IMG/VR virus record: IMGVR_UViG_2854744553_000002
Location: 2,106-66,105 of that record
From: a virus
Lineage: Duplodnaviria > Caudoviricetes
Direction: 5' to 3' (one strand)
Length of the DNA stretch: 64,000 nucleotides
Part shown: piece by piece, positions 1 to 64,000 of the stretch
Numbering within the stretch: the first letter of the stretch is position 1
Layout: each line of letters starts with the position of its first letter
Program-made: the position numbers and the translations under genes
The notes under the pieces: generated by a model
The model's input: only the letters and a program-made list of their open reading frames with translations
Told to the model about the DNA's origin: nothing
Databases searched by the model: none

Positions 1-468
1 TTTGGCCCTAGTGAGAATTTCCTGCTAATAGTCGTACATCAGGATCATTATATTTCTTCTGGCATTCGGATTGAAGAACTGATATACCCAGATTTATCAA
101 AGGAAATTATTGAAAAATTTGGTCATATACCGATACCGATAAAAAACATTTACTACATCACCATAGATGATTTGGAAATGCTTGTTGCGATAGAATCACA
201 AAAGAAATATAGTATATGTGAGATTCTTAGGGATGCAGTAATTCTGGATGAAAAACCAGAAACCAGTTGCATGTTATTTAGCATGCACATTGAAAAATGT
301 GGCGGTCCTAATTTAAATAATGATATGCGAGATAGATGCAAATATGACTTTGACGAAGGCATGAATTTTATTTTGGAAAATTCGAAATATTGGAATGGGA
401 AAATCTACGAATTTATGCATCAACGAGGCAAGTTAAAATTATCAACTCATAAAAAACAGAAGATGTGA
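1..468 (+). CDS. 5'-truncated AT-rich accessory protein; C-terminus resembles GapS1-type (PD-(D/E)XK-like) anti-phage proteins
   Basis: Frame is open from base 1 (FGPSENFLLIVVHQDHYISSG...IPIKNIYYITIDDLE...DEKPETSCMLFSMHI); family resemblance is from memory only. Confidence 0.45.
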   Translation, partial: FGPSENFLLIVVHQDHYISSGIRIEELIYPDLSKEIIEKFGHIPIPIKNIYYITIDDLEMLVAIESQKKYSICEILRDAVILDEKPETSCMLFSMHIEKCGGPNLNNDMRDRCKYDFDEGMNFILENSKYWNGKIYEFMHQRGKLKLSTHKKQKM

Positions 469-581
469 TTGCGGCAAAATAATATCCGGAAAATTAAGAA
501 TATATGGCATATAATTTTTCGACATACACAAAAAAGCAGCCCTCCTAAAACAAATCAAGATCACCCATATATACGCACCAT

Positions 582-1151
582 ATGAATTTCATACAAATAT
601 TGTCGTTCTCTACTAGTGCAGCCGTAATTACATTTTTTTTGAATCAATTAGCACTTGCTTATAGAGAGCGAGGGGACAGGCATGAAAAAACCAAATATCA
701 GGGACTAATATTGTGTCTATCGCTTGAACGTTTCTCTATCGATTGTGCGGATTCAATCAGCAACCAATCTAATTATGACGCTTCACAGGGAACCGCCGGA
801 GCCCCATTCAATGCAATGCCATCACTAAAACTTCCTGAAGTTGAGTGGCGTCTATTTCCACTGAGCATTGTAAATAAGGTCCTCTCTTTCGAAAACGAAA
901 TACGAGATGCTGATGCGGCAATTTCCTTTGCCATCGAACTGGACTTGGCGAATGAAGGTACAAATGAACCAAGCGCCCAAGCGGGATTATGTGGATATAG
1001 AGCAGCCCAACTAGCGTCAAAAATTCGAAGTGACTATGACTTGGGCAAACCAGAATCCCCTCCGCACGGCTGGGATCATATTGCATTTCTAAAAAAGCGT
1101 CACGATGAAAAAATAAGGCAGTATTTGCCTATTAGAGACACCCAGCAATAA
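582..1151 (+). CDS. Accessory (moron) protein with N-terminal transmembrane segment
   Basis: 189 aa, low GC, hydrophobic N-terminus, convergent with and overlapping the end of the o-spanin gene. Confidence 0.75.
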   Translation: MNFIQILSFSTSAAVITFFLNQLALAYRERGDRHEKTKYQGLILCLSLERFSIDCADSISNQSNYDASQGTAGAPFNAMPSLKLPEVEWRLFPLSIVNKVLSFENEIRDADAAISFAIELDLANEGTNEPSAQAGLCGYRAAQLASKIRSDYDLGKPESPPHGWDHIAFLKKRHDEKIRQYLPIRDTQQ

Positions 1152-1374
1152 TCGCCTCCAGCTTCGCCTCGTACGCGCGCCCGCGCGGCCAGTCTCGCGC
1201 CAGCGCTAGGATGATCTCGCCATCTGTGGCCGCAGGGGGCAGCCTGTCGAATTCGTAGACGGGGCGCTGAGGCACCACCTTTACACATGGCGTGAAGACT
1301 GGAACTTCGACCCGCTGCGGCGCCAACGGCGCGCTACCGCAGCCGGCCAGCACCAATACAAGCATCCATTTCAT
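1132..1374 (-). CDS. o-spanin (Rz1-like lipoprotein)
   Basis: Lipobox LAGC, Pro-rich, follows the i-spanin with ATGA overlap. Confidence 0.8.
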   Translation of the reverse strand: MKWMLVLVLAGCGSAPLAPQRVEVPVFTPCVKVVPQRPVYEFDRLPPAATDGEIILALARDWPRGRAYEAKLEAIIAGCL

Positions 1375-1766
1375 CGCACGCCCTCCAGCAGCAGCCTGAC
1401 GGCCGGCATGGCCTCGTCGCAGGTTTTGGCGCGCGCGCCCGTGATCTGCACCAGGGCCGCGTCATACTTCCTACCCTTGGTAGCGGCGGCCGCCTGTGCC
1501 GCCGCGCCGCGCTCCTGTGCCTCCAGGGTTGCCTTGGCCATCCCATCGATGGCGCGGTTTTGCTCGGTGATCGACGCGCGCAGCTCAGCGCTGACGCGCT
1601 GCTCCAGCACCAGCGCAGCGCGCGCGGTGTCACGGTCGCCGGCGGCCAGCCACCAGCCGGTGCCAGTGGAGCTGGCCACCACCAGCAGCACGGCAGCCAG
1701 TGCGATAGCCGCCGCCTTCCAGATACCGCCGACAGCGCCACCCGCCAGCGTGCCCAGGGCGCTCAT
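1371..1766 (-). CDS. i-spanin (Rz-like)
   Basis: Start MSALG at 1766 overlaps the endolysin stop; N-terminal TM plus Ala-rich coiled coil. Confidence 0.8.
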   Translation of the reverse strand: MSALGTLAGGAVGGIWKAAAIALAAVLLVVASSTGTGWWLAAGDRDTARAALVLEQRVSAELRASITEQNRAIDGMAKATLEAQERGAAAQAAAATKGRKYDAALVQITGARAKTCDEAMPAVRLLLEGVR

Positions 1767-2200
1767 ACGATACCCGTCACGTAGCTGACGCCGCCGCCTG
1801 CAAACTTGGCAGTCAGCACCTGGCGCCGTGGCGCGCCGGCCGACAGCGCGATGTGAACCCACGTGCCCTCGTAGATCAGCTGGTCGAAGGCGATATCGCT
1901 TTGCCGGATCAGCAGAGCTAGCGCCTTGGGCGCCAGCTTGGTTGTGCTGATATCGGCGGCCAGGCCCAGCACGTGGGCGCTATTAGACGCGCCGCCCACG
2001 GCCTTGTTCAGCGCCGGCGAGCGGTAGCCGCTGGAAATGGCGATGGGCGCACCGACCAGCGCGCGCACTTGCTCCAGCAGCGCGGCCAAGCGCGTGAGGT
2101 TGGCGACGATGGCGGGCTCCGGCGCGTTGTCGATGCCCTTGCGGGTGGCCACCTGCGAGCCGACCAGTTCGGCAAGCGAGAAATTTTTACTCAGTTGCAT
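1763..2200 (-). CDS. Endolysin, peptidase M15 (D-Ala-D-Ala carboxypeptidase-like) family
   Basis: MQLSKNFSLAEL...SSGYRS...SAHVLGLAAD...WVH zinc-peptidase motifs. Confidence 0.9.
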   Translation of the reverse strand: MQLSKNFSLAELVGSQVATRKGIDNAPEPAIVANLTRLAALLEQVRALVGAPIAISSGYRSPALNKAVGGASNSAHVLGLAADISTTKLAPKALALLIRQSDIAFDQLIYEGTWVHIALSAGAPRRQVLTAKFAGGGVSYVTGIV

Positions 2201-2451
2201 GACGATACCTTCCAGAACGATGAGCGCCGGTCGACGCAGACTAGCGCAGCGATGCCACAATGGAGCAGCACCTCAGGCCAGGCCGGTGTCACGCCGAACA
2301 GCAGCACGGCGGCGGCACCGGCCGTGAGCGCTATCCACGTGATGCGGATAGGACTGCCCGTGCCAGGCCGCATGTGATTGAGCTCGACGAACAGCCCTCG
2401 CGCCAGCACGATGGCCGCCGCCGCCATGTCGATCGAATACAAAATGTTCAT
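2191..2451 (-). CDS. Small membrane protein, putative holin/antiholin
   Basis: 86 aa, mostly hydrophobic, between the holin-like gene and the endolysin. Confidence 0.65.
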   Translation of the reverse strand: MNILYSIDMAAAAIVLARGLFVELNHMRPGTGSPIRITWIALTAGAAAVLLFGVTPAWPEVLLHCGIAALVCVDRRSSFWKVSSCN

Positions 2452-2813
2452 GGCACGTCTCCTTTCTTGCGCAGCCAGGCGAATGCGGCCGGGATGATGA
2501 CCTGGGCGCACAGGCCCAGGCCGGCTGCGGCTGCGATGCGAATACCCGATTCGCCGGCGCTCGACAGGAATGGGAAATAATTGGCTGCAGTGACGCTGGC
2601 CACCGGCGCGAACCAGCCGGCGATCAGCGAGGAGCCGATCACGCTGCCGGCGATCTGCGGTCCGCGCATGGGCGGCAGGTAGGACAGCGAGACTAGACCG
2701 CCAGCCAGGCCGGCCAGCAGCGCGTCATACTGCACGCCCAGGATGGACCCGGTCAGGGTGATGGTGCCGGCAGCGATTGCGATGCCGACGGTGCTGCTTG
2801 CAGGTTCAGCCAT
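2448..2813 (-). CDS. Putative holin
   Basis: 121 aa, several TM segments, basic C-terminus, first gene of the lysis cassette. Confidence 0.7.
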   Translation of the reverse strand: MAEPASSTVGIAIAAGTITLTGSILGVQYDALLAGLAGGLVSLSYLPPMRGPQIAGSVIGSSLIAGWFAPVASVTAANYFPFLSSAGESGIRIAAAAGLGLCAQVIIPAAFAWLRKKGDVP

Positions 2814-2937
2814 ATTGGCCTTTCGGGTTGGGTATGTGGGTGGATTGCTCTAGAGCAGCGGCTAGCGCTGACATTACGAGCATGGCTGTCTCATTTCTAG
2901 GGAAAGGTGAGACAGTATTTTTCTGATGGTGGAAATG

Positions 2938-2960
2938 AAAAAACCCGCCGAAGCGGGTTT
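2938..2960 (-). terminator. Intrinsic terminator after the tail genes
   Basis: AAACCCGC-TTCG-GCGGGTTTTTT on the minus strand. Confidence 0.85.
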
Positions 2961-2984
2961 GTGGTGATGCAAGCGGTACAGCGG

Positions 2985-5054
2985 TTAAAGCTCCTCGATC
3001 TCCAGCGGCATAGCGTAGTTTTCGTAGTACGGAATGCTCATCGCCGAGACCGACGACAGCTTGCCGAAGATGGTGTGGTCACGTTCCAGCTCCAGGTCGG
3101 CCGATTCAGGAAACAGGCTGACCAGCATGGCGCCGGACATGCCATTTCGACGCACGATGCCGAGCAGCGCCGTGCGGTCGGCCGCCGGAAGCGCGCTCAG
3201 CTGCAAGGGCATCTTGCGCGCACGCGTGCCGACGTCGGTCCACAAATCGCCAGCGTCGGTCCGGGCATGGGTGCTGGCGTCCATGATCGTCACCGATGCG
3301 CCATAGTCCGGGTTATTGGCGGGCGACCAGTACGCACCCGCCACCAAGCGACTAGCCTCGACATACCCTTGCAGGCTGGCTGGGTCCTTGATGTCAATCA
3401 CCACGGCCAGCGCCATCGTCTGCGCCGGTAGCCAGTGGCGCGCATAGGCGCCGCCGCCATTGGCGTAAGCGCTGGCTGCCTGCAGCGGTGTGAAGCCATC
3501 GACCACCACCACAGCGGCTGGGCACGCTGGCACCACGCCGCTGTCGTAATCGTAGGACTGCCACGTGTCGATGTAGCCAGCCGGCCGGGTGGCAAGGGCG
3601 GAAGTTGCAATATCGGCAGCGCGCGTGGCTCCGGCAGCGGCGGAAGTTGTTGGAATGTAAGACGATGGGTATGCGCCGAGCTCCAGCTGGTATCCAGTGA
3701 CGCGGAAGCCGCGTACGCTCTGTGTCGTGTATTTGACGACGCCATTATTCGCGGCGCCAGGGGTAGTGGCAGTAACGGCACGGGAAACCCGATAAAGCCC
3801 GCTGCCGACGTGCGCAATGTTCGCAGTGATGAAGACGTTGCCCTCGAATACAAAGCTGAAGTCGCCGTTGCTGTTCTGGTTTCCAATCACCGGCACGCCC
3901 CCGTCGTCCATCGCAATGAAAACCGACAGCGTGTAGACCGAGCCAACCGTCGTGCCGGCGCCAAGGCCGCTATTTCGATACGAATAGCGCGCCAAACTAT
4001 TGTCGCCAAACTGAATCGTGTTGGAGAATCCTGGGATATTGACTGCGGCGGTTGATGTGTTGCTGCCTGTGACCTGCGCTGCTGTACCTTCCGAATACGG
4101 GAAAATGTTTGTCGCCACCGGCTCCATCAGCAGGAACGGTGGCGCTGACAGATTCAACGGGTTGTATTGCATCCTCGCCACATTGGCTGCTGCGGTCTGC
4201 ATCAGGCCGTTGTTGCCAATAAATGTGCCCGTCGACGTGCGTCCCGTGAAATTCACCGTCGCTGGATAATAAGAGGACAGGCTTCCGGCCTCGACCTGTG
4301 CATGCGTGACATAGACCCCGCTTACTCCGTCCCCCTGGTAGGTCACCGTGTTCGTTCCCGTCACAGTATCGAGCGCGAGATACCAGGTGCCATCCACCGA
4401 TGTGACCAGGTCAATCGCGCAGCGATACCATCCGTCGCCCAGTGGCACGATGCTCGCCAGGGCGCCCGTCATCCCTCCGTAATGAGAAACGGCACTAACC
4501 GTACCTGCCAAAAGGTCAAAGATCGCGGAGGCGCCAACCGCATATCCTCCAGTGATCTGCCCCAGGCGCACCTTGCTACGTCCGGCAGCCTTGACGCAGA
4601 TTGATACCGTCGTCCGGCGCGCCGCAACTGCGGCGAACGGCCGATACAGCTCATGCAGGGTATTGCCTGTGCCTTCCACAACCTTAGCTGCACCTGTGCT
4701 GCCCTCTGGTGTACCGGCAATATTGGAAACGATGGACACGCCCGATATTTGCCAAAACGCAGGGTTCATGAAATGGTCGGAGAATGTCAGCTGGTTCTGG
4801 ACTGCCGGCTCATTCGACACGCGCACGCGCATCGTCGCCGTCGGCGACAGGTTGCAGAATGGCAGGAACACCCCGCCGATGCGCTCGGGCGCGGCCCAGG
4901 TGGCGCCCAGGCGCGCCGTGGTACCGGTGGCGCGCCAGGGGCGGCCCTTGCGGTTGTTTTGCAGGTTGGTCACGCCCAGCGTACCGGCAGTGGTGCTGGC
5001 CGTCAGTGTTGCGCGGTCGGCCGCGTTGTCATAGATGATGCGTAGGTTGGCCAT
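2985..5054 (-). CDS. Tail (distal-tail-like) protein with a large internal beta-rich, carbohydrate-binding-like insertion
   Basis: Termini MANLRIIYDNAADRA and YWSPANNPDYG...MPLEIEEL flank about 400 aa containing two QVEAG/QLELG-x-SSY modules. Confidence 0.7.
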   Translation of the reverse strand: MANLRIIYDNAADRATLTASTTAGTLGVTNLQNNRKGRPWRATGTTARLGATWAAPERIGGVFLPFCNLSPTATMRVRVSNEPAVQNQLTFSDHFMNPAFWQISGVSIVSNIAGTPEGSTGAAKVVEGTGNTLHELYRPFAAVAARRTTVSICVKAAGRSKVRLGQITGGYAVGASAIFDLLAGTVSAVSHYGGMTGALASIVPLGDGWYRCAIDLVTSVDGTWYLALDTVTGTNTVTYQGDGVSGVYVTHAQVEAGSLSSYYPATVNFTGRTSTGTFIGNNGLMQTAAANVARMQYNPLNLSAPPFLLMEPVATNIFPYSEGTAAQVTGSNTSTAAVNIPGFSNTIQFGDNSLARYSYRNSGLGAGTTVGSVYTLSVFIAMDDGGVPVIGNQNSNGDFSFVFEGNVFITANIAHVGSGLYRVSRAVTATTPGAANNGVVKYTTQSVRGFRVTGYQLELGAYPSSYIPTTSAAAGATRAADIATSALATRPAGYIDTWQSYDYDSGVVPACPAAVVVVDGFTPLQAASAYANGGGAYARHWLPAQTMALAVVIDIKDPASLQGYVEASRLVAGAYWSPANNPDYGASVTIMDASTHARTDAGDLWTDVGTRARKMPLQLSALPAADRTALLGIVRRNGMSGAMLVSLFPESADLELERDHTIFGKLSSVSAMSIPYYENYAMPLEIEEL

Positions 5055-5061
5055 GCAATTC

Positions 5062-8028
5062 CTATTCGGTTGTCACAATCGTCAGGCGCTGAGAAACATC
5101 GCCACCTGCAAAACCAGTTCCTCCAGCAATTTTTCGCGTAGGGACCAGTTCTTGATAGGTCAAGGCTGATACCAGCCTATAAGTGCGAGGGGCGGTACTA
5201 GAGACCGGATCAACAAATGTGAACGAGCCATTTACCGCAATGGTTCCAGACGAAAGCTCATCTGTTGTATTGTAGTTGTCGAAATAGCTATAGCCGCCAG
5301 CGTAGAAGGTATGAATCTGCACCTCAGGATCATTTCCCAATTTCCGAAACAAAGTGAAGCTGCACGAAGTAGTCCCGGCGCCGGCGCTGTAGTTATGGTT
5401 GTACGATCTCTCTTGAGAGGAAAATGCGATACTGCCGATTACCGTAATAGCACCTCCGTTACTCCCAAACGGGCCTGATACGACTTGCTGGCTCGGCCCA
5501 ACCGAAGGATTTGTAACGGCGGTGCGCAACGTGCCTGCCGAAAGTGAACCGCCAAAATAGCCCGCGCCCGATTTCTTCAGGTAAAAAATGGCGTTCGTAT
5601 CGGTTTTGGTACCCGATCCGGCCCACATGGCATATACAGGATCATCCGGCCCCATCTCAATGCGAAAGCCTGGGGCTGTGCCAGAGACGAAGTTGCCCGA
5701 AAAGGTAGCCCGTCCACCTTCTATTTTCAATCCTGGCATAGCCACAAAGCCATCACTGCGCATCTCAATATATTTCCCAAGGGAATAGTTCCCGAGTAAC
5801 AAGCCTGCGGAACTCAAATGAAAGCCCAGGCCGCCGTTGCTCGGGAACTTATACGCATTGGTTGGATACCCCTCGCCTCCATGCAGCGTCGTTCCGTACA
5901 AATCGCCGGCCCTCACATTCCCTAGAATCGCGGTGATTGCCGCCAAGTTGTCGACTGCCAACGCCCCCGCAGCCACCGTGCCGGGTACCAGCAGGTTGCC
6001 ATTCAGCACCATGCCGGCCTCCAGCCAAGCGCCATCGACAAAGAACTTCGTCACCGCATGCGTGGCGTCGTACAAGGTCACCACGTCGCGGTTAATCGGA
6101 GCGCCATAGCCTGCGTGGCCCAGTTCATACACGGCCGAGTCATCCGACCAGGTGGAATAGCCGGGCGCCGTCACCGTCACGGTGCCGCGCTGGCCGGATG
6201 GACCGGCCACGCCCTGGCCGCCGCGAAACTTCGACCAGGCGTAGTCCGCCTTGTTGGTGCTGGGGACAGCACTGATTTTGTTGACGGCCAGGCCCAAGTA
6301 CATGGTGCTGTCGCGCGGCGAGTCGTACAGACCGGTGCCATCGGCATTGTCCGCGTACTTAATCCAGGTGTAGGTAGTCTTGCCGTCCACTCCAGGGTCA
6401 CCCTTCGCCCCGGCGCCGCCCTTGATCAAGGACCAGGCATAATCTGCCGGGTTGTCGCCCTCGACCGCCGTAGCCTTGTTATAGGCCAGGCCGATGTAAC
6501 TCATGCCCACGGGCGAATCGGAGAATCCACCGCCTGCAGCGGTATCGCCATACTTCACCCAAGTGTAGGTCGTCACGCCATCGGCTGCCAGGCGCGCAGC
6601 GGCCGTCCATTCGCCAGGGGCGATGTCGTCGGTCGCCGTGCGCGACGCTGCTGTGGCGCCCGAGGTGAACAGGTATGCGCCGCCCGCCGTCGGCACCTGC
6701 GTCGACCAACCGTTGTTCAGGCCGGCAAGCGCGCCCGTGGAAAAGGTGAACGTGCATGCCGCGCTCGGCAGCTCCGGCGCGATGCTGGTCGCGCCGCGCT
6801 GGTAGATGCGCACCGGCGCCACATTCAGGCCATCCAGACCAACTGCACCGTCGGCCGCCATGCGTGTCGCCGCAGCCCATTCTGCCGCTGGGATGTCATC
6901 CGTAGCGGCAATTGACGCGGCCGTGGCGCCCGAAGTGAAGAGGTAGGCGCCGCCTGCGGTCGGCACCTGCGTCGACCAGCCATTGCTCAGGCCCGTCAGC
7001 ACGCCCGTGGCGAAAGTGAACGTACAGGCCGCGCTCGGCAGCTCCGGCGCCACATTGACGGCGGCACGCTGATAGATACGCACGGGCGCCACGTTCACAC
7101 CGTTCTGGCCAGGCGTGCCATCCTGGGCCAGCAGCACGGCGGCCGTCCATTCGTTGGCGGCGATGGCATCGGTGGCGCTGCGCGAGCTGGCCGCTGCCAC
7201 ACGCACGTACAGCGGCGCCGTGCCGGCCGGGATGGTCTTGGTCCAGCCATTGGCCAGGTCGTTGTCGACCGGCGTGGTGATGGCTGCACTGGAGAACGTG
7301 TAGACCACCTCGCCGGGCGAGTCGACGGGCGCGGATGCCGCCCGCTTATAAGCGAAGGCCTGTGCCGTGTTCGTGCCATCAGCACCGGTGGCGCCGTCCC
7401 TGACCAGCAGCACGGCCGACGACCACTCGTTGGCGACAATATTGTCCGTGGCATTGCGCGAGCTGGCAGCGGCCACGCGCACGTACAAGGGCGCCGAACC
7501 AGCCGGGATATTCTTTGACCAGCCATTCGCCAGGTCGTTGCCGGCAGGCGTCGTGATGCTGCCCGTGGCAAAAGTAAAGATCACGTCACCCGGCGAATCA
7601 GTAGGGGCGGCCGCCGCGCGCTTGTAGGCGAAGGCCTGGCCCGTGTTCAAGCCGGCCAGGCCGGTGTCACCCCTGACGCCGTCGAAGACCTTACTGATGA
7701 TGTAATTGGCAATATAGTCGACGTCGAATTCGCGGATGCGCGCCTGCACCGTGACCGTGTCGGTGGTCATACCCGCAAAGTTGACCGTGGCCACGTTGCC
7801 GTCAATTACCAGCGTCGTGCCGGCCGACACCGTAAAGACGATATCGCCCACCACATTCACGGGCTTGGCCGTGATGGCAATCGAAGCGGGCGACCCGGCG
7901 CCGCTGCTGTCGACGCGAAACACGGGCGTGGCGCCGGACATCAGGATGGCCTTGCCGTCGGCGGTGCTACTGAAACGCTCAGCCGACGCCTGCAGGCGCT
8001 TGTCACGCGTCCCCACGATGGCGCTCAT
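5062..8028 (-). CDS. Tail fibre / host-specificity protein
   Basis: Start MSAIVG overlaps the upstream stop; tandem ~90-aa repeats, YTWxKY repeats, short GXX linkers, lower-GC C-terminus. Confidence 0.8.
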   Translation of the reverse strand: MSAIVGTRDKRLQASAERFSSTADGKAILMSGATPVFRVDSSGAGSPASIAITAKPVNVVGDIVFTVSAGTTLVIDGNVATVNFAGMTTDTVTVQARIREFDVDYIANYIISKVFDGVRGDTGLAGLNTGQAFAYKRAAAAPTDSPGDVIFTFATGSITTPAGNDLANGWSKNIPAGSAPLYVRVAAASSRNATDNIVANEWSSAVLLVRDGATGADGTNTAQAFAYKRAASAPVDSPGEVVYTFSSAAITTPVDNDLANGWTKTIPAGTAPLYVRVAAASSRSATDAIAANEWTAAVLLAQDGTPGQNGVNVAPVRIYQRAAVNVAPELPSAACTFTFATGVLTGLSNGWSTQVPTAGGAYLFTSGATAASIAATDDIPAAEWAAATRMAADGAVGLDGLNVAPVRIYQRGATSIAPELPSAACTFTFSTGALAGLNNGWSTQVPTAGGAYLFTSGATAASRTATDDIAPGEWTAAARLAADGVTTYTWVKYGDTAAGGGFSDSPVGMSYIGLAYNKATAVEGDNPADYAWSLIKGGAGAKGDPGVDGKTTYTWIKYADNADGTGLYDSPRDSTMYLGLAVNKISAVPSTNKADYAWSKFRGGQGVAGPSGQRGTVTVTAPGYSTWSDDSAVYELGHAGYGAPINRDVVTLYDATHAVTKFFVDGAWLEAGMVLNGNLLVPGTVAAGALAVDNLAAITAILGNVRAGDLYGTTLHGGEGYPTNAYKFPSNGGLGFHLSSAGLLLGNYSLGKYIEMRSDGFVAMPGLKIEGGRATFSGNFVSGTAPGFRIEMGPDDPVYAMWAGSGTKTDTNAIFYLKKSGAGYFGGSLSAGTLRTAVTNPSVGPSQQVVSGPFGSNGGAITVIGSIAFSSQERSYNHNYSAGAGTTSCSFTLFRKLGNDPEVQIHTFYAGGYSYFDNYNTTDELSSGTIAVNGSFTFVDPVSSTAPRTYRLVSALTYQELVPTRKIAGGTGFAGGDVSQRLTIVTTE
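6240..7650 (-). repeat. Tandem domain repeats within the tail fibre gene
   Basis: NTxQAFAYKR units at 7647 and 7371, NVAPVRIYQR units at 7095 and 6825 (276/276/270 nt spacing), then two YTWxKYxD units. Confidence 0.9.
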
Positions 8029-9494
8029 ACCAGCACTCCCACCGTCACACGGCAATCGAGCCACCGGCGCGAAAGCAGCACGACCACGCCTGCCACACCA
8101 TTCTGCAGGCCGTAGCGCCGATTGCGCAGCACCACAGCTTGTCCCAGTTCCAGCATCATCATCTCGGGCGTTCCTTCAAATTCGTAAGTGGTGCGCTGCA
8201 CCTTGTTCAGCGCCAGGCGCCGGGCCGCTTCCGCCGCCGCATCCGTCTCGTCCTTGAGGTAGGTTTCGATCTGTGGCGGGTCATCGGTCAAGCGGTAGCG
8301 CGTGCGTACCGTCTCGTCGACCGCCGTGACCGTCAGCCATTCCGTGGCATACATGTCGGCATGCTCGGCCGGAATACTGGTGTTCAGGCTGGGCTGCAGC
8401 GTGTAGTTCCGGTCATAGGCGATTTTGACGGCCGCCACCACAGGTAGGCGCGCGGCCTGGCGCAGCGAGCCCTGGATCATCTGCGCGGGGCCGATTTCAA
8501 CCGGTACACCAGCAGCCGGCAACGCGATCTGCACCAGGCGCAGCTGGCCAGTGCTCGACATGACCGCCTGCGCGCCGACACTCGCCGCCAGTTGCTGGAT
8601 GGCCTGCGCCTGGTTCATCCGGTCCGCCACGTACAGACCGACCGGCTGCTGGTGGGCGGCATCGAAGGCCGCCAGGTTGGCTAGGTCAAGGTCGGCCAGC
8701 GTGAAGCGGTCAGCCACCTTGCCGTAGGCAGTGGCGATGCGCTGCACCAGTGGCGCGATGCGCGGCGCGTAGCCGCCGCCCTTGTCGCCCTGCACGCTGA
8801 CCGTGATCGCTGCCGAATAGGGTGGCGTGGTCAGGTTAAAGCGCCCGGCTTGGTCGTTCAAGGCCACGGCAATCGGCTTGCCATTGGTGCGCACCTCGAA
8901 GCTCGACTCGACGACACCAAGGAATCCGTATTCCAGCGTGGCCGGGTTGGTCAGCAAGGGCGTGACGTTGTGGCATTCGCCAAACGGTACCGGCAAGGTC
9001 ACATCCTTGTTGGGCGTCGTGCCACCCAGCTTGGCCTCGGTAATCGGCGTGTCCAGGCGCCCCATCTTGTCGCGCAACGCCAGGTTGATCGATTCGGGTC
9101 CGGCACTGCTGGCATCGGCGACCAGGCCATCGAAGACCAGGCGGAAGTCCGCACGCGGCCAGCGAAGGTCGCCGAACCAGACCTTGATCGGCCGATTGCG
9201 CCAGACGTCGGCCAGCCAGCCGTCGAGCGAGCCATCGGTATTGGCCAACTCGATATCACCACTCGATAGACCCGCATCGCTCGTCAGACTGATCTGTTCC
9301 GTAAAGGCTAGGCCACCCGTGACCAGCGCCAGATACGCCGTGTTGGGCGGCACTTCCAGCGGACCGGTGACATACGAACGGGATGCGATGTACCGAGTCA
9401 CCTCCTCACCAGCCACGCTCACCTGCACCTCGACCAGCGCCGTGCGATGGACTGTATCGTCCTTCAGCCATTCTAAAAAATGTGCATCGGTCAT
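8025..9494 (-). CDS. Tail tip / hub protein
   Basis: 489 aa directly downstream of the tape measure gene, coupled by ATGA overlaps; PVPFGECHNVTP motif. Confidence 0.7.
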   Translation of the reverse strand: MTDAHFLEWLKDDTVHRTALVEVQVSVAGEEVTRYIASRSYVTGPLEVPPNTAYLALVTGGLAFTEQISLTSDAGLSSGDIELANTDGSLDGWLADVWRNRPIKVWFGDLRWPRADFRLVFDGLVADASSAGPESINLALRDKMGRLDTPITEAKLGGTTPNKDVTLPVPFGECHNVTPLLTNPATLEYGFLGVVESSFEVRTNGKPIAVALNDQAGRFNLTTPPYSAAITVSVQGDKGGGYAPRIAPLVQRIATAYGKVADRFTLADLDLANLAAFDAAHQQPVGLYVADRMNQAQAIQQLAASVGAQAVMSSTGQLRLVQIALPAAGVPVEIGPAQMIQGSLRQAARLPVVAAVKIAYDRNYTLQPSLNTSIPAEHADMYATEWLTVTAVDETVRTRYRLTDDPPQIETYLKDETDAAAEAARRLALNKVQRTTYEFEGTPEMMMLELGQAVVLRNRRYGLQNGVAGVVVLLSRRWLDCRVTVGVLV

Positions 9495-12400
9495 GCGGAA
9501 TGCCCCACTTGTTGCGCCCAGACGGATGCCTTGGCGGATTTGTCGACACCTGCCACGACGGTCTTGGCCGCTTTGTCGTTCGATTCGACGGTGGCCTGGA
9601 TGGTGGCGCCGGTCTGCGCCTGTTGATCGGCGCGCAGCCCTTTGACCTCTTCCCGCAGGCCCTTGATCTCGGCCACCAGGGCGTCAGTGTTCCCGCCGCC
9701 CTGGCTCGGTGCGCCGCCGAAGTAACGGCGCATTGCAGAGGCAGCTTGCGCATCCACCACCACTTCACCGCGGTGAAGCTCGGCCGCATAGCCATCAAAC
9801 GGCACGTTGGCCAGGCCGCCGGAATGGGAACCGTCGAACTTCACGCCCAGGCCGGTCGCCGTGCCCATCGCCGCCTGCAGGTTGGCGATGGCTTGCGCCA
9901 CCGTAAGCACGCTGTCGTTGATGGTGATCAGGCCCGACACCTGGGCCTTGAGCGCGTCCAGGCTGGCCTGCTGCACGTCGACCTGCGCCGAGGCCCATTT
10001 AAGCGCCTCGTTGTTGGCCGCCACCACGCGGGCGTAATCTGCCGCGTAGCGGGCGTCCGAGGCGTTGACTACCTGCGAAGCCGTCAGGAAGGCCTGTTCG
10101 GCAGCCGACAGACCGGACTGCGCCGCCGTGTCGCCGGCATTGGCCGCCGCCAGGGTTTTCTCGAACTGCGCGCGCGCCTCGGCATATTTCTGCTCTGGCG
10201 TCAGGATGGACTGGCTGCCCAGGGCCATGCTGGCGTTCAGGCCGTTGAGGGTGGACACCCACGACTTCGATTTATCCAACGCCGTCTGGGCCGCTGCCGC
10301 CTCTCTGTCGTAGGCCTTGCCCAGTGCGTCCTTGGCCGAAACAACAGCCTTGGCCGCCTGCACCTGGTCGAAGAGCGCACGGTTGACGGCGGCGATGCTG
10401 GAGCGCTGGATGGCCAGCAGTTCCGTTTCGCTTTTCGTCAATTCGTTGAGCTGCTGCTGCAGGTCACGGTGTTCGCTGGCAATTTCGTTCGCTGTTTTGA
10501 GCACCGCTGCATACTCGCCAGTTGCGGCAGCCAGTTCGGCAGCGTAGTCGGCGGCCTTCTTGAACGGCTCGGCGATGGCGATCAGCTGCGCATACATCGC
10601 TTGGCCGGCCGCCGTGCTCAGGTCCTGCGCCAGCACCAAGGCCTTGAACTGGTCAACCGTGGTCACGCCTGAAACGCCCAACTTGCCCATGGCATCGTTC
10701 ACCGACTTGGTGATCGGTGCCATGCGCTCCGCTTCCGACAGAAAATTTTCGACGAAGAAGCCGGTACCGCTGGTCAGCTTGTCAAGGCCGCCAGCCGCCG
10801 CGATCAGGCTTTCGCTCAACGCCACAGCGCCCAGGCCTGTGGTATTGAAGGACTTGCCCAGCACGGCCAGCACGTCGGAGACCTGCATGTAGTCGTTGGT
10901 GACGCGCACCAGCGTTTCCAGATAACCCTCGCCCACTGCCTGGTATTGCGCCAGGCCGGCCACGCCAAACTTGGCCATGTCGTCGCCCATTTTCGAGAAC
11001 GCCGTCTCCAGGGCTTTCTGTTGCTCTTCGCCCGACAAGTCTTTCAGCGAGATCTTGCCCAGGTCCACCACGAACGAATTGAGGTGCGCATTGAACGCAG
11101 CACCACCCAGGCCCAGCACGTCGGCTGCGCTGCGGATGGTGTCGCCCATGCTGGTGATGATCATGCTGAACTGATCGTTCATTTCATCCGACAGCGCAGC
11201 CGTTTTAGTGCTGTCCTTGCTGCTGTAGCTGATGCCGAAGGCCTTTTTCTTGGTGTTGACGTCGGCATACGCCTGGGCCGTAAAGCCCAGCGCATCCACA
11301 TTCCCCAGCGACATGGCCTTACCGGTGATGCCCTGGTCCTTGATCGAGGTCGAGGTGTTGAACAGTTTCGACACGACGCCACCGAGCACCGAACCGAGCA
11401 TAGCACCAACGGCCAAGCCCAGCGGACCGCCAATGGCCGCCATGCCCATCCCCAGATAAGTGCCGAGTGCCGCGCCGCCGACGCCGCCAGCCAGCGTGCC
11501 GGCAGCCATGCCCAGGCTGCCGCCCAGCGTGGTCGTGCCAGTTTGCACCCCCGCCGCAGCGCCGCCGCCAGCAGCAGTCACACCAGACCGCGCCAGCAGG
11601 CTGGATAAGTTGCCGATGCCGGCCACCATCTGCTTGAGGGACGAATCCATCGAAATGGTGTGCGCCAGGCCCAGTCCGGAGTTTTTCTCCATGATGGCCA
11701 GGCTGTGGGCGATCGATTCGGATTTCGCGGATGAGTCGCCCAGGATGGATCCGGTACCGGTGGCGGCCTGGCGGTCCTTGGCAGTTGTGTCCGACCCACC
11801 GCCACCAGATACTGCGAAGCCCAGCGCTGCCATCGCCGCAGCCATCGCTGCCATGCGAATCCAAGCGCTGTAAGGATCACCCTGCGCTTGCGTAGCGACC
11901 GCCACGGCGGCAGCGGATGTGCCTTTGACGGTATCGGCAGCCAGCTGCGTCGCCACGCCAGCTTGAACCGCAGCCGCTTTTGCCACCTCGCCACCCACCG
12001 TAGCTGTCGTGACAGCGGAAACGGCGAACAGTTTTTTCACCATCGATTCAATCGCCATAGCCATTTCCACGGCACGATAAGCTTTTTCAGCGCCTTCCAT
12101 TGCCCGATAGCCAGCGGTGTTCTCTTTGAAAAATCCCTTGGCCGAGCTGGCCATATCACCATAGGATTTGATCTGGGCCTGGGCGCCCTGTTGGGCGGCA
12201 GCGGCCTGGGCCTTGGCGACTTTGGTCGGGTCGCCATAGGCATCCTTGGTGGCGGCGGCCAGCTGGGCAGCGATTGCCTGCTGCTGCACGGCATAGCCAG
12301 ACAAGGCCGTCGTCAACCCGCCGATGGCAGTGCCGACCGCGCCGAACGACGCCGTCATACCTTGCGCTGCCGACTTCGTTGCGGTGTCGACAGCCGTCAG

Positions 12401-15184
12401 GATGTCCAGCAGTTCCTTGGCTTTGGCCACGTCGCCGCCCTGCTCTTGCGTCGAAGCCCTGCCTTGCACGATGCCAAGGCGTTTCATCGCTTCGATCTTG
12501 CGATTGATGCCATCGATGACCTTCTCATTGCCCTCGAAACTTGCAAGAGCAGCTTTTTGCTCTTCAAGGTCAGCGACTGCCAAAGCGGTCTTTTGCGCCG
12601 GCAACAAGCCGTAGGTGCGAATTTGCTCCTCAACAGCAGCCACCTGGGCGTTAATGGCGGCGATTTCCTTGTTTGCAGCATCGGATGCGGCAGTGGCGAT
12701 GGCCGCCTGGCGCAGGCGCTCCTCTTCGTCCCGACGGAAGCTCTCGTCAAAGAAGGCTTTCTCGGCCGCGTCACGTTTTCCGAGGATCTCGTTGATCTGC
12801 TTTTCGTGTTTCGCAGCCTCGCCGTTGGTACGGCTGTTGTGGCTGGTCAATGCATCGAGCTCCAGGTCATACGTATCAATCTGGGCTTCATATGTTTTGG
12901 TTGCATATGAGCGCTTGTTCTCGTATGCCTGTTGCACAGACAGTTCGCCACCCCTTAAATACATGTCGTCAAGCTTGCCCAATGCGTCGTAATGGGCCTT
13001 CGCGGTCGCGGCCTCTTTCTCATACTGCTTAATCTGGTCGGCAAGTTGAGTGTTTTCGACCTGGTCGGCCCTTACACCGGCCGGCTTCTTCGAAAACTCT
13101 TTGATTGTTGCCAGTCGGCGCGCCTCGATGGCTTCCGGCGTTATCATCGCTTGAATAAGTGGGTCTTCCGATTTCAGATCGATCAGCCCTTGCTGCGTCC
13201 TCCGGTTCTTCTCCAGTTCAACATTCAGGCGGCCGAGGGATTCCTCCTTGCGCTTATCGTCGGCCGCCAGCATGCGCTGCATGTCATGCATCAAAGCTGA
13301 TTTTTTCTGCTGTTCATCGCCCTGTGCAATAGCTTGGGCATCGGCAATATTCAGTTTTTCAACGGCGGCGGTCAATCCCAATACAATTTTGGTGCGAGTA
13401 GCATTCATTTCTGGCGAAATATCATCTGGAGCCCGACCCAGCCGAACATTGCTTTCTTTCAGCTGCTGGTCAAAATGACCCAAGCGAAAGCTGTAATTGT
13501 CCACGTCCTTGGCTAAAGATCCTTTCTTGGCAAAATCTCCCATCGCAGACATTGCCTCTCCAATAGCTTCCGTGACGGCATGCCAAGCGGTTGCTACCGA
13601 CCCAAGATTTTTTGCCATTTTTTCAGCACCGTCTTTCGTGGCCTTTGCAAATTCTTCCGTCGCCACAGCGGATGCCGCCTTTTGCTCACCTTCTTTTTCC
13701 AATGCGCGAATATGTGCAAATACTTCGATTGTCAAAAAGTGATAAGTATCGTCAAGCTTCAACGCGGCACGGGTAATTGCTTCCGTCGAGCGCGCGCCAT
13801 TACCCGTCATTTGCACTGCCAGTGATTCGAATTCAGCAATGGTTTTCTTAATGGTGCTGCTGCCTGCATGCTTAAGCGCGATGATCGCATCGGAGATGTA
13901 GGCAATCTGGTCGCCTGTAAATTTGCCTGTGCCGGCCAGCTCCGTAACGACCTTTTTAGCCTCACGGATACTCCCGCCCGCCTCGGTTGCCGCGTGCGCC
14001 ATCTCGTTCAACCTGTCGCTGGTCACGCCGGCATAGTTATTGGTCGAGATCAAGGCATTATTCATTTGACGCTGCTCGCCTGCGCCTTTGACCATGGCAT
14101 ACCCGACCGTTGCAATAGCCGCCGCCAGGCCCAGCACCGCCAAGCCAGCAGCGCTAAACAAAAGACTGGCGGCGCCAGTTTGCTCACCCAAAACGAGCAT
14201 CGAGCCACCAAAGCGCTGGAACTGGCCCTGGCTCAGCTCGTGAGCCAGCACCAGCAGTTCGCGCTTGGCGCTCGCCGATTGGAAGCTCAATCCCTCCATG
14301 TGCCCACCGGCCGACTTCGCGCCAGCGCCGGCCTCGGCCAGCTTGTTGATCAGCGGTGAAGCGGCGTCGGATACGCCCAACTGGGCGGCGCGGTAGGTTT
14401 GTAGCTGCTGGGTCGTCATACCCAGCGTGGCCACTTGATCCTGCAAGCTCTTGATAAAACGATCGCCAGCGGCTGCTGCCCGATCCTGTGCGCCAGCGGC
14501 GTCGCGGGCAGCCCGCTCCTCGCGATGCATGGCATCAATGCTATTGCCCAATGCCGCTGCCTTGGTCTGGGCCGCGCTACCCAAGCCCAATTCGGCAGCG
14601 CGATAGCGCTCCAGTTCACCGCGTGCCATTCCGAAAGTATCGATCTCGCGCTGCAGCTGCATCAGCATTCTGTGATTGGACTCTTCCAGGGTCCGAGCTG
14701 CGTCGGCGGCCTGCCGCATGATGCGGGTCGTGTCGGCCATCGCACCGTTGTAGTCAGCCTGCTTCTTCCAAGTACGCTCGGTGGCATTGCCGAGACTATC
14801 AATCCCAGCGGCGGCGGCCTCACTGCTACGCCAAACGCCCATCGATGCCCCCATGAAGCCGTCGAGCGTGTTGCTGCCGCCAAGGAAGACCGTACGGATA
14901 CGAGTAGCGCTGGCACCCATTGCGTCGATGGAGGTGGTTGCCGCCTCCACTTTTTGCACCACGCGCGCGCCGGCCTCGCCGACCGCATCAACGGCAGCTG
15001 CACCTTCCGCAGTTTTGCCTTTGGCATCGGCGCTGGCCTTCCCAAGCTTTTCAACTGCCGTCGTCGCGCTGCCCACCTTCTTCTCGACACTCTCGCTGGC
15101 GGTGCCAAGGCGATCCATTGCCTGGGCGCCCTGCTCCAACTGGCGCGTGTCGATCGAAAGTCCTAGTTCGGCAATGTCTGGCAT
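9491..15184 (-). CDS. Tail tape measure protein
   Basis: 1897 aa, Ala-rich helical, MPDIAELGLSID start, downstream of the tail chaperones. Confidence 0.95.
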   Translation of the reverse strand: MPDIAELGLSIDTRQLEQGAQAMDRLGTASESVEKKVGSATTAVEKLGKASADAKGKTAEGAAAVDAVGEAGARVVQKVEAATTSIDAMGASATRIRTVFLGGSNTLDGFMGASMGVWRSSEAAAAGIDSLGNATERTWKKQADYNGAMADTTRIMRQAADAARTLEESNHRMLMQLQREIDTFGMARGELERYRAAELGLGSAAQTKAAALGNSIDAMHREERAARDAAGAQDRAAAAGDRFIKSLQDQVATLGMTTQQLQTYRAAQLGVSDAASPLINKLAEAGAGAKSAGGHMEGLSFQSASAKRELLVLAHELSQGQFQRFGGSMLVLGEQTGAASLLFSAAGLAVLGLAAAIATVGYAMVKGAGEQRQMNNALISTNNYAGVTSDRLNEMAHAATEAGGSIREAKKVVTELAGTGKFTGDQIAYISDAIIALKHAGSSTIKKTIAEFESLAVQMTGNGARSTEAITRAALKLDDTYHFLTIEVFAHIRALEKEGEQKAASAVATEEFAKATKDGAEKMAKNLGSVATAWHAVTEAIGEAMSAMGDFAKKGSLAKDVDNYSFRLGHFDQQLKESNVRLGRAPDDISPEMNATRTKIVLGLTAAVEKLNIADAQAIAQGDEQQKKSALMHDMQRMLAADDKRKEESLGRLNVELEKNRRTQQGLIDLKSEDPLIQAMITPEAIEARRLATIKEFSKKPAGVRADQVENTQLADQIKQYEKEAATAKAHYDALGKLDDMYLRGGELSVQQAYENKRSYATKTYEAQIDTYDLELDALTSHNSRTNGEAAKHEKQINEILGKRDAAEKAFFDESFRRDEEERLRQAAIATAASDAANKEIAAINAQVAAVEEQIRTYGLLPAQKTALAVADLEEQKAALASFEGNEKVIDGINRKIEAMKRLGIVQGRASTQEQGGDVAKAKELLDILTAVDTATKSAAQGMTASFGAVGTAIGGLTTALSGYAVQQQAIAAQLAAATKDAYGDPTKVAKAQAAAAQQGAQAQIKSYGDMASSAKGFFKENTAGYRAMEGAEKAYRAVEMAMAIESMVKKLFAVSAVTTATVGGEVAKAAAVQAGVATQLAADTVKGTSAAAVAVATQAQGDPYSAWIRMAAMAAAMAALGFAVSGGGGSDTTAKDRQAATGTGSILGDSSAKSESIAHSLAIMEKNSGLGLAHTISMDSSLKQMVAGIGNLSSLLARSGVTAAGGGAAAGVQTGTTTLGGSLGMAAGTLAGGVGGAALGTYLGMGMAAIGGPLGLAVGAMLGSVLGGVVSKLFNTSTSIKDQGITGKAMSLGNVDALGFTAQAYADVNTKKKAFGISYSSKDSTKTAALSDEMNDQFSMIITSMGDTIRSAADVLGLGGAAFNAHLNSFVVDLGKISLKDLSGEEQQKALETAFSKMGDDMAKFGVAGLAQYQAVGEGYLETLVRVTNDYMQVSDVLAVLGKSFNTTGLGAVALSESLIAAAGGLDKLTSGTGFFVENFLSEAERMAPITKSVNDAMGKLGVSGVTTVDQFKALVLAQDLSTAAGQAMYAQLIAIAEPFKKAADYAAELAAATGEYAAVLKTANEIASEHRDLQQQLNELTKSETELLAIQRSSIAAVNRALFDQVQAAKAVVSAKDALGKAYDREAAAAQTALDKSKSWVSTLNGLNASMALGSQSILTPEQKYAEARAQFEKTLAAANAGDTAAQSGLSAAEQAFLTASQVVNASDARYAADYARVVAANNEALKWASAQVDVQQASLDALKAQVSGLITINDSVLTVAQAIANLQAAMGTATGLGVKFDGSHSGGLANVPFDGYAAELHRGEVVVDAQAASAMRRYFGGAPSQGGGNTDALVAEIKGLREEVKGLRADQQAQTGATIQATVESNDKAAKTVVAGVDKSAKASVWAQQVGHSA

Positions 15185-15194
15185 AGATCACCCA

Positions 15195-15251
15195 AAAAAA
15201 TACCCGCTCAAGGCGGGCTGTGGTCGTAAAAAAAGCCACCCTAAGGTGGCT
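15195..15251 (-). terminator. Two tandem intrinsic terminators upstream of the tape measure gene
   Basis: AGCCACC-TTAG-GGTGGCTTTTTT and CCCGC-CTTGA-GCGGGTATTTTTTT on the minus strand. Confidence 0.8.
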
Positions 15252-15283
15252 GCGGTCGCTTGAACCAGCTTTAGCTGGCCAAA

Positions 15284-15622
15284 CTAATAACTAAAATCTC
15301 CTGCCAAGCATTTTTTATAGCCTACCAAGCGAGCGCCCTTTGAATCTAACTTGACTGTAAATACATATCTTGCAACGTTTTCGAATAATAGCTCTTTCGC
15401 CAACTCGTTCTTTATCTCTTCATTGGTCGGCATCTTGGTTCGCTTAGGTGCATTTCTTTTGGTGTAGTCTTTTATATCTTGCTCGGTACCACCGGCTTCC
15501 ATAGTCCTTGCATAACCCTCAGCCAACTCCCCGACCATCAGGCAATAGCCATCACTCGGTGCAGCCGCAGCGCTGCCAAGACATAAGCCACCCACCATAA
15601 ATGCAAAGAAAAATTGCCTCAC
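15284..15622 (-). CDS. Small exported accessory protein (moron)
   Basis: GGAGG RBS then GTG; signal-peptide-like RQFFFAFMVGGLCLGSAAAA; low GC; own terminators. Confidence 0.7.
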   Translation of the reverse strand: MRQFFFAFMVGGLCLGSAAAAPSDGYCLMVGELAEGYARTMEAGGTEQDIKDYTKRNAPKRTKMPTNEEIKNELAKELLFENVARYVFTVKLDSKGARLVGYKKCLAGDFSY

Positions 15623-15711
15623 ATGCCCTCCTGTTTTCAAGGAGGCAATCTTACACCAGCACCAACAGCCGCCGGCATTTCTGCGGGCGGCTATTGCCAT
15701 AGGCTATGTCT

Positions 15712-16443
15712 TTATTTCTTCTTTGACCCAGCCAGCGTTCCTGGGATTTCAAAGCCAAGCAGGTCGGGCTGGTCATCGGCGCCGGTCAGCTCTTGCTTGT
15801 TCGAGCCGATCCTTACCCAGTCGGCGCGTGTATCGTTGCCAAGGAGAAGTCGATCAATAAATTGCTCAGCTTCCACGACCTGAGCCTTGGTCATAACTGC
15901 AAACCTGGGAGAGCCCGCATAAAAATTCATAGTCTGGTAAACCTTGTGGAACGGCAATCGATGCTTCACCATGGCACGAACGGCAGCGATTAGCAGCGGC
16001 TCGCGGTCACGCACCGAGCTGAGTTCTGGCTCTTCGATACCTTTATCAGCAAGACGACCTTCACGACGCTGGAAATAATGGTCTTCGAGGGCAGCAAACA
16101 CGCCCCACGCCTGATCCGTCTCGATCATCTTGGCGTGGCGTGCGGCGCCTCGCTCAGTCCAAAGCATGAGGGAGCGAGTCTTTGCTGAGATTTGTGACCC
16201 ACTTAAAGTTGGTCGCAAATCTGCCAGTGCTTTACCCGACACCTTGAAGAAGTGCACGCCCTGCTCGAACCGCGCCAAGTTGCGCGTGTGGTTCATTTGG
16301 ATATTTTTTACATCAGTGCCATACATCTGCGCTAGCAGCTCCGTAGTAATTACCTTTACCCCGCCCCACACAAGTGCCGGCAGTGATTCAGCCTCGACTG
16401 CGCGAATTGCCTCCAGTTCCGCTCCTCGCGGTGGCGCGCTCAT
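15712..16443 (-). CDS. ORF6N-domain DNA-binding / antirepressor-like protein
   Basis: VITTELLAQMYGT...LWTERGAARHAKMIETDQAW signature. Confidence 0.85.
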   Translation of the reverse strand: MSAPPRGAELEAIRAVEAESLPALVWGGVKVITTELLAQMYGTDVKNIQMNHTRNLARFEQGVHFFKVSGKALADLRPTLSGSQISAKTRSLMLWTERGAARHAKMIETDQAWGVFAALEDHYFQRREGRLADKGIEEPELSSVRDREPLLIAAVRAMVKHRLPFHKVYQTMNFYAGSPRFAVMTKAQVVEAEQFIDRLLLGNDTRADWVRIGSNKQELTGADDQPDLLGFEIPGTLAGSKKK

Positions 16444-17447
16444 GCTGGCACTCCAAGCGCGGCAAGCTGAGCGCTATACACGTCACGCTCCAGCGGACTA
16501 TTCGGATTAGGCGCCCGGTCAAACAGAACACCCAAGCCCTGCTCGCGCTTATATGCATCCAACTCATCGACCAATGCAGTGAGCCGTTGCTGCCAGTTAT
16601 CCATGCGCGTTTGAGCGCGCAGGTATCGGGCCAGACCTTCGCGCATCGCAGTGACGCGGATTCGCGCACCTGAAACGTCATGGCCGTCGCGCGCCAACTG
16701 GTCCAGCAACTCCACCTCCAGGGCGCGATTGCGCGGGTCCATCAGAACCTTCGGCGACAGCATGCCGTCACCGAAGCGCTCGTCGCGATCATGCGGATCG
16801 GCTGCCGCAATCGGATAGTGGTAGTTGGCCGGTTGGACCTGCTCCTCGTCAACGATTTCCCAAGTAGTGGGCACGGTCTCCATGAATTCACGGGCAACCG
16901 GAAACTGATCGGCGCGCAAATCTTCGATGGCCTCGATATTGAACTTGCGCAACAGGGCCGACGTCATATTGCGGAACGTGGGCTCGATCACCCTGCCGCG
17001 ATTCATCATGTCGGGAATCTCGTTGACCTTTTCCATGACACGACGCTGGCAAATCTCTTTCAGTGCTGCCAGCTGATCGCCGACGATGCGCGCCGGCGCC
17101 GCAGCTTGGCGCTGGCGCTCGATCTCCGCGTCCAGGATATTCAGCACCCACACGCGGAAAGCCTTGGCAGTATCAGTCCTGGCAAACATGGCCAGCAAAT
17201 GCGCACCGCGAAGACTGAAGATGCGTACGGATTGCTTGCCGCCCGCCGTCGCCAACTTGACCACTTTGGTCATGGTGGCCGTGAATTCGTCAGCGTGTTT
17301 CAAAAAAATCTTCGCCAGGGCACTGCCCTTTTGAGCATACCCAAGTGCCAGCTCAATCTCGGACATGCGAAGCCAGATTTGACCTGTGCGCGACAATGGT
17401 TTCAAGGATTCGCCTTGAAACACCAAGGGTGTCATGGTAGTATTCAT
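16440..17447 (-). CDS. Bro-N domain antirepressor (Ant-like)
   Basis: IELALGY...HADEF...RIFSLRGAHLLAMFART..AKAFRVWVL signature; downstream of an arc-like gene. Confidence 0.85.
   Translation of the reverse strand: MNTTMTPLVFQGESLKPLSRTGQIWLRMSEIELALGYAQKGSALAKIFLKHADEFTATMTKVVKLATAGGKQSVRIFSLRGAHLLAMFARTDTAKAFRVWVLNILDAEIERQRQAAAPARIVGDQLAALKEICQRRVMEKVNEIPDMMNRGRVIEPTFRNMTSALLRKFNIEAIEDLRADQFPVAREFMETVPTTWEIVDEEQVQPANYHYPIAAADPHDRDERFGDGMLSPKVLMDPRNRALEVELLDQLARDGHDVSGARIRVTAMREGLARYLRAQTRMDNWQQRLTALVDELDAYKREQGLGVLFDRAPNPNSPLERDVYSAQLAALGVPA
17415..17443 (+). promoter_or_regulatory. Sigma70 promoter antisense to ant
   Basis: TTGAAA-17 bp-TAGTAT with extended -10 TG. Confidence 0.7.
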
Positions 17448-17449
17448 TC

Positions 17450-17514
17450 CGTTAAACCTTTCAACTGGTTGACATAAGCCCCGAACCCATCTGCCAGGAT
17501 CGTTCGGGGTTTTT
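17450..17514 (+). ncRNA. Candidate Sar-like antisense RNA (about 65 nt)
   Basis: Promoter upstream; CCCCGAAC...GTTCGGGG hairpin plus T-tract at 17478-17514; complementary to the ant RBS. Confidence 0.6.
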
Positions 17515-17516
17515 CT

Positions 17517-17675
17517 TTACGGCGCAACATTCTTCTTTTCCTTATCCCTGCATTCTTTCAACTTTTGTACGATCTCGTTATTCAGAGATCGGCCATTCAC
17601 ACCTGCTTCGCACGCAAGCCAAGCGCGCAAATCTGGAGGCATCCGCAAAGGATACGCGCTCACCTGTTGACTCAT
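17517..17675 (-). CDS. Arc-family ribbon-helix-helix repressor
   Basis: AYPLRMPPDLRAWL...NGRSLNNEIVQKL; GGAG RBS before MSQQ. Confidence 0.9.
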   Translation of the reverse strand: MSQQVSAYPLRMPPDLRAWLACEAGVNGRSLNNEIVQKLKECRDKEKKNVAP

Positions 17676-17689
17676 AAATTCTCCCTTGT

Positions 17690-17755
17690 GTAGATGAATC
17701 AACTTTAGACTCTTATAGACTCAGAGTCAAGTAGATTCTTGATCCAATAAGACTC
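17690..17755. promoter_or_regulatory. Divergent promoter/operator region with repeated (T/A)AGA(C/T)TC boxes
   Basis: TAGACTC twice 10 bp apart, inverted GAGTC, TAGATTC and AAGACTC between two RHH genes. Confidence 0.6.
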
Positions 17756-17772
17756 ATCGTGCACAATGCACG

Positions 17773-18478
17773 AATGACAAAGCCATCGCAGACAACACCA
17801 TATCCCCTCCGCATGCCAGAAGAGCTACGTGCGCGCCTTGAGTCAGATGCGAAGCTCGCGGGCCGCTCTCTTCAAGCGGAGATCCTCCGGCGCCTTACCT
17901 TAACGCTTGGAAGTGACCCCTTGGCGCTTGACCCTGCACAGCTGAAAATTTCCATACCCAACAAGCTTTACAACAAAATACGGCGGGCCGCAGTCGAAAA
18001 CAGTACTCTCCCCAACGACGAAATTGCGCAACGCTTAGAAGCGTCATTTGAAATCGGGCCAAAGCAAGATAGCGTCGCTCCGATTTTCGAGCTCGCGCTT
18101 CGCTTGGCAGACTCTCAAGGACTATTTGCTGGAGTGCTTGCAGCACTATCAAAGCGACTACTTGAGCAGCATCCACCTGAGTCCTTTGGCCTAACAGAGC
18201 GCGAGTACGCAGTGACTGATCGATTGTTGTCAAAGTCGGTTCACCGAATCGATTACGACGAAAGCGACATAACTGAATTGTTAGGTATTGCAAGTTTGCT
18301 TGGTTCGATCGTGCCAAAGGAGTGGCCAGGCAATCCCAATACGGACATCCCTGCATCGCCACAAGGGTCTTCCGTATCGACAGACCCTTTACCGACAAAA
18401 CGAGTGACGCGCTCCCCGCAAAAAAAAGCCATCGAAGGTGTACAAGTACACCCGCCTGTGCCTAAAAAAAATCCATAA
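17773..18478 (+). CDS. Arc/Mnt-like repressor with two RHH-like domains
   Basis: PYPLRMPEELRARL...GRSLQAEILRRL and LKISIPNKLYNKI...NDEIAQRLEASF. Confidence 0.8.
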
Positions 18479-18906
18479 AGTTGCATTGCAATGCAACACC
18501 ATCGTTTGCAAGGGACTTATAGTCACCCGCAAATCATCAAAGGGTCGGTCAATTTGACCGACCCTTTGCATTGGCGATGGACACCGTGTCCAGCAGCCAC
18601 GCCATCCTAACTACCACCGCACCTGCCCAATCTCCAAATGCCCGCCGAAATTTGCACCGTATCGTCTACCACGCAACAACAATACACACACGAAACAGCA
18701 AAGTCATGCGGAACAGTTCGCACGACTTCTTGGTGCTCTTGTGGTATGTGCACGACCATCCTAGCGCTCCCGTGCAGCACTGTCACCCACCCTGATTGCT
18801 CAAAAGTTGTGGCAAAAAAGCGCGCTTCTCCAGTGACAATGCGATAGAGTTGCCGGAAAGTAAACCTGTAGGATTAGTATTCCAACAATCAACATGGATT
18901 ACCAAT

Positions 18907-19191
18907 ATGTCCGACCACCGCATCTCCTGCATCAACAAGACCAACAGGGCCAGCGCACACGACCGCATCGAAAATGTCGGCGGTGTTAATCCTGACGGAG
19001 CGAAATGGAAGTTATCCGTTCCTCAAGCCATCGCTGACATCGAGACTGGCAAGTACAGCTTTTATGTTTCAGTAAATGGCCAAACTGTTCGGGTAATTGT
19101 TGCCACTAGCGCTGCAGGCAACAAATACCTCAAAACTCAGAATGATGGAGAGCAACCCAACAATCTGCTAAGCCTGCCCGAATGCCCATAA
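18907..19191 (+). CDS. DUF3892-like protein
   Basis: RISCINK...HDRIENVGG...[19 protein letters not shown] signature. Confidence 0.85.
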
Positions 19192-19201
19192 CGGAGTGCC
19201 G

Positions 19202-19402
19202 ATGGACTCACGCCTTACGTTCATCTGCGACAGCTGCGGAAGTGACAAGTTCGCAATACCCAGTGACCCAAAGCCCGATGACATGATCTCCTGCGCTGGG
19301 TGTGGAAACGCTGCTAGGTATGTCGACCTTCAAGAGAGCGCCGTCAAGCAAGCTAAGGAACTTGTTCAAAAGACGTTCGCCGGACTCTTCCGAAAGAGCT
19401 AA
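19202..19402 (+). CDS. Small zinc-ribbon protein
   Basis: CDSC...CAGC pairs followed by an amphipathic helix; GGAG RBS. Confidence 0.7.
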   Translation: MDSRLTFICDSCGSDKFAIPSDPKPDDMISCAGCGNAARYVDLQESAVKQAKELVQKTFAGLFRKS

Positions 19403-19563
19403 AAGTCGCTGCGAAAAAGCAGCTACCTCGATTTGAGCCTCCGGTGACAACCTGAGGCCCAACACACCTCCACCGCTTTCCATACTCACCTCCTCACTCT
19501 TAATCGCATTAATACTTACAAAGTTTCGTGGCATAAAATTGAGCCGCGAATCCGCCGCAGGCA

Positions 19564-19923
19564 CTACGGCTTCTTGTTTTGGTGATAAATAAACAGCGCA
19601 TCGAGGCGATCGATCACGCCCTCTTCGAACGGATCGAAGCGAACGCCGTGGCGCGCCTGCCAGGCTAGTATTTCAGCGCTGGTCAACGAATTCACGGCCA
19701 TGCCGCACTGGCGTTTCTGGTTCAGCTGGGTGAACCAGGTCCAGATATAGGCCAGCTCGGGCGGCAGTTGCGGCACCGCCGGTGCCTCTGGCGCCCGGTA
19801 GAGCGGGTTTTGCCGGGCGGTGTCTAGGTGATCGCCCTTGGCGTTGCCATCGCCTGCCGCTGCCGCGCGATCAAACAGATGATCGGCGTACAGCAACAGG
19901 GCCTGGGTTAGACCTTCAAAAAA
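19564..19923 (-). CDS. Tail assembly chaperone, -1 frameshift extension (gpGT-like)
   Basis: -1 frame open from the TTTTTTG site at 19923-19917; YIWTWFTQL...LTSAEILAWQ motif. Confidence 0.8.
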   Translation of the reverse strand, partial: FFEGLTQALLLYADHLFDRAAAAGDGNAKGDHLDTARQNPLYRAPEAPAVPQLPPELAYIWTWFTQLNQKRQCGMAVNSLTSAEILAWQARHGVRFDPFEEGVIDRLDALFIYHQNKKP

Positions 19924-20381
19924 TTGGCGTCGTTTTCCAGGGCGGTCGTCACGCGGTCTTGCCAGGTCGGGTACTTGTCGAACGCCGCGGCGATCATGTC
20001 CTTGTCGAACGCAGCCGGCGCGCCGTTGCTGGTGAAGCCGTACCAGTCGACGGCCACGGCCACGGCCAGGCGCTTCTGGTTGTCATCGATGACGTGCACC
20101 AGCTGATCGGCACCCTCATCCGTCGACGCATCAATGGCGGTCTTGCGCTTGGCCGACTTCTTGTAGCCTTCGGCGCGCACAGCGTGGCTTTCCTTGCGGT
20201 ATTCGTCAGAATTCTTGCCGACGATCTTGATGCCGGCCACGGGCTCGCCGTCGGCATCGAAGATCACTGGCACGTCAAAGGTCACGCGCGCGGCAGGCGC
20301 GGACAGGTTGGAGATATCGAAGCCAGCGACGGCCAGGGCTTGAGCAGCGTTCAGGACTGCAGGTGCTTGAGTGGTGTTCAT
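19908..20381 (-). CDS. Tail assembly chaperone (gpG-like)
   Basis: Follows the tail tube gene; ends DANFLKV over the slippery site. Confidence 0.85.
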   Translation of the reverse strand: MNTTQAPAVLNAAQALAVAGFDISNLSAPAARVTFDVPVIFDADGEPVAGIKIVGKNSDEYRKESHAVRAEGYKKSAKRKTAIDASTDEGADQLVHVIDDNQKRLAVAVAVDWYGFTSNGAPAAFDKDMIAAAFDKYPTWQDRVTTALENDANFLKV

Positions 20382-20511
20382 GGGTAGTGCCTTTCGTGGG
20401 TAATAAACAATGCCCGTGCCGGCCGCCGCGCCCACGAAGGCGACAGCGACCGGTCGGTGCTGGGGTTGGCTTGCGCCAAAAAGGAAGCCCGGCGCGCGGC
20501 CGGGCAATGGC

Positions 20512-21714
20512 TTACAGACTGGTGTCTTGGAAGGCCACGGTGGTTGCTTCGTACTGCGCGTCGGCGCCCTGGTAACGCAGGATGTCGAAAGCGCAAGTGA
20601 TAATCTTGTTTTTCTCGCCATCATCGACCTTGGCCGAGGTGATCTTGATGCGGCCCATGGCGATCGCCATGACTTCGGCCAGCGGCGCCGTGCTGGCTGC
20701 CATGGCGTAGGCCAGTGGCAGCTCGACTTCCTGCTTGAAGTAATCGATGTATGCCGAATCCTGCATCAGCACCGTGAACTGGCCGCTCCCCAGCACCTTG
20801 CCGCGCGAGGCGGCCGTGGCGAACTTGGAGCCGATCACCGGATCGATCTTGACCTGGCCGTCCAGCGACAGCGACATGCCCGTGCAAATTTGCGACGGGA
20901 TGCCGGCGACCGACAGCATCGCGGTGGCGCCAGAGAACTTGCCGGTGCCGGGCGTGGCGGCGGGCGCCGCGAAGTACGCCGCTGGCGTGGTCGCGCCTTC
21001 CAGCTTGCCCATCAGGGTGAAGTCCATGCTCGTGATGCCGTTCGGCTGCACGGCGATATCGACCTTGCTGACCAGCTGGTCGATGAAGCAGCGGTTGACG
21101 GCGATGCCCGGATCCTGAACTTCCGCGGTGAACCAGTCCGTGGTGTGCCCGGTCAGCGGCGTGAAGCTGCGCTTGCCGGTCGCGGTCACGGTCACAGGAT
21201 CGCCAGCGGCTTTGACCGTCATCGCCGAGCCGTCCATGAACTGACCTGCCAATACCAAGGCAGTCACCGAGGTCACGAAGAAATTCTTACCGTTGTTGGC
21301 GGCGCCAGTGGTCAGCAGGCCGCTGATGCGCACCACGGTACCGGCGCGGTGGCCGTCTGCCAGCCACGAGCCGGCGCTGCGCGTCAGGCCCGTTGCGCCC
21401 GATGCGATGGTGTTCTGCGCCGTGGTGACGCCGCCAGCGGTGAAGTCGCGACGCAGCAGCGCGGCCAGCAATGCGGTGTAGGTGCCGCAGCTCGCCTCGC
21501 CCTTGATGGCGCCGGAGGTGCGGAAGTTGCCCAGGCGGGTATCGCTCTGTTGCTGGCTCGGGTCAATCTCGTTGCTCGAATACTTGTCAGCGTCCGTGTC
21601 GAACGTCGCGGTCACGCGCGGATAGAGGCGGCCGGCGGCGGCCAGCGCCTTCGTGCCTTCCGCAGTTTGCTTGCCGATAACGAGCAGGCTGTCGATGCCG
21701 TTTGCAGTGGTCAT
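20512..21714 (-). CDS. Major tail tube protein
   Basis: 400 aa starting MTTANGID with SNEIDP motif; between the tail terminator and the chaperones. Confidence 0.85.
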   Translation of the reverse strand: MTTANGIDSLLVIGKQTAEGTKALAAAGRLYPRVTATFDTDADKYSSNEIDPSQQQSDTRLGNFRTSGAIKGEASCGTYTALLAALLRRDFTAGGVTTAQNTIASGATGLTRSAGSWLADGHRAGTVVRISGLLTTGAANNGKNFFVTSVTALVLAGQFMDGSAMTVKAAGDPVTVTATGKRSFTPLTGHTTDWFTAEVQDPGIAVNRCFIDQLVSKVDIAVQPNGITSMDFTLMGKLEGATTPAAYFAAPAATPGTGKFSGATAMLSVAGIPSQICTGMSLSLDGQVKIDPVIGSKFATAASRGKVLGSGQFTVLMQDSAYIDYFKQEVELPLAYAMAASTAPLAEVMAIAMGRIKITSAKVDDGEKNKIITCAFDILRYQGADAQYEATTVAFQDTSL

Positions 21715-21781
21715 GGTGTGGATTGCCTTTCTTTGGTCGAAAAAAAAGACCGCCGAGGCGATCTGTGTGGGGTGATGCGGG

Positions 21782-22183
21782 TTACAGGTTGCAGAAATAC
21801 CTGATCTTGACAGGGACCATCCAGCGGTCGCCGTCCTCGCGGCCGTCGGCGATTTCAGGCGTGCGCTCAATCTGCACGGTCACATCGCCCTTCGTGAAGC
21901 TTGCGCCGCGTTTAAATAGCGCCGCGACCATTTCAGCGCGCGCGCCGGCGGCGGCGGTGCCCTGCCCTGACGGATACATCAGGCTGACCTGAAAGATGCC
22001 GCGCTCCTGGCGCGAGCCGTCGCCCAAGGAATGATTGTCCGGTTCCGCCGGCAGCAAATAGGCCGCTTGGTACGGCCGACCGGTGACTGGCGTGTATGGC
22101 ACGTTCTGCCAAGCGACGTCGATGGCTGGCGCGAGGCTGGCCAGGGCCACCTCCAGCGCAGCGCGTATTGTTGATTGACTCAT
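21782..22183 (-). CDS. Tail terminator-like protein
   Basis: VAWQNVPY...GIFQVSLMYP.G.G motif; position. Confidence 0.8.
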   Translation of the reverse strand: MSQSTIRAALEVALASLAPAIDVAWQNVPYTPVTGRPYQAAYLLPAEPDNHSLGDGSRQERGIFQVSLMYPSGQGTAAAGARAEMVAALFKRGASFTKGDVTVQIERTPEIADGREDGDRWMVPVKIRYFCNL

Positions 22184-22677
22184 AATTTATAGCTCGAATA
22201 GCCTTGGGCGAACTCGCTTGCGGTGGTGCCGTCGCGCACGCCGTTCACAGCATTGTCCACAATGGTGCGGAATTCCACGACCGTCAGCATCACCACGCCG
22301 ACGGGCGCCTGGCGCGACCAGCCCTCCTCGATGCGCTTCGCATAAGGCAGGTTGTTCACGAGATAGATCACGTCGCCCGCCTTCGCCGCGCTGATGACGC
22401 TGCCGTGCGCGGCAATCGTCGCGCTGCCGTCCTTGTCGATCAGGCCGCGCACGCCAGCAACAGGCGAGCCGATGGAAAGCTGCCAGTTCGCACGGAAACG
22501 GCCGCCGGTGTAGCCTGGTGGCGGTTTGTGCTTCCAATATTTGGCGTCACCGACCGGCGAACGCTGCACCAGCTTGTTGTCGATCTTCATGGTGATGGCG
22601 CGCACCACCAAGTCCTGATTGGCCTTGGTCTTGGCGATGAATTCGGCGATCTGCATGGAAAACGACATATTTGCCAT
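22180..22677 (-). CDS. HK97 gp10-like neck protein
   Basis: SPVGD...GRFRANWQ...NNLPYAKRIEEGWS.QAP.G motif. Confidence 0.85.
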   Translation of the reverse strand: MANMSFSMQIAEFIAKTKANQDLVVRAITMKIDNKLVQRSPVGDAKYWKHKPPPGYTGGRFRANWQLSIGSPVAGVRGLIDKDGSATIAAHGSVISAAKAGDVIYLVNNLPYAKRIEEGWSRQAPVGVVMLTVVEFRTIVDNAVNGVRDGTTASEFAQGYSSYKL

Positions 22678-23051
22678 CAAAGCCCCCTAAGTTGAAGCGT
22701 GTACAGCACTGCCACGTCAACCGGTGCAGTCGTCTCGACGGTTTTCACGGTGTAGCTGGCGCCGCCGAACAGGACCAGATCGGCTGTGGTTGGCGCCGGC
22801 ATGGCCTGGCCATTGCGCTGCAGCGGCGACAGCAACAGCTTCTGGTCGCCCGCCTGGATCAGCGTGCCGTCGATGTTTTCAGCCTCGTAGTTGATCTTGA
22901 CGCCCGTGCCTTCGTAATCGGTGGTCGTGCTGGGCGCTGTGCCCAGGTCTGGATCATATGGATCGGTCACGACCCGGCGCAGCACCACAATGCCGCCCTT
23001 GCGACGCAGGGACTGGTCGGCACGCGAGGCGGTTTTGCTGTAATCGGTCAT
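22677..23051 (-). CDS. Head-tail joining / head closure protein
   Basis: YDP..G...IDGTLIQAGD...LYTLQLR; position. Confidence 0.75.
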   Translation of the reverse strand: MTDYSKTASRADQSLRRKGGIVVLRRVVTDPYDPDLGTAPSTTTDYEGTGVKINYEAENIDGTLIQAGDQKLLLSPLQRNGQAMPAPTTADLVLFGGASYTVKTVETTAPVDVAVLYTLQLRGL

Positions 23052-23054
23052 AGC

Positions 23055-23426
23055 CTATGGTGCTTTCAAGTAGTCATACGGCGGCGTCTCCACGAAGCGC
23101 ACGGCCTTGATCGTGGTCTTGCCGTCGATCAGGGCACGTAGCACGCGATGCCAGCCGTCCATGATGAAGCCCTGCTGGCACAGAATGATCGGATACTCGG
23201 TGTTGACGTCCAGCGCGCGGCGCACGTGGTGCGCGATGCCGTAGGCCGAACCGACAGGGGTCCAGACCTCGCTGCCGGAGTAGATCGCCGCCAGCGGCAG
23301 GTCGAACGGCACCAAGTCCTTAGCGCGTGCGATCAGGTTGGTGACGATCCATACCTTGCTGCCGTCGCGGTAGGTGTTGTCAGCAACGAAACAACCGTCG
23401 ATCTTCACTACTGGATAAGCGCTCAT
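23055..23426 (-). CDS. Stand-alone ParB/sulfiredoxin-like N-terminal domain protein
   Basis: YPIIL...IMDGWHRVLRA motif. Confidence 0.7.
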   Translation of the reverse strand: MSAYPVVKIDGCFVADNTYRDGSKVWIVTNLIARAKDLVPFDLPLAAIYSGSEVWTPVGSAYGIAHHVRRALDVNTEYPIILCQQGFIMDGWHRVLRALIDGKTTIKAVRFVETPPYDYLKAP

Positions 23427-23935
23427 CCTCGTATCACCTTGATCGAATTGCCGCCACCGGCCGAGCCGAAGTAAGGCGCCAGGATCGCGTCCACGGCCAC
23501 GAAGCGCTCACGCGCGTCCGTGGTGTTCTGGAAGTACTCAGTTTCCAGTGGGCCGGTCTTGTCTTTCTTGATCGCGTTCGAGCCGGTGTCGAGGTCGGGC
23601 AGCAACTCCTCACCTCTGCCTGCGCGTACAGCCAGATCGATGCAGGCATTGACCACGTCCAGCGGCAGGCAATTGCTGGGCACGGCGAAACCGTCGACCA
23701 CGACGTTGTAACGCGGCCAGTCCAGTGCCTGACGCTGATGCACACGGCAGCCGGCCCAGCGGGTGCGGTAGGTAGCCATGAACAGCGTGGCCCTGCGCAG
23801 CGCAATCTCTTTGTCAGCTTCGGCCAGCGCTGTCCAGGCACTCAGGCCCAGGCTGGTGCAGCGCGCATCAGCCGCAGCGACGCTGGCATAGGATTCGGCA
23901 TCGGCCAGCCCGGCGCCAGTTTCAGTGATGAGCAT
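23423..23935 (-). CDS. Head-tail adaptor (DnaT-like family)
   Basis: ETGAGLADAESYAS...QALDWPR...GPLETEY. Confidence 0.8.
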   Translation of the reverse strand: MLITETGAGLADAESYASVAAADARCTSLGLSAWTALAEADKEIALRRATLFMATYRTRWAGCRVHQRQALDWPRYNVVVDGFAVPSNCLPLDVVNACIDLAVRAGRGEELLPDLDTGSNAIKKDKTGPLETEYFQNTTDARERFVAVDAILAPYFGSAGGGNSIKVIRG

Positions 23936-23986
23936 GATGGTCCTGATGTGGAAGTCCCGCGCGCGGCGGGAGGTGCTGGCCAGTAT

Positions 23987-24445
23987 TTATGCTTTGGCGG
24001 CTTTGGCTGGCTTTTCGGTCGAGGCAGCAGTGGCGGCCGGCGGCGAAGCGGTGGCAGCGGCGGCATCCTTGGCAGCCTGGAGGCGTGCCGCTTCGTCGCG
24101 CAGGCGCTGCGCTTCGGCCTCATTGGCCCGGGCCTGCTCGGCAACGCGCTCTTTCTCGGCCGCCAGTTCGCGTTCGCGTTGCTGCAAATCATCGTGCGCT
24201 GCCAGCAAATCAGCGCGAGCAGCCATCAACTCGGCTGCGGTCGGCACGCGCTCGCCCGCGCCTTGATCAATATATTCGGCCTTGATCGTGACTTCCGGCA
24301 CGTCTGCAGCGGCATTGGCGCGATCAACCGCCACGTTTGCATCGACGATCTTGAGACCAGCCTGGCGCGCGAGCGCCTTAACGTCCTCGTTGTATTGGAA
24401 CATCGGCCCTGCCAGATACCAGATGTTTTCCGGATCTTTTTCCAT
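23987..24445 (-). CDS. Hypothetical coiled-coil protein downstream of the capsid gene
   Basis: GGAG RBS; IWYLAGPMFQYNEDVKALA N-terminus. Confidence 0.7.
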   Translation of the reverse strand: MEKDPENIWYLAGPMFQYNEDVKALARQAGLKIVDANVAVDRANAAADVPEVTIKAEYIDQGAGERVPTAAELMAARADLLAAHDDLQQRERELAAEKERVAEQARANEAEAQRLRDEAARLQAAKDAAAATASPPAATAASTEKPAKAAKA

Positions 24446-24509
24446 TTGGAACTCCGTTTTTTGTGCTTTATGGAAGAAGCCGCGCCCCGATTAGAGGCGC
24501 GGCGCTGGC

Positions 24510-25502
24510 TTACTTGGTCGCGTCACCGATGGTGATCACGCCAGCCGTATGCTTGTCGCTGGTGGCCACCTTGTCCCAGTTGGAGCCGGTGCCCAGCGCT
24601 GCGTCAGAAGGCGATTTGCCGCCCGAGGCTTCATCCCAGGTGTAGCCCTTCAAGCCCAGGCCGAAGGTGTAATCGACCTGCATCGTCGTTTCGATGCGCT
24701 GATTACCGTTGGTCGTTTCGATGTTACTGATGATGTCGGAGCCATCGGTAACGGTTGCAGCGCCTTCGGCCAGGGACAGCACGCGCAACTTCGCGGGTGC
24801 GGCAGGGCCAGGTGCCGGACCGACGGCAGCCGAATACAACGCCGGCGCGTCCGTAACCACCACCGGCTTGCCCAGCACATCCACCACGCGGACGTTTTGC
24901 GCCTGGAACAGCTGAGTAGCATTGGCCAGGTTGGCGCCGATCAGCTTGTGGAAGGTCGTGCCATTCATGATTTGTGCCACCAGATTGCCGCTGTGGTCGC
25001 CGAACTTGCCGTGGGCTTCATTCATGGCGATGTAGTCCACACCACGCGTCGCGCTCACATCGTTGACCGTGTTGGCGTTGTTGCTGATGGCCGCCACCAG
25101 CGCCAGGATAGCTGTGTTCAGCTGATCCGCCAGCATCGCTTCGGCGAAATTGCGCGAGGCAACTTCGATGCCTTCAGCCGTCGGCTTGTGCAGCCAGGTC
25201 ATCTGCGATGGCTCGAAGCGGATCGGGCCGAAGCCGCCCGCGATCTTCACCGAGTTGTGCTTCAACTGGGTCAGGTCGGTCGACGCCGCCACGCCATTTG
25301 CGCCGTAGCGGTTCACGCGACGCTGGGCCGAATGGATGGCAGCGAAGAACGACTCTTGCAGGAAGTCGCCTTCGAAGCCTTCGGTAGTGAGGCGAATGGC
25401 GCCGTTACTGGCCGCGTTGAACTTGTCCACCATCTGCGCCAGCGTTTCGATGGTCGCCGGCATGATGTACTTGTTGAAGACTTGCATTTGGGAGAGAGAC
25501 AT
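24510..25502 (-). CDS. Major capsid protein
   Basis: 330 aa after the scaffold gene; FNAASNGAI...LGLKGYTWD...GSNWDK. Confidence 0.9.
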   Translation of the reverse strand: MSLSQMQVFNKYIMPATIETLAQMVDKFNAASNGAIRLTTEGFEGDFLQESFFAAIHSAQRRVNRYGANGVAASTDLTQLKHNSVKIAGGFGPIRFEPSQMTWLHKPTAEGIEVASRNFAEAMLADQLNTAILALVAAISNNANTVNDVSATRGVDYIAMNEAHGKFGDHSGNLVAQIMNGTTFHKLIGANLANATQLFQAQNVRVVDVLGKPVVVTDAPALYSAAVGPAPGPAAPAKLRVLSLAEGAATVTDGSDIISNIETTNGNQRIETTMQVDYTFGLGLKGYTWDEASGGKSPSDAALGTGSNWDKVATSDKHTAGVITIGDATK

Positions 25503-25505
25503 TTT

Positions 25506-26285
25506 TTAGCCTTTCGCTAATTCGGGATATTGAGCAGCAAAAGCGGCGGCACGTTCTTCACGCGTCCCGCCGAGATTGCCCGTTTGTTTTTGGCCGCCAC
25601 CGCCGCCTTGATGGGCGCCACCGCCGGATGCGCCCGATCCCTTGAGAATCTGATCCTTGTAGGGATACTGATCCACCAGGGTTTCGAGTGCTTCATCGAA
25701 GTCAGCCAGGTCGCCGGGGCGCGTGCGCGAGAAAATCTTGTTGCCTGCGCCGTCGTAGGCCACGACCTTGCCCGCCTCGACCTTGAAGGCTTGGCCGAAG
25801 CGCGCCTGGACCAGGTCAACCGGAATGGCAAACTTGTCGGCGATGAGTTTCGAGCGATTGAAGCTGCCGCCGATCATTTCCGAATACAGGTTTCCGGTAA
25901 TGGCGTCCAGTTCGGTCTTGGTGCGGGCCAGCTCGTCGGCGTGGGTCTTGTTGGCGGCGGCAACCTGCTCTTCAGCCGCCTTTTTCGCTGCCAGCTTGAT
26001 TTCTTCAACCTTGCCGGCGGCGACCAACTTGCCTTCGTCGACGTTCTTCATCAGTTCGATCGCCTTCGCTGCAGCGGCAGGGTCGTCAATGCCAGCGAAC
26101 GCTTGCAGCTTTGCCTCGGCAGCTTCCTTTGCTTCGCGGTGAGTCTTTGCCTCAGCATTCAAACCCTGGATCTTCTGCACGGCAGCGGCCGCATCGAACG
26201 GGACTTCCTTCCCGTCGTCATGTACGTAGACTGGCTTGCCATCCTGGACAACGACATTGCCATTTGCATCGAGTTTGAGTTTCAT
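25506..26285 (-). CDS. Capsid scaffolding protein
   Basis: MKLKLDANG start, coiled coil, GASGGG near the C-terminus. Confidence 0.85.
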   Translation of the reverse strand: MKLKLDANGNVVVQDGKPVYVHDDGKEVPFDAAAAVQKIQGLNAEAKTHREAKEAAEAKLQAFAGIDDPAAAAKAIELMKNVDEGKLVAAGKVEEIKLAAKKAAEEQVAAANKTHADELARTKTELDAITGNLYSEMIGGSFNRSKLIADKFAIPVDLVQARFGQAFKVEAGKVVAYDGAGNKIFSRTRPGDLADFDEALETLVDQYPYKDQILKGSGASGGGAHQGGGGGQKQTGNLGGTREERAAAFAAQYPELAKG

Positions 26286-26359
26286 TTGGTGGCTTTCTGG
26301 GCATCCGCCCTTGTGAATGGCCTTCCGGCCGTGCACCGCTTCGCGTCCGCTTGCGGCAT

Positions 26360-26389
26360 AAAAAAAGCCGCCTGGTTGCCCAGGCGGCC
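26360..26389 (-). terminator. Intrinsic terminator after the LRAT moron
   Basis: GCCGCCTGG/CCAGGCGGC stem with minus-strand T-tract; a second hairpin at about 26405-26422. Confidence 0.75.
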
Positions 26390-26432
26390 GTAGTTTTGAA
26401 CAGAAACCCCGCCCTAGCGGGTTAATACGAGG

Positions 26433-27107
26433 TTACTTGCGAAACCACCGGTATGCTTGCGCGGCCACCAAGATAGGGGTTGACACCGGCAAGCACGCCA
26501 CGACAGCTGCAGTTACAGCCATCCCAGTGGCTAAACCTGAGCCGCTATTTTCGCTGGGAGCAGAATCATTGATTGAATCACTGGAAGCAAATTTCTTCCT
26601 TGAAAAGTGCTTTCGTAGCGTCGCCGCTAAAGTAACTCCAGGCAGGAAACACCCCACTACCTTCTCAACAAAGTCAACCTGCGCGCTTCGGGACTCACCG
26701 GTGATCGCCCAAGAACAAAAGTCCTCACAATTATTACTATGGAAGTCATACTCCTTCTCGCCAAGGCGCGATTCTGCTCGGCGCACAACTTCTTTTCCTT
26801 GAAAAGAAGCAGCGGAATACCCTCGAACGGTTATCTCTCTTCCACCAGAAAAGGTTTCAAGCGTATCGAAAACGACAGGGCCCGATGTCAGGCCATCACT
26901 GAGCCCAGAATAGTGGACGACTATTCCCTCGCCGACATAGATGCCGTGATGCGTATAAAGCGTGCGGCTGACAATCAGGTGATCGCCAACCTTCAATTCG
27001 TATCCAGCGTCGGTAAAATACTGGGGCTTGCCGTAAGCGTAAGATGAACGAGCGGAGTTAGAAGAATTTGTCATGGCGAGCATATTCAAAATAGGAAGTT
27101 TCATCAT
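26433..27107 (-). CDS. LRAT-family (permuted NlpC/P60) acyltransferase/hydrolase moron
   Basis: YTHHGIYVG...VVHY and YDFHSNNCEDFC motifs; hydrophobic C-terminus; low GC. Confidence 0.85.
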   Translation of the reverse strand: MMKLPILNMLAMTNSSNSARSSYAYGKPQYFTDAGYELKVGDHLIVSRTLYTHHGIYVGEGIVVHYSGLSDGLTSGPVVFDTLETFSGGREITVRGYSAASFQGKEVVRRAESRLGEKEYDFHSNNCEDFCSWAITGESRSAQVDFVEKVVGCFLPGVTLAATLRKHFSRKKFASSDSINDSAPSENSGSGLATGMAVTAAVVACLPVSTPILVAAQAYRWFRK

Positions 27108-27183
27108 AGCAACTTTGCAACCTTCTGAATAGTGCCTTGTGGAAATAACTCTATTTCCCTCAATGCCCGCTCTTCCTACCAGA

Positions 27184-28404
27184 CTATTTGTACTTCGCTT
27201 GCAATTCCTCCAGGGTCAGCTTTCGTCCCTTGAGGTTCATCAAGTCGTTCAGCGTGATCTTGCCCGCCTCATACATCTCGGCGCGACCCGGGCCCAAGTA
27301 CTCAGCCCGCCAGGCCTTGCCCTTGCTGGCCAGGAAGTCCTTGAAGTTCATTTTGCTGCTGACCGCCCCGCCGTCGCTGGGTCGCGTGCTCTCGCCCGGC
27401 TCGTCCAGTTCGATGCCCAGGTCCTTGAATGACTTGGTGCGCGTGCTGAGCACGCAACGGCAGCTGAAATGGATGGCACCAGGGCCGCCCGCCCACTCGT
27501 GGGTATGGTTGATCGGCTCCTGGTCGTCCAGCGAGTACTCGTGCAAGTCGCGCATGGCGCACAGCAGGCAGGTATGCGAATCAAGCGTCGACAGCCACAC
27601 CAGGCACTCGATCAGGTCCGCATTCTGCTGAAAAGACGCCAGGCGCGCCGCGTTGGCCACGGCCTGTACCGAGCTGTGCACCAGCGCGCGCGCGTTTGCC
27701 GCAGACGTTTTCAATATGCCCTGCTCGCCCGGCGCTACAGGATCCGGCGCGGCGCCAGGCGGCTTGGCGGCTGGATCAGCTGGCGGCGCACCCGGCTTCG
27801 TTGCTGGCCCAGCGGGCGGCGCCTTCGAATCTGGCATTGGAGGCGTGGCAGGCAATGCCGGCTTGTTGGCCGGCGAATCGGCCGCTTTGGCGCTCTTACC
27901 CAGCACGCGCGACACGATCTGCGACGTCGTCTCACCCTGCGCAGCACCGAGTCGGACCTGGCTGGCGAAGCGGAATTGCGTGTCAAGTGCCTGGCGCTTC
28001 CACCAATCCGCCGACGGCGCGCCCTTGATGAGCGTGTCGCCGACGAGCTTTTCGAGGTAGGTGGCCGGCGGCAACTTGGCGCCCAGCTCGATCTTGAGCC
28101 CCTGAGTCAGCACCTTGGCCGTGTAATCGGCCTCGATGCGCACCATGCCGGTCAAGTTGTGGGTCATTTCCGCCTGCATGCCGGTGTAGTGGGACGAAAT
28201 CACCGCGCTCGACTCGCGCAGCAGCGCGCCCAGGCGCTGCTTGCCGTAGGTCGATATCTCGCCTTCGTTCAGCTTGGCCGTCAATTCCTTCGACATGGCC
28301 GCCATCAGCAGCAAGATTTTCTCTTGCGCGCCGGATGAAAAGCGCAGCAGGTTCAACGAATGCACGAGAAACATCTCGGCAATCCACTCTTCGAGCGCGC
28401 CCAT
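27184..28404 (-). CDS. Head morphogenesis / minor capsid protein (SPP1 gp7 / Mu gpF family)
   Basis: WLSTLDSHTC..C...HFSCRC motif; follows the portal gene. Confidence 0.9.
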   Translation of the reverse strand: MGALEEWIAEMFLVHSLNLLRFSSGAQEKILLLMAAMSKELTAKLNEGEISTYGKQRLGALLRESSAVISSHYTGMQAEMTHNLTGMVRIEADYTAKVLTQGLKIELGAKLPPATYLEKLVGDTLIKGAPSADWWKRQALDTQFRFASQVRLGAAQGETTSQIVSRVLGKSAKAADSPANKPALPATPPMPDSKAPPAGPATKPGAPPADPAAKPPGAAPDPVAPGEQGILKTSAANARALVHSSVQAVANAARLASFQQNADLIECLVWLSTLDSHTCLLCAMRDLHEYSLDDQEPINHTHEWAGGPGAIHFSCRCVLSTRTKSFKDLGIELDEPGESTRPSDGGAVSSKMNFKDFLASKGKAWRAEYLGPGRAEMYEAGKITLNDLMNLKGRKLTLEELQAKYK

Positions 28405-29769
28405 TTACACCCCCAACAAGTCAGGCAAAGCCGACTGGATGCGCTCTTGCTCCGTCTCCCAGTCCAGATCCGGCGACAGGATGCCGCGACGCTGCAGCTC
28501 GTTGAAATACGTCTCGCCCGAGATTTTCCCGCTGGCGGCGCTCTTGAACAGCAGCTCAGCACTGGCCTCGGCCAGCGATGCGGCGCCGAAGTCCTTGAAA
28601 ATGGTGATATGACCGCCTTCGCCCTCCCCCACCCATTCAGCCATGAACTGCAGCGCCTGGTCGCCGGCATCCTCAACGTTGCCCGCGATCTTCTGCAACG
28701 CGCATGCGCCCTGCTCGTTGTCGGCCAGGGTCTGGCTCTCGGTCACGTTGCCCGGCTTGATCACCAGCAGCTCGGCGCCAGCCTGGCGCATGCGGTCTTC
28801 CAGGTCGAGGATAGACAGGCGGCCGGCTTCGATGGCCTTGCCGCCGTGCTCCACGAATTTCAGGTCACCCTCTGGCGATTCCGACTTAACTGCACTGCCG
28901 GCGCCGACGGTGATGCCGCCCTCGCCCAGCATCTTGGCAAACAGGATCGGCACGCGCGCGACGTGCAAAATATTCTGCTGGTCGCTCTTGCTTTGCCAGT
29001 GCTCGATGTTGCTGTGCGCCAGTTCCAGCAACGGCGGCGTGGCCTGCATGTAGCCCAGGCGCTTGCCGTAGACGGGCACGAATGGGATGATTTTCAGGCT
29101 GGTGACGCCCTCTTCGTACAACGCCCACTCCTTCTTGCTGCCAGTCTCGCTCTGGCGCCAGGTCTGCCAGGTGCCGCGCCCGAGGACGCGCACCTGCTCG
29201 ATTTCCTTGGTGTCGAAGTCGCCATTCGGCTCGGACACGCTTTCCAGCAACCGCAGCTGGGTCAGCCCGTCAAGGCTGGTCGCATTCTTCGGCAGCCAAC
29301 CCAGGACGTTTTGCACATGCACCTGAACGAAGTACGGGCGCACGCCAGCGGCCTGCTCGTCGGCTTTCGTGACCAGGTTGCCAGCCTTGGGAAAGTCGAC
29401 CAAGATGCCAGCAAAGCCGTAGCCCATTGCCTCCTGGGTGATCTCCGACAGGAAGCTATGCAGGTCGCGGCCGGACAGGTCGACATTTTGCAGCCAGGGC
29501 TTGAGCCGTTCCGGCACGTCCTCGCCCAGCGTCACCGGCTTGCTGAACGGCTTGGCCGACAGCACATCGATGGTGCGGGCGTAGGCCGGGAACAGCGTGG
29601 CCACGGCCAGGCGCAGATCATAGCTTCCAGCGTCCTCGCCCGGCCACTGCGGCAAATACTTCTTGCCTGCGGCCCGCATGGTCTTGGTGCCGCCCAGCAG
29701 CGCGGCAATCAGCGCGCAATCCTCGTTCAGCTTGGCCGCTTCGGCTGATTGTGTGCGTACATCGGTCAT
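28405..29769 (-). CDS. Portal protein (DUF4055-like)
   Basis: 454 aa after terL; LLGGT..MRAAG..YLP and PPLLELA motifs. Confidence 0.9.
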   Translation of the reverse strand: MTDVRTQSAEAAKLNEDCALIAALLGGTKTMRAAGKKYLPQWPGEDAGSYDLRLAVATLFPAYARTIDVLSAKPFSKPVTLGEDVPERLKPWLQNVDLSGRDLHSFLSEITQEAMGYGFAGILVDFPKAGNLVTKADEQAAGVRPYFVQVHVQNVLGWLPKNATSLDGLTQLRLLESVSEPNGDFDTKEIEQVRVLGRGTWQTWRQSETGSKKEWALYEEGVTSLKIIPFVPVYGKRLGYMQATPPLLELAHSNIEHWQSKSDQQNILHVARVPILFAKMLGEGGITVGAGSAVKSESPEGDLKFVEHGGKAIEAGRLSILDLEDRMRQAGAELLVIKPGNVTESQTLADNEQGACALQKIAGNVEDAGDQALQFMAEWVGEGEGGHITIFKDFGAASLAEASAELLFKSAASGKISGETYFNELQRRGILSPDLDWETEQERIQSALPDLLGV

Positions 29770-29783
29770 GGAAGTCCTTGTTG

Positions 29784-31070
29784 TTACATGCGCAGCGGCG
29801 CGGTGGTCGTCGTGCTCTTTACGATTGGATAGCGCTTCACAAGGAAGTAGCCGTTCGCATCGTTCGGGTGATCATGGCCAGATTTCTTGTCCGGCTGGCC
29901 GTCGGCGCCCCACACCTGCTGCTCCAGCGCCTCGGTGGTGGTCGGGCACTGGTCGGTGTTGATCTTCCAGCGGCGCTCGCCCTGGGCGTTCAGGATCATC
30001 CCGTTGTAGGCGTTGACCCGGTCCTTGACCGCAGGGTTTGAGTGGTTCACTTCAAGAATGAAGCCGGCCTGGCGCAAGATGGACAGGTCGGATTCGCTGG
30101 CGTTCTTGCTGCTGGTATTCTGGCCGGACGCATCCGGGAAAATCTTCACCTGGTGGCCTTTGTCCTTGAAATCTTCCTTCAGGATCCGGGCCATGGCCGG
30201 CGTATCACGCACTTGCACGCGCTCGGCCAGTGTGCGCGGCAGCCCTTCCCGGACCACATTGATGCAGGCAGTCATGTTCTGCACGTTGAAGTCGAGGCCC
30301 ACCATCAGCGGCTCACCGGGCAGGATCATCTCGTTCGTGTGGTTCAGCGCGCGGTCGAAGTCGGCATACACGCTGCCGCTGGACAGGTTGGTGAACTTGC
30401 CGCGCAGGTATGCGTCGATCAGCGCCGGCGGATAGCTGGCCATCAGCGACGGAATGTAGTCGTCTGGCAGGTTCAGCTCGTTGTCGAAGGTGCTGGCCTG
30501 GATCAGGCCGTACAGACTGGCCAGCTCAGGCTTGTCCCGGATGGCCTTCACGAACTGCTGATAGACGAACTTGAAACCCTCGGGCGTCGTCGTCACGTCG
30601 ATGCCGTTCATGAGGCCCGGCACCTTGTAGCGCATCCGGGCGATGATCTTGCGCCACGCCGTCTGCGCCTTCTTCAGCGGCATCACGTCCAGTTCATCGA
30701 TCAGCGCGTGGCCGATCTTGAAGCCGACGATGGTTTCCGGCTTTTCCATCGAGCGGCAGATAACCGTGCCCCGGTAGCGGCGGCCCTCGTACACCTCGAC
30801 CTCGTGGTCGCCCTGCTTCACCTTGATTCGCAGGCCCATCGCATAGGCCACCTCCTCCATCGTGGGATAGAAGATGTCGCGGATCTGCGGATAGGTCGGC
30901 GCGAAGTAGCCCTGATTAATGCCCGGCCACTGCCAGAAGTGAGCACAGATGCCAGCGCAGCCCACAAACGTCTTGCCCGAACCAAACCCGGCCACGTAGG
31001 CCTTGAACTTGTGCGGCAGCTGCAGGAAGCTCGATTGCGGGACGTTCAGGTCAAACTGGATTGTCGTCAT
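29784..31070 (-). CDS. terL: Terminase large subunit
   Basis: AGFGSGKT Walker A, LIDE Walker B, GLDFN and DHPNDA nuclease motifs. Confidence 0.95.
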   Translation of the reverse strand: MTTIQFDLNVPQSSFLQLPHKFKAYVAGFGSGKTFVGCAGICAHFWQWPGINQGYFAPTYPQIRDIFYPTMEEVAYAMGLRIKVKQGDHEVEVYEGRRYRGTVICRSMEKPETIVGFKIGHALIDELDVMPLKKAQTAWRKIIARMRYKVPGLMNGIDVTTTPEGFKFVYQQFVKAIRDKPELASLYGLIQASTFDNELNLPDDYIPSLMASYPPALIDAYLRGKFTNLSSGSVYADFDRALNHTNEMILPGEPLMVGLDFNVQNMTACINVVREGLPRTLAERVQVRDTPAMARILKEDFKDKGHQVKIFPDASGQNTSSKNASESDLSILRQAGFILEVNHSNPAVKDRVNAYNGMILNAQGERRWKINTDQCPTTTEALEQQVWGADGQPDKKSGHDHPNDANGYFLVKRYPIVKSTTTTAPLRM

Positions 31071-31512
31071 GGCGCTTGGCGTCTTTCACGCCGAAGGTGA
31101 TGGCGACAGGTGTGGGCGCCTGGTCGGCCTGCTCGGCCTTGCCCTTGTTCACGTAGATGTCGCCCACTTCCTTGGCGGCCTGCTCATAAAGGCTGGCCAC
31201 CAGCGGCAAGTTGCGCATGTTCTCAGCCTTCTGAGCCAGGCGGCCCAGGCCACGCAAGCGGAATGCCTTGCTGGCAATCGGGATTTCCTCAGCAGTGGCG
31301 CGGAACTTGGCCCGCGTCTCTTCAAAGATCGTCCGCCATTTCTGGCTCAGGTTACGGCCGACGTAAGTGTTCGGGTCATACAGCGACACCTGCTGGCGCG
31401 GCACATCGAGGCCGAATTCTTCCTTTACTGCTATCGAAACCTGCGTCGGCGAGTCGAAACAGGCCAGCGCGTTGACGATGTACAGCTTCACCTCGTCCTT
31501 GAGTGCGGCCAT
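31051..31512 (-). CDS. terS: Terminase small subunit (DUF2280-like)
   Basis: MAALKDEVKLYIVNALACFDSP...EQAAKEVG; overlaps terL. Confidence 0.85.
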   Translation of the reverse strand: MAALKDEVKLYIVNALACFDSPTQVSIAVKEEFGLDVPRQQVSLYDPNTYVGRNLSQKWRTIFEETRAKFRATAEEIPIASKAFRLRGLGRLAQKAENMRNLPLVASLYEQAAKEVGDIYVNKGKAEQADQAPTPVAITFGVKDAKRHDDNPV

Positions 31513-31542
31513 GTTTTAGTTTCCTGTAAAGCAACGTAAAGG

Positions 31543-32184
31543 CTACGCAGCCTTTAGAAGACACGTTCCGCACGCCCTCGCTATGTTGATTCTCGCCACT
31601 TCTGGCGGTGTCTTTGCTGCGTCGATGATGCGCTGCACGTCCTCACTGGCACCGTATCTCCGGACCACGCCGACGAACTCTTCGACGTCATGGCCGCGCA
31701 TGCACAGCTTCGGCAACCCGTACTTGTTGAAGGCTGGCGCGCCGAATTCATCCAGCTCCTGGGCGATGTGATAAAGCTCGTGCTCGAGCAGCGCACAGAA
31801 TTCGGCGTCGCTGCAGGTCAGGCAATACGATGCGTCCAGGGTGATGAGGAAGGCCGGCACCGCGCCGAACCAGTCGGCCATCTGCTGTTGCTGGCGGCCC
31901 TTCTGCCACGGCCCGCATCGGAACGTCACTTCCTCGCACTGGCCCTGTACGGTGCGGCCTTGCTTCTGGAAACTGCCAGGCGCCCATAGGAACTGGACGT
32001 CGGCATATTCCAGGTGGGCGTGGTCTTCGTTATAGAGCGCGCCGCCTTCGCTGAGGATGGTTGCGCGCGCCCACTTGAGCACCTCGGGCGCGGGCAGGTA
32101 GCGATTATTCAGCGGGTCGCTGAATTCGCGCAGCGGCATCGGTCGCGCCGACATGGGCGCGGTGGCATCACGGCGTTTTTTCAC
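31543..32184 (-). CDS. Putative phage metallopeptidase
   Basis: HELYH (HExxH) and HDVEEF motifs; start codon uncertain. Confidence 0.8.
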   Translation of the reverse strand: MKKRRDATAPMSARPMPLREFSDPLNNRYLPAPEVLKWARATILSEGGALYNEDHAHLEYADVQFLWAPGSFQKQGRTVQGQCEEVTFRCGPWQKGRQQQQMADWFGAVPAFLITLDASYCLTCSDAEFCALLEHELYHIAQELDEFGAPAFNKYGLPKLCMRGHDVEEFVGVVRRYGASEDVQRIIDAAKTPPEVARINIARACGTCLLKAA

Positions 32185-32501
32185 TCCGATTATCCTAATG
32201 TGAATCGCATAAAATGCTGGAATCCATTCATTGAATTTCTGGATAACCAACTATTCATCATGCTGCAACACCCATTTTCCGACGATAGTGGAGCTAGTTG
32301 GAGGTTAAGGTAAAACAAATGAATGTGTTAAAAGTGTTCGTCATTGCTGGCCGCCATTCATCTATTCGTCAATAAAACGCCGTTCAAAAAACATCCAGCG
32401 CATCGAGTAAGAAGAAATCTGCAGCTAAAAAACTATCGATTAATGGAGCACAGCGGAGTACTTGTCATATAATTCATTAAACCAAATTTAGGAGAGAACC
32501 T

Positions 32502-33632
32502 GTGAGCATGATAAAAAATGCAATTGATGCACTAGAAACAACTCATGATATATACCGAACCTGTGTAGAGCTACTCAGTGTTTTTATAGAAAAAAATAAA
32601 TCTAGACTAAACGACAATTCAATTGTAAATTTATTAAGAGCAAGAGATAGCTTCAACGAATATTTCGATAGAAGTGAACTCTCAATAGAGGACATTCCGG
32701 TAGCGATGAAGAATCTTCTAATATTTTTAACAAATATTGAAAAAGCAATTTCCGACATAGACAAGAAGGCCAGTACGGCCGTTTCTGGAGGTTTAGATGA
32801 AATTGAAAAGTATGTTGGAATGTCTATTTACAAAACAAGAAGACTAATTGAAGAATTCTCTCCAAAAGACATTCTTGAAAATCAAGAATCAAAATTGCAA
32901 AACTTAAAAAAAGTTACTAATTCAATAGAATCAAAAATTGAAAAACTAAATGAAATTATAAAAAAATCAAGTGACGAAATTCAAGCCCTATCAGCAACAA
33001 CCGACAACCACAAATTAACAATTGAGAAACTAAGCGAATTTAATGAAGTTAGGCTGAATGAACTAGAGGAGATATATAAAAAAAGAATTTCCGATCTAGA
33101 CATTCAACAAACAAAAGTAAATGAGACCGTAGGATTGATTGCAGGTGCTGCGATTATGGGGAAATATGAAAAAAATGCCCTTGCAGAACGAGAAGTCGCC
33201 AACAGCCTTCGACGTTACGCAATCGGCATTATGTCTGGAGTTATTATCCTAATGGCATACTCCTTTCACCAAATAACCACCACTGATTTCGATCTAAAAG
33301 AAAACGTACTACGCACAATCCTTGCCCTGTTCCTATCGATTCCAGCCGCTTATCTGGCGCGAGAATCTGCCAAACATCGCAAACAAGAATATACCCACTT
33401 ACAAACGGCTCTTGATTTAGCTGCATTTTCACCATACATTGAATCGCTACCTGCAGAAACACAGCATAAACTGAAGGAGGAAATGGCATCTCGTATATTC
33501 ACCGCTCGAAACTTTGATTACGTAACCAAAGAAAGCTACCCACTAAATATGCAGGAATTAATAATCGCAATCATGGATAAAATACCTAACAGGGAGCAAC
33601 AAGAAGAAGAGAAAAAGCCTTCCAAGACATGA
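32502..33632 (+). CDS. AT-rich coiled-coil protein with two TM segments (moron)
   Basis: TATAAT at 32468, AGGAG RBS, long heptad region, two hydrophobic helices, opposite to the late operon. Confidence 0.85.
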   Translation: MSMIKNAIDALETTHDIYRTCVELLSVFIEKNKSRLNDNSIVNLLRARDSFNEYFDRSELSIEDIPVAMKNLLIFLTNIEKAISDIDKKASTAVSGGLDEIEKYVGMSIYKTRRLIEEFSPKDILENQESKLQNLKKVTNSIESKIEKLNEIIKKSSDEIQALSATTDNHKLTIEKLSEFNEVRLNELEEIYKKRISDLDIQQTKVNETVGLIAGAAIMGKYEKNALAEREVANSLRRYAIGIMSGVIILMAYSFHQITTTDFDLKENVLRTILALFLSIPAAYLARESAKHRKQEYTHLQTALDLAAFSPYIESLPAETQHKLKEEMASRIFTARNFDYVTKESYPLNMQELIIAIMDKIPNREQQEEEKKPSKT

Positions 33633-33679
33633 GTAATAGATGCATCCAATTAAACGCAGAATTTATTGAAAATGAAAAT

Positions 33680-33707
33680 AAAAAAGCCACATCGAGGTGG
33701 CTTTTTT
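33680..33707. terminator. Bidirectional intrinsic terminator (tR'-like on the minus strand)
   Basis: AAAAAAGCCAC-ATCGAG-GTGGCTTTTTT. Confidence 0.85.
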
Positions 33708-33845
33708 AATAGAATTATGGGTACATGAGAAAATTAAGGCGAGCAGGTACGACGCTGGGTCCGGGTACTGTCGCGAGTTCCAGCTATCGGTGGCGCGATG
33801 CGCACATTACGATTTCCGGAAGAATTTTCTTGAACTGAGGCCTGA

Positions 33846-33878
33846 AGTATACCGCAGAAATACTGTTTGTAAACACAG
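33846..33878 (-). promoter_or_regulatory. Putative late promoter (pR'-like) overlapped by a CTGT-N8-ACAG box
   Basis: TTTACA-16 bp-TATACT on the minus strand just after the Q-like gene; CTGTTTGTAAACACAG at 33863-33878. Confidence 0.6.
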
Positions 33879-33896
33879 GCTTAAAGAAAACCTGCG

Positions 33897-34439
33897 CTAC
33901 ATGTCTCCGCCGCGTAACAAACCTCCCGCCCGGCCGGAATGACTGTCATGAATGGAGCTCAGCTCGCTGACCATATCCTTGACGCGCTCCAGCTCCAGGC
34001 CGGCCGCACCGTAGACGGGCGCGACGCCGGTTCCTTTGCAGCTCGTGCAAATGCCATTGCCCAGCAGAACCTTGACGCCGGTACCGCTGCAGCCCTTGCA
34101 CGTGCTGTCCAGCCAGTGCGCCAGCGACTTCTCTGCCACGCGCCGGTACAGCGCCTGCGCCGCTTGTGCATCCCATGCTGTGTTCGCCGGTACCCAGCGC
34201 CGCGTCTGGCCACGCCGGATCACCTCAGCAGTCCAGATGCGCAGCAGCTGCGCCAGGTTGCCCGCATTGCCTTCAAACATTTTCGTGAGCGTACCGTCGG
34301 CATATTTCACGCGACACAGCAGCGCACCGATATCGCCGGCCAAGGCAGCGGCGGCCAGCGGCTCGGTCTGGTGGTGCTGCGCGTCGTCCAGCAGATTGGA
34401 CGACCCGATTGAAGCGATGTAGCGATCTGCGAAACCCAT
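33897..34439 (-). CDS. Q-like late antiterminator
   Basis: CKGCSGTG...CTSCKGTG zinc finger; last early gene before the late operon. Confidence 0.7.
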   Translation of the reverse strand: MGFADRYIASIGSSNLLDDAQHHQTEPLAAAALAGDIGALLCRVKYADGTLTKMFEGNAGNLAQLLRIWTAEVIRRGQTRRWVPANTAWDAQAAQALYRRVAEKSLAHWLDSTCKGCSGTGVKVLLGNGICTSCKGTGVAPVYGAAGLELERVKDMVSELSSIHDSHSGRAGGLLRGGDM

Positions 34440-34579
34440 GGCATCTCCAAATAATGACCCTCCCACCATACCATACCATTCCAAATATTTTACAAAATAT
34501 ACCTAAAATCTAATAAAATTTTCTACTACACCGCGTTTGGCATGTTGCCACTTCAATACTTAAATTAAAAGAAATCAAA

Positions 34580-34837
34580 ATGTTAGATAAACGTATCACT
34601 GAACATCAAAGAATCCGCATTGATTACGAGAACGGCATTACAAGCCGCTCTAGCGTGAAACGGCAACTAGCGGTTCTAATAGAAAAATGCGAAAATGATA
34701 AAAATTCACCAAATTCAAATCAAACAAGTAAAGTCGGACTCAAGGATCTGATTGAATTATGCGTACAAAACATTAGAGATATGGACGGTGACAAAAATGA
34801 AATTGATTCTGCAACAGGTCCAGCTACAAAGACTTAG
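34580..34837 (+). CDS. Small AT-rich accessory protein
   Basis: 85-aa ORF in an AT-rich patch, followed by a 14-bp inverted repeat (34846-34879). Confidence 0.5.
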   Translation: MLDKRITEHQRIRIDYENGITSRSSVKRQLAVLIEKCENDKNSPNSNQTSKVGLKDLIELCVQNIRDMDGDKNEIDSATGPATKT

Positions 34838-34973
34838 GCAAACTATGTCTAAATAAAAAAATAAATTTTTATTTAGACAGCAGTTATTTTTAGATTGCCG
34901 TCGAAAAAACCATACTCAAGAATAGCGGAATCATATATGTCACTGATCGAGCACGGATTTTTGTTCGCACCCA

Positions 34974-35321
34974 TCAGAATTCCTCCGTCTTCCAGCCGCC
35001 GCCCAACCTCTTCGGCAGCGCCTGTACAGCGATAAAGCGCAGCGGGTACATGTCGGCCGCGATCTTGATCTTCGCGCGAGCGTCGTCTTGCCAGTGGCCT
35101 TTGACTTCGTGCGCCTCCAAGGCGCCGCCAGCCAGCAGCACGGCGAAGTCAGGCGTGTAAAAAGTGTTGTCCGCCAGGCGGAATTTCAGGCCTTCGAACT
35201 TATACCAAGCCACCTCGCCGGCGGCCTTGCGCAGCTCCAGCGTCCTGGCGTAGGCCGCCTCGGTCTGGTTCATGGCGCCGACCTTGAGGCGGCCCAGCGC
35301 CTGCAAGCCACGGGCCATCAT
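34974..35321 (-). CDS. PD-(D/E)XK nuclease (DUF1064-like)
   Basis: YTPDF...HEVKG motif. Confidence 0.8.
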   Translation of the reverse strand: MMARGLQALGRLKVGAMNQTEAAYARTLELRKAAGEVAWYKFEGLKFRLADNTFYTPDFAVLLAGGALEAHEVKGHWQDDARAKIKIAADMYPLRFIAVQALPKRLGGGWKTEEF

Positions 35322-35677
35322 GTGCAGACCACCAGTTCGGCGACGGCGCGCACCACGGCTGCGCGCGCAGCCGCATCGGGCGTGCTGAAGTCGCCCAGCA
35401 ACACCGGGAACTTCCCGTACATATCGTTTCTGTTGATGATGGCCACCACATCCCTGCCGTCATGCGACCATTCGAGATCGACGCGATACTCGACTACCAG
35501 CAGGCCGGCCGCCGCCCAGTCGCCCATCCAGTCCGGTACCATGGCCTGGCCGCGACTTGAAGCGGCGCCCGCCGGCGGCGTGCCAACCAGGGCGCCACCC
35601 ACCTCGACAATGCTGGACCAGCCCAGCAGCTCGGCCAGGCGTTTATTTGCTGCGATTTTGTTTTCTTGATTTTTCAT
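35318..35677 (-). CDS. Hypothetical phage protein
   Basis: 119 aa, coupled to the next gene; PDWMGDWAAAG. Confidence 0.7.
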   Translation of the reverse strand: MKNQENKIAANKRLAELLGWSSIVEVGGALVGTPPAGAASSRGQAMVPDWMGDWAAAGLLVVEYRVDLEWSHDGRDVVAIINRNDMYGKFPVLLGDFSTPDAAARAAVVRAVAELVVCT

Positions 35678-35713
35678 TTAAAGCCTTTTAAGCCGTTTTT
35701 TCTGATGGGTACG

Positions 35714-36607
35714 TCACTTCGTAGCGGCCATAGCCCTTGCGCAGTGCGGCGGCACCTCTGGCAAATCCTGAGCAGCATTCGCAGCCTGGACGCTCGGGCG
35801 TTTCCCCCTGTGCGACTCCCAATCGAAGACCACCAGCCTGCCGCCGCCCTCGCGCAGTCGGTCAAACGCCCGCGCACCCAGGAACTGCTCCAGGCCGGCA
35901 GCGTCCAGATTGCTGATGACGATGGTCGGGCGCGCCGCCTCGTAGCGGCCGTTGATGATTTCGAACAGGATCAGCTTCTCGGTGTCGCTGCCGTGTTGCA
36001 CGCCCACTTCGTCGAGGATCAGCAGATCAGGGTCGACCAAGTCGCGGATGGCCTGCGCCTCGGTGCGGCCCGCGCCCTTGGCGTAGGTCTCCTTGACGGA
36101 CCGCACGGCGCGCATCACCGAGGTGAAGACCGCTTGGCGGCCGTGCCCCATGATGTGGTGGGCGATTCCCACGGCCAAGTGCGTCTTGCCGGTACCGACA
36201 TCCCCAGCGAAGATCAGGCAGGCGCCAGTGGCCCGTGCATCTTCGAAGTTCTCGGCGTACCGAGTGGCCACGGCCAGCGCGCGCTCGGCGCCAGGGCAGT
36301 CCGGCCGGTACGATTCGAGGCGGCGATCAGCAAAACGCTCGGGAATAGCGGCACGGCCGAGCTTGGCGCTCCATTCGCGCGCCTTGAGCTCCTGGCGCCA
36401 GGCGGCGCGCTGCTCGGCCTCGCGTACCTGGTCCTCGACGTTCATGCAATCTGGGCAGCCGGACCAGGTGCCACGAATCAGCATGGCCGTGTACTCGCCG
36501 TGCATCGGGCACCGCTCGATCTGCGCGCTGGCGTAGCGCTTCTTGCCTTCAAAAGGTGCCATCTGCCCCAACGCCCTTGTGGTAATCCTGCTTGCCAAAT
36601 TTTCCAT
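35714..36607 (-). CDS. DnaC/IstB-like helicase loader ATPase
   Basis: GDVGTGKTHLA Walker A, LLILDEVG Walker B, PTIVISNL; N-terminal C/H zinc motif. Confidence 0.92.
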   Translation of the reverse strand: MENLASRITTRALGQMAPFEGKKRYASAQIERCPMHGEYTAMLIRGTWSGCPDCMNVEDQVREAEQRAAWRQELKAREWSAKLGRAAIPERFADRRLESYRPDCPGAERALAVATRYAENFEDARATGACLIFAGDVGTGKTHLAVGIAHHIMGHGRQAVFTSVMRAVRSVKETYAKGAGRTEAQAIRDLVDPDLLILDEVGVQHGSDTEKLILFEIINGRYEAARPTIVISNLDAAGLEQFLGARAFDRLREGGGRLVVFDWESHRGKRPSVQAANAAQDLPEVPPHCARAMAATK

Positions 36608-37613
36608 GAATGACGCCTTTTTGTGTTTGCGTTGCGCCGACTGCCCAGTCGGCCTTGTAGTGCTCGCCTGGCCCGAAGAACGTGGCCGGCTGTTTCGTGA
36701 ATTGCGGCTCGGTGCGCGAGAGCAGCACGTAATTCGCATACCGTTGCACGCCAGCAAGGAGCGCTTCGGCCGGTACGCCCTCCTTCCGGCGGGCCATCCA
36801 GCCCTTGTACGAGTCCTTTTTGCTTGCACCGGGGCGCGGCGGGTACGCTTGCCAGGCCGTTTCGAATTCTTCGGGGTAAGGCTCGGGAGGCGAAGCCGAC
36901 GAAGGTTTTAGGTTTACTGGTTTATGGTTATTGGTTATTGGTTCTTGGTTAGTGTGCGACCGGTTAGGCGACCCGGCATGCGACACTGAGGCGACTTGGT
37001 ATGCGACCTGTATGCGATCCATTGCCGATATAAGCAACGGTTCCTGTGCGACCTCAACAGGAAATTCCTCGCCGCTGCGCACATCGGCATACTCGGCGAG
37101 CAAATCACCCTCTGCATCGCCCATGCATGCGACCGCGACCTGGTGCAGTACGAAGGCCTGTTTGCCATATTTGCTGCGCAGTTGATGCAGACGGCTTTTC
37201 ATGTTTGCAGTGACCCCGACCTTGACGGTCGTGGGGCTGACGCGCACGGCATACATGACGCCCTCGCCCGGCATGTATCGGCCGTTCTGATACCTGGTCG
37301 CGGCACTCTTCTTGCCGTTCGCCTTTGCGGTCTCAGCTTTAGCCTGATAGTCCGCAATCACCTGCTCGCAGACGTCGTGCCGGTAGCCCGCATCTGTCTT
37401 GAGGAACTTGAAGCGAAGCAGTCGCTCGACAATCGCGCGCTCGTCCGCCGCCTCGACGCCCAAGGCGTCGCACAGCACATCTATGTCGAGCGGAAGTGGC
37501 GCCTCGACGTCGTAGTAGACGTCCATCATGTCGCGATATATCCAGCGCGCCTGGCGAGACATATTCACCGTACCTGAGCGGAAATCGCCGATGTGGAAGG
37601 GGTAATAATTCAA
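36549..37613 (-). CDS. Replication initiator (YdaU/DUF1376-like) with an internal GIY-YIG/T5orf172-like domain
   Basis: MNYYPFHIGDF N-terminus; MYAVR...VKVGVT...RLHQL insertion; FETAWQAYP C-terminal domain. Confidence 0.85.
   Translation of the reverse strand: MNYYPFHIGDFRSGTVNMSRQARWIYRDMMDVYYDVEAPLPLDIDVLCDALGVEAADERAIVERLLRFKFLKTDAGYRHDVCEQVIADYQAKAETAKANGKKSAATRYQNGRYMPGEGVMYAVRVSPTTVKVGVTANMKSRLHQLRSKYGKQAFVLHQVAVACMGDAEGDLLAEYADVRSGEEFPVEVAQEPLLISAMDRIQVAYQVASVSHAGSPNRSHTNQEPITNNHKPVNLKPSSASPPEPYPEEFETAWQAYPPRPGASKKDSYKGWMARRKEGVPAEALLAGVQRYANYVLLSRTEPQFTKQPATFFGPGEHYKADWAVGATQTQKGVIHGKFGKQDYHKGVGADGTF
36903..37020. repeat. Putative replication origin: iterons plus a strand-biased tract
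   Basis: GCGA(C/T) cores at 36956, 36968, 36980, 36991, 37003 and 37014 (11-12 bp period) beside repeated TGGTT units. Confidence 0.7.
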
Positions 37614-38371
37614 GGCCGGGCCTCCATAAACAGTGATTCTTGAATCGGCGCTGACTTGCGGTTCCAGAAAGTGAGCGCCTGGTGCGACTCGATCCGCTCG
37701 CGCATGATCGCCGCCCTCGCCTCCTTGGTTGGCGGCGTGTAGGTGCCGCGCCAGGCCGAATCAATACCCACGTTTTGCCCGATGTTCGTGCTGTCGGCAC
37801 TGGCGAACGGGAAGCGTGAGAAGATGGCTGGGTCGAGCATACGCAGGCCGTGCAGCTTGCAGGCTGGCCGGCCAGATTTATCGCAGATGACGTCCATAGC
37901 CTGCGCCATGCGCGTCCACCATGCCGGCGTACCGATCTGCGCAAACTCGCCCGAACTGCCAAGGCAGATGCGCGGCCATTCGTTGACGAGGCAGTCCAGG
38001 CGGCCCAGCGATTCGTGCAAATGCCACACTGGCGCGCCAACATGCGGTGCCGACGTGCGCCAGGGCCATTCGGCCAGCAACGCGTCGTTGTTGACCTCGC
38101 TGCCATCGATGACGTCAGGGATTACCGCGAAATCGAAATTTGGGTAACGGTGCAACTCGCCCACCCATTCGTAAAAAAGTGACCAGTCTGTGATCGGCTG
38201 GCCGCTGCGCCAGGCTGAAAACGCCCCATTGTCGACGGCGAACGACTGCGCCACCTCCAAGGCGATGGTCAGCTGTTCTGGATGGCGGAATGAAACGAAG
38301 GCGTGCCCGCCACTGACGGCCCGCACAGCGGCCGTGGCCGGCGTGATGGGTAATCCGTGATAATGGATCAT
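37610..38371 (-). CDS. Putative TGT/DpdA-like fold protein
   Basis: DNGAFS, PDVI, PVWH, HGL and SADST motifs in TGT-barrel order. Confidence 0.55.
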   Translation of the reverse strand: MIHYHGLPITPATAAVRAVSGGHAFVSFRHPEQLTIALEVAQSFAVDNGAFSAWRSGQPITDWSLFYEWVGELHRYPNFDFAVIPDVIDGSEVNNDALLAEWPWRTSAPHVGAPVWHLHESLGRLDCLVNEWPRICLGSSGEFAQIGTPAWWTRMAQAMDVICDKSGRPACKLHGLRMLDPAIFSRFPFASADSTNIGQNVGIDSAWRGTYTPPTKEARAAIMRERIESHQALTFWNRKSAPIQESLFMEARP

Positions 38372-38499
38372 GGGCGCGCCTCCTGCGCACGCGCCACGCC
38401 GAACAGCGCAGCCACCAGCGGATCGCCCAAGGCGCCCGCCTTGCGGATCCAGTACTTGCTGCGCCAGTGCCGCTTAACGGTGGATTGTGTTTTGCTCAT
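38368..38499 (-). CDS. Small hypothetical protein (43 aa)
   Basis: ATGA overlaps at both ends; DPLVAALFG. Confidence 0.55.
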   Translation of the reverse strand: MSKTQSTVKRHWRSKYWIRKAGALGDPLVAALFGVARAQEARP

Positions 38500-39704
38500 A
38501 CTGCTTCCATTTCGAATATTGTGATTTGCCGAGGGTCGACCTCAGGAATCAGTGACAAGCGCGCTTCGCCAACTCGAGGCGCAGGCGTGCCGACCACCAC
38601 CTGGACGTCTGCAAGCAAGCTCGATTCCCCTTGGATGCGCTCGCGCGCGATCCCGGCGTAGGCCGGGTTTAGTTCTATGCCGATGCAATCGCGTTGCAGC
38701 CGATCTGCGACAAGGCCAGTGGTGCCAGCGCCGAAGAACGGATCCAGCACCGTGCCACCAGGTGGGCAGCCAGCGCGGATGCAAATCTCCGGCAATTCCG
38801 GCGGGAACGTGGCGAAGTGGGCCTCGGCGAACGAATGTGTGGCCATGGTCCAGACGCTACGTCGGTTGCGTAAGCCGGTTTCGTTCGGCGCGTTACCGTG
38901 CGTGGTGCGGTCGACGTCAGCATCGTTGTCGAAGGCGACGCCGGCCGTATAGACGCCACCGCCTCGAAACGACTTTGCACTACCCTTGAGCACACGGCCG
39001 CGCTCGCGGCCATCAGCGTCACTGCCGTGGCCGAAGCCGACACCATTACCGCGCGCGGATCGCTTCTGGGGCTTTTGGCCCGGCACCGCATAATCCTTGG
39101 TGCCGAAGCTATTGCGCGGGTGGTCGGCAAAGCCGACTGCCGGCTCCTTCACCGCCTCGGCGTCATAGAAATAGCTCGCACTCTTGCTCAGTAGGAAGAT
39201 GTACTCGTGGCTCTTGGTACAGCGGTCACGCACTGATTCGGGCATTGGATTCGGTTTGCTCCAGACGATGTCCTGGCGCACCCACCAGCCGGCGTCCTGC
39301 AGCGCAATCGCGAGCCGGTGCGGCATCATGCAGAGGTCCTTCGGTTTGAACCCCTCCAGTTTTTTGCGGTTAGGCTGCGTATTGACCATGCCGCGGCGGA
39401 TAAATCGCTCGCCTTGGTCGCCACCACCTGGCGCGCGGCCAACGGCGCCCGCGCCGGTGGCATAGCTGTCGCCCATATTGATCCAGCAGGTGCCATCAGC
39501 GCGCAGCACGCGGCGCGCTTCGTTAAAAACGTCGACCATCACCTCGATAAATTCCGCCGGGGTGGCTTCCAGGCCGATCTGGCCGTCGACGCCGTAGTCG
39601 CGCAAACCCCAATATGGCGGGCTGGTGACGATGCAGTGCACAGATTCGGCCGGCAGCGCGCGCAGCTGCTCGCGCACGTCGCCAATCATTATTGTTACGG
39701 TCAT
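38496..39704 (-). CDS. DNA amino-methyltransferase (N4-C/N6-A, beta class)
   Basis: TSPPYW, HFATFP and VLDPFFGAGTT motifs. Confidence 0.92.
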   Translation of the reverse strand: MTVTIMIGDVREQLRALPAESVHCIVTSPPYWGLRDYGVDGQIGLEATPAEFIEVMVDVFNEARRVLRADGTCWINMGDSYATGAGAVGRAPGGGDQGERFIRRGMVNTQPNRKKLEGFKPKDLCMMPHRLAIALQDAGWWVRQDIVWSKPNPMPESVRDRCTKSHEYIFLLSKSASYFYDAEAVKEPAVGFADHPRNSFGTKDYAVPGQKPQKRSARGNGVGFGHGSDADGRERGRVLKGSAKSFRGGGVYTAGVAFDNDADVDRTTHGNAPNETGLRNRRSVWTMATHSFAEAHFATFPPELPEICIRAGCPPGGTVLDPFFGAGTTGLVADRLQRDCIGIELNPAYAGIARERIQGESSLLADVQVVVGTPAPRVGEARLSLIPEVDPRQITIFEMEAV

Positions 39705-40147
39705 AACAGTCCCTCAGCTTTCAGGATTTCGTGTGTGCGGCCGACGGCCGCGCGAAACGCAGCCTCCAGGCCGGCCAGCGACAGATCGGCCGGGCGCGGG
39801 CGGCGGCCGTCGAGTACGTCGTGGCAGGCGCTGCAGCCGAACGCGGCAGCGGTGTCTGGCGCCTTCAGGCCCATGCCCTTCCCGTCCGCCAAGAAATTGC
39901 TGTGGCAGAGCACGGTGGTGTCGGGGTCGAAGTTGCAGACGGCCAGGCGCAGCGTGCAGTCCTGACCGCGCGCGGCGCGCCGGATCGGCGTCGAGCGTGG
40001 GCCTTTGGTCTTTAAGCCGGCCTTGCGCTTCGGCGCCGTGCGCTGGTGCGATTGCACGGAGAGCATGCCGGTGGTGGGCATGGGCGAGGTGCGCTTGAAT
40101 GGAGTGCGCGCAAGTGGCTTGCCGGCCTTCATGGGTGAGCGCTTCAT
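39701..40147 (-). CDS. DUF1364 (YbcO-like) putative nuclease
   Basis: ARGQDCTLR...C...TTVLCH...GMGLK...CSACHD. Confidence 0.85.
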   Translation of the reverse strand: MKRSPMKAGKPLARTPFKRTSPMPTTGMLSVQSHQRTAPKRKAGLKTKGPRSTPIRRAARGQDCTLRLAVCNFDPDTTVLCHSNFLADGKGMGLKAPDTAAAFGCSACHDVLDGRRPRPADLSLAGLEAAFRAAVGRTHEILKAEGLL

Positions 40148-40986
40148 TTACCACCGCCAATACTCAATGTGTTACTATTCCGCCAATTAAAACCGAGGAA
40201 ATCATGGTTGAGGAAAAGCTTATTAATTGGCAGCCATTGATTAGAGCGTGCAAATCTTTGAACTGGCCCTGGCGGCTGCTTGCTGGCGTCAGCATCCTTG
40301 GGATAATTGTTGAGCTTGGATACTTCGCGTTCTACGCGATACCTTGGCCGAAATTCGGAGTGGCGGAGTGGGCGTATTGGGTCGCAGCAATAGGAACAAC
40401 AGGTACTTTGATCGGAACATTGTGGATTGCGACGAGTGAAAATAGAAGGCGGCGAAACGATGCATCTGCAGTTGCACGCCTGACTGCTGCCGCTATGTAT
40501 TTTCAACATCTCCACAATCAAGCCAACGCAAACTTTGCACTCCACTGCCTTAAGGTGGCCAATAACCATGAGCTTTTGGCACTCAAGGGCATGGAACACA
40601 TTCTTATTCTCACCAAGAACGCTCACCGCCTCTTGGCAAAAGTTAACCAGTGGACTCCGACTGAGCTCCTTCGATTGGCGCCATTGCACGGCGACTGCGC
40701 CGCACAACTTGCTGCCGCACATGGGCGAATCGGCTCCACAATGTCGTTGCTCAGTGACATCGAAGAAAGCTCGCAGAATCAGGCCTCCTTCTTCGAGCAC
40801 CTGAGTACCAATTGCACGGTGTTGGAAAGTGCCGTTCAGCAACTTCAGAGCACCAGTCGAATATTTGAGACAGTGATAGATAATTCTTAACGGTTTTTGC
40901 GTTCCATCATGACTATCACTGAGGCGCCGACGCGTTGAAATGGCGCGCACGCCACGCCGTTTTTCGCAGGTAAAGTTCATCGTCAT
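40144..40986 (-). other. Stop-free antisense bridge ORF (280 codons)
   Basis: ATGA overlap with the PAPS-reductase stop and ATGA overlap with the DUF1364 start; translation not shown. Confidence 0.5.
40204..40890 (+). CDS. Membrane-anchored accessory protein, backwards in the operon (paralogue A)
   Basis: GAGG RBS; two TM segments ending AAIGTTGTLIGTLWIATSENRRR. Confidence 0.8.
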   Translation: MVEEKLINWQPLIRACKSLNWPWRLLAGVSILGIIVELGYFAFYAIPWPKFGVAEWAYWVAAIGTTGTLIGTLWIATSENRRRRNDASAVARLTAAAMYFQHLHNQANANFALHCLKVANNHELLALKGMEHILILTKNAHRLLAKVNQWTPTELLRLAPLHGDCAAQLAAAHGRIGSTMSLLSDIEESSQNQASFFEHLSTNCTVLESAVQQLQSTSRIFETVIDNS

Positions 40987-41975
40987 TCGCATAATCCGTA
41001 AGCAGAGCTGCACGCCGTTGGTTCGTCCAACGCTGTGAGCAGCGAAAATTGTTTGCCGCCACGGCTGGTCTTTGACCATTCGACCACCGATTCAATGGTC
41101 GACGCCTGCCCCGCGTGCGCCTTGGTTCCCATGTGGAAGAAAGACACTGGCGAACGCGGCCGGCACACCTCGGATACAAGGGCTTCCCATTCGGCGATCC
41201 GGGCGATATGCTCAGGGAACCGGCGCGACACCTCGTGCAACGCCCCTTTACTGCAGTTGATGCAAGGCATGCAGCCGACGCGTGACATTCCTTGCTTGTA
41301 GAGCGGATTCGGCTCGATGCCGGCCAGGCGGTGGGCTTCGAACACGTCGCAAACATTCCAGCGCAAGATTGGCCGGTAAGTGAACAGGCCGCCGCCAACG
41401 ACTTCGAAGTGTTTGACACACGCGCCAGTGCCTTGCAATCGCTCGCGGCGTGACTGGCTTTCATCGATCCGCACGCCCTGCCAGGACCAGATCGCATCGC
41501 ATTCATGATCGATCAATTCCATGGCGAACTCCGTCAATGGCTTGGTCTTGAGGTATTCCGTGCAGAACTGCCGCTTGCGCGATGGGAAGCCGCCGCGCAC
41601 CATGCGAAGGTCCAGGTACGGGTTTCCAGTTGGATGCAGTAGTTCAAGCGCACGCTGGGCCGCCTCTGCTGTCCAGTGGTACATGAACTTGCGCTTTCCA
41701 TACACAGCAGATTCGGGCTCTCCAGCTGCGATACGTGCCAAGTTGGCGCGTTTGGTAGCGAACTCATCAGCGAAGTCAGCTCGCACCACGTTGACATTGA
41801 TGCCTAGGGCCGCGGGCAAGTAGTCCAGCGCATATTCCAGCGTGCTCTCGTGCTCGTTGCCCGTATCGGCCATGACGAAGCGGCACGCGGCCATACCGTA
41901 CTGCTCGAGCGCGAGAATAGCGGTGGCTGTGCTGTCTTTGCCGCCCGAAAGTGAAATCAAGTGGATCAGGCTCAT
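40983..41975 (-). CDS. PAPS reductase family (PP-loop, Fe-S) protein
   Basis: SGGKDS, DTGNE, FCTEYLK, GVRIDES.SR, RVGCMPC motifs. Confidence 0.9.
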   Translation of the reverse strand: MSLIHLISLSGGKDSTATAILALEQYGMAACRFVMADTGNEHESTLEYALDYLPAALGINVNVVRADFADEFATKRANLARIAAGEPESAVYGKRKFMYHWTAEAAQRALELLHPTGNPYLDLRMVRGGFPSRKRQFCTEYLKTKPLTEFAMELIDHECDAIWSWQGVRIDESQSRRERLQGTGACVKHFEVVGGGLFTYRPILRWNVCDVFEAHRLAGIEPNPLYKQGMSRVGCMPCINCSKGALHEVSRRFPEHIARIAEWEALVSEVCRPRSPVSFFHMGTKAHAGQASTIESVVEWSKTSRGGKQFSLLTALDEPTACSSAYGLCE

Positions 41976-42736
41976 GATAAGATTTCCTTTTGACAAGGAA
42001 AACAATGACAAGCACCATCCGGCGCCACCGTGCGGCAATCACGATTTCGCTTTGCGCTGTAATTTTCACAACCCTCGGGGTGCTCAACTTGCCTTACTTG
42101 ACGCCATTTTGGACAACTCTGCAACCCGGTGATAAAGGAACTTGGAGCGGTGCTATCGGGACTGTAGCAACCTTGGTCGGTACCATCTGGCTTGCAACTA
42201 ATGAAAGCCGTAAACGAATCAGGGATGAGCGAGCATTGGCAATCGTTACTTGCATGAGCCTGCTTGTGCGACAGCTGAAAGCCTTGATTACCATCAAAAC
42301 CGTGCTGAATCAGCTCGAACATGAAATACCAGCTGACCTTGGCGTAAGTTTCCTGCAATGTTCTCAAATGTTGTCTCAAACCAAACTTTGGACCATTCAA
42401 GAGATAATTCCGATCATTGTGCTCCCGAACGACGCTGCAGCAGTACTCATACATGCCACCGAGGGAATCCGCCATTGCATTGTTGAGTTGCGCGACCTCT
42501 CGACAGAGTCGCGTGAATGTATGTTGCGGAATTTGCCGGATATCACTAGCCAACTGAAAACTGCCCACGACGCTATAGAGAGTGGTCATGCCGAATGCCA
42601 GAGAGCAGTTTATGGTCGATGATCGGCATTCAAAGATAGTCATTTCTCTCTCCGCACGCCATGCAGCGACCGTATCGACCGATCTAGCGGCGTTGCCGCC
42701 CTCGGACTTGAATGCGGTTGAAATTCTGAAATGCAT
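41972..42736 (-). other. Stop-free antisense bridge ORF (254 codons)
   Basis: GGAGG RBS, ATG 2 nt after the upstream stop, ends in ATGA overlap with the PAPS-reductase start. Confidence 0.5.
42005..42622 (+). CDS. Membrane-anchored accessory protein, backwards in the operon (paralogue B)
   Basis: AAGGA RBS; GAIGTVATLVGTIWLATNESRKR. Confidence 0.8.
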   Translation: MTSTIRRHRAAITISLCAVIFTTLGVLNLPYLTPFWTTLQPGDKGTWSGAIGTVATLVGTIWLATNESRKRIRDERALAIVTCMSLLVRQLKALITIKTVLNQLEHEIPADLGVSFLQCSQMLSQTKLWTIQEIIPIIVLPNDAAAVLIHATEGIRHCIVELRDLSTESRECMLRNLPDITSQLKTAHDAIESGHAECQRAVYGR

Positions 42737-42738
42737 GT

Positions 42739-43164
42739 TCAATCCTCCATCGCGCGCTTGATACCAGCGGCGTCGAGGCCAGCAGCCTTGCAACCCAGGC
42801 GAGTGGCGTAGAAATAGGTCATGTCGCCGCATGCGCGGCCGGCCGTGGCCAGGCCGGCGGCCACCAGGCGCTGCATTGCCTCGTGCTGCTGGCCGCTGCC
42901 GGCAGCAAAGTAATTGCGATAGCCCCAGCGATTCTTCGGCTTGCCCTGTACGGCGCCCAGCATGTGCTGCAGCTTGGCAAAGTCGCCAGGCATGATTGCA
43001 TCGCGGACGGCTGCCAGCGCGCAGGCGGCGCATTTGCCGTGCTGGGACAGTTGCTTGGCGGTGCTGGCCTTGCCGCAGGCGCATAGTTTGCGGATCAGCG
43101 AATAGGCGGGCGCGGCTTGGTTGGCCAGATGGTGGCGCGTAATTTGGGCCGGGTTTGTGATCAT
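42739..43164 (-). CDS. Hypothetical phage protein (frame is open back to GTG 43593)
   Basis: MITNPAQ...CACG...CAAC...LQHMLG...WGYRNYF. Confidence 0.7.
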   Translation of the reverse strand: MITNPAQITRHHLANQAAPAYSLIRKLCACGKASTAKQLSQHGKCAACALAAVRDAIMPGDFAKLQHMLGAVQGKPKNRWGYRNYFAAGSGQQHEAMQRLVAAGLATAGRACGDMTYFYATRLGCKAAGLDAAGIKRAMED

Positions 43165-43197
43165 GCTACGATACCTTTTTAGCAATGGGAGCCATAA

Positions 43198-43563
43198 ATG
43201 ACCTTGAATACCTTGCATTCCTTTGACGATCACATCTTGGATGTGGGTTTCGCACAAGTTTCTGACGGTTGGCGCGGCGAATACCGCATTGAGAGAGGCG
43301 GGGCAACGATTCACCGAGACCAAACTCGAAAAGTCGAATCCACCCCTGGCCTTGCTGAGAGCGCGGCACTTGAAGATGCGGAGGCTTGGGTGGAACGCAG
43401 CCAAGGTACGACGGTGGCTGTAAATGCCGGCGTATATGAAATGGGTTCGCAACAGATCGCGCGCGAATCGCGGAAATGGATTAAAGAAAATTTGCATGAC
43501 ACATCCAACTTCCTTGAAATCTTCCAAGTTGCACAACTCATCGCGTCGCCCGGCCGGAAATAG
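43198..43563 (+). CDS. Small accessory protein, backwards in the operon
   Basis: GGGAG RBS, TG-c-TACGAT extended -10 at 43164-43172, lower GC. Confidence 0.7.
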   Translation: MTLNTLHSFDDHILDVGFAQVSDGWRGEYRIERGGATIHRDQTRKVESTPGLAESAALEDAEAWVERSQGTTVAVNAGVYEMGSQQIARESRKWIKENLHDTSNFLEIFQVAQLIASPGRK

Positions 43564-43589
43564 CAATGCTGGATTGAGTACGCGTGCTT

Positions 43590-45833
43590 TCACGCCACCC
43601 TCGCAATCTCGCGCTCATGCGCGAAGTTGGCGAGGATCAAGGCCTTGGCCATGGGTGGGCAGACTGAATTGCCGCACATGCGCACTTGGGCGCTCTTCGT
43701 CAGTTTCAGGCCCTGTGCTGGGTCGTCGCCGATGATGTAATCGTCGGGGAAGCCCTGGGCCCGGAAAAGCTCGCGCGGCTGCAACATGCGCAGGCCAATA
43801 TCCACGATCTGATAGTCCTGGCCGTGGATCGTCACCAAGCCGAAGCGGTCGCGGCTCGTGACGGTGGCCAGCGGCCCGTCGATCTCCGGCGCCTGGTCGG
43901 TACCGTAATAGCTCAGCAGGAATGCGCGCACCTCGGCATGGTGCTGTCCGCCGGCGCTGACCGTGCCCAGCGGCTCGTCCGTGCCGGCCGCCGTGCTGGT
44001 GCCGCGCAGCTTGACCAGGTTGCTGGTGACGATGCCCAGCGCGTGCGGCGCACCAGCTGGGTTTTCCTTCGGCCCGGCCGTGATCGTCGGCAGCGGCGTG
44101 TTCATGTCGCTACCGGTGGCGCCGGTGCGGAATTTAGTGATGTGCGCCGACACCATCGAGAAATGGCCGCCCTTGACCTGGGCGCAGATGGTGCGCAGCG
44201 GCTCGTCGACTGGCATCACGCGCTGATTGCTCGCGTTGGCGTGCTCCGTCAAGAACGCCGTCACTAGGCTGTGGTGGTCGCATGCGGTGACCGTGCCGAT
44301 AGGATCGGCCAGGTCCGAGCCGACGACGCCCGTGTAATGCTTCGCCAGGAACGCTGTGGCCACGGCCTTGTTGCCGCTGGCCTTCACGGTGCCCAGTGGC
44401 GCCTCGACGTCGTGCGCGCCAGTACCCCAGCGCTTCACGCCGCTGGGCGTTACCTCGCCGTGCGCGGCGTCGACCAGCACAGCCGTCACCAGCGCTGCGT
44501 CGGCCTTCGACGTGGCGGTCGCAGTTGGCTCGTTCAGGCCGCGCGGGCGGCTCTGGCCGGCGCGGCCGCCGACGCCGGTAAGCAGCGCGGACACGAGCGC
44601 CTGGTTGCCGGCAGCGGTGATCGTTGGTACCGGCATATCGGCGCCAGCGCCGGGGTGGCCGGTGGTATTGGTCATGACGAATGGCACAAGCTCAGCTTCG
44701 ACCAGCGCATGCTTCGCGGCCGCGCCCACCACAGTGCCCAGCGGTTTCTCGATATCAAGGGCACGCGGCGCCTGGCCTTCGCGCTCGCCGTAGCCGACTT
44801 GCACCAGCGTGGCCACGCCCAACGCCTTCTCGCCGCGGTGAGCGCCGGTGATGGTGCGGAACGGTTCCCCGATGGATTCGGTGCGGTCGCCGCCCTGGTG
44901 CGTGACCGGGACGATGGTCGGCGCGCAGAAATAGCTGTCGTTGCGCGCCAGCAGCGTGCCGAATGGGCGCGCAGTTGGGCGCGGCTCGCCGGCGCGCGCC
45001 GGGCCGCCGGCGCCGACGATGAACGGATCGGCCGCGTCAACCACGTAGCGCATGATGCCCTTGGCGATCCGGCGCAGCGTCGCTGGCGCCAGCGGCCGGT
45101 CGCGCTCGAAGATCGACGGGCACGGCAAGCTGAAGTCGATGCACTCGGCCGCCGTGCGGTACGGCAGCAGCTTGCCGGCGCGCACGCCGATGCTGTCTGG
45201 CGCGCCATGGGTAGGCTCCGGCCACTTGATGGCGATACCGTCGCGGCGCGCCACCAGGAAGAAGCGTTTGCGGATGGTGGGCGTGTCGTGGTCGCAGCCG
45301 CGCATTTCGCGGTAGTCGACGGTATAGCCGTGCCCGCGCAGCTGGCGAATGAAACTATCGAAGGTCTTGCCCTTCTTCGCCGGATCCGGCTTGGCGCTGC
45401 CGTCCGCCGCAACCAGCAGCGGGCCCCACGTTTTGAATTCCTCGACGTTTTCCAGCATGATCACGCGCGGCTTGCACTTGGCCGCCCAGCGCAGCGTCAC
45501 CCAGGCCAGGCCTCGGATGCGCTTCTCGACGGGCTTGCCGCCCTTGGCCTTGCTGAAATGCTTGCAGTCTGGCGACAGCCAGACCAGACCGACCGGACGA
45601 TTGTTCGTGACCTTGATCGGGTCAACGTCCCACACGCTCTCGCACAGGTGCGTGGTGTGCGGGTGGTTCGCCGCGTGCATGGCCAGCGCTTCGGGATCGT
45701 GGTTGATAGCGATATCGACCGGGCGGCCGAATGCCTGCTCCAGGCCAGTGCTAGTGCCACCACCGCCCGCAAAGTTGTCGATAATCAACTCTTTGCCAAG
45801 GTCGAGGGACAAGGTGAAAGCATCGCGCTTCAT
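43590..45833 (-). CDS. C5-cytosine DNA methyltransferase with an expanded repetitive variable region
   Basis: FAGGGG, SPDC, ENV, RKRFF and GNSV motifs. Confidence 0.93.
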   Translation of the reverse strand: MKRDAFTLSLDLGKELIIDNFAGGGGTSTGLEQAFGRPVDIAINHDPEALAMHAANHPHTTHLCESVWDVDPIKVTNNRPVGLVWLSPDCKHFSKAKGGKPVEKRIRGLAWVTLRWAAKCKPRVIMLENVEEFKTWGPLLVAADGSAKPDPAKKGKTFDSFIRQLRGHGYTVDYREMRGCDHDTPTIRKRFFLVARRDGIAIKWPEPTHGAPDSIGVRAGKLLPYRTAAECIDFSLPCPSIFERDRPLAPATLRRIAKGIMRYVVDAADPFIVGAGGPARAGEPRPTARPFGTLLARNDSYFCAPTIVPVTHQGGDRTESIGEPFRTITGAHRGEKALGVATLVQVGYGEREGQAPRALDIEKPLGTVVGAAAKHALVEAELVPFVMTNTTGHPGAGADMPVPTITAAGNQALVSALLTGVGGRAGQSRPRGLNEPTATATSKADAALVTAVLVDAAHGEVTPSGVKRWGTGAHDVEAPLGTVKASGNKAVATAFLAKHYTGVVGSDLADPIGTVTACDHHSLVTAFLTEHANASNQRVMPVDEPLRTICAQVKGGHFSMVSAHITKFRTGATGSDMNTPLPTITAGPKENPAGAPHALGIVTSNLVKLRGTSTAAGTDEPLGTVSAGGQHHAEVRAFLLSYYGTDQAPEIDGPLATVTSRDRFGLVTIHGQDYQIVDIGLRMLQPRELFRAQGFPDDYIIGDDPAQGLKLTKSAQVRMCGNSVCPPMAKALILANFAHEREIARVA

Positions 45834-46234
45834 GGCCGCACCTCCGCAGCTGGCCGGCGAACGACCACGACAGGCATTGCGCCCACCGTGCCACGAAAGT
45901 GTGGCGTGGCCACCTGGCCAGGCAGTTCAGGCTCAGCGCCCAGCAGCGCCGCGCGCGAGGCGTCTTTCAGCACGTAGCGGATGCCCGCCAGGCGCACATT
46001 ACCCTGGATGAAGCGGGAAAAAATCATGCGCAGGCGGTGTTCCATGCCCGCTTCTTCGATATCGAAGCCAGCGCGTTCGCAGATTTGGTAGAAGGTGCCA
46101 GGCCCGGCCAGCATCGCCTGCAGTAGCGCGTACGAGCGGGAACCTTGCTTCGGCAGCGTGACGCCAGAACGGCGGCGCTTCGTCTTATTTACGCCAAAAG
46201 TCGGGCGCGGGCGATTGTCAGCTTGGCCAGTCAC
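45830..46234 (-). CDS. Hypothetical (possibly winged-helix) protein
   Basis: GTGA and ATGA overlaps at its ends. Confidence 0.6.
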   Translation of the reverse strand: MTGQADNRPRPTFGVNKTKRRRSGVTLPKQGSRSYALLQAMLAGPGTFYQICERAGFDIEEAGMEHRLRMIFSRFIQGNVRLAGIRYVLKDASRAALLGAEPELPGQVATPHFRGTVGAMPVVVVRRPAAEVRP

Positions 46235-46989
46235 AATGCCACCTCGGCCAGAACGGAATCGCGCCATTTCACTTGCTGGATAGGCGCGCCGCTGGAATGC
46301 GCCTTGCCGGTGTCCGCCACGAAAGCATGCGCACGCCCCTTCTCCGTCGGCACCCAATGGCCTGCGATATTGTCTTGCAGGCCGGCCTGCACCAGCAGCT
46401 GGTTGAACGCCTTGCCGCTCTTGACGAAGCGGCTGCCCAGCTCCGTCGGCGTGTAGTAAATCTCCTGGCTGGGCGTGGCCAGGTGCGTGCGATCCATCAG
46501 CTGCAGCATGTTGATGCCGGTCAGCGCGGCCGTGCCCTGGTTCGCGCTGATGGCTGCGGCATTCTTGTCGAGGCCAATCAGGCGCGCGATGCCGAAGATG
46601 GCACGGAATTCCTTGGCGGGCGAGATTGCGCTGCGCGCAGTCGGCGCGGCTGGCGCCTGGCCGGTGGCCACCGCGTCGAAGGTGCGGATAACTTCCAAGT
46701 GGAACTTGGGACTGATCCACATGGCGTATGCGTACACCAGCTCCTTGCAGACGAAGGTGCCGCCGTTGCGGCCCTGGGTGGTGATGGTAGACAAACTCTG
46801 CGCCGGCGCAGAGTTTAATTCCGCTTCCAGCTCCTGGATTTCCGGGCGGCGGAAGAAGAATGCAGGCTGATGGCGACTTTCCGCGCCAGCAGCCTTGTGC
46901 AGATCGTTGAGGCAAAACCGGCCTTCTTTATCGACCGCGATCAGCGTATTCGCTATCGTGATGCCTTTGTGTTGTACAATTTCGGTCAT
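46231..46989 (-). CDS. KilA-N domain protein with antirepressor-type C-terminus
   Basis: GRFCLNDLHKAAG...GTFVCKELVYAYAMWISPKFHL; TPTELG...FNQLL...WVPTEKG. Confidence 0.88.
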   Translation of the reverse strand: MTEIVQHKGITIANTLIAVDKEGRFCLNDLHKAAGAESRHQPAFFFRRPEIQELEAELNSAPAQSLSTITTQGRNGGTFVCKELVYAYAMWISPKFHLEVIRTFDAVATGQAPAAPTARSAISPAKEFRAIFGIARLIGLDKNAAAISANQGTAALTGINMLQLMDRTHLATPSQEIYYTPTELGSRFVKSGKAFNQLLVQAGLQDNIAGHWVPTEKGRAHAFVADTGKAHSSGAPIQQVKWRDSVLAEVAL

Positions 46990-47207
46990 AAATTCTTTCG
47001 CGAATTTTTGTTGTTTCAAGGAAGCCCGCCTGCCAGCGGGCTTTTTTCATTTCTGGCCTTGCAGTTCCTGCAGGATTGCTTCGTAGTGCCGGCGCGTCCG
47101 GACGTGGCCGGGGTCGACTGGCAATTCGCGCTCGCGGTGCTCTTGCTGCTGGGCGCCCTGCTCGGCCTGCGCCGGCGTAGCGCCTTCCGGCTGCATCGTC
47201 GTCCAGG

Positions 47208-47471
47208 TCAAGCTGGCACCTCGTCGCGCGCGATGCGCTTGAGCTCGCCAATCGACACGTCGAACACCTCGTGCATGCGGATCAACAGCGAGGCGCCGAT
47301 AGGCAGGCGGCCGTGGCGAATCTTGGAAATCACTGGCGGCGCCACTTCCAGCGCGCGGGCCAGAGCTGCGTCGTTCTTCGGACCCTTGGCCAGCAGCATG
47401 TCGAGCAATTCGTTGTTGCCGTGGGCGTCGTCCAGTGAGCGGTACGGCTTGATTGCAGTTGTTTGCGTCAT
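47208..47471 (-). CDS. Small HTH DNA-binding protein
   Basis: KNDAALARALEVAPPVISKIRHG. Confidence 0.8.
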   Translation of the reverse strand: MTQTTAIKPYRSLDDAHGNNELLDMLLAKGPKNDAALARALEVAPPVISKIRHGRLPIGASLLIRMHEVFDVSIGELKRIARDEVPA

Positions 47472-47780
47472 GTCATATTCCTAATTGATGGTGATTAAAG
47501 TGCCCGATTCCGGCCATGCGATGCTGTAGCTGTCGGGTGTGGGCTCGTTATGGAGGCTCGCGCCGCGGCACCTCGTATTTTTTCGCCACCCTGTCGGTGG
47601 CATCGCGCCATTTCTGGCGCGCTTCCTTGTGCGCGGCCTTCGCCGCGCTCTCGCCCTCCCCGTCCTTGGCACCCTGCAGGTCTTTCTCGGCCTGGCGGTA
47701 GATCATCGAGCGCTGGAAAATCAGCTCCTTCTCCTCGGCTGTGACCTCGGCTTGTTTATTCAATAGCTGCCTCCATGCCG

Positions 47781-48071
47781 TTAAACCCGCATCCGCACGA
47801 CGCGCGGGACGACGCCAAAGCACGGGCGCGGTGCCGGCACAATCTGGGCCCTGTTATTTATTGATTTGGGCCTAGCTCCGCTGGAAAACGGCGGCGTATC
47901 ATTCCGTTTCGGCCTGGCGTCCAGGTGATTGCGGATGATTACGATCGTGCATTCGTTCAGCACGTCGCTGACGGTCTTGCGCATCGCTGTGCATGCGGCT
48001 TGCAAGGCATCCTTGTTGTCGTCCGTGATGTAGCCCTTGACGAGCGCGGTGCGTTTTTGCTTCTGTTTCAT
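47781..48071 (-). CDS. Hypothetical regulator at the cII position
   Basis: AGGAG RBS before MKQKQ; RHH-like pattern; downstream of cro. Confidence 0.55.
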   Translation of the reverse strand: MKQKQKRTALVKGYITDDNKDALQAACTAMRKTVSDVLNECTIVIIRNHLDARPKRNDTPPFSSGARPKSINNRAQIVPAPRPCFGVVPRVVRMRV

Positions 48072-48275
48072 GGTTTTCTCCTGGTGGTCGGTGTTACAGG
48101 GTTTGGGTACAGCGAAATGCAGGTTGGTACTTGGTGCTGTTTTACGGTGGACGCTCGCTGGCTGGTAATACGCACTCCTCAAGCGGCACGCCGCGAGGCA
48201 GCTGATGCGGTTCGAGCAGCGGGATGCGCACGAAGTCGGCCGCCGGGCGCGGTGGGGAAATTGGAACCAAGCGGG

Positions 48276-48617
48276 TCATGGCTTGGCACCCACGTCGATG
48301 CCGACAGCGGCACGCAGCGACACGGTGTCGAAGATGGCTTTGGTGGTGGGCGGTTGGCGGCCGGCGTGGCCTGGCGCTGGATCGGGATCGGTGGCGCGGC
48401 GTGGTGCTACCTCATGGCTGCGCGCCCAGATATCGGGCCGAAGATCGCAGAGAGTGAGCTTCGGCTCAGCTGCGACAAGCTTCTTGCAAAGCTCGGGGCC
48501 AGCCCGGCGATGGCCTCCTCCAATCAGGTAGAGGTATGCAACCGAAGTGCCAGCGGCGTCGGCCAAGATTTTGCGGTCGCAAGGCGCGGCTTGCTTGAGG
48601 TAATTTTTCATATCCAT
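48276..48617 (-). CDS. Cro-like (YdaS-type) repressor
   Basis: LADAAGTSVAYLYLI..G.R...DLRPDIW; divergent from cI. Confidence 0.85.
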   Translation of the reverse strand: MDMKNYLKQAAPCDRKILADAAGTSVAYLYLIGGGHRRAGPELCKKLVAAEPKLTLCDLRPDIWARSHEVAPRRATDPDPAPGHAGRQPPTTKAIFDTVSLRAAVGIDVGAKP

Positions 48618-48625
48618 TCCGCGAC

Positions 48626-48692
48626 TTTACCATAAAGATAAACTTTATGCGGAACTTTGTTTATCTTTTTGGTTGTTTATCTTTTTGTTAAA
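48626..48692. promoter_or_regulatory. Right operator: three 17-bp sites
   Basis: TTTACC-ATAAA-GATAAA (48626), TTTATC-TTTTT-GGTTGT (48660), TTTATC-TTTTT-GTTAAA (48676). Confidence 0.8.
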
Positions 48693-48710
48693 TTAGAAGA
48701 CCATCACGCG

Positions 48711-49418
48711 ATGACTAGAGAAGAAATCAGACGAGAGAACGCCCGCGCCCTTGCCGACCTTGCAGGCGGACAGGTGGAATTCGGGCGCGCCCTCAATATG
48801 GTCCCGTCGCAGGTAAGTCAAATAATTGGCAAGACGCCAATCAAAAACATCGGCAATTCAATCGCGAAGCGTATTGAGCAGGCTTTCGAGAAGCCAGCTG
48901 GCTGGCTTGATGTGAGGCACGCAGTGGATCAGGACGACGAACAAGTCGACGCGCCTGGCGCGCGGCCGGTGACTGACGATGATGATATGGCCCCTGTTAT
49001 GGTCGCCATACGCATGGTTCCCGAGCATTTACGGGCGGGAATTACCGGTTTTGAAGCAGATAGCGTTTTTGATGACGTCGGGCATTTATACGTCCCCCGC
49101 CAGTGGCTCGAAGAAAACGACCTCACTACGCACCAGCTGCTCGCGATCAAAGTGAAGGGCGAAAGCATGGTGCCGATGATGTACGAAGGCGACGTGGCTG
49201 TCGTCAACACAAAAGATACGAGCCGTGTGAGTGGCGGCGTTTTCGCACTGAATTACAAGGGAGAGTCGGTTGTCAAGCGCCTGCGCTACGAGCGGCGCGA
49301 ATGGTATCTGGCGTCCGAGAACCCTGATTTCCAACAAGAGCCGTGCCGTACCGGCGACTGCAAAGTAATCGGCCGCGTTGTCCGTTTCGAGCCACGTAAT
49401 TTCAAGGATCGACTGTGA
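48711..49418 (+). CDS. cI: CI-like repressor (HTH plus S24 peptidase)
   Basis: N-terminal HTH; VKGESM catalytic Ser and VVKRL Lys; VIGRVV. Confidence 0.93.
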   Translation: MTREEIRRENARALADLAGGQVEFGRALNMVPSQVSQIIGKTPIKNIGNSIAKRIEQAFEKPAGWLDVRHAVDQDDEQVDAPGARPVTDDDDMAPVMVAIRMVPEHLRAGITGFEADSVFDDVGHLYVPRQWLEENDLTTHQLLAIKVKGESMVPMMYEGDVAVVNTKDTSRVSGGVFALNYKGESVVKRLRYERREWYLASENPDFQQEPCRTGDCKVIGRVVRFEPRNFKDRL

Positions 49419-49726
49419 GTCCCGCTCCTGGCAGCCGCGATGCGGCGCGGCCGACGATCTTCAAGGTTATTTTCCCTGGTCTTGTGGCAGCTGTAACGGC
49501 GCTGCTTTTCTTTGGGTATTGGTCGTTGCACCGTGAGCCGGTCAACGCAACTCCAAGTCGCCTGCAAGTAGACGCCCAAGAGAAATCCGCTGCCAAGGAT
49601 GCGGTTGAGCTTTGCTGGGGCCGTGCTAAAGCGTTGCCATCGGGCTCGGTCGAAGCACAAATTGCCCGGGATGCATGCCAGCAGATGCAGGCACAGTACG
49701 AGCAAACTTACCGACTGGCGCCATGA
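49415..49726 (+). CDS. Small membrane-anchored protein co-transcribed with cI
   Basis: GTGA overlap with cI; one TM; two Cys. Confidence 0.7.
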   Translation: MSPAPGSRDAARPTIFKVIFPGLVAAVTALLFFGYWSLHREPVNATPSRLQVDAQEKSAAKDAVELCWGRAKALPSGSVEAQIARDACQQMQAQYEQTYRLAP

Positions 49727-50205
49727 TTCCCAGATTACTTTTTCTCTTACCCGCCCTGGCGCTCGCGCCCTCTGCCTACGCCGAGACATGGCAATGCACC
49801 GATACAGCAACTGGCCGCGTCTACACCGTCAGCCAGGCCGTGCCGGCCGACGCGTGCAAGCTGGTCAGCAGTACGAAGAATCCGCACTTCACAGGCCCAG
49901 CGGTTAGCGAGCAGCCGGTTCCTGTATCCATGCGTAGGCAGCAGTCCTGCAACAAAGAGGCAGCTCAGGACGTACAGTTCGGCATCCGAGAATTTGCCAA
50001 GTGGCACATCGAAGGCGATCATCTGGCTGTGCACTGGACGTATGCAATCGAAAAGCAGCCCGAGGCGAAGCGCCTGCAGATGATCACGACCTATGCGGAT
50101 ATGGATGCGTGTTTGGGTGGCGCCGCGCGCGAGATCATGTTCTACCGCAAGGGTAAGCTGATGGGGATTGCATCCCCGACAACTGGCGTGCGGCTAGTGA
50201 TGTAG
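49723..50205 (+). CDS. Exported protein co-transcribed with cI
   Basis: Signal peptide MIPRLLFLLPALALAPSAYA; ATGA overlap. Confidence 0.7.
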   Translation: MIPRLLFLLPALALAPSAYAETWQCTDTATGRVYTVSQAVPADACKLVSSTKNPHFTGPAVSEQPVPVSMRRQQSCNKEAAQDVQFGIREFAKWHIEGDHLAVHWTYAIEKQPEAKRLQMITTYADMDACLGGAAREIMFYRKGKLMGIASPTTGVRLVM

Positions 50206-50350
50206 TGCAACAATTAGAGAGATTTCTGGTTGCATATTTATATATAATCAGAATTTCCTACTCGGCACATTATATTGCTGGCTCAAAATAGCCTAATTTA
50301 ATGGATGATATTCGCGCATTCACCTTAATTAGCAAGCATCTCACGATCCA

Positions 50351-51268
50351 ATGGAACAATCCCCGCAAAAAAATATTGCCAGCATGGCAGCAGCGAATAT
50401 GGCTGAAGCGAAATCAATTCCTAGCCAACCAATTGCGGTACCGTTGTTTACAACATCTGCATATTTAAGCTTTGCTGAATGGCCAAAAGAGGCGACTGCG
50501 GCTTGCGTACATGCATGCGAAATTCATCACCCGAGCGCCGGCCGCGTTACTGCATATGCAAAAATGTATCGCGCCACTGTAGGTGGCCGAGGATTGTTAA
50601 ATGAAATTTCTGCCTTTATTCTTGGAAGGGCTTTAGGTGCACCAATGGCTGATCACGGCTTTGTTTGCATGATTCCGTTAAGCAGATTATCCTCACCACC
50701 GTCTCACCATAAATGGATACGAGAGTTACTGGCGAAAAATAAAAATGCAGATTTCCCAGCATTTTGCACTAGTAAAATGGATGGAAGTGATGCGGTCATA
50801 GAATACCTTAGAGCAGGGTCCAAAGTATTTTCCGAAGATATTCGAAAATGGAGGGCGCTACCCCTCGCATCCAGATTTGATCAACATATTTCCAACACAG
50901 ATCGACATCTTGGCAATCTTCGGCGCACTGCCAAGCATACATATAAACTATTCGACCACGGACGCATTGTGACGGATGATGGCGATTGGATTGCTAGCGA
51001 CCTTGCCTCACGGACAGGAAAGAAAAATACTGACAGCCTTCTGCAGGAGGCTTGGCCTGATGGTTGTCCGGCTGAAGTTGTTAGTGACATTCTCCTACAT
51101 CTTGGCTATCATGAGACGGCTTTAACTATTGCGCTGCCAGATTTGCGCTGGTGGTGGTCACGCCTTGCTGAGCCATCCGATGCGGCAAGCTTTGAAAAAT
51201 ACTTGATCTATAGAGCCGCGGAGCTCAAGACAATGTATCAGACGGCATACGGCCAGCTACCACTATGA
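50351..51268 (+). CDS. HipA-like (PI3/4-kinase fold) kinase
   Basis: AYAK, NEI, FDQHISNTDRHLGN catalytic loop, LFDHG; low GC. Confidence 0.85.
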   Translation: MEQSPQKNIASMAAANMAEAKSIPSQPIAVPLFTTSAYLSFAEWPKEATAACVHACEIHHPSAGRVTAYAKMYRATVGGRGLLNEISAFILGRALGAPMADHGFVCMIPLSRLSSPPSHHKWIRELLAKNKNADFPAFCTSKMDGSDAVIEYLRAGSKVFSEDIRKWRALPLASRFDQHISNTDRHLGNLRRTAKHTYKLFDHGRIVTDDGDWIASDLASRTGKKNTDSLLQEAWPDGCPAEVVSDILLHLGYHETALTIALPDLRWWWSRLAEPSDAASFEKYLIYRAAELKTMYQTAYGQLPL

Positions 51269-52152
51269 ACTATGATTTGCTACGAGCAGATGCTCAACAT
51301 ATTCAGCCTGCGCCAATTCAAGGCGAGTGGCAAATTATTCAATTTCAACCAGACTTTACCACGGGCGAAATATTCAATATCGGCGTTATTTTCTTCGAAA
51401 AAAGAAAGAAAACACCTCATGTGAAGCTATTGCCCAGTCTCGCTGGATTTCGATCTATTTACGGAGCAAATGGCGCGGACAACTTCAAATTTCTTCTGCG
51501 CCTACTTCACGAGCAGTTAGTAGAGCTTCATGAGCTACGATCGCCAAGCCCGCAAATTATATTTGGTAAAAAAAAATTTACCTCGGGGAATAGCCCACAA
51601 GAAATCATCTCCCATTTATATAAAAATATGGTCACGTTGGCCAGGGCAAAAGATGAAGCCGAGGATGACGCTAACGGTTTCTCTTCACTAAAAACAGAAG
51701 AGTTACGTAGACGCGTATTTAAAGCGGCCCAGAAAAAGATGGGAAATGGTTGGTCATCAATATTTCGGAGTGATCCGATATCTGTTTCCGATAACCGCGG
51801 CATGCGACACTCCCTAGACCTTCCAATCTGGCGTGGCGAGGACCTTTTAAGTGCTCAAATTTATGGGACTATACTATCTGCTCAGTTCAGATCGGATGCC
51901 TACCGGTCAGCTTCCCTTTCGACCGGATATGTTAATTTCAATCAAGCTGCTGAGATTGCAAAATCAGCCAAAGGTGGACTACTGATACTTCGTCCATCAA
52001 AAGAAAACACCGCATTTGATGAACAATTGCGCGCAGAGATCGATAACGATATTGATAAAATTACATGGCCATATATCAAACGCAGGGGAATTAAAATCCA
52101 TGTTGCCGATTCGGTCGACGAGTTGGCCAATGCAGCATTAGCCTTGCTATGA
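51265..52152 (+). CDS. DUF3037-like partner protein
   Basis: IIQFQPDFTTGEIFNIGVIF signature; ATGA overlap with the kinase. Confidence 0.75.
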   Translation: MNYDLLRADAQHIQPAPIQGEWQIIQFQPDFTTGEIFNIGVIFFEKRKKTPHVKLLPSLAGFRSIYGANGADNFKFLLRLLHEQLVELHELRSPSPQIIFGKKKFTSGNSPQEIISHLYKNMVTLARAKDEAEDDANGFSSLKTEELRRRVFKAAQKKMGNGWSSIFRSDPISVSDNRGMRHSLDLPIWRGEDLLSAQIYGTILSAQFRSDAYRSASLSTGYVNFNQAAEIAKSAKGGLLILRPSKENTAFDEQLRAEIDNDIDKITWPYIKRRGIKIHVADSVDELANAALALL

Positions 52153-52173
52153 GTTCGAATTAAATCACCGTCA

Positions 52174-52195
52174 ACCCGCCTCGCGCGGGCTTTTT
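52174..52195 (+). terminator. Intrinsic terminator
   Basis: CCCGC-CTCGC-GCGGGCTTTTT. Confidence 0.8.
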
Positions 52196-52253
52196 AGTCT
52201 CATCGCATTTACAATCACTTCCATCTTAGCAATATTCGACGCATAATGCATTT

Positions 52254-52532
52254 ATGCAACTATGCGCAGCGATCATCAACATCAAGCAAACCCAGCTGGC
52301 CGTGGTCCGGGTTGAACCAGAACATACCTGGCCCGGCACCGGCCCGGCCGCACTGGTGCATGCGCAACTATTCTTCCCCACCCTTCCCATCTTGCTCCTG
52401 GCGCCGCGCATCGGCGGCTTTTCGCGAAGTTACGCCACGTTCGATATCGAGCCACTGATCAGCCAGATCAACGCTAACGAAATCAAATGGCAGGCTTACC
52501 GGCGCCCACCACCGCCCGAACTGCCCTTCTAA
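52254..52532 (+). CDS. Small hypothetical protein
   Basis: 92-aa ORF between two terminators. Confidence 0.55.
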   Translation: MQLCAAIINIKQTQLAVVRVEPEHTWPGTGPAALVHAQLFFPTLPILLLAPRIGGFSRSYATFDIEPLISQINANEIKWQAYRRPPPPELPF

Positions 52533-52542
52533 GCATCCACAC

Positions 52543-52569
52543 CAGCCTCGACGATTCGAGGCTTTTTTT
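52543..52569 (+). terminator. Intrinsic terminator
   Basis: AGCCTCGA-CGAT-TCGAGGCTTTTTTT. Confidence 0.85.
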
Positions 52570-52610
52570 CGTCTATCGATTTGCCAAGAACCGCGCCAAA
52601 AAATAAATAA

Positions 52611-52662
52611 TTAATCTTTTTGGTAAATTCTTCTTGCTGCATGTTTATCTTTTTGGTAAAGT
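52611..52662 (+). promoter_or_regulatory. pL-like promoter with two 17-bp operator sites
   Basis: TTGCTG-17 bp-TAAAGT; TTAATC-TTTTT-GGTAAA (52611) and TTTATC-TTTTT-GGTAAA (52644) match the right-operator sites. Confidence 0.8.
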
Positions 52663-52694
52663 CACTCCATCAAAAGCAAACACAGGAGTACGAC

Positions 52695-52784
52695 ATGTCC
52701 CCAGCAGAGCTCGCAGCACTCGAAGCGGTCCTCATCGCCCACGGCGAAGTGATCCCGGCAATCGCCATCCCAGCGCGCGGCTGA
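52695..52784 (+). CDS. 29-aa first ORF of the early-left operon
   Basis: AGGAG RBS; MSPAELAALEAVLIAHGEVIPAIAIPARG. Confidence 0.5.
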   Translation: MSPAELAALEAVLIAHGEVIPAIAIPARG

Positions 52785-52789
52785 TCGCC

Positions 52790-53023
52790 ATGAGCGCCCG
52801 TGACGCCCTGCCCGGCCTGTTCACCGCCCCACCGGCGCGCGCAACGCTGCGCAAGTACAACGTATCGATCAAGTTTGCAGACGGAATTTTTGAAGCCACA
52901 GCTTGGGCAGGAAGCCCGAATCAGGCGCATGAGCTGGCGCGAGTAGATGCGCGCATGGCGTCTTGCACCGGCACGTTTTATGGCCGCGAGCTGGGCTGGA
53001 CTGCAGAGCTGGCAAAGATTTAG
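52790..53023 (+). CDS. Hypothetical phage protein
   Basis: MSARDALPGLF..., 77 aa. Confidence 0.6.
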   Translation: MSARDALPGLFTAPPARATLRKYNVSIKFADGIFEATAWAGSPNQAHELARVDARMASCTGTFYGRELGWTAELAKI

Positions 53024-53168
53024 CGGTCGCCCGCGCCGTAGTTCAAGGTGGGACAGGCCGGCGGGCCGGATAAATGCCCTGTGGGATCAGCATGCCCCGA
53101 TTGATCTTCGTGAGGATCAGGCGCCCGGGGAAGCCCGGCGCCACAACCAACCTTGAAGGAAATACAGC

Positions 53169-53348
53169 ATGTCGAATTTCAAAGAAAACCAGAAGGTGAA
53201 TGTGAAGGGCACGAAGACCGACCCAGCAGCGCGCCCTGGCAAGTTCGTGCAGACGCACCCCGGCGCCCGTGGTGACTTCCTGGAAGTACTGCTGGACGGC
53301 TCGACGCAAAGCCAGCGCTTCCGCCCTTCGCAGGTGTCGGCAGCCTGA
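53169..53348 (+). CDS. 59-aa beta-rich (SH3-like) protein, absent from the ORF track
   Basis: AAGGA RBS; MSNFKENQKVNVKG...FRPSQVSAA. Confidence 0.65.
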   Translation: MSNFKENQKVNVKGTKTDPAARPGKFVQTHPGARGDFLEVLLDGSTQSQRFRPSQVSAA

Positions 53349-53582
53349 TTTGACTCCGGCCAGTCGCCCTGGCCCGTTTCGCCGGCGTAACCGGCGGCCA
53401 ACAAAGCAAGGGACGGGCGTGAACTTCGCCTCGATCGTCGCGCAGCAAAAGCGAAGACCGGCCTTGAAGCAGCTGGGTTTGTGACCAGCCCCTTGCTTTG
53501 TTGGCGGCCCACCAGCCGCAGGAATCACACGCCCGACGGATTGACCGGGTCGTCAACAGCCAATTAACCAAAGGAGCGGGAC

Positions 53583-53828
53583 ATGAGCAAAAACACAGGC
53601 GGGCCAGCGTTTCCAGTGCATGACCCTTTTGCCGCGCACCAGCCAGGCACAGTAGACCTGGCGCAACGCCTCGCGGAAGGCATGACGCTGCGCGACTACT
53701 TTGCCGCAAAATCTCTGCCGGCCGCATATAACTGGGCGCTCGAGTATCCAGAAGAAGACCATTGGACGCTCACGGCAAGCGAGGCATACAACATGGCCGA
53801 CGCAATGCTTGCGGAGCGCGCCAAATGA
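53583..53828 (+). CDS. Conserved small phage protein
   Basis: GGPAFP...GMTLRDYFAAK...AYNMADAMLAER. Confidence 0.85.
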   Translation: MSKNTGGPAFPVHDPFAAHQPGTVDLAQRLAEGMTLRDYFAAKSLPAAYNWALEYPEEDHWTLTASEAYNMADAMLAERAK

Positions 53829-54049
53829 TCGCCGCCCGCAATGTCACCGCCGGCCGCCAGTCCCGCCTCGCCGTGTCTGCCGCCCTTGCCTTTGCCCACC
53901 AGGACGCTGGCGTCGAATCGGCGCTGAACAGCGGCTGCCTGGACGCGACAGAGCAGATTCCGTGCGGCGCCTGTTACGGCGTGCTGGCCACGGCCAAGCG
54001 AAACGGTATTCGACTGATGCTGGCGGGCCGCGAAGGGAGTGCAACGTGA
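53825..54049 (+). CDS. Hypothetical protein
   Basis: ATGA-coupled, MIAARN start. Confidence 0.5.
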   Translation: MIAARNVTAGRQSRLAVSAALAFAHQDAGVESALNSGCLDATEQIPCGACYGVLATAKRNGIRLMLAGREGSAT

Positions 54050-54176
54050 GCTATGTCATCACCACCTGTACGGCCACCGGCTGCCAGCACACCTACGCCG
54101 GCACCGGCAGCCCCGACGCCACCCTAGCCGCGCTACCGGAAGACGAACCGATGAGCATCACCTTGCTGGTGCAGCC

Positions 54177-54422
54177 ATGATCGCCCTCCTCCACCGCCTG
54201 CTGGCCGCCCACCGCCACTACCAGGCGCAGCACCAGCACCGCATGAACAAGATGCGCCTGGCCGGCGTGCGCCGCGAGCTGGCCGGGCTCGAAGAAATGC
54301 GCAAAGAACTGATCACCGCGCAGATCGAAGCGCTGATCGACCTAGACGCATCCGCCGCGCGCGTGCAGCGCCTGGGCCGCGCCCACCGGGAGGCTCAGTG
54401 GACGTCGTCAGCCAAGCCGTGA
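54177..54422 (+). CDS. Hypothetical coiled-coil protein
   Basis: MIALLHRLL start, ATGA overlap. Confidence 0.55.
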   Translation: MIALLHRLLAAHRHYQAQHQHRMNKMRLAGVRRELAGLEEMRKELITAQIEALIDLDASAARVQRLGRAHREAQWTSSAKP

Positions 54423-54534
54423 TCGACGTGGCCAGCCAGGCCCTGCGCAACTGGCATGCCGGCCACGCCATCGTCTACGCCGTCCGCCTGGCGTTGTTGA
54501 AGGCAGAAATCATAAAACTAACAAGGAAAAAGTC

Positions 54535-55473
54535 ATGAACGCAGCAACCCAAGACGGGCAAACGGCCCTGCAAACAGCGCAGTACGGTCAGGGCGATCTA
54601 TCCGTCGCCAGCACCAGCAGCGCATCCCTGATCCTCGATGTTGCGAGCATGGATAGCATCATGCGCCTGGCCGACATCATGGCCAAGGGCCGCTCAACCA
54701 TCCCGGATCACCTGAAAGGAAGCTCTGCCGACTGCGCTGCTGTCGTCATGCAGGCCATGCAGTGGAAGATGAACCCCTTCGCAGTGGCGCAGAAGACGCA
54801 CCTGGTGAACGGCACGCTCGGATACGAAGGGCAACTGGTGAACGCGGCCATCCAGTCTAGCGGCGTCACCCGCGACCGGTTCAATTACGAATGGTTCGGG
54901 ACGTGGGAAAAAATCATTGGCAAAACGCGCGTGTGCGAGGCGGCAGCCAAGGGCAAGCCGGGCGATAAAGATTACAAAAAAGCTTATCAATACCGCGTGC
55001 CGGATTATCCCATGCAAGACGAAGAAGGTTGCGGCGTACGCATTTGGGCGACGCTGCGCGGCGAAAGCGAGCCGCGCTATCTCGAACTGCTGCTGGTCCA
55101 GGCCACCGTGCGCAACTCGCCGCTCTGGACGACCGACCCGCGCCAGCAATTGGCCTACCTCGCTGTGAAGCGCTGGAGCCGGCTGTACGCCCCTGACGTG
55201 ATCTTGGGCGTCTATACGCCCGACGAGCTTGAAGAAACGAACCGCGAAATGCGCGACATCACGCCGGCCGCGCCTGCTGCAGATGATCGCACCATCGATC
55301 AGCTGCCGGAATGTACAGACGAGCTGTTCAAGCAAAAAACGCCGGAATGGCGCCAAACCATCCTGAGCAAGAAGAAAACGCCGGCGCAGCTGATCGCAAT
55401 GCTCAGCACCCGCGCCACGTTCACCGAAGTGCAAAAAATGACCATCGACAGCTGGTCGCGCGAAAACGACTAA
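54535..55473 (+). CDS. recT: RecT/Redbeta-like single-strand annealing protein
   Basis: MQAMQWKMNPFAVAQKT...RNSPLW..DPRQQLAYLA...LGVYTPDEL. Confidence 0.9.
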   Translation: MNAATQDGQTALQTAQYGQGDLSVASTSSASLILDVASMDSIMRLADIMAKGRSTIPDHLKGSSADCAAVVMQAMQWKMNPFAVAQKTHLVNGTLGYEGQLVNAAIQSSGVTRDRFNYEWFGTWEKIIGKTRVCEAAAKGKPGDKDYKKAYQYRVPDYPMQDEEGCGVRIWATLRGESEPRYLELLLVQATVRNSPLWTTDPRQQLAYLAVKRWSRLYAPDVILGVYTPDELEETNREMRDITPAAPAADDRTIDQLPECTDELFKQKTPEWRQTILSKKKTPAQLIAMLSTRATFTEVQKMTIDSWSREND

Positions 55474-55510
55474 TCGCCACATCCAACAATAAAACCATCA
55501 AGGACACATC

Positions 55511-57286
55511 ATGCAACGCGAAAACACGCTCACCCGCGAAATCCACAACCTTCTCCAGGGCAGCGACGACTGGCACGCTTTCCGCTTCGACCACCATGGC
55601 GCCAGCGAGGCGGCCGCGATGCTCGGTCTGTCGAAGAAGGTCACTCGCAGCGAACTGGTGCGCATGAAGGCCACCGGTCTGGACAAGGAATTCAGCGACT
55701 GGGTGCAGGAAAACATTCTGGACTACGGCCATGAGGTCGAAGCGCTTGCGCGCCCGTTCGCCGAGCGCATCATCGGCGACGACCTCTACCCCGCCACCCT
55801 GTCGCTGGGCCGCGAGAGCGCATCCTGCGACGGCCTGAACATGGCCGAGACCATCGGCTTCGAGCACAAGCAATGGAATGCAGAGCTGGCGGCGTCGGTA
55901 CGCGCCGACGTGCTGCCGGAAGAGCATCAGCCGCAGGTCCAGCAGCAGTTGCTGGTCACCGGCGCCGAGAAGTGGCTGTTCATGGCATCCGACGGCACCG
56001 AAAACAACATGGTCTGGATGTGGGTTTATCCGGACACCGCCTGGTTCGCGCGCATTGTCGGCGGCTGGGAGCAGTTCGATATCGACGTCGCCAATTACAC
56101 GCAGATGGACATTGCCGAGAAGCCAGCAGCCGAGCCTATCGCCGCCCTGCCCGCCCTCGTCGTCCAGACCGAAGGCAAGGTCGTCAGCAGCAACTTGGTG
56201 GCGTACAAGGCCGCCGCCGAAAAGTTCATTGCCAAAATCAACACCAAGCTGGAAACCGACGAAGACTTCGCCAATGCCGAAAACACCGTCAAGTATTGCG
56301 GCGAGGCGGAAGATAAGCTGGAACTGGCCAAGGCGGCCGCCCTCGCACAGACCGCGACCATTGACGAAGTAATGCGCACGGTCGACCACATCAAGGCTCA
56401 GTTCCGCGCCAAGCGCCTGGAACTGGAAAAGCTGGTAAAAACCCGCAAGGAACAGATCAAGGAAACTATCCTGAACGAAGGCCGGCACGCCTTCACTGCG
56501 CATATTACCGCGCTCGAGACCGAAATCACGCCGCTGCGCCTGCAGCAGCCCCAGCCGGATTTCGCAGGCGCCATGAAGAACAAACGCACCCTCGGCAGCC
56601 TGCGCGATGCCGTCAGTACCACGCTGGCCAACGCCAAGATTGCAGCCAACACGCAAGCCGCTGACTACCGCGCCAAGCAGGCCTGGTGCCGCGAGCATGC
56701 CGCTACCTATGGTTTTCTGTTCATGGACATGGCCAACATCATCGGCAAGCCGATGGATGACTTCCAGCTGGTCATTACCAGCCGCATCGCCGATCACAAA
56801 CGCGCCGAGGAAGCGAAGGCCGAAGCCGAGCGGGCCCGGATCCGCGAAGAGGAGCGCGTCAAGGCAGAAAAGGCAGCCGCCGAGACGATCCGCCTGGCCA
56901 AGGTCGAATCTGACCGCCTCGCGGCAGAGGCGGCACAGGCCGAACGCGAGCGCACGGCAGCCGACACGCAGCGCCAGCTGGCGAAGCAAGCCTCGCAGAT
57001 CGCTGCCGAGCGCGCCGCCGAGCCGGTCGCCCAGGCTGAGGCCCCAGCGCCCTCCTCCCCTGTCGGCATTCGCCGCGCGCCCGCCGCCATCGCGCCGGCG
57101 CCGAGCCGCCCAGCGCCAGCAGCAGACCTGCTCGACGCCGCTGCCGATGACCTTTACCCATCCGACAGCGACATCCTCGATGTGCTGTTCGAACAGTTCG
57201 GCCTGACGCCGGCCGAGGCCATTGACCGCCTGGCCAAGTTCGACTTTGCCGCCGCGCGTGCCGGCCTGGTCGCCGAAGCTGCATAA
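55511..57286 (+). CDS. YqaJ-like (lambda Exo family) exonuclease with a long coiled-coil tail
   Basis: QGSDDWH...GASEA...GHEVE...ASCDG...FEHK...QVQQQL. Confidence 0.9.
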   Translation: MQRENTLTREIHNLLQGSDDWHAFRFDHHGASEAAAMLGLSKKVTRSELVRMKATGLDKEFSDWVQENILDYGHEVEALARPFAERIIGDDLYPATLSLGRESASCDGLNMAETIGFEHKQWNAELAASVRADVLPEEHQPQVQQQLLVTGAEKWLFMASDGTENNMVWMWVYPDTAWFARIVGGWEQFDIDVANYTQMDIAEKPAAEPIAALPALVVQTEGKVVSSNLVAYKAAAEKFIAKINTKLETDEDFANAENTVKYCGEAEDKLELAKAAALAQTATIDEVMRTVDHIKAQFRAKRLELEKLVKTRKEQIKETILNEGRHAFTAHITALETEITPLRLQQPQPDFAGAMKNKRTLGSLRDAVSTTLANAKIAANTQAADYRAKQAWCREHAATYGFLFMDMANIIGKPMDDFQLVITSRIADHKRAEEAKAEAERARIREEERVKAEKAAAETIRLAKVESDRLAAEAAQAERERTAADTQRQLAKQASQIAAERAAEPVAQAEAPAPSSPVGIRRAPAAIAPAPSRPAPAADLLDAAADDLYPSDSDILDVLFEQFGLTPAEAIDRLAKFDFAAARAGLVAEAA

Positions 57287-57315
57287 ACCACCCCGCCCAC
57301 CACCTGGAGAAACCC

Positions 57316-58026
57316 ATGAATACAGCAGTCGCAGCACCACAAATCACCCTGCAAGCCATCCAATCGTCGCAGATCGCCGCCATCGGCCACTGCCCGGCGA
57401 CCGAGACGCTGGCCGTGCAGTTCTTCCGCAAGGGCGCGCCGGCGGACGTGTACCACTACGCCAATGTCACGGCCACCGAGTATGCAGCCTTCGCCGGCGC
57501 CGAGTCCATCGGCAAGCACTTCTACGCGCACATCAAGCCGCATGCCGACAAGCACCCGTACACGAACAAGGGCACGCCGGCCGTCGAGCTGGCGCCGGTC
57601 AAGCTGAGTAAGGAACTGCTGGCCGGCCTGCTGACGGGCCGCGAATACGGCCGCGAAATGGTCAAAGAAGAAGAGCAGCAGGCCAAGGCAGCCGGCCTGA
57701 TCGTGATCTTTGGCGCCAGCGACGACCTGATGGAGTTCCGTGGCTTCGTGGACGACGAGCGCGGCGCGCCGACCATCGCACTGGTCGACGCCAAGGGCCT
57801 GCTGCCGTTCCGCGAGGATATCCAGCAAGACGACGATGCACTCAAGGATTATTTCGCCCGGGCGCCGCAGGTGCGCGCCGTGGATGCGCTGTGGGCCAAG
57901 GAAGACGGCTACAGCTGGACCTACCGCACCGACGTGCCGCACGCCACCTTCGAAATCGTGGAAGACGGCGAGCCTTACTGCCGCGGCATCGTGATCGACG
58001 TGGCCGACCTGGGCGGTGCAGCGTGA
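57316..58026 (+). CDS. KTSC-domain fusion protein
   Basis: SSQIAAIGH...LAVQF...YHYANV...AESIGKHF, followed by a second domain (IFGASDDLMEFRG). Confidence 0.8.
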   Translation: MNTAVAAPQITLQAIQSSQIAAIGHCPATETLAVQFFRKGAPADVYHYANVTATEYAAFAGAESIGKHFYAHIKPHADKHPYTNKGTPAVELAPVKLSKELLAGLLTGREYGREMVKEEEQQAKAAGLIVIFGASDDLMEFRGFVDDERGAPTIALVDAKGLLPFREDIQQDDDALKDYFARAPQVRAVDALWAKEDGYSWTYRTDVPHATFEIVEDGEPYCRGIVIDVADLGGAA

Positions 58027-58271
58027 CCGGCCGCGCCGAACGCCAGGCACGGGCGACCGCAAAGCTCCAGGCTACTTGTGACAAGTTTAACGCCGCGTAC
58101 CAGGTCGGCGCCGCCGTCAGCGTCAAGCTGGATGGTGGCGAGGTCCGCAAGACGGTCACGAATAGCGAAGCGCAGGTCATGGGCGGCCACACTGCGGTCA
58201 TATGGCTGGATGGTATTCGCGGCTGCTATGACCTGGAACGGGTGACGGCCTTAAAGGCGGAAAAAGCATGA
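58023..58271 (+). CDS. Hypothetical protein
   Basis: GTGA/ATGA coupled; FNAAYQVG...GHTAVIWLDG. Confidence 0.65.
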   Translation: MTGRAERQARATAKLQATCDKFNAAYQVGAAVSVKLDGGEVRKTVTNSEAQVMGGHTAVIWLDGIRGCYDLERVTALKAEKA

Positions 58272-58906
58272 GCACCTCTTGCGCTGAGGCGCAATTCCTC
58301 CGCGACGTGGCAGACCACGAAATGACCGTGCTGCGTGACGATGGCGGCAACGGTCGGCATGTTCGCTTCTCGCGCCCCGGCACTGGCTGCATGCACTTCG
58401 ATCTGATTACCTGGCCCGGCTACCTCTGCTACACCGGCGACATGGGCACCTACGTCTTTCAGCGGCTGACCGACATGTTCGAGTTCTTCCGTACTGATCG
58501 GGAGTACAAAAAGCGCAACGGCGCCAAGTTGGCGGTCAACCTCTCGTACTGGGGCGAAAAGCTTCAGGCGACAGATCGCGACGGCTACCGAAAATATTCG
58601 GCCGAGAAGTTCAAGACGAATGTCATGGACTGGATTGAGCAACGGGGGCTGACCGGAAAGCTTGGGCATGGCCTACGTAATGAGCTTCAATCCGAAGTGC
58701 TGGACCATGCAGACGATGGCGCCGACGCAGCCTACCGCGCGGCAATGGACTTTGTCTGGAACGGGAAGCGCGTTTTCCCCGATTTTTACGAGGTAGACAG
58801 CGAGGATTACTCGCACCGCTTCCTCTGGTGCTGCTACGCGCTGGCATGGGGCATCGAGCAATACGACGCGGTCAAGCAGTCGGCGGCCGAGGCGATGCCA
58901 GCATGA
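58268..58906 (+). CDS. Conserved hypothetical phage protein
   Basis: FDLITWPGYLCYTGDMG...YWGEKLQA. Confidence 0.8.
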   Translation: MSTSCAEAQFLRDVADHEMTVLRDDGGNGRHVRFSRPGTGCMHFDLITWPGYLCYTGDMGTYVFQRLTDMFEFFRTDREYKKRNGAKLAVNLSYWGEKLQATDRDGYRKYSAEKFKTNVMDWIEQRGLTGKLGHGLRNELQSEVLDHADDGADAAYRAAMDFVWNGKRVFPDFYEVDSEDYSHRFLWCCYALAWGIEQYDAVKQSAAEAMPA

Positions 58907-58934
58907 TGGCGCGCCGCGCCGCAGGAGCGCCGCC

Positions 58935-59348
58935 ATGACGAAACAGACCTACTTCCTCGTACACGAGGAGGCACGGCGCCGGGCGGTCGAATTTGCCAAG
59001 ACCGCGCCGCCCGGCTGGATGGTGGTGTTTTCCGAGCCGAAGAAGAAGCGCGCCCAGGAAGAAAAGTATCACGCGATGATCGGCGAGATCGCCAAGCAGG
59101 TCGAGCACATCGGGCGCAAGTGGGATGCGGATGACATGAAGCGGCTGCTGGTGGACGAGTTTGCCGACGAAATGCGCCTGGCCGGCACGCCGCTGCACCA
59201 CGACGGGCGCGTGACGCCCAGCTTCGACGGGCGCCGGATCGTTCAGTTGGGCGTCCAGACCAGCGACTTCTACGTGAAGGAAGCCGCGCAGTTCATTGAA
59301 TTTTTGTATGCCTTCGGTGCCGCGCGCGGCGTCGTATTCTCAGAATAA
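58935..59348 (+). CDS. ninB: NinB/Orf-family recombination mediator
   Basis: QEEKYHAMIGEIAKQ...TS.F...FIEFLYAFGAARGVVF. Confidence 0.8.
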   Translation: MTKQTYFLVHEEARRRAVEFAKTAPPGWMVVFSEPKKKRAQEEKYHAMIGEIAKQVEHIGRKWDADDMKRLLVDEFADEMRLAGTPLHHDGRVTPSFDGRRIVQLGVQTSDFYVKEAAQFIEFLYAFGAARGVVFSE

Positions 59349-59357
59349 GGAAGCGCC

Positions 59358-60677
59358 ATGTTTTTCAAGAACCTCCAGATTTACCGCTTGCCCGGCTCTT
59401 GGGCCATGACGGCCGCAGTGCTCGAGCAGGCGCTGGCGCCGCAGCAGTTCACGCCCGCTACCAGCATGGACCTGGTGCGCCAGGGCTGGGCCGCGCCGCG
59501 CGGCGCCGGCGCGCCGCTGGTGCACGCAGTCGGCGACCAGTTCCTGCTGCAGCTGAAAACCGAGAAGAAGCTGCTGCCGTCGACCGTGGTCAACCAGGTC
59601 GCCGCCGCCCGCGCGCTGGAAATGGAAGAGGCCCAGGGCTTCGCGCCCGGCAAGAAGGCAATGAAGGAACTGAAAGAGCGCGTCACCGACGAGCTGCTGC
59701 CGCGCGCGTTCGCCATCCTCAGCACCACGGCCGTGTGGATTGACCCGGTGAACGGCTGGCTGGTGGTAGACGCGGCCAGCCCGGCCAAGGCCGATGAAGT
59801 GATCAAGCTGCTGCTCAAATCCGTAGACAAGCTGCCGCTGGAAAGCCTGCGTGTGCAGCGCTCGCCGGTGGGCGCGATGACGGAATGGCTGCAGGCGGAC
59901 GAATCCCCTACCGGCTTCACGGTCGACCAGGATGCGATCATGCGCGCCACGGGCGAGAGCAAGGCCCAGGTGGCGTACAAGCGCCACACGCTGGAAGCGG
60001 ACGATATCCGCCGCCACATCGCCGCCGGCAAGCAGTGCACCCGCCTGGCCATGACCTGGAGCGACAAGATCAGCTTCGTGCTAGACGAGTCGCTGGCCAT
60101 CAAGTCCATCAAGCCGCTAGAGATCATCAAGGAAAGCGCCACTCGCAACGACGACGAGCGCTTCGACAGCGATTTCGCGCTGATGACGGGCGAGCTGGCG
60201 AAGATGCTAGCCGACCTGGTCGAGGTGCTGGGCGGCGAGGCCGACGTGGAGACGCAAGCAGCGGGCCCGGCTGCTGCCGGCCAGCAGAAGATCGAACGAG
60301 CCGTGAACTTGACTGCCGATCTGTACAAGCTACGCGCCCGTTATCGCGATGTGCTCAACGAGCTGTATGACAGCACCGTGCAGCCGGCCGTTGCCCGCGT
60401 GCGCGAACACATGGCGGAAACCGCCGAGGGCGCAATTAAATCGGCGCTGACGCTGGCCAAGGAGCTTCCTGGCGGCTCACAATCCGCCGACCTGCTCCTA
60501 GTAGCCGCCGTTGAAATCATGGAACCGAGCCCACGGCCGGCAACGGGCGATGCCCCTGTCCGACAGCAGCGGCCGGCGCTGATGCTTAAGGCGATGGAGG
60601 GCTCGGTAGCGGGGCCTATGCAATTGAATGGGACCCGTGAAATAGTAACTAACGAAAAACCTGATCAATCATGCTAA
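59358..60677 (+). CDS. rdgC: RdgC recombination-associated protein with a C-terminal extension
   Basis: MFFKNLQIYRL...EKKLLP...LLPRAF...FDSDFALMTGEL. Confidence 0.92.
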   Translation: MFFKNLQIYRLPGSWAMTAAVLEQALAPQQFTPATSMDLVRQGWAAPRGAGAPLVHAVGDQFLLQLKTEKKLLPSTVVNQVAAARALEMEEAQGFAPGKKAMKELKERVTDELLPRAFAILSTTAVWIDPVNGWLVVDAASPAKADEVIKLLLKSVDKLPLESLRVQRSPVGAMTEWLQADESPTGFTVDQDAIMRATGESKAQVAYKRHTLEADDIRRHIAAGKQCTRLAMTWSDKISFVLDESLAIKSIKPLEIIKESATRNDDERFDSDFALMTGELAKMLADLVEVLGGEADVETQAAGPAAAGQQKIERAVNLTADLYKLRARYRDVLNELYDSTVQPAVARVREHMAETAEGAIKSALTLAKELPGGSQSADLLLVAAVEIMEPSPRPATGDAPVRQQRPALMLKAMEGSVAGPMQLNGTREIVTNEKPDQSC

Positions 60678-61369
60678 GAAAAAATTGCCTTAGCAGCGGT
60701 ATCGAAGTCCTGCTTGGCCAGTCGCGCTACCTCTGGCCAAATATTTGCGCTATTCCACAAGCTACTGGCGCTAAATTTAAGCTCGCCCTCTTCCCAGGCG
60801 CGCAGGAGGTGCTGATCAAGTGTCGCCAAAGCATCGCGAATTCTAAGAACTGTCTGAACCAGCTCTTGGGATCCCATTTCATGCATTGGAATCTGATCAA
60901 TCAAGCGGAGCGCATTCGCAAATTGGGGAATCCCTTGGTAATTGCTAAGTGCAATCACCGCATAAATCCTGTCATCCTGCGGAAGGATGGGCATGGCTTT
61001 CTCCTTCTTCCTGGCAATCAGCTCGATGCCCTTTACTTCATTGCCAATCGCTGTGATCTGCCTACATGCCTCATCAAGGACCGCACCAACGCTATCAATT
61101 TTGCGGCGCAGAGTTCGCTCATCCGCCTTGATCATAAGTTGAGCGGCATGATCACCTTGCAAACGCACCACATAGAGCGCCAGAAAGATAGTAAAAAACG
61201 CAAATATCGCCTGAGCCCAATACGCTATCTCAGCCTTGCCGTATATCGAACTCGTGTCGGTCAAAGCTACCCGCATCGCAGCAAAAAGAAATGTACATCC
61301 AATTGCAAAAAATATGCCGAGAAGAATGTTCGTCCATGTTTGATTTTTCATAGGGCAATATTATCATGA
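60671..61369 (+). other. Stop-free antisense bridge ORF (232 codons)
   Basis: ATG overlaps the rdgC end (ATGCTAA); TGA overlaps the ASCH start (ATGA). Confidence 0.5.
60674..61351 (-). CDS. Membrane-anchored accessory protein, backwards in the operon (distant paralogue C)
   Basis: Two TM segments incl. AYWAQAIFAFFTIFLALYV; TG-a-TAATAT upstream; low GC. Confidence 0.8.
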   Translation of the reverse strand: MKNQTWTNILLGIFFAIGCTFLFAAMRVALTDTSSIYGKAEIAYWAQAIFAFFTIFLALYVVRLQGDHAAQLMIKADERTLRRKIDSVGAVLDEACRQITAIGNEVKGIELIARKKEKAMPILPQDDRIYAVIALSNYQGIPQFANALRLIDQIPMHEMGSQELVQTVLRIRDALATLDQHLLRAWEEGELKFSASSLWNSANIWPEVARLAKQDFDTAAKAIFS

Positions 61370-61755
61370 AAGCACTTTCAATTCGCCAGCCCTGGGCATG
61401 GCTGATCGTCAACGGCTACAAGGACATCGAGAATCGCAGCTGGCCGACCCGGTTTCGCGGAGAGTTCTTGGTTCACGCCAGCAAGGGCATGACACGCGCA
61501 GAATACGACGACGTCGACCTGATGCTCGCGCTTGACGAGCAGCTGCAGCACATCAAGCTGCCGGCCTTCGAGCAACTGGAGCGCGGCGGCATCGTCGGCG
61601 TGGCCGCCATCACCGATTGCGTCACCAGGTCCAAGTCGCCCTGGTTCTTCGGCTCGCATGGCTTTGTGCTGATCGGTGCAAAGCCGGCACCGTTCGTGCC
61701 GCTGAAAGGAATGCTGGGTTTCTTCGATGTGCCAGCTGGCGTGGCGATGCCATGA
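61366..61755 (+). CDS. ASCH domain protein
   Basis: MKALSIRQPWAWLIVNGYKDIENRSW. Confidence 0.92.
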   Translation: MKALSIRQPWAWLIVNGYKDIENRSWPTRFRGEFLVHASKGMTRAEYDDVDLMLALDEQLQHIKLPAFEQLERGGIVGVAAITDCVTRSKSPWFFGSHGFVLIGAKPAPFVPLKGMLGFFDVPAGVAMP

Positions 61756-62390
61756 AGCACCTGCTTGCCTACGAAGTGCGCGAGCCTGGCGAGGGCCATT
61801 GCGTCATTACCTTTGCCACCAACAGCGCTACAGCACGGCGCGAAGGTGGGAATGAGCTGGACTGCTCCTTCAACGAAGTCGAATCCTGCAACCGCCGCCC
61901 GCTGTTCGATCAGTACGCGCCCGGCCCGGTACCGAAGACCGTGCTGATTGAGCATGGCTGGTGGTTCGAGTGCCACCACTGCAGCCGGCGCGTCAACGAC
62001 GACATGCAGCAAGAAGCCGAGGGTGAAGGAGAAGAGCACGAGCACCTGGAAGTTGTCACCGATGGCGATGCCGTCTACTGCAGCCACAGCTGCGTGATGG
62101 GGGAGTTTGTCGAGCGGCGCGCGCAAAAGGCAGCCCAGGCGGCCCTGATCGAGTTCTTTGCGGTCACCTATCCAGACTGCACGATCAGCATCATATGGGT
62201 AAGCCGCGCGCCGCTGCAGGGGCCGGACAGGCTAGGACATGCCCAGGCGATCCTCTACTTCCGGTTTCCAGGGGCGCAGCACGACGCCACCTTTACGTTC
62301 GGCGAAGACCGCATGCGGATCTCGCCTGATGACAGGCCAGCTTTCTACGCTTGGCGCGGCATCAAGATGCCCACCACGGAGGCTGCATGA
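61752..62390 (+). CDS. Hypothetical Cys-rich phage protein
   Basis: GWWFECHHC...YCSHSC; ATGA coupled. Confidence 0.75.
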   Translation: MKHLLAYEVREPGEGHCVITFATNSATARREGGNELDCSFNEVESCNRRPLFDQYAPGPVPKTVLIEHGWWFECHHCSRRVNDDMQQEAEGEGEEHEHLEVVTDGDAVYCSHSCVMGEFVERRAQKAAQAALIEFFAVTYPDCTISIIWVSRAPLQGPDRLGHAQAILYFRFPGAQHDATFTFGEDRMRISPDDRPAFYAWRGIKMPTTEAA

Positions 62391-62518
62391 CCGATGACGA
62401 CGAAGTGCCGAACAACGAGCGCAGCCCTGGCGCCGCGCGCGTGGCGGCGGCCCTGATCCTGATTTACGTGGCGGCTACCCTCGAGGGCGTCCTGGCCGCG
62501 ACAACCTGAAAGGTAAAT

Positions 62519-62845
62519 ATGAAAACACTAATCGAAGCCGTGCAAGTCGAGCGCCGTGAGGATGGCAGCTACTTCCACCCTGCCCTGGCCAACTCGCCGG
62601 ACGATGACAGCGCCGTAGCTTTCAGCGCCTGGTTGGCGGAATGCGGCGTCGAAGTCACCCGCGTCTGGATGGAGATCGATGCCGCACCGCTTTGCGGGCG
62701 CTACTTGGACGACGATACCGACGCACTGAAGGAGTGGCAGCCCACCACGCCAGCCGGCGCAGACTGGTTCCTGCTGGCCATCTTCGACACCGAGGACGAT
62801 GGTCCCGTGGCGTACTTCGTCCGCCCAGCGCCGGCGGCGACGTGA
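62519..62845 (+). CDS. Conserved hypothetical phage protein
   Basis: G.YFHP...WQP..P....WFLLAIFDTEDDGP. Confidence 0.8.
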   Translation: MKTLIEAVQVERREDGSYFHPALANSPDDDSAVAFSAWLAECGVEVTRVWMEIDAAPLCGRYLDDDTDALKEWQPTTPAGADWFLLAIFDTEDDGPVAYFVRPAPAAT

Positions 62846-63084
62846 ATAGCCGCAGCCCGGCGCCGCAGCCGGAAACTCCGGCGGATGCCGCCTACAAGCT
62901 GGACCGCGCCGTGCTGCGCGCGATCCACACCTGCCAGCCCGTGCTGTTCGAGGGCAAGCAGCACCACTTGCGCGCCATGGGCGCCCAAGTGCTGGGCGGC
63001 GGCGTGTCTTCCGTGATCTACCTGATGGGCGACGCGACGCCGCGCCAACCCAACGATATAACCTTTTTGGAGCAAGCTGAATGA
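62842..63084 (+). CDS. Hypothetical protein
   Basis: GTGA/ATGA coupled ORF. Confidence 0.6.
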   Translation: MNSRSPAPQPETPADAAYKLDRAVLRAIHTCQPVLFEGKQHHLRAMGAQVLGGGVSSVIYLMGDATPRQPNDITFLEQAE

Positions 63085-63668
63085 TCAACAACGAGCAACG
63101 CAATCCACCTGTCCGCGCAACGCCCGCCGATTCATTCCAGAGCCGCGTGCAGCCCTGGATGATGGCGTGCTTCGGCGCCGAAATCTCCGCTGACGGCGCC
63201 GAGCGCAATCACCGCTTTCTGGAGGAATCGCTGGAACTGGTACAGGCATGCGGCTGCACGGCCAGCGAGGCGCACCAGCTGGTCGGCTATGTCTTCGGCC
63301 GCCCAGTCGGCGAGCGCCCCCAGGAAGTCGGCGGCGTCATGGTCACGCTGGCCGCCCTGTGCCTAACCCAAGGCATTGACATGCACGCCGCCGGCGAGAC
63401 GGAGCTGGGCAGGATCTGGACGAAGGTCGAGGCAATCCGCGCCAAGCAGGCGGCCAAGCCGAAGCATTCTCCGCTGCCAGCTGCTGCGCCTCAGCCGATC
63501 ATCGGGCGGCTGATGGATCAAATCTCGGCGCTGCCCGTCCTGTGGGGCTTGAATGAGCCGGGCGCGCTGCTGCGCAACAGCGACGTGTTCCGCGTACTGG
63601 TTGCTGCTGGCCGCGAGCAAGCCGCCCTGGAACGCGCTGCTGACGTGGCGACAGGGAGCGCGCCATGA
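63081..63668 (+). CDS. Putative MazG-like all-alpha NTP pyrophosphatase fold protein
   Basis: RFLEESLELVQ...QEVGGV spacing resembles EExxE...ExxD, but the last Asp is Gly. Confidence 0.5.
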   Translation: MINNEQRNPPVRATPADSFQSRVQPWMMACFGAEISADGAERNHRFLEESLELVQACGCTASEAHQLVGYVFGRPVGERPQEVGGVMVTLAALCLTQGIDMHAAGETELGRIWTKVEAIRAKQAAKPKHSPLPAAAPQPIIGRLMDQISALPVLWGLNEPGALLRNSDVFRVLVAAGREQAALERAADVATGSAP

Positions 63669-64000
63669 ACATGGGCGAGCACGACATGGTGGCCAAGCTG
63701 GTCGAAACCATCGAGCGCAATGCGCGCGCGGCGGCCGCCAAGGCAGAGGCAGAGCGCCAGCCTCTGGCCTGGGTGAAGCTGGAGCGCTACGTCGAAATAT
63801 CAGGTGATTCCGTCGATTCTGTCCAGGCCCGCCGCAAGGCCGGCAAGTGGCTCGACGGCAATCAATGCAAAATTGTGGATGGTCGGCTGTGGATCAACTT
63901 GCCGGCTGTAGAAGAATGGGTAGCAAAATGGGAACAAGCAAGTCCAGTCCGCCAGGCGTCGAACTCCGGTCGGGCGTCCAAAGCGAATCGATCCGCATAA
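63665..64000 (+). CDS. xis: Excisionase
   Basis: WVKLERYVEISG...GKWLDG...DGRLWINLPAVEEW; last gene of the early-left operon. Confidence 0.8.
   Translation: MNMGEHDMVAKLVETIERNARAAAAKAEAERQPLAWVKLERYVEISGDSVDSVQARRKAGKWLDGNQCKIVDGRLWINLPAVEEWVAKWEQASPVRQASNSGRASKANRSA

Follow-up and report, generated by a model that had tools for sequence, protein, structure and literature searches.

Stop-free antisense frames span backwards cargo genes in a tightly packed prophage early operon and may serve as translated bridges

In phage lambda, the small protein gene sieB (185 codons) lies opposite the early lytic operon (pL, between N and ral), as the cargo genes described here lie opposite theirs; according to what Ranade and Poteete reportedly found in 1993, SieB is a membrane protein, its gene has a promoter of its own, and P22 counters SieB by an antisense RNA. 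Classical morons sit in intergenic gaps, and leader peptides and upstream ORFs are examples of frames that matter by being translated rather than by what they encode. The early transcription of lambda is described, in the available part of one report, as Rho-resistant through N antitermination (PMC12360218). Similar to our case, the accessible text on Pseudomonas phage Fc02 describes lysogen-expressed genes (olg1 and olg2) antisense to gene 10 of an early lytic operon, and two strands serving different phases of the life cycle, as they may do here (PMC9936078). In its available portion, a survey of antisense frames reports that antisense stops are statistically avoided in the -1 register although the antisense translation is not under negative selection, as found here, and its authors speculate that translation may serve something other than the production of an essential protein (bioRxiv 10.1101/724807).

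The window analyzed here (64,000 nucleotides of a Caudoviricetes genome) contains an early-operon chain of seven minus-strand ORFs (38496-45833), separated by untranslated gaps of at most 2 nt: C5 methyltransferase, b3 and a phrog_13561-like gene (fused), b2, PAPS reductase, b1, YbcO-like nuclease, and N6/N4 methyltransferase, in this order. The first-pass annotation had placed three lower-GC genes backwards in this early-right operon, and both their coordinates and their composition proved correct: m1 (40204-40890, plus strand; 228 aa) between the PAPS reductase and YbcO genes, m2 (42005-42622, plus strand; 205 aa) between the phrog_13561-like and PAPS reductase genes, and m3 (43198-43563, plus strand; 121 aa) between the C5 methyltransferase and phrog_13561-like genes, with GC contents of 0.50-0.525 (0.48-0.53 for cargo genes as a whole) versus 0.59-0.68 in the flanking operon genes. 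m1 and m2 are paralogues (BLASTP E value of 6e-16), and the hydrophobic stretches at the N-terminus of m1 were judged by eye to be two membrane helices; the helical C-terminal part was aligned by the Atlas model. Nine database relatives were found for the m1 protein, and m3 is an orphan, for which 5.8 billion proteins contained no more than 3 close relatives. No Pfam family, including the SieB family, was assigned to m1, m2, or m3 in the Pfam search; PADLOC returned nothing, including no family for m1; PHROG gave a weak match (E value of 0.006) to "membrane protein" for m1 only. The only lead toward exclusion or abortive infection is that one chromosomal relative of m1/m2 adjoins reverse-transcriptase and HEPN genes.

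On the operon strand, each cargo gene is covered by an uninterrupted, codon-aligned frame (referred to as a bridge), and the junctions were as the first reading had described them. b1 (40144-40986, minus strand; 280 codons), the antisense of m1, has ATGA overlaps at both ends: with the PAPS-reductase stop at its start and with the YbcO start at its end. b2 (41972-42736, minus strand; 254 codons), the antisense of m2, is preceded by GGAGG, starts with an ATG 2 nt past the upstream TGA, and ends in an ATGA on the PAPS-reductase start; an in-frame TTG of b2 also overlaps the upstream stop (TTGA). b3 (42739-43593, minus strand) begins with GTG 43593, which overlaps the C5-methyltransferase stop (GTGA), and reads in frame into ATG 43164, so that its codons 1-143 (43593-43165) are antisense to m3 and the phrog_13561-like gene (ATG 43164 to 42739, minus strand) forms its downstream part. 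At the slot of b3, the related locus L006 carries the same fused form, and L011 a separate ATGA-coupled bridge. In the relatives as well as in the cassettes of the window, the two strands of the same DNA each contain a long open frame, and the non-coding spacers flanking the cargo are likewise open in the bridge frame. b1 had no match among the Pfam and PHROG families. Since some genes downstream of bridges have their own ribosome-binding sequences, dependence on coupling is not obligatory.

A fourth cassette, absent from the first-pass annotation, was found in the plus-strand recombination operon. m4 (60674-61351, minus strand; 225 aa) is inserted backwards and also has N-terminal hydrophobic stretches taken by eye as two membrane helices. 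b4 (60671-61369, plus strand; 232 codons) shares its first 7 nt with the end of the RdgC-like gene upstream (59358-60677), and ends in an ATGA on the start of the gene at 61366-61755. m4 contains none of the codons TTA, CTA, and TCA (7.2 expected), and within its family no antisense stop was found in eight of the ten loci on viral contigs (7.8-13.1 expected). A third cargo family (L014 and L040) also has 0 antisense stops versus approximately 8.5 expected, and in L037 and L040 one antisense frame (522 and 425 codons open, respectively) covers both tandem cargo genes.

Stop avoidance in the window was quantified by the checks proposed with the first reading. The count of TTA, CTA, and TCA was 0 in m1, m2, and m3, and 12-33 in four low-GC control genes; the antisense ORFs of the latter had been called short, which agrees with longest open runs of 43-50 codons. 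When modelled from the use of A-ending codons in each gene itself, 13.3, 12.2, and 5.3 antisense stops were expected for m1, m2, and m3, respectively (P(0): 6e-8, 5e-8, and 1e-4). The model was consistent with the four control genes (observed/expected: 12/15.8, 33/31.3, 16/19.2, and 20/19.8), and also fitted five operon genes of the window. Synonymous resampling, which drew on the codon use of the control genes, never produced an open frame in 20000 trials for m1, m2, or m4, and did so 10 times in 20000 for m3. The codon-to-codon register, initially given as a caveat because shadow ORFs arise easily in it, was confirmed for all three frames and now contributes to the explanation: in no other register can synonymous changes alone remove antisense stops. 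Chance shadow ORFs in this permissive register, without any selection, might be suspected because the strand facing the high-GC genes of the window often contains long ones (such as a frame of 568 aa over the methyltransferase); however, a GC3 of approximately 0.5 leads to an expectation of 5-14 antisense stops per gene, almost no resampled gene was open, the expectation held on the low-GC controls, and most of the saturated relatives (see below) are open, making this origin extremely improbable.

The open frame is persistent. Among 41 distinct relatives of the m1/m2 proteins, 30 have a stop-free antisense frame, and 24 of these 30 show an NTGA overlap between the bridge stop and the next operon ORF (at least 60 aa), which gives a positive answer to the earlier question of whether homologues keep an open, end-coupled frame; at the other end, 16 of the 30 bridges begin in an overlap with the upstream stop. 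The neighbours at these loci were called by heuristics based on ORFs and GC3 rather than taken from curated annotation. In the pooled open-frame relatives, CTA, TCA, and TTA were found in 0 of 470 CTN, 0 of 209 TCN, and 0 of 182 TTR codons, respectively (per-gene P(0) among relatives: 4e-4 to 1e-8), and the same trinucleotides occurred 351 and 187 times out of frame. A-ending codons in other four-fold families (621/2455) and other purine-ending pairs (574/985) were in use. Because synonymous sites are saturated among these relatives (identity of at most 53%; 20-50% between homologues), openness must have been maintained in each lineage. Continuous coverage by a single frame is not absolute, since seven relatives have 1-3 antisense stops; in L003 and L015, the rest is tiled by further ORFs on the operon strand, which would require internal starts.

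The three codons are among the rarest in GC-rich hosts and few in the high-GC genes of the window, and therefore they could have been avoided for translation of the cargo itself, with the open antisense frame as a by-product; codon optimisation is offered as one cause of antisense ORFs in the available part of the survey (bioRxiv 10.1101/724807). We regard this as very unlikely, since other A-ending and NTA codons were freely used in the 30 open relatives (GCA, 236/859; GTA, 80/437; ATA, 90/528), and low-GC genes of the same phage contain the three codons 12-33 times each, two of these genes lying downstream of the repressor gene in the same orientation. Furthermore, the codon use of cargo cannot explain the open non-coding spacers or the NTGA-coupled ends.

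Protein-level selection acts on the cargo strand, and the antisense residues drift. Differences at codon positions 1, 2, and 3 of the cargo were 0.47, 0.42, and 0.66, respectively, and antisense identity among relatives was approximately half of the sense identity. At conserved four-fold sites, third-position identity was 0.283, versus 0.251 expected from composition, and antisense residues were free to vary even opposite the most conserved columns of the cargo. In spite of the similarity between m1 and m2, the E value for the products of b1 versus b2 was 0.08. Purifying selection at the protein level was thus found for the cargo frame only. The operon-strand ORFs are longer and match the overlap pattern of the operon, as expected if the operon strand alone held real genes and the "cargo" frames were their shadows; nevertheless, the substitution pattern and protein similarity single out the cargo frame as the selected one, a hydrophobic motif is conserved across the m1/m2 family, a conserved promoter-like motif and a ribosome-binding sequence precede the cargo starts, and cargo stands alone in chromosomal contexts, with the antisense frame closed. 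Such an inversion of roles has a negligible probability.

The antisense frame depends on context. All four m1/m2 relatives with 6-14 antisense stops are chromosomal and co-oriented with their neighbours: the one with 6 stops lies beside a Na/H exchanger gene, the one with 14 stops beside metallo-beta-lactamase and dehydrogenase genes, and the two with 9 stops beside reverse transcriptase and HEPN genes and beside a cytochrome P460 gene, respectively. In the m4 family, the sole member that stands at the head of a co-oriented gene cluster of its own carries 12 stops versus 12.0 expected. The GC content of the flanks does not account for this dependence on context.

Being open, joined to their neighbours in the manner of ordinary operon genes, and conserved as ORFs, the frames may encode proteins that are used without the need for a conserved sequence, such as a disordered or hydropathy-complementary neutraliser of the cargo during lytic growth. 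Sense and antisense peptides are said to bind each other. Context dependence also fits frames that encode such proteins, because a chromosomal copy would need no antidote. In addition, the Pseudomonas phage early-operon antisense pair is reportedly active on both strands, according to the accessible text (PMC9936078). On the other hand, residue-level constraint is lacking, b1 and b2 are not significantly alike, and Pfam and PHROG families were not found; unrelated cargo families would require unrelated bridge proteins that share one role, and the occurrence at one slot of an in-frame fusion (the window and L006) or a separate ORF (L011) is ill-suited to a defined protein. We consider this possibility unlikely, albeit the most serious of the alternatives. 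The first reading had itself left a choice between bridges and real overlapping genes, and the unconserved antisense product, together with the 6-14 stops in non-embedded relatives, favors the former.

Expression of the cargo in the lysogen is suggested by one feature, a conserved extended -10 motif (TGnTAnnAT). It is located at 40170-40178 (plus strand) for m1, starting 34 nt 5' of the start codon, and at 41975-41983 (plus strand) for m2, where the T at 41975 also closes the CAT triplet complementary to the PAPS-reductase start codon. The motif of m3 (TGCTACGAT; 43164-43172, plus strand) starts 34 nt 5' of its start and abuts the complement of ATG 43164, and that of m4 (TGATAATAT; 61358-61366, minus strand) starts 15 nt 5' of its start, a spacing that would fit a leaderless or near-leaderless transcript. 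Only eight TGnTAnnAT sites exist in the window (both strands), four of which precede the four cargo genes, and in 26 of the 41 relatives the motif lies within 70 nt 5' of the cargo start, mostly at 15-37 nt (chance of approximately 0.01 per window of this kind). A scan for sigma-70 -35/-10 promoters gave no sites. After the m2 motif, a 7-bp inverted repeat (41983-42001) contains the ribosome-binding sequences of both divergent genes, and is predicted to form a hairpin on both strands, with a modest z-score. The terminator search yielded nothing after m2 or m3, and on the 3' side of m1 no more than a weak element at 40941-40954, consisting of a 5-bp hairpin and a T run.

We propose, with a probability of roughly 0.65, that bridge ORFs are translated and selected for the passage of ribosomes rather than for their product. 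A cassette would consist of low-GC cargo, in most cases encoding a small protein that seems to carry a two-helix membrane anchor, placed backwards in a tightly packed prophage early operon and probably expressed from the prophage. A putative extended -10 promoter of the cargo adjoins the start codon of the next operon gene. The codon-aligned antisense frame of the cargo, stop-free and joined to both neighbours by NTGA overlap or in-frame fusion, would act as the bridge. On induction, ribosomes leaving the upstream gene may restart on the bridge ORF, read 140-310 codons of cargo antisense, and stop on the start codon of the next gene, so that the early mRNA would have no long untranslated stretch. 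Such a translated mRNA could be shielded from Rho-dependent polarity and probably also from pairing with the cargo mRNA, and coupling to the downstream gene would be preserved. Because only the sense codons TTA, CTA, and TCA read as stops on the antisense strand, and all three have synonyms, the bridge would cost the cargo protein nothing. Of this picture, the avoidance of stops, the coupled ends, the unconstrained antisense residues, and the dependence on context were observed, and translation of the bridge, a part for Rho or RNA pairing, and cargo expression in the lysogen are inferred. A separate point is that 140-310 residues of unselected polypeptide are costly, which could argue for some use of the product.

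We lean slightly toward the broader view that bridge ORFs are a general, unrecognised class in phages and bacteria, kept open synonymously and selected only for the crossing of oppositely oriented inserts by ribosomes. If so, this would give a concrete and testable reason for part of the unexplained antisense stop avoidance in surveys of prokaryotic genomes, and temperate phages could place prophage-expressed genes in lytic operons without an antiterminator or polarity. Embedded antisense ORFs are discarded by annotation pipelines, and those described here are under selection, though not for their product. A design rule would also follow: a gene could be inserted backwards into an operon if only three codons are recoded and the frame is adjusted at both junctions.

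In comparison with known systems, lambda answers the same polarity problem differently, by N antitermination, and sieB, as a single-case contrast, contains 9 TTA/CTA/TCA codons, has a longest antisense ORF of 82 codons, and has no bridge. In Fc02, both strands reportedly encode active exclusion proteins, according to the accessible text (PMC9936078), whereas the operon-strand product in the window is without residue-level constraint and bridges recur over unrelated cargo. No genomic logic is given in the available portion of the survey (bioRxiv 10.1101/724807), while the avoidance found here is tied to one architecture: backwards embedding, a tight operon, NTGA at the two ends, and a frame that is lost in members that are not embedded. 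The proposed bridges resemble leader peptides and upstream ORFs in that selection would act on ribosome passage and not on the peptide; however, the latter are short and located in leaders, and bridges comprise 140-310 codons between operon genes, on the antisense of a working gene. Finally, the cargo is similar to the morons of temperate phages in its lower GC content than the surroundings, its own promoter-like element, and its location between conserved phage genes. The window gene at 32502 represents the classical placement of a moron, as it contains 33 antisense stops and is flanked by gaps of approximately 250 nt, whereas the cassettes leave no untranslated gap on the operon strand.

In its methylase and PAPS-reductase genes, the 66-kb virus record containing the window was similar to Burkholderia phiE125-like temperate phages. 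Relatives of its cargo proteins came from Janthinobacterium and Duganella. The nearest isolated phage, BgManors32, lacked the cassettes. A CI-like repressor was encoded at 48657-49418 (plus strand). Early operon 1 ran leftward on the minus strand and contained a regulator (46234-47019), a C5 methyltransferase (43590-45833), a phrog_13561-like gene (42739-43164), PAPS reductase (40983-41975), a YbcO-like nuclease (39701-40147), and an N6/N4 methyltransferase (38496-39704), together with a match to the PHROG 'queuine tRNA-ribosyltransferase' family, replication genes, and a resolvase. Early operon 2 ran rightward, and included RecT, NinB, and an RdgC-like protein, among others. Counting from the C5 methyltransferase through the N6/N4 methylase, seven operon-strand ORFs followed one another with untranslated gaps of no more than 2 nt. 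The queuine-type match was located at 37613-38371, and the PAPS-reductase gene was also a weak QueC match; both adjoined the two DNA methyltransferases, a cluster that we take to suggest a module for DNA modification, which may be of the 7-deazaguanine type. Upstream of the C5 methyltransferase, two long minus-strand ORFs (45830-46915 and 46234-47019) overlapped in different frames, and only the latter had a PHROG match (transcriptional regulator or anti-repressor).

Three low-GC cargo genes were inserted backwards in early operon 1: m1 (40204-40890), m2 (42005-42622), and m3 (43198-43563), all on the plus strand. The first-pass annotation had described these genes as each spanned by an uninterrupted frame on the operon strand (bridge ORFs b1, b2, and b3), and the positions and junctions were the same in the present analysis. 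The bridge b1 (40986-40144) had an ATGA overlap at both its start and its end; b2 (42736-41972) was preceded by GGAGG, started 2 nt past the upstream TGA, and ended in ATGA with the PAPS-reductase start; b3 started at GTG 43593, which overlapped the methyltransferase stop as GTGA, and continued in frame into ATG 43164. Since b1-b3 were codon-aligned with the cargo, their possible stops corresponded to the cargo sense codons TTA, CTA, and TCA (hereafter, antisense stops), none of which was present in m1, m2, or m3. A scan for low-GC ORFs without antisense stops revealed one further case, absent from the first-pass annotation: m4 (60674-61351, minus strand), backwards in the rightward operon, with no antisense stop against 7.2 expected. 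Its bridge, b4 (60671-61369, plus strand), shared 7 nt with the end of the RdgC-like gene and ended in ATGA on the next gene. Hydrophobic stretches of m4 appeared by eye to be two membrane helices. Four more low-GC ORFs without antisense stops, in the related loci L003, L015, L042, and L050, were set aside as probable shadows; their translations were implausible by eye.

No Pfam or PADLOC family was assigned to m1-m4, and an ESM Atlas search with the cargo returned nothing beyond hypothetical-protein clusters and one sub-threshold lead, to DUF4760 (0.79). Two non-embedded low-GC accessory genes of the window matched PADLOC candidate defence families: 582-1151 (PDC-S67, E 4e-13) and 51265-52152 (PDC-M66B, E 2e-6). 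The gene at 32502-33632 (GC 0.36) was also backwards, with early genes on one side and terminase genes on the other, had a gap of ~250 nt on each side, and carried 33 antisense stops. As a classical accessory gene sited in a gap, it contrasts with the bridged cassettes.

The number of TTA, CTA, and TCA codons expected in each gene was estimated from its own use of third-position A in other codon families. For four low-GC control genes (at 582, 32502, 50351, and 51265), observed and expected antisense stops were close (12/15.8, 33/31.3, 16/19.2, and 20/19.8), and predictions for five operon genes were within a factor of ~2.6. The same model predicted 13.3, 12.2, and 5.3 antisense stops for m1, m2, and m3, respectively. 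Resampling of synonymous codons with the usage of the control genes (20000 trials per gene) supported the earlier view of these frames as more than incidental: an open frame was obtained in 0/20000 trials for m1, m2, and m4, and in 10/20000 for m3. This resampling was generous because the control genes had lower GC than the cargo, and the internal model based on A-ending codons was more conservative. Chance shadow ORFs were rejected as an explanation by these trials.

Three sources supplied related loci: contigs sampled at one genome per species, viral contigs, and 401 genomes of one host's family. All six-frame ORFs of 100 codons or more were screened with a profile of the m1/m2 family, which recovered 41 distinct sequences, m1 and m2 among them. 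Among 50,697 phage records, none matched the m1 protein. No RNA run was listed as containing the locus, and six wastewater metagenome runs contained a fraction of 0.07-0.11 of the sampled words. In spite of an expectation of 5-17 antisense stops per gene, 30 of the 41 had none, 7 had 1-3, and 4 had 6-14. Neighbouring genes were called from ORF length and GC3 rather than taken from curated annotation. On this basis, 24 of the 30 open bridges terminated in an NTGA overlap with the start codon of an operon-strand ORF no shorter than 60 residues, and in 16 the start codon of the bridge frame similarly overlapped the stop of the upstream operon gene; other bridges began 1-11 nt off. Openness and end coupling among homologues, which the first-pass annotation had put forward as a test, were both found. 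Three further open cases had ATGA at the bridge stop, but no ORF of at least 60 residues in the available stretch, and a clear upstream gene was not found by the heuristic in several of the 30. In L037 (1375-2856) and L040 (937-2130), two backwards cargo genes were arranged in tandem in one codon register, and a single antisense frame was open over both genes and the spacer (522 and 425 codons, respectively).

Pooled over the 30 open genes, CTA (0/470), TCA (0/209), and TTA (0/182) were absent, which is true by construction because this set was chosen as stop-free. The informative part is that 30 of 41 genes were open while using other A-ending codons freely: 621/2455 in other four-fold families, 574/985 in other purine-ending pairs, 80/437 for GTA, and 90/528 for ATA. 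This free use also bears on the possibility that the cargo avoids TTA, CTA, and TCA simply as rare codons; that explanation fails, since the three codons also occur 12-33 times in other low-GC genes of this phage and the flanking spacers are open and coupled as well. Avoidance of the trinucleotides at the DNA level was likewise rejected: they were common out of frame in the open relatives (351 and 187 occurrences). The other two antisense frames had median open runs of 71.5 and 58.5 codons.

Bridges were not restricted to the m1/m2 family. Among ten viral-contig loci of the m4 family, eight had no antisense stop (7.8-13.1 expected) and one had a single stop; the tenth had 12 against 12.0 expected, and was the first gene of its own co-oriented low-GC cluster behind an AT-rich intergenic region. 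Homology between the m4 and m1 families was not established (hhalign probability of 16%). A third cargo family (L014 and L040) had no stops against ~8.5 expected, and m3, an orphan for which 5.8 billion proteins yielded three close ones, had none against 5.3; the only relatives of m3 with DNA were two weak partial matches in the 401 genomes, with none in viral contigs. A fourth family (members in L006 and L011), located at the m3 slot, was uninformative because only ~2 stops were expected. Bridges thus occur over several cargo families, and the feature goes with operon position rather than with any one gene family.

The four m1/m2 relatives with many antisense stops (6, 14, 9, and 9) were not embedded backwards, but were co-oriented with chromosomal neighbours: a Na/H exchanger; a metallo-beta-lactamase (with a convergent dehydrogenase); a reverse transcriptase and a HEPN protein; and a cytochrome P460. 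GC of the flank or host was rejected as a confounding factor, because the flank of L035 had a GC of 0.554 with 14 stops, whereas five members at 0.537-0.555 had none. In L003 and L015, the codon-aligned bridge was broken by 3 stops each. Operon-strand ORFs in another frame (antisense 3832-4487 in L003 and 3673-4443 in L015) ended at or overlapped the start of the next gene, and the gap up to that gene was still tiled by ORFs, although internal starts would be needed. These comparisons show antisense-stop avoidance in the cargo genes, coupling of the bridges to their neighbours, and a dependence of openness on context. Separately, the chromosomal m1-family relative in L008 (62-3660) was co-oriented between the HEPN protein and the reverse transcriptase in what looks like a defence island, a neighbourhood that hints at a defence effector role for this family.

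The cargo strand was the one selected at the protein level. On this strand, m1 and m2 were paralogues (E 6e-16), whereas their antisense readings had no significant likeness (E 0.08); a hydrophobic motif was conserved in the family; and in relative pairs at 35-50% identity, differences at cargo codon positions 1/2/3 were 0.47/0.42/0.66, with antisense identity approximately half of sense identity. This paralogy, motif, and substitution pattern indicated that the cargo frame is under protein-level selection, and the substitution pattern rejected the operon-strand ORF as the sole gene. At shared four-fold codon families of relative pairs, the third base was identical at 2471/8730 sites (0.283), near the value of 0.251 from composition; synonymous sites are therefore saturated, and the other strand imposes no residue-level constraint on them. 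The antisense residue at the most conserved cargo columns varied among Arg, Ser, Cys, and Gly; the antisense product has no residue conservation. Saturated synonymous sites without stops imply that openness, and nothing beyond openness, must have been kept by selection in each lineage. Use of the antisense protein itself is accordingly an improbable explanation, because such a protein must work without any conserved residue and must be a different one over each cargo family.

The motif TGnTAnnAT, which fits the extended -10 promoter consensus, preceded the cargo start by no more than 70 nt in 26 of 41 relatives, and in most of these by 15-37 nt (chance of ~0.01 per searched interval), and was common to the m4, third, m3, and fourth cargo families. 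The window contained eight sites on both strands together, four of which preceded m1-m4 (40170, 41975, and 43164 on the plus strand; 61366 on the minus strand); for m2, m3, and m4, the TG of the motif abutted CAT, the complement of the start codon of the next operon gene. A sigma-70 -35/-10 scan of 39600-43800, which is blind to extended -10 promoters, gave no sites. The remaining motifs were at 52053 and 17435 (plus) and 52231 and 27111 (minus); two of these, on either side of the intergenic region that follows the 51265-52152 gene, are possible early promoters. A 7-bp inverted repeat (41983-42001) was located between the divergent m2 and PAPS-reductase starts, placing both RBSs, one per strand, within a single hairpin. 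Repeats of the similar form CCTCC...GAGGG were visible upstream of many relatives. Masking of the RBS by a hairpin at every bridge end was considered and dropped, as a clear 7-bp hairpin was found only at m2.

The pattern is genuine and far from random, and it is conserved in dozens of diverged prophages and over several cargo families. The best supported explanation, to which we assign a probability of approximately 0.65, is that the bridges carry ribosomes across the cargo. In the lysogen, early operons would be repressed and the cargo transcribed from its own putative promoter. After induction, early transcription would pass antisense through the cargo, and ribosomes leaving the upstream gene would reinitiate at the overlap and translate the bridge, terminating on the start codon of the next gene. 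According to passages of PMC12360218, translating ribosomes shield nascent RNA from Rho, and when translation is lost, genes further down the operon are subject to polarity. We infer bridge translation, a role for Rho, and lysogenic expression of the cargo; ribosome cover may also stop early mRNA from pairing with cargo mRNA. The genetic code accounts for the codon-aligned register: only there do antisense stops map to single sense codons, all of which have synonyms.

Full-text literature searches found no description of coupled bridge ORFs across backwards genes. A statistical report (bioRxiv 10.1101/724807) describes antisense stop avoidance without selection on antisense translation, and its authors raise, as speculation, a role for the act of translation. 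For Pseudomonas phage Fc02, PMC9936078 describes an antisense pair in the early region, with activities reported on both strands. Early genes of lambda are protected by the N antitermination complex, as stated in PMC12360218. Lambda sieB, also backwards in an early operon (pL), differed from the present cargo in having 9 antisense stops and no bridge, and this contrast, although a single case, fits the proposed role of bridges in carrying ribosomes across backwards genes.

Follow-up and report, generated by a model that had tools for sequence, protein, structure and literature searches.

Introduction

Morons are accessory genes of prophages that carry their own promoter and often deviate in GC content. 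Overlapping stop and start codons (ATGA, TAATG) couple the translation of neighboring genes, and operon RNA that is not translated is subject to Rho-dependent polarity. Open reading frames (ORFs) lying antisense to other genes have been described in Pseudomonas aeruginosa, where they were reported to be translated and to be under purifying selection as proteins (PMC8850804). For the Pseudomonas phage Fc02, a gene pair (gene 10/olg1) has been reported in which an early-operon gene lies opposite an exclusion gene expressed in the lysogen, and the products of both gene 10 and olg1 were reported to exclude phages (PMC9936078).

The locus described here shares features with both systems. As in the P. 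aeruginosa report (PMC8850804), a long ORF is embedded antisense to a real gene. As reported for Fc02 (PMC9936078), the phage is temperate and its lytic operon contains an ORF whose opposite strand carries a gene with probable expression in the lysogen. The locus is part of a 64,000-nucleotide stretch (the window) of a Caudoviricetes virus, which corresponds to positions 2,106 to 66,105 of the IMG/VR record IMGVR_UViG_2854744553_000002. The prophage probably resides in a strain of the Oxalobacteraceae.

Results

Anatomy of the rdgC–ASCH locus

A first-pass annotation had described a backwards membrane gene almost exactly filling the gap between rdgC and ASCH and an antisense frame of 232 codons, which runs from the last rdgC codons (ATGCTAA) to the ASCH start (ATGA). 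We found that all of these coordinates hold. The upstream operon gene, rdgC (59358-60677, + strand), matches Pfam RdgC over residues 1-294 of 439 (E 1.8e-110) and the downstream operon gene (61366-61755, + strand) encodes an ASCH domain (Pfam ASCH, E 1.9e-6). Between them lies the cassette gene (60674-61351, − strand), which encodes a protein of 225 amino acids with two N-terminal membrane helices and a helical domain. On one side its stop codon overlaps on the opposite strand with that of rdgC (TAA, 60675-60677), and on the other side only 14 nt separate its ATG from the ATG of ASCH. The antisense frame, which we call the bridge ORF (60671-61369, + strand, 232 codons), runs in operon direction and is codon-aligned with the cassette gene. 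Its ATG precedes the rdgC TAA by 4 nt (ATGCTAA, 60671-60677) and its TGA overlaps the ASCH ATG (ATGA, 61366-61369). At both ends, a stop codon overlaps or abuts the next start codon, as at coupled junctions. The GC content of the insert is 47-50% (about 48% for the cassette gene) compared with 62-70% (about 64%) in the flanks. No Rfam families were found in 58000-64000.

The cassette protein and its family

When the cassette protein was searched with phmmer, 48 representatives were retrieved at E <= 1e-3 (best 1.7e-61), and all of them comprise 170-244 amino acids. The similarity is significant over the full length and the members are of similar length. A word-index search gave 2 proteins and the exhaustive search 48. 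A scan of viral contigs gave 0 loci with a single-protein query and 22 loci with the family alignment. In their second membrane helix, family members share the motif W-[VA]-Q-A-[IV]-G, and W45 and Q65 do not vary among 30 sequences. The minus-strand gene at 60674-61351 is a real gene and a member of an uncharacterised family of Burkholderiales prophages. Comparison of the minus frame with the closest relative found (L032) gave nucleotide differences of 0.38/0.31/0.71 at codon positions 1/2/3, which points to this frame as the one under protein-level selection. The same filled allele was also present in metagenome contigs. Four of the differences listed fall inside the cassette gene. None of these changes an amino acid in the minus frame, three alter a residue of the + frame and none introduces a stop.

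The AlphaFold2 model of the cassette protein (pLDDT 91.8) is all helical. Foldseek searches against PDB and BFVD returned generic helical bundles alone, none at E <= 0.001, and the ESM Atlas returned unnamed clusters with leads scoring under 0.9 (DUF4760, retron Ec48 effector). We also considered defence effectors with two membrane helices (SLATT, retron Ec48 effector), but no profile matched above the family threshold. Pfam SLATT_3 was found in 3 of 30 members with a best E of 0.065, PADLOC gave no hit and the ESM Atlas lead scored only 0.78. Neither the cassette protein nor the bridge ORF matched a family in Pfam, PHROGs or PADLOC, and the cassette protein had no tblastn match among 50,697 phage records. 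The cassette product is probably a membrane protein expressed in the lysogen, and it may possibly function in exclusion or defence.

A junction element on two strands

The segment between the cassette ATG and the ASCH start (61352-61369) appears from its sequence to serve both strands. On the + strand, a weak Shine–Dalgarno-like AGGG is separated by a spacer from the ASCH ATG(A). The − strand sequence from 61366 down to 61358 is TGATAATAT, which resembles an extended −10 motif and ends 6 nt before the cassette ATG. This spacing suggests a leaderless transcript, and we infer that TGATAATAT may be the promoter of the cassette gene. The motif TGnTAnnnT was detected at most 60 nt upstream of 52 of the 113 family genes, 20 of which show the exact spacing of the window. 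A two-hexamer promoter scan of the minus strand found no site, and no terminator-like sites were found in 60400-61600. A terminator for the cassette gene could not be accommodated, because its stop codon overlaps that of rdgC. The bridge ATG of the window is not preceded by a Shine–Dalgarno sequence and thus, initiation there would depend wholly on re-initiation after rdgC.

Depletion of antisense stops

The codon boundaries of the minus gene and of the + frame coincide, and the + frame is open because the cassette gene involves no TTA, CTA or TCA among its 24 leucine and 10 serine codons. Of the antisense frames, this codon-aligned one is the only one from which synonymous changes alone can remove all stops. 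From the use of A-ending codons elsewhere in the cassette gene, 7.2 such codons were expected (P(0) = 2.3e-4). Full-length codon-aligned antisense ORFs are common in high-GC parts of the window (for instance, 28360-29748 over 28405-29769), and it may be argued that the open frame reflects chance or the general codon bias of a GC-rich host. However, the cassette gene has a GC content of only 48% and a GC3 of 0.51, and seven window genes of similar GC contain 44 TTA, CTA or TCA in 226 leucine and serine codons. Moreover, for the four cases of the window described in this paper P(0) varied between 4e-8 and 2e-4. In the family as a whole, the antisense frame is free of stops in 52 of 113 genes, compared with 0.20 expected from codon usage (summed P(0)), an excess of about 260-fold for counts that are not fully independent, the members being related. 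The remaining 61 genes carry at least one antisense stop. These data confirm the observation made in the window far beyond chance, and the probability that we assign to chance or general codon bias is close to negligible.

In the 52 stop-free genes, CTA accounts for 0 of 843 CTN codons, TCA for 0 of 370 TCN codons and TTA for 0 of 309 TTR codons. In the same genes, the other four-fold families end in A in 17-28% and the A/G pairs carry A in 48-57%. Each of the other four alternative frames holds 7-11 stops. Paralogs with five or more antisense stops show normal usage (CTA 19.5%, TCA 28.8%, TTA 37.7%), and some of them come from the same phage group (e.g., L032 4499-5152). The depletion is thus confined to the three codons that read as stops on the opposite strand.

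TTA, CTA and TCA are rare in GC-rich Betaproteobacteria. The cassette might have been selected for its own expression by avoiding the rarest leucine and serine codons of the host, and the open frame would then be a by-product. We consider this most improbable. These genes make normal use of other codons ending in A, and in paralogs from the same phage group the three codons account for 20-38%. In addition, this explanation accounts neither for the stop–start overlaps at the ORF ends nor for the position of the single stops; in 9 of the 12 family genes with one stop, this stop is at most 162 nt away from the 5′ end of the gene, which is the far end of the bridge.

Lack of constraint on the bridge protein

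The closest relative found (L032) is 47% identical and also adjoins ASCH, with another upstream gene than in the window. It carries 0 antisense stops and its antisense ORF of 238 codons shows ATGA overlaps at both ends, with the upstream stop and with the ASCH start. Third positions differ by 71% between the two cassettes, and the open frame has been kept despite saturated synonymous sites. From the first-pass annotation one would expect filled alleles of relatives to lack stops in the + frame unless they are otherwise decayed, and L032 agrees with this expectation and supports the interpretation, with the caveat that seven of the 11 cassettes located directly after rdgC are unbridged. These seven carry 3-10 antisense stops and an intact membrane gene, and the other four are bridged. 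Bridging is thus neither universal nor required for persistence of the cassette.

Dual coding, in which the + frame encodes a functional protein of its own as one partner of an antisense overlapping pair, is suggested by the length of the ORF, by its plausible start and stop contexts and by its recurrence in relatives. There are also reported precedents, namely the translated antisense ORFs of Pseudomonas (PMC8850804) and the exclusion-active antisense pair of phage Fc02 (PMC9936078). When we compared the bridge frames of the window and L032, however, we obtained an identity of 23.7%, which is within the range simulated without constraint (24.8 ± 2.3%). Bridge-frame identity was lower than gene-frame identity in 17 of 17 pairs compared, and for the 16 diverged pairs it amounted to 22-37% compared with 45-63%, that is, about half. 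Thus, the amino acid sequence of the bridge is not conserved, and the comparison gave no sign of purifying selection on a second frame. The bridge ORF also lacks Pfam and PHROG hits, and the same architecture over unrelated reversed genes (see below) is hard to square with a common protein function. For these reasons, we regard dual coding as very improbable.

ORF ends across the family

Among the 52 stop-free genes, an overlap (offset −1) of the bridge start with the upstream stop was seen in 33, and one of the bridge stop with the downstream start (also offset −1) in 26. Nineteen genes show both overlaps and 40 show either of them, and the classes without a found overlap (14 and 22 of 52) include loci that end near the cassette gene. 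For the subset of 31 genes from viral contigs and the window, we counted 23 start overlaps, 22 stop overlaps and 17 genes with both. The flanking genes were called by a self-trained codon score and not by a gene finder. Bridge lengths range from 100 to 380 codons, with one locus of up to about 560. Genomic context did not predict bridging, as flanking genes in operon direction were found with both bridged and unbridged cassettes. A tight junction of the leaderless type was not predictive either, since 10 of 20 such genes are stop-free and 10 are not.

Further bridges in the window and outside the family

The first-pass annotation had regarded the locus as a fourth, independent case of an architecture present on the other strand, and the three further cases, about 17-20 kb away, are real. 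The first bridge ORF (40144-40986, − strand, 280 codons) covers a reversed family gene (40204-40890, + strand, HMM E 2e-5). Its ATG overlaps the TGA of a PAPS-reductase-like gene and its TGA the ATG of an HNH gene (40147), both flanking genes being named from PHROG hits. The second (41972-42742, − strand, 256 codons) covers the reversed family gene 42005-42622 (+ strand, HMM E 1e-4), which is a paralog of 40204-40890 (27% identity, E 6e-16). It starts with a TTG overlapping the upstream TGA, with an in-frame ATG two codons on; at the other end, its TGA and the ATG of the PAPS-reductase-like gene (41975) overlap. The third bridge frame (42739-43593, − strand) covers a reversed gene that does not belong to the family (43198-43563, + strand). 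Its GTG overlaps the TGA of a DNA methyltransferase gene and the open frame is the ATG frame of the next gene, so that a single ORF comprises the bridge and the downstream gene. The P(0) values for antisense stops are 1.1e-7 (40204-40890), 4.2e-8 (42005-42622) and 9.3e-5 (43198-43563). All four antisense ORFs run with the surrounding operon, and the proposal that the pattern follows operon direction therefore stands. The independence of the fourth case is only relative. The family HMM (from alignment A2) unites the cassette gene and two of the other three genes as distant members, a link seen with this HMM alone, as BLASTP did not connect the cassette gene with the family genes at 40-42.6 kb. 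Reversed low-GC genes of the window that are loosely spaced (17759-18478, 18796-19191, 32502-33632) contain 13, 5 and 33 antisense stops.

When bridge-type ORFs were scanned for irrespective of the family, we found 27, of which 18 lie over family genes. At least four of the nine others (L086, L100, L004, L015) lie over unrelated reversed genes, which fill 88-96% of the respective ORF. The bridge pattern is thus general and extends beyond the family.

Empty and filled alleles

At another insertion site, the window carries the empty allele. Here (45826-45840, − strand), the stop codon of a gene encoding a 145-amino acid protein overlaps the ATG of a methyltransferase gene (ATGA). Seven relatives are filled with a family cassette exactly at this junction and all seven cassettes have 0 antisense stops. 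In the filled alleles, the bridge starts at the original methyltransferase start codon behind the original GGAGG, and the left end of the insert carries a duplicate of the first 5-12 nt of the methyltransferase gene, ATG included. The ASCH junction is empty in another relative (L044), where the upstream TAA overlaps the ATG (TAATG), and filled in the window and in L032.

The duplicated methyltransferase start provides the bridge start for free. It can be taken as an indication that the open frame is an unselected relic of cassette building or movement, for example of an in-frame insertion that duplicates the start of the next gene. However, synonymous positions differ by 54-71% between the compared cassettes (45-63% identical), and at such divergence, about eight stops would be expected in a frame longer than 200 codons if it were not selected, as is seen in the unbridged paralogs. 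Furthermore, stop-free genes are dispersed over the family tree (31 changes compared with 37.4 ± 2.7 in 300 shuffles). We therefore consider a relic quite unlikely.

Discussion

The reading that we prefer, and consider probable, is that the bridge frame is selected solely for being translated and works as a relay or shield across a reversed insert. According to this proposal, a compact accessory cassette, consisting of a membrane protein gene and a promoter/ribosome-binding junction of about 15 nt, would have been placed backwards at a stop–start junction of a tightly coupled prophage operon. Ribosomes ending rdgC would re-initiate at the overlapping ATG, read 232 meaningless codons over the insert, stop on the ASCH ATG and pass to ASCH. 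The benefit would be that translational coupling is kept and/or that the operon RNA is covered by ribosomes. Covered RNA may be spared Rho-dependent termination, decay or pairing with the cassette transcript, so that the downstream genes stay expressed. There would be no selection on the bridge polypeptide as a product. The cassette gene itself is probably expressed in the lysogen, and its extended −10-like putative promoter has CATG in common with the downstream start codon. Both translation of the bridge and its selective benefit are deduced here from sequence comparison.

On balance, we also favor a wider reading for temperate phages of Burkholderiales. Minimal reversed cassettes may be widespread at coupled stop–start junctions of these phages, with the antisense strand forming a translated bridge of 100-380 codons that is selected only for being read and either relays ribosomes or shields RNA. 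The promoter of the cassette and the ribosome-binding site and start codon of the downstream gene would then occupy the two strands of one junction of about 15-18 nt. If this wider reading is true, it provides a new rule for the tolerance of accessory genes in phage operons and a clean natural case in which translation is selected but its product is not. If the bridge is translated, the phage tolerates a backwards accessory gene in the middle of an operon with downstream expression unbroken, and long ORFs can persist through selection for the act of translation alone. These considerations bear on how morons are tolerated, on the meaning of long antisense ORFs in bacteria and on how gene finders should treat such ORFs. 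The bridge can be closed by mutations that leave the cassette protein unaltered, which makes the proposal directly testable.

Compared with the antisense ORFs of P. aeruginosa as reported (PMC8850804), no constraint on the bridge protein is seen apart from the lack of stops, and the bridge is bounded by stop–start overlaps with its operon neighbors. In contrast to the Fc02 pair as reported (PMC9936078), our locus encodes a conserved protein on one strand only, and there is no sequence relation to Fc02, as tblastn gave no match in the 50,697 phage records.

The elementary mechanisms (stop–start coupling, Rho polarity, leaderless lysogenic transcripts) are known, and it is their combination that is new; in open-access papers and bioRxiv full text, we found no description of it. 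Like morons, the cassette has a GC content below that of the phage (0.47-0.50 compared with 0.62-0.70), is present or absent among related phages and carries a candidate promoter of its own for a probably lysogen-expressed membrane protein. Unlike for morons, no terminator-like site was found in 60400-61600 and there is hardly any intergenic DNA (14 nt before the ASCH ATG, overlapping stops at the rdgC end), and the cassette is reversed within a coupled operon with its antisense frame kept open. As in textbook coupling, overlaps of the ATGA/TAATG type are present at both ends of the bridge, and in the empty alleles the neighboring genes overlap directly. The difference from the coupling of two real genes is that an interposed ORF of 100-380 codons, which lacks a conserved product, spans a reversed gene.

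Organization of the rdgC-ASCH locus

The window comes from a 66-kb provirus record, and its + strand carries an operon in which a NinB-like gene (58935-59348), rdgC (59358-60677) and an ASCH gene (61366-61755) are followed by more genes. The block between rdgC and ASCH has a GC content of 47-50% vs 62-70% in the surroundings, and it contains one minus-strand ORF (60674-61351, 225 aa; the cassette gene) and one + strand ORF (60671-61369, 232 aa; the bridge ORF) with identical codon boundaries. The bridge ORF starts with an ATG 4 nt ahead of the rdgC TAA, and its TGA overlaps the ASCH ATG. The gap between the ATG of the cassette gene and the ASCH ATG is only 14 nt, and the stop codon of the cassette gene overlaps that of rdgC. 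The first-pass annotation had placed the minus gene and the + frame at these positions, between rdgC and ASCH, and on recheck all of its coordinates were correct.

The rdgC gene of the window lacks its native end. Its relatives end a few codons past a conserved ...NG.RE.L segment, whereas the window frame continues for about 9 codons past their stop to the TAA that overlaps the stop codon of the cassette gene. Inspection of the 3' part (60380-60677) indicated that more than the native stop has changed: of a conserved C-terminal segment (...DPLY..AVE.VR..QRAS.SLVQR...GYNRA.RL...), about 50 residues are missing relative to 7 of the 8 rdgC relatives compared. This segment may be similar to the gamma (winged-helix) domain of FtsK. 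In wastewater contigs matching ASCH, similarity to the window breaks off at 61365-61366, either at the ASCH ATG or one base ahead of it, and the upstream sequence is unrelated. In these phages, start codons appear to be the sites of mosaic joints.

The cassette gene and its product

The minus ORF represents a genuine gene. Its protein matched 48 cluster representatives at E <= 1e-3, 12 of them at <= 1e-10, in an exhaustive search without profiles. All are 170-244 aa long, and they have in common a W-[VA]-Q-A-[IV]-G motif and a pair of hydrophobic helices at the N-terminus. The AlphaFold2 model (30 sequences) was confident (pLDDT 91.8) and entirely helical. Among the relatives found, the nearest one (227 aa, 47% identity) is located in locus L032, immediately ahead of an ASCH gene (78% identical), and nucleotide differences between the two genes amount to 0.38/0.31/0.71 at cassette codon positions 1/2/3. 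Metagenome contigs carry the same allele, and four of the listed differences fall inside the gene; none of them changes the minus-frame protein, and three alter a + frame residue. A near-identical copy of the protein (P0001, from a 7.3-kb contig outside the window) differs at both ends in the manner expected of one-base gains or losses in T runs, and this could reflect sequencing error or a decaying copy. Pfam, PHROG and PADLOC gave no family match, and a fold search with the model gave no match at E 0.001. A lysogen-expressed exclusion or defence role would be a guess.

The open antisense frame

Since the two frames are codon-aligned, the absence of TTA, CTA and TCA (antisense stops) from the reversed gene is both necessary and sufficient for an open + frame. 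None of these codons is present among the 24 Leu and 10 Ser codons of the cassette gene. The frequency of A-ending codons in its other codon families predicts 7.2 of them, and the probability of having none, P(0), is thus 2.3e-4. Three further reversed genes mentioned in the first-pass annotation likewise have no antisense stop, with P(0) values of 1.1e-7 (40204-40890), 4.2e-8 (42005-42622) and 9.3e-5 (43198-43563, not a family member). For comparison, seven window genes of similar GC content have 44 such codons per 226 Leu+Ser, and three loosely spaced, reversed low-GC genes have 13, 5 and 33. The latter (17759-19191 and 32502-33632) lie inside the minus-strand late region with gaps of about 250-320 nt; they look like classical morons and provide an internal contrast to the tight cassettes. 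The largest low-GC island in the profiled 36-64 kb half of the window (50351-52152, 43-47% GC) consists of two adjacent + strand genes of 305 and 295 aa.

We then quantified antisense stops across the family of two-membrane-helix prophage proteins. Loci were collected by family alignment (22 viral-contig loci), around rdgC relatives (62 loci) and from species-representative genomes (60 loci; by record titles Janthinobacterium, Massilia, Collimonas, Duganella, Burkholderia, Paraburkholderia, Pandoraea, Polaromonas and others). The family HMM matched 118 ORFs in these 144 loci and the window, and 113 genes were kept once identical DNA, N-containing ORFs and ORFs lacking a candidate start had been set aside. 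Here, 52 genes had no antisense stop, 28 had 1-4 and 33 had 5-16. Added up over the 113 genes, P(0) gives an expectation of 0.20 without antisense stops, and chance fits the 52 observed poorly. Host codon bias also fits poorly: the stop-free genes use CTA in 0/843, TCA in 0/370 and TTA in 0/309 cases, while the A-ending share in their other four-fold families is 17-28% and about half of their A/G pairs end in A. In the 33 genes with at least five antisense stops these codons reach 19.5% (CTA), 28.8% (TCA) and 37.7% (TTA). In the stop-free genes, each of the four other alternative frames contains 7-11 stops.

In a FastTree tree of the 113 genes the stop-free state required 31 changes vs 37.4 +/- 2.7 after shuffling (300 shuffles; 7 at <=31), and thus it is scattered over the tree and not confined to one clade. 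When a gene had a single stop, it was located within 162 nt of the 5' end in 9 of 12 cases, a clustering that would fit a tolerated short untranslated tail or mis-set starts.

Filled and empty sites in relatives

Stops in the + frame of relatives' filled alleles that show no other decay, which the first-pass annotation had named as evidence against its reading, are absent from the ASCH-adjacent cassette of L032 (0 antisense stops). Its antisense ORF (238 codons) forms ATGA overlaps with the stop of the upstream gene, which differs from rdgC and encodes 149 aa, and with the ASCH start. The bridge proteins of the window and L032 share 23.7% identity, and independent resampling of synonymous codons gives 24.8 +/- 2.3%; therefore, the absence of stops is the only visible constraint on the bridge frame, and a functional second protein fits poorly. 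Among family cassettes directly following rdgC, 4/11 are stop-free (window, L025, L043, L062) and 7/11 have 3-10 stops (L026, L027, L032, L040, L046, L056, L059). Bridging is common but not obligatory.

Comparison of relatives yielded both empty and filled alleles, at ASCH and at a methyltransferase junction. L044 (ASCH 90% identical) has no cassette at ASCH, and the TAA of its upstream gene directly overlaps the ASCH ATG. Its counterpart of the 149-aa gene (L044:4791-5413) is split over two frames, the last of which still ends on the ASCH start; this split is a frameshift or sequencing error. At the methyltransferase junction the window is the empty allele, the TGA of a gene for a 145-aa protein overlapping the methyltransferase ATG, and in seven relatives (L002, L004, L005, L007, L014, L021, L023) precisely this position is occupied by a family cassette. 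In all seven the bridge ORF begins at the original methyltransferase ATG with the original GGAGG ahead of it, 5-12 nt of the methyltransferase start are present at both insert ends, and the inserts bring a ribosome-binding-like AAGGA and a new methyltransferase ATG. None of the seven cassettes has an antisense stop.

Bridge boundaries and junction motif

Among the 52 stop-free genes, the bridge overlaps the stop of the upstream operon-direction gene at offset -1 (NTGA, with in-frame ATG, GTG or TTG) in 33 and the start of the downstream gene at offset -1 (ATGA) in 26; 19 have both overlaps and 40 at least one. For the viral contigs and the window the corresponding counts are 23/31 (start), 22/31 (stop) and 17/31 (both). 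The cases with no overlap found (start 14/52, stop 22/52) include loci ending near the gene and flanking genes under the codon-score threshold. In L022 (3197-4792, locus minus strand) a single open frame, 558 codons long or 531 when counted from its first start codon, covers a tandem pair of reversed family genes (3251-3925, 3950-4582) and terminates 5 nt past the start of the following operon gene.

A family-blind scan for low-scoring ORFs (minimum 100 codons) that overlap a well-scoring gene in this way at either end returned 27 ORFs, 18 over family genes and 9 not. At least four of the nine (L086, L100, L004, L015) cover unrelated reversed genes occupying 88-96% of the ORF. Non-family reversed genes with stop-free antisense ORFs and NTGA overlaps on both sides are located in L086 (reverse complement 4765-5469), L015 (reverse complement 2897-3364; + gene 5141-5554), L100 (reverse complement 3901-4281) and L004 (reverse complement 6459-6926); the last may be related to window gene 43198-43563.

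In many loci, which differ in their downstream genes, A(A)GGA-spacer-CATGA stands on the operon strand beside the cassette gene start. The opposite strand reads CATGnTAnnAT, an extended -10-like motif whose CATG contains the downstream start codon. TGnTAnnnT is present in the 60 nt ahead of 52/113 family genes and lies at a fixed 15 nt in 20 of these 52, where the hexamer lies 6 nt ahead of the ATG as for leaderless transcripts; the window cassette gene has TGATAATAT at this spacing. Judged from sequence, the motif is a putative promoter, and a two-hexamer promoter scan found nothing on the cassette gene's strand. Ten of the 20 leaderless-type genes are stop-free and ten are not.

Interpretation and related systems

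Taken together, these sequence patterns would be explained most simply by selection on the operon mRNA to be translated through the reversed insert, irrespective of the product. A mere insertion relic fits the data poorly. The stop-start overlaps at both bridge ends point to a possible hand-over of ribosomes across the insert. Alternative benefits, namely protection of the RNA from Rho-dependent termination, from decay or from pairing with the transcript of the cassette, would leave the same signature, and hand-over and RNA cover cannot be separated from these data. A full-text literature search, covering open-access papers and bioRxiv, turned up no account of bridges of this kind. The nearest reports describe antisense ORFs of Pseudomonas that are translated and under selection as proteins (PMC8850804), and the antisense pair gene 10/olg1 of phage Fc02, both products of which reportedly exclude phages (PMC9936078).
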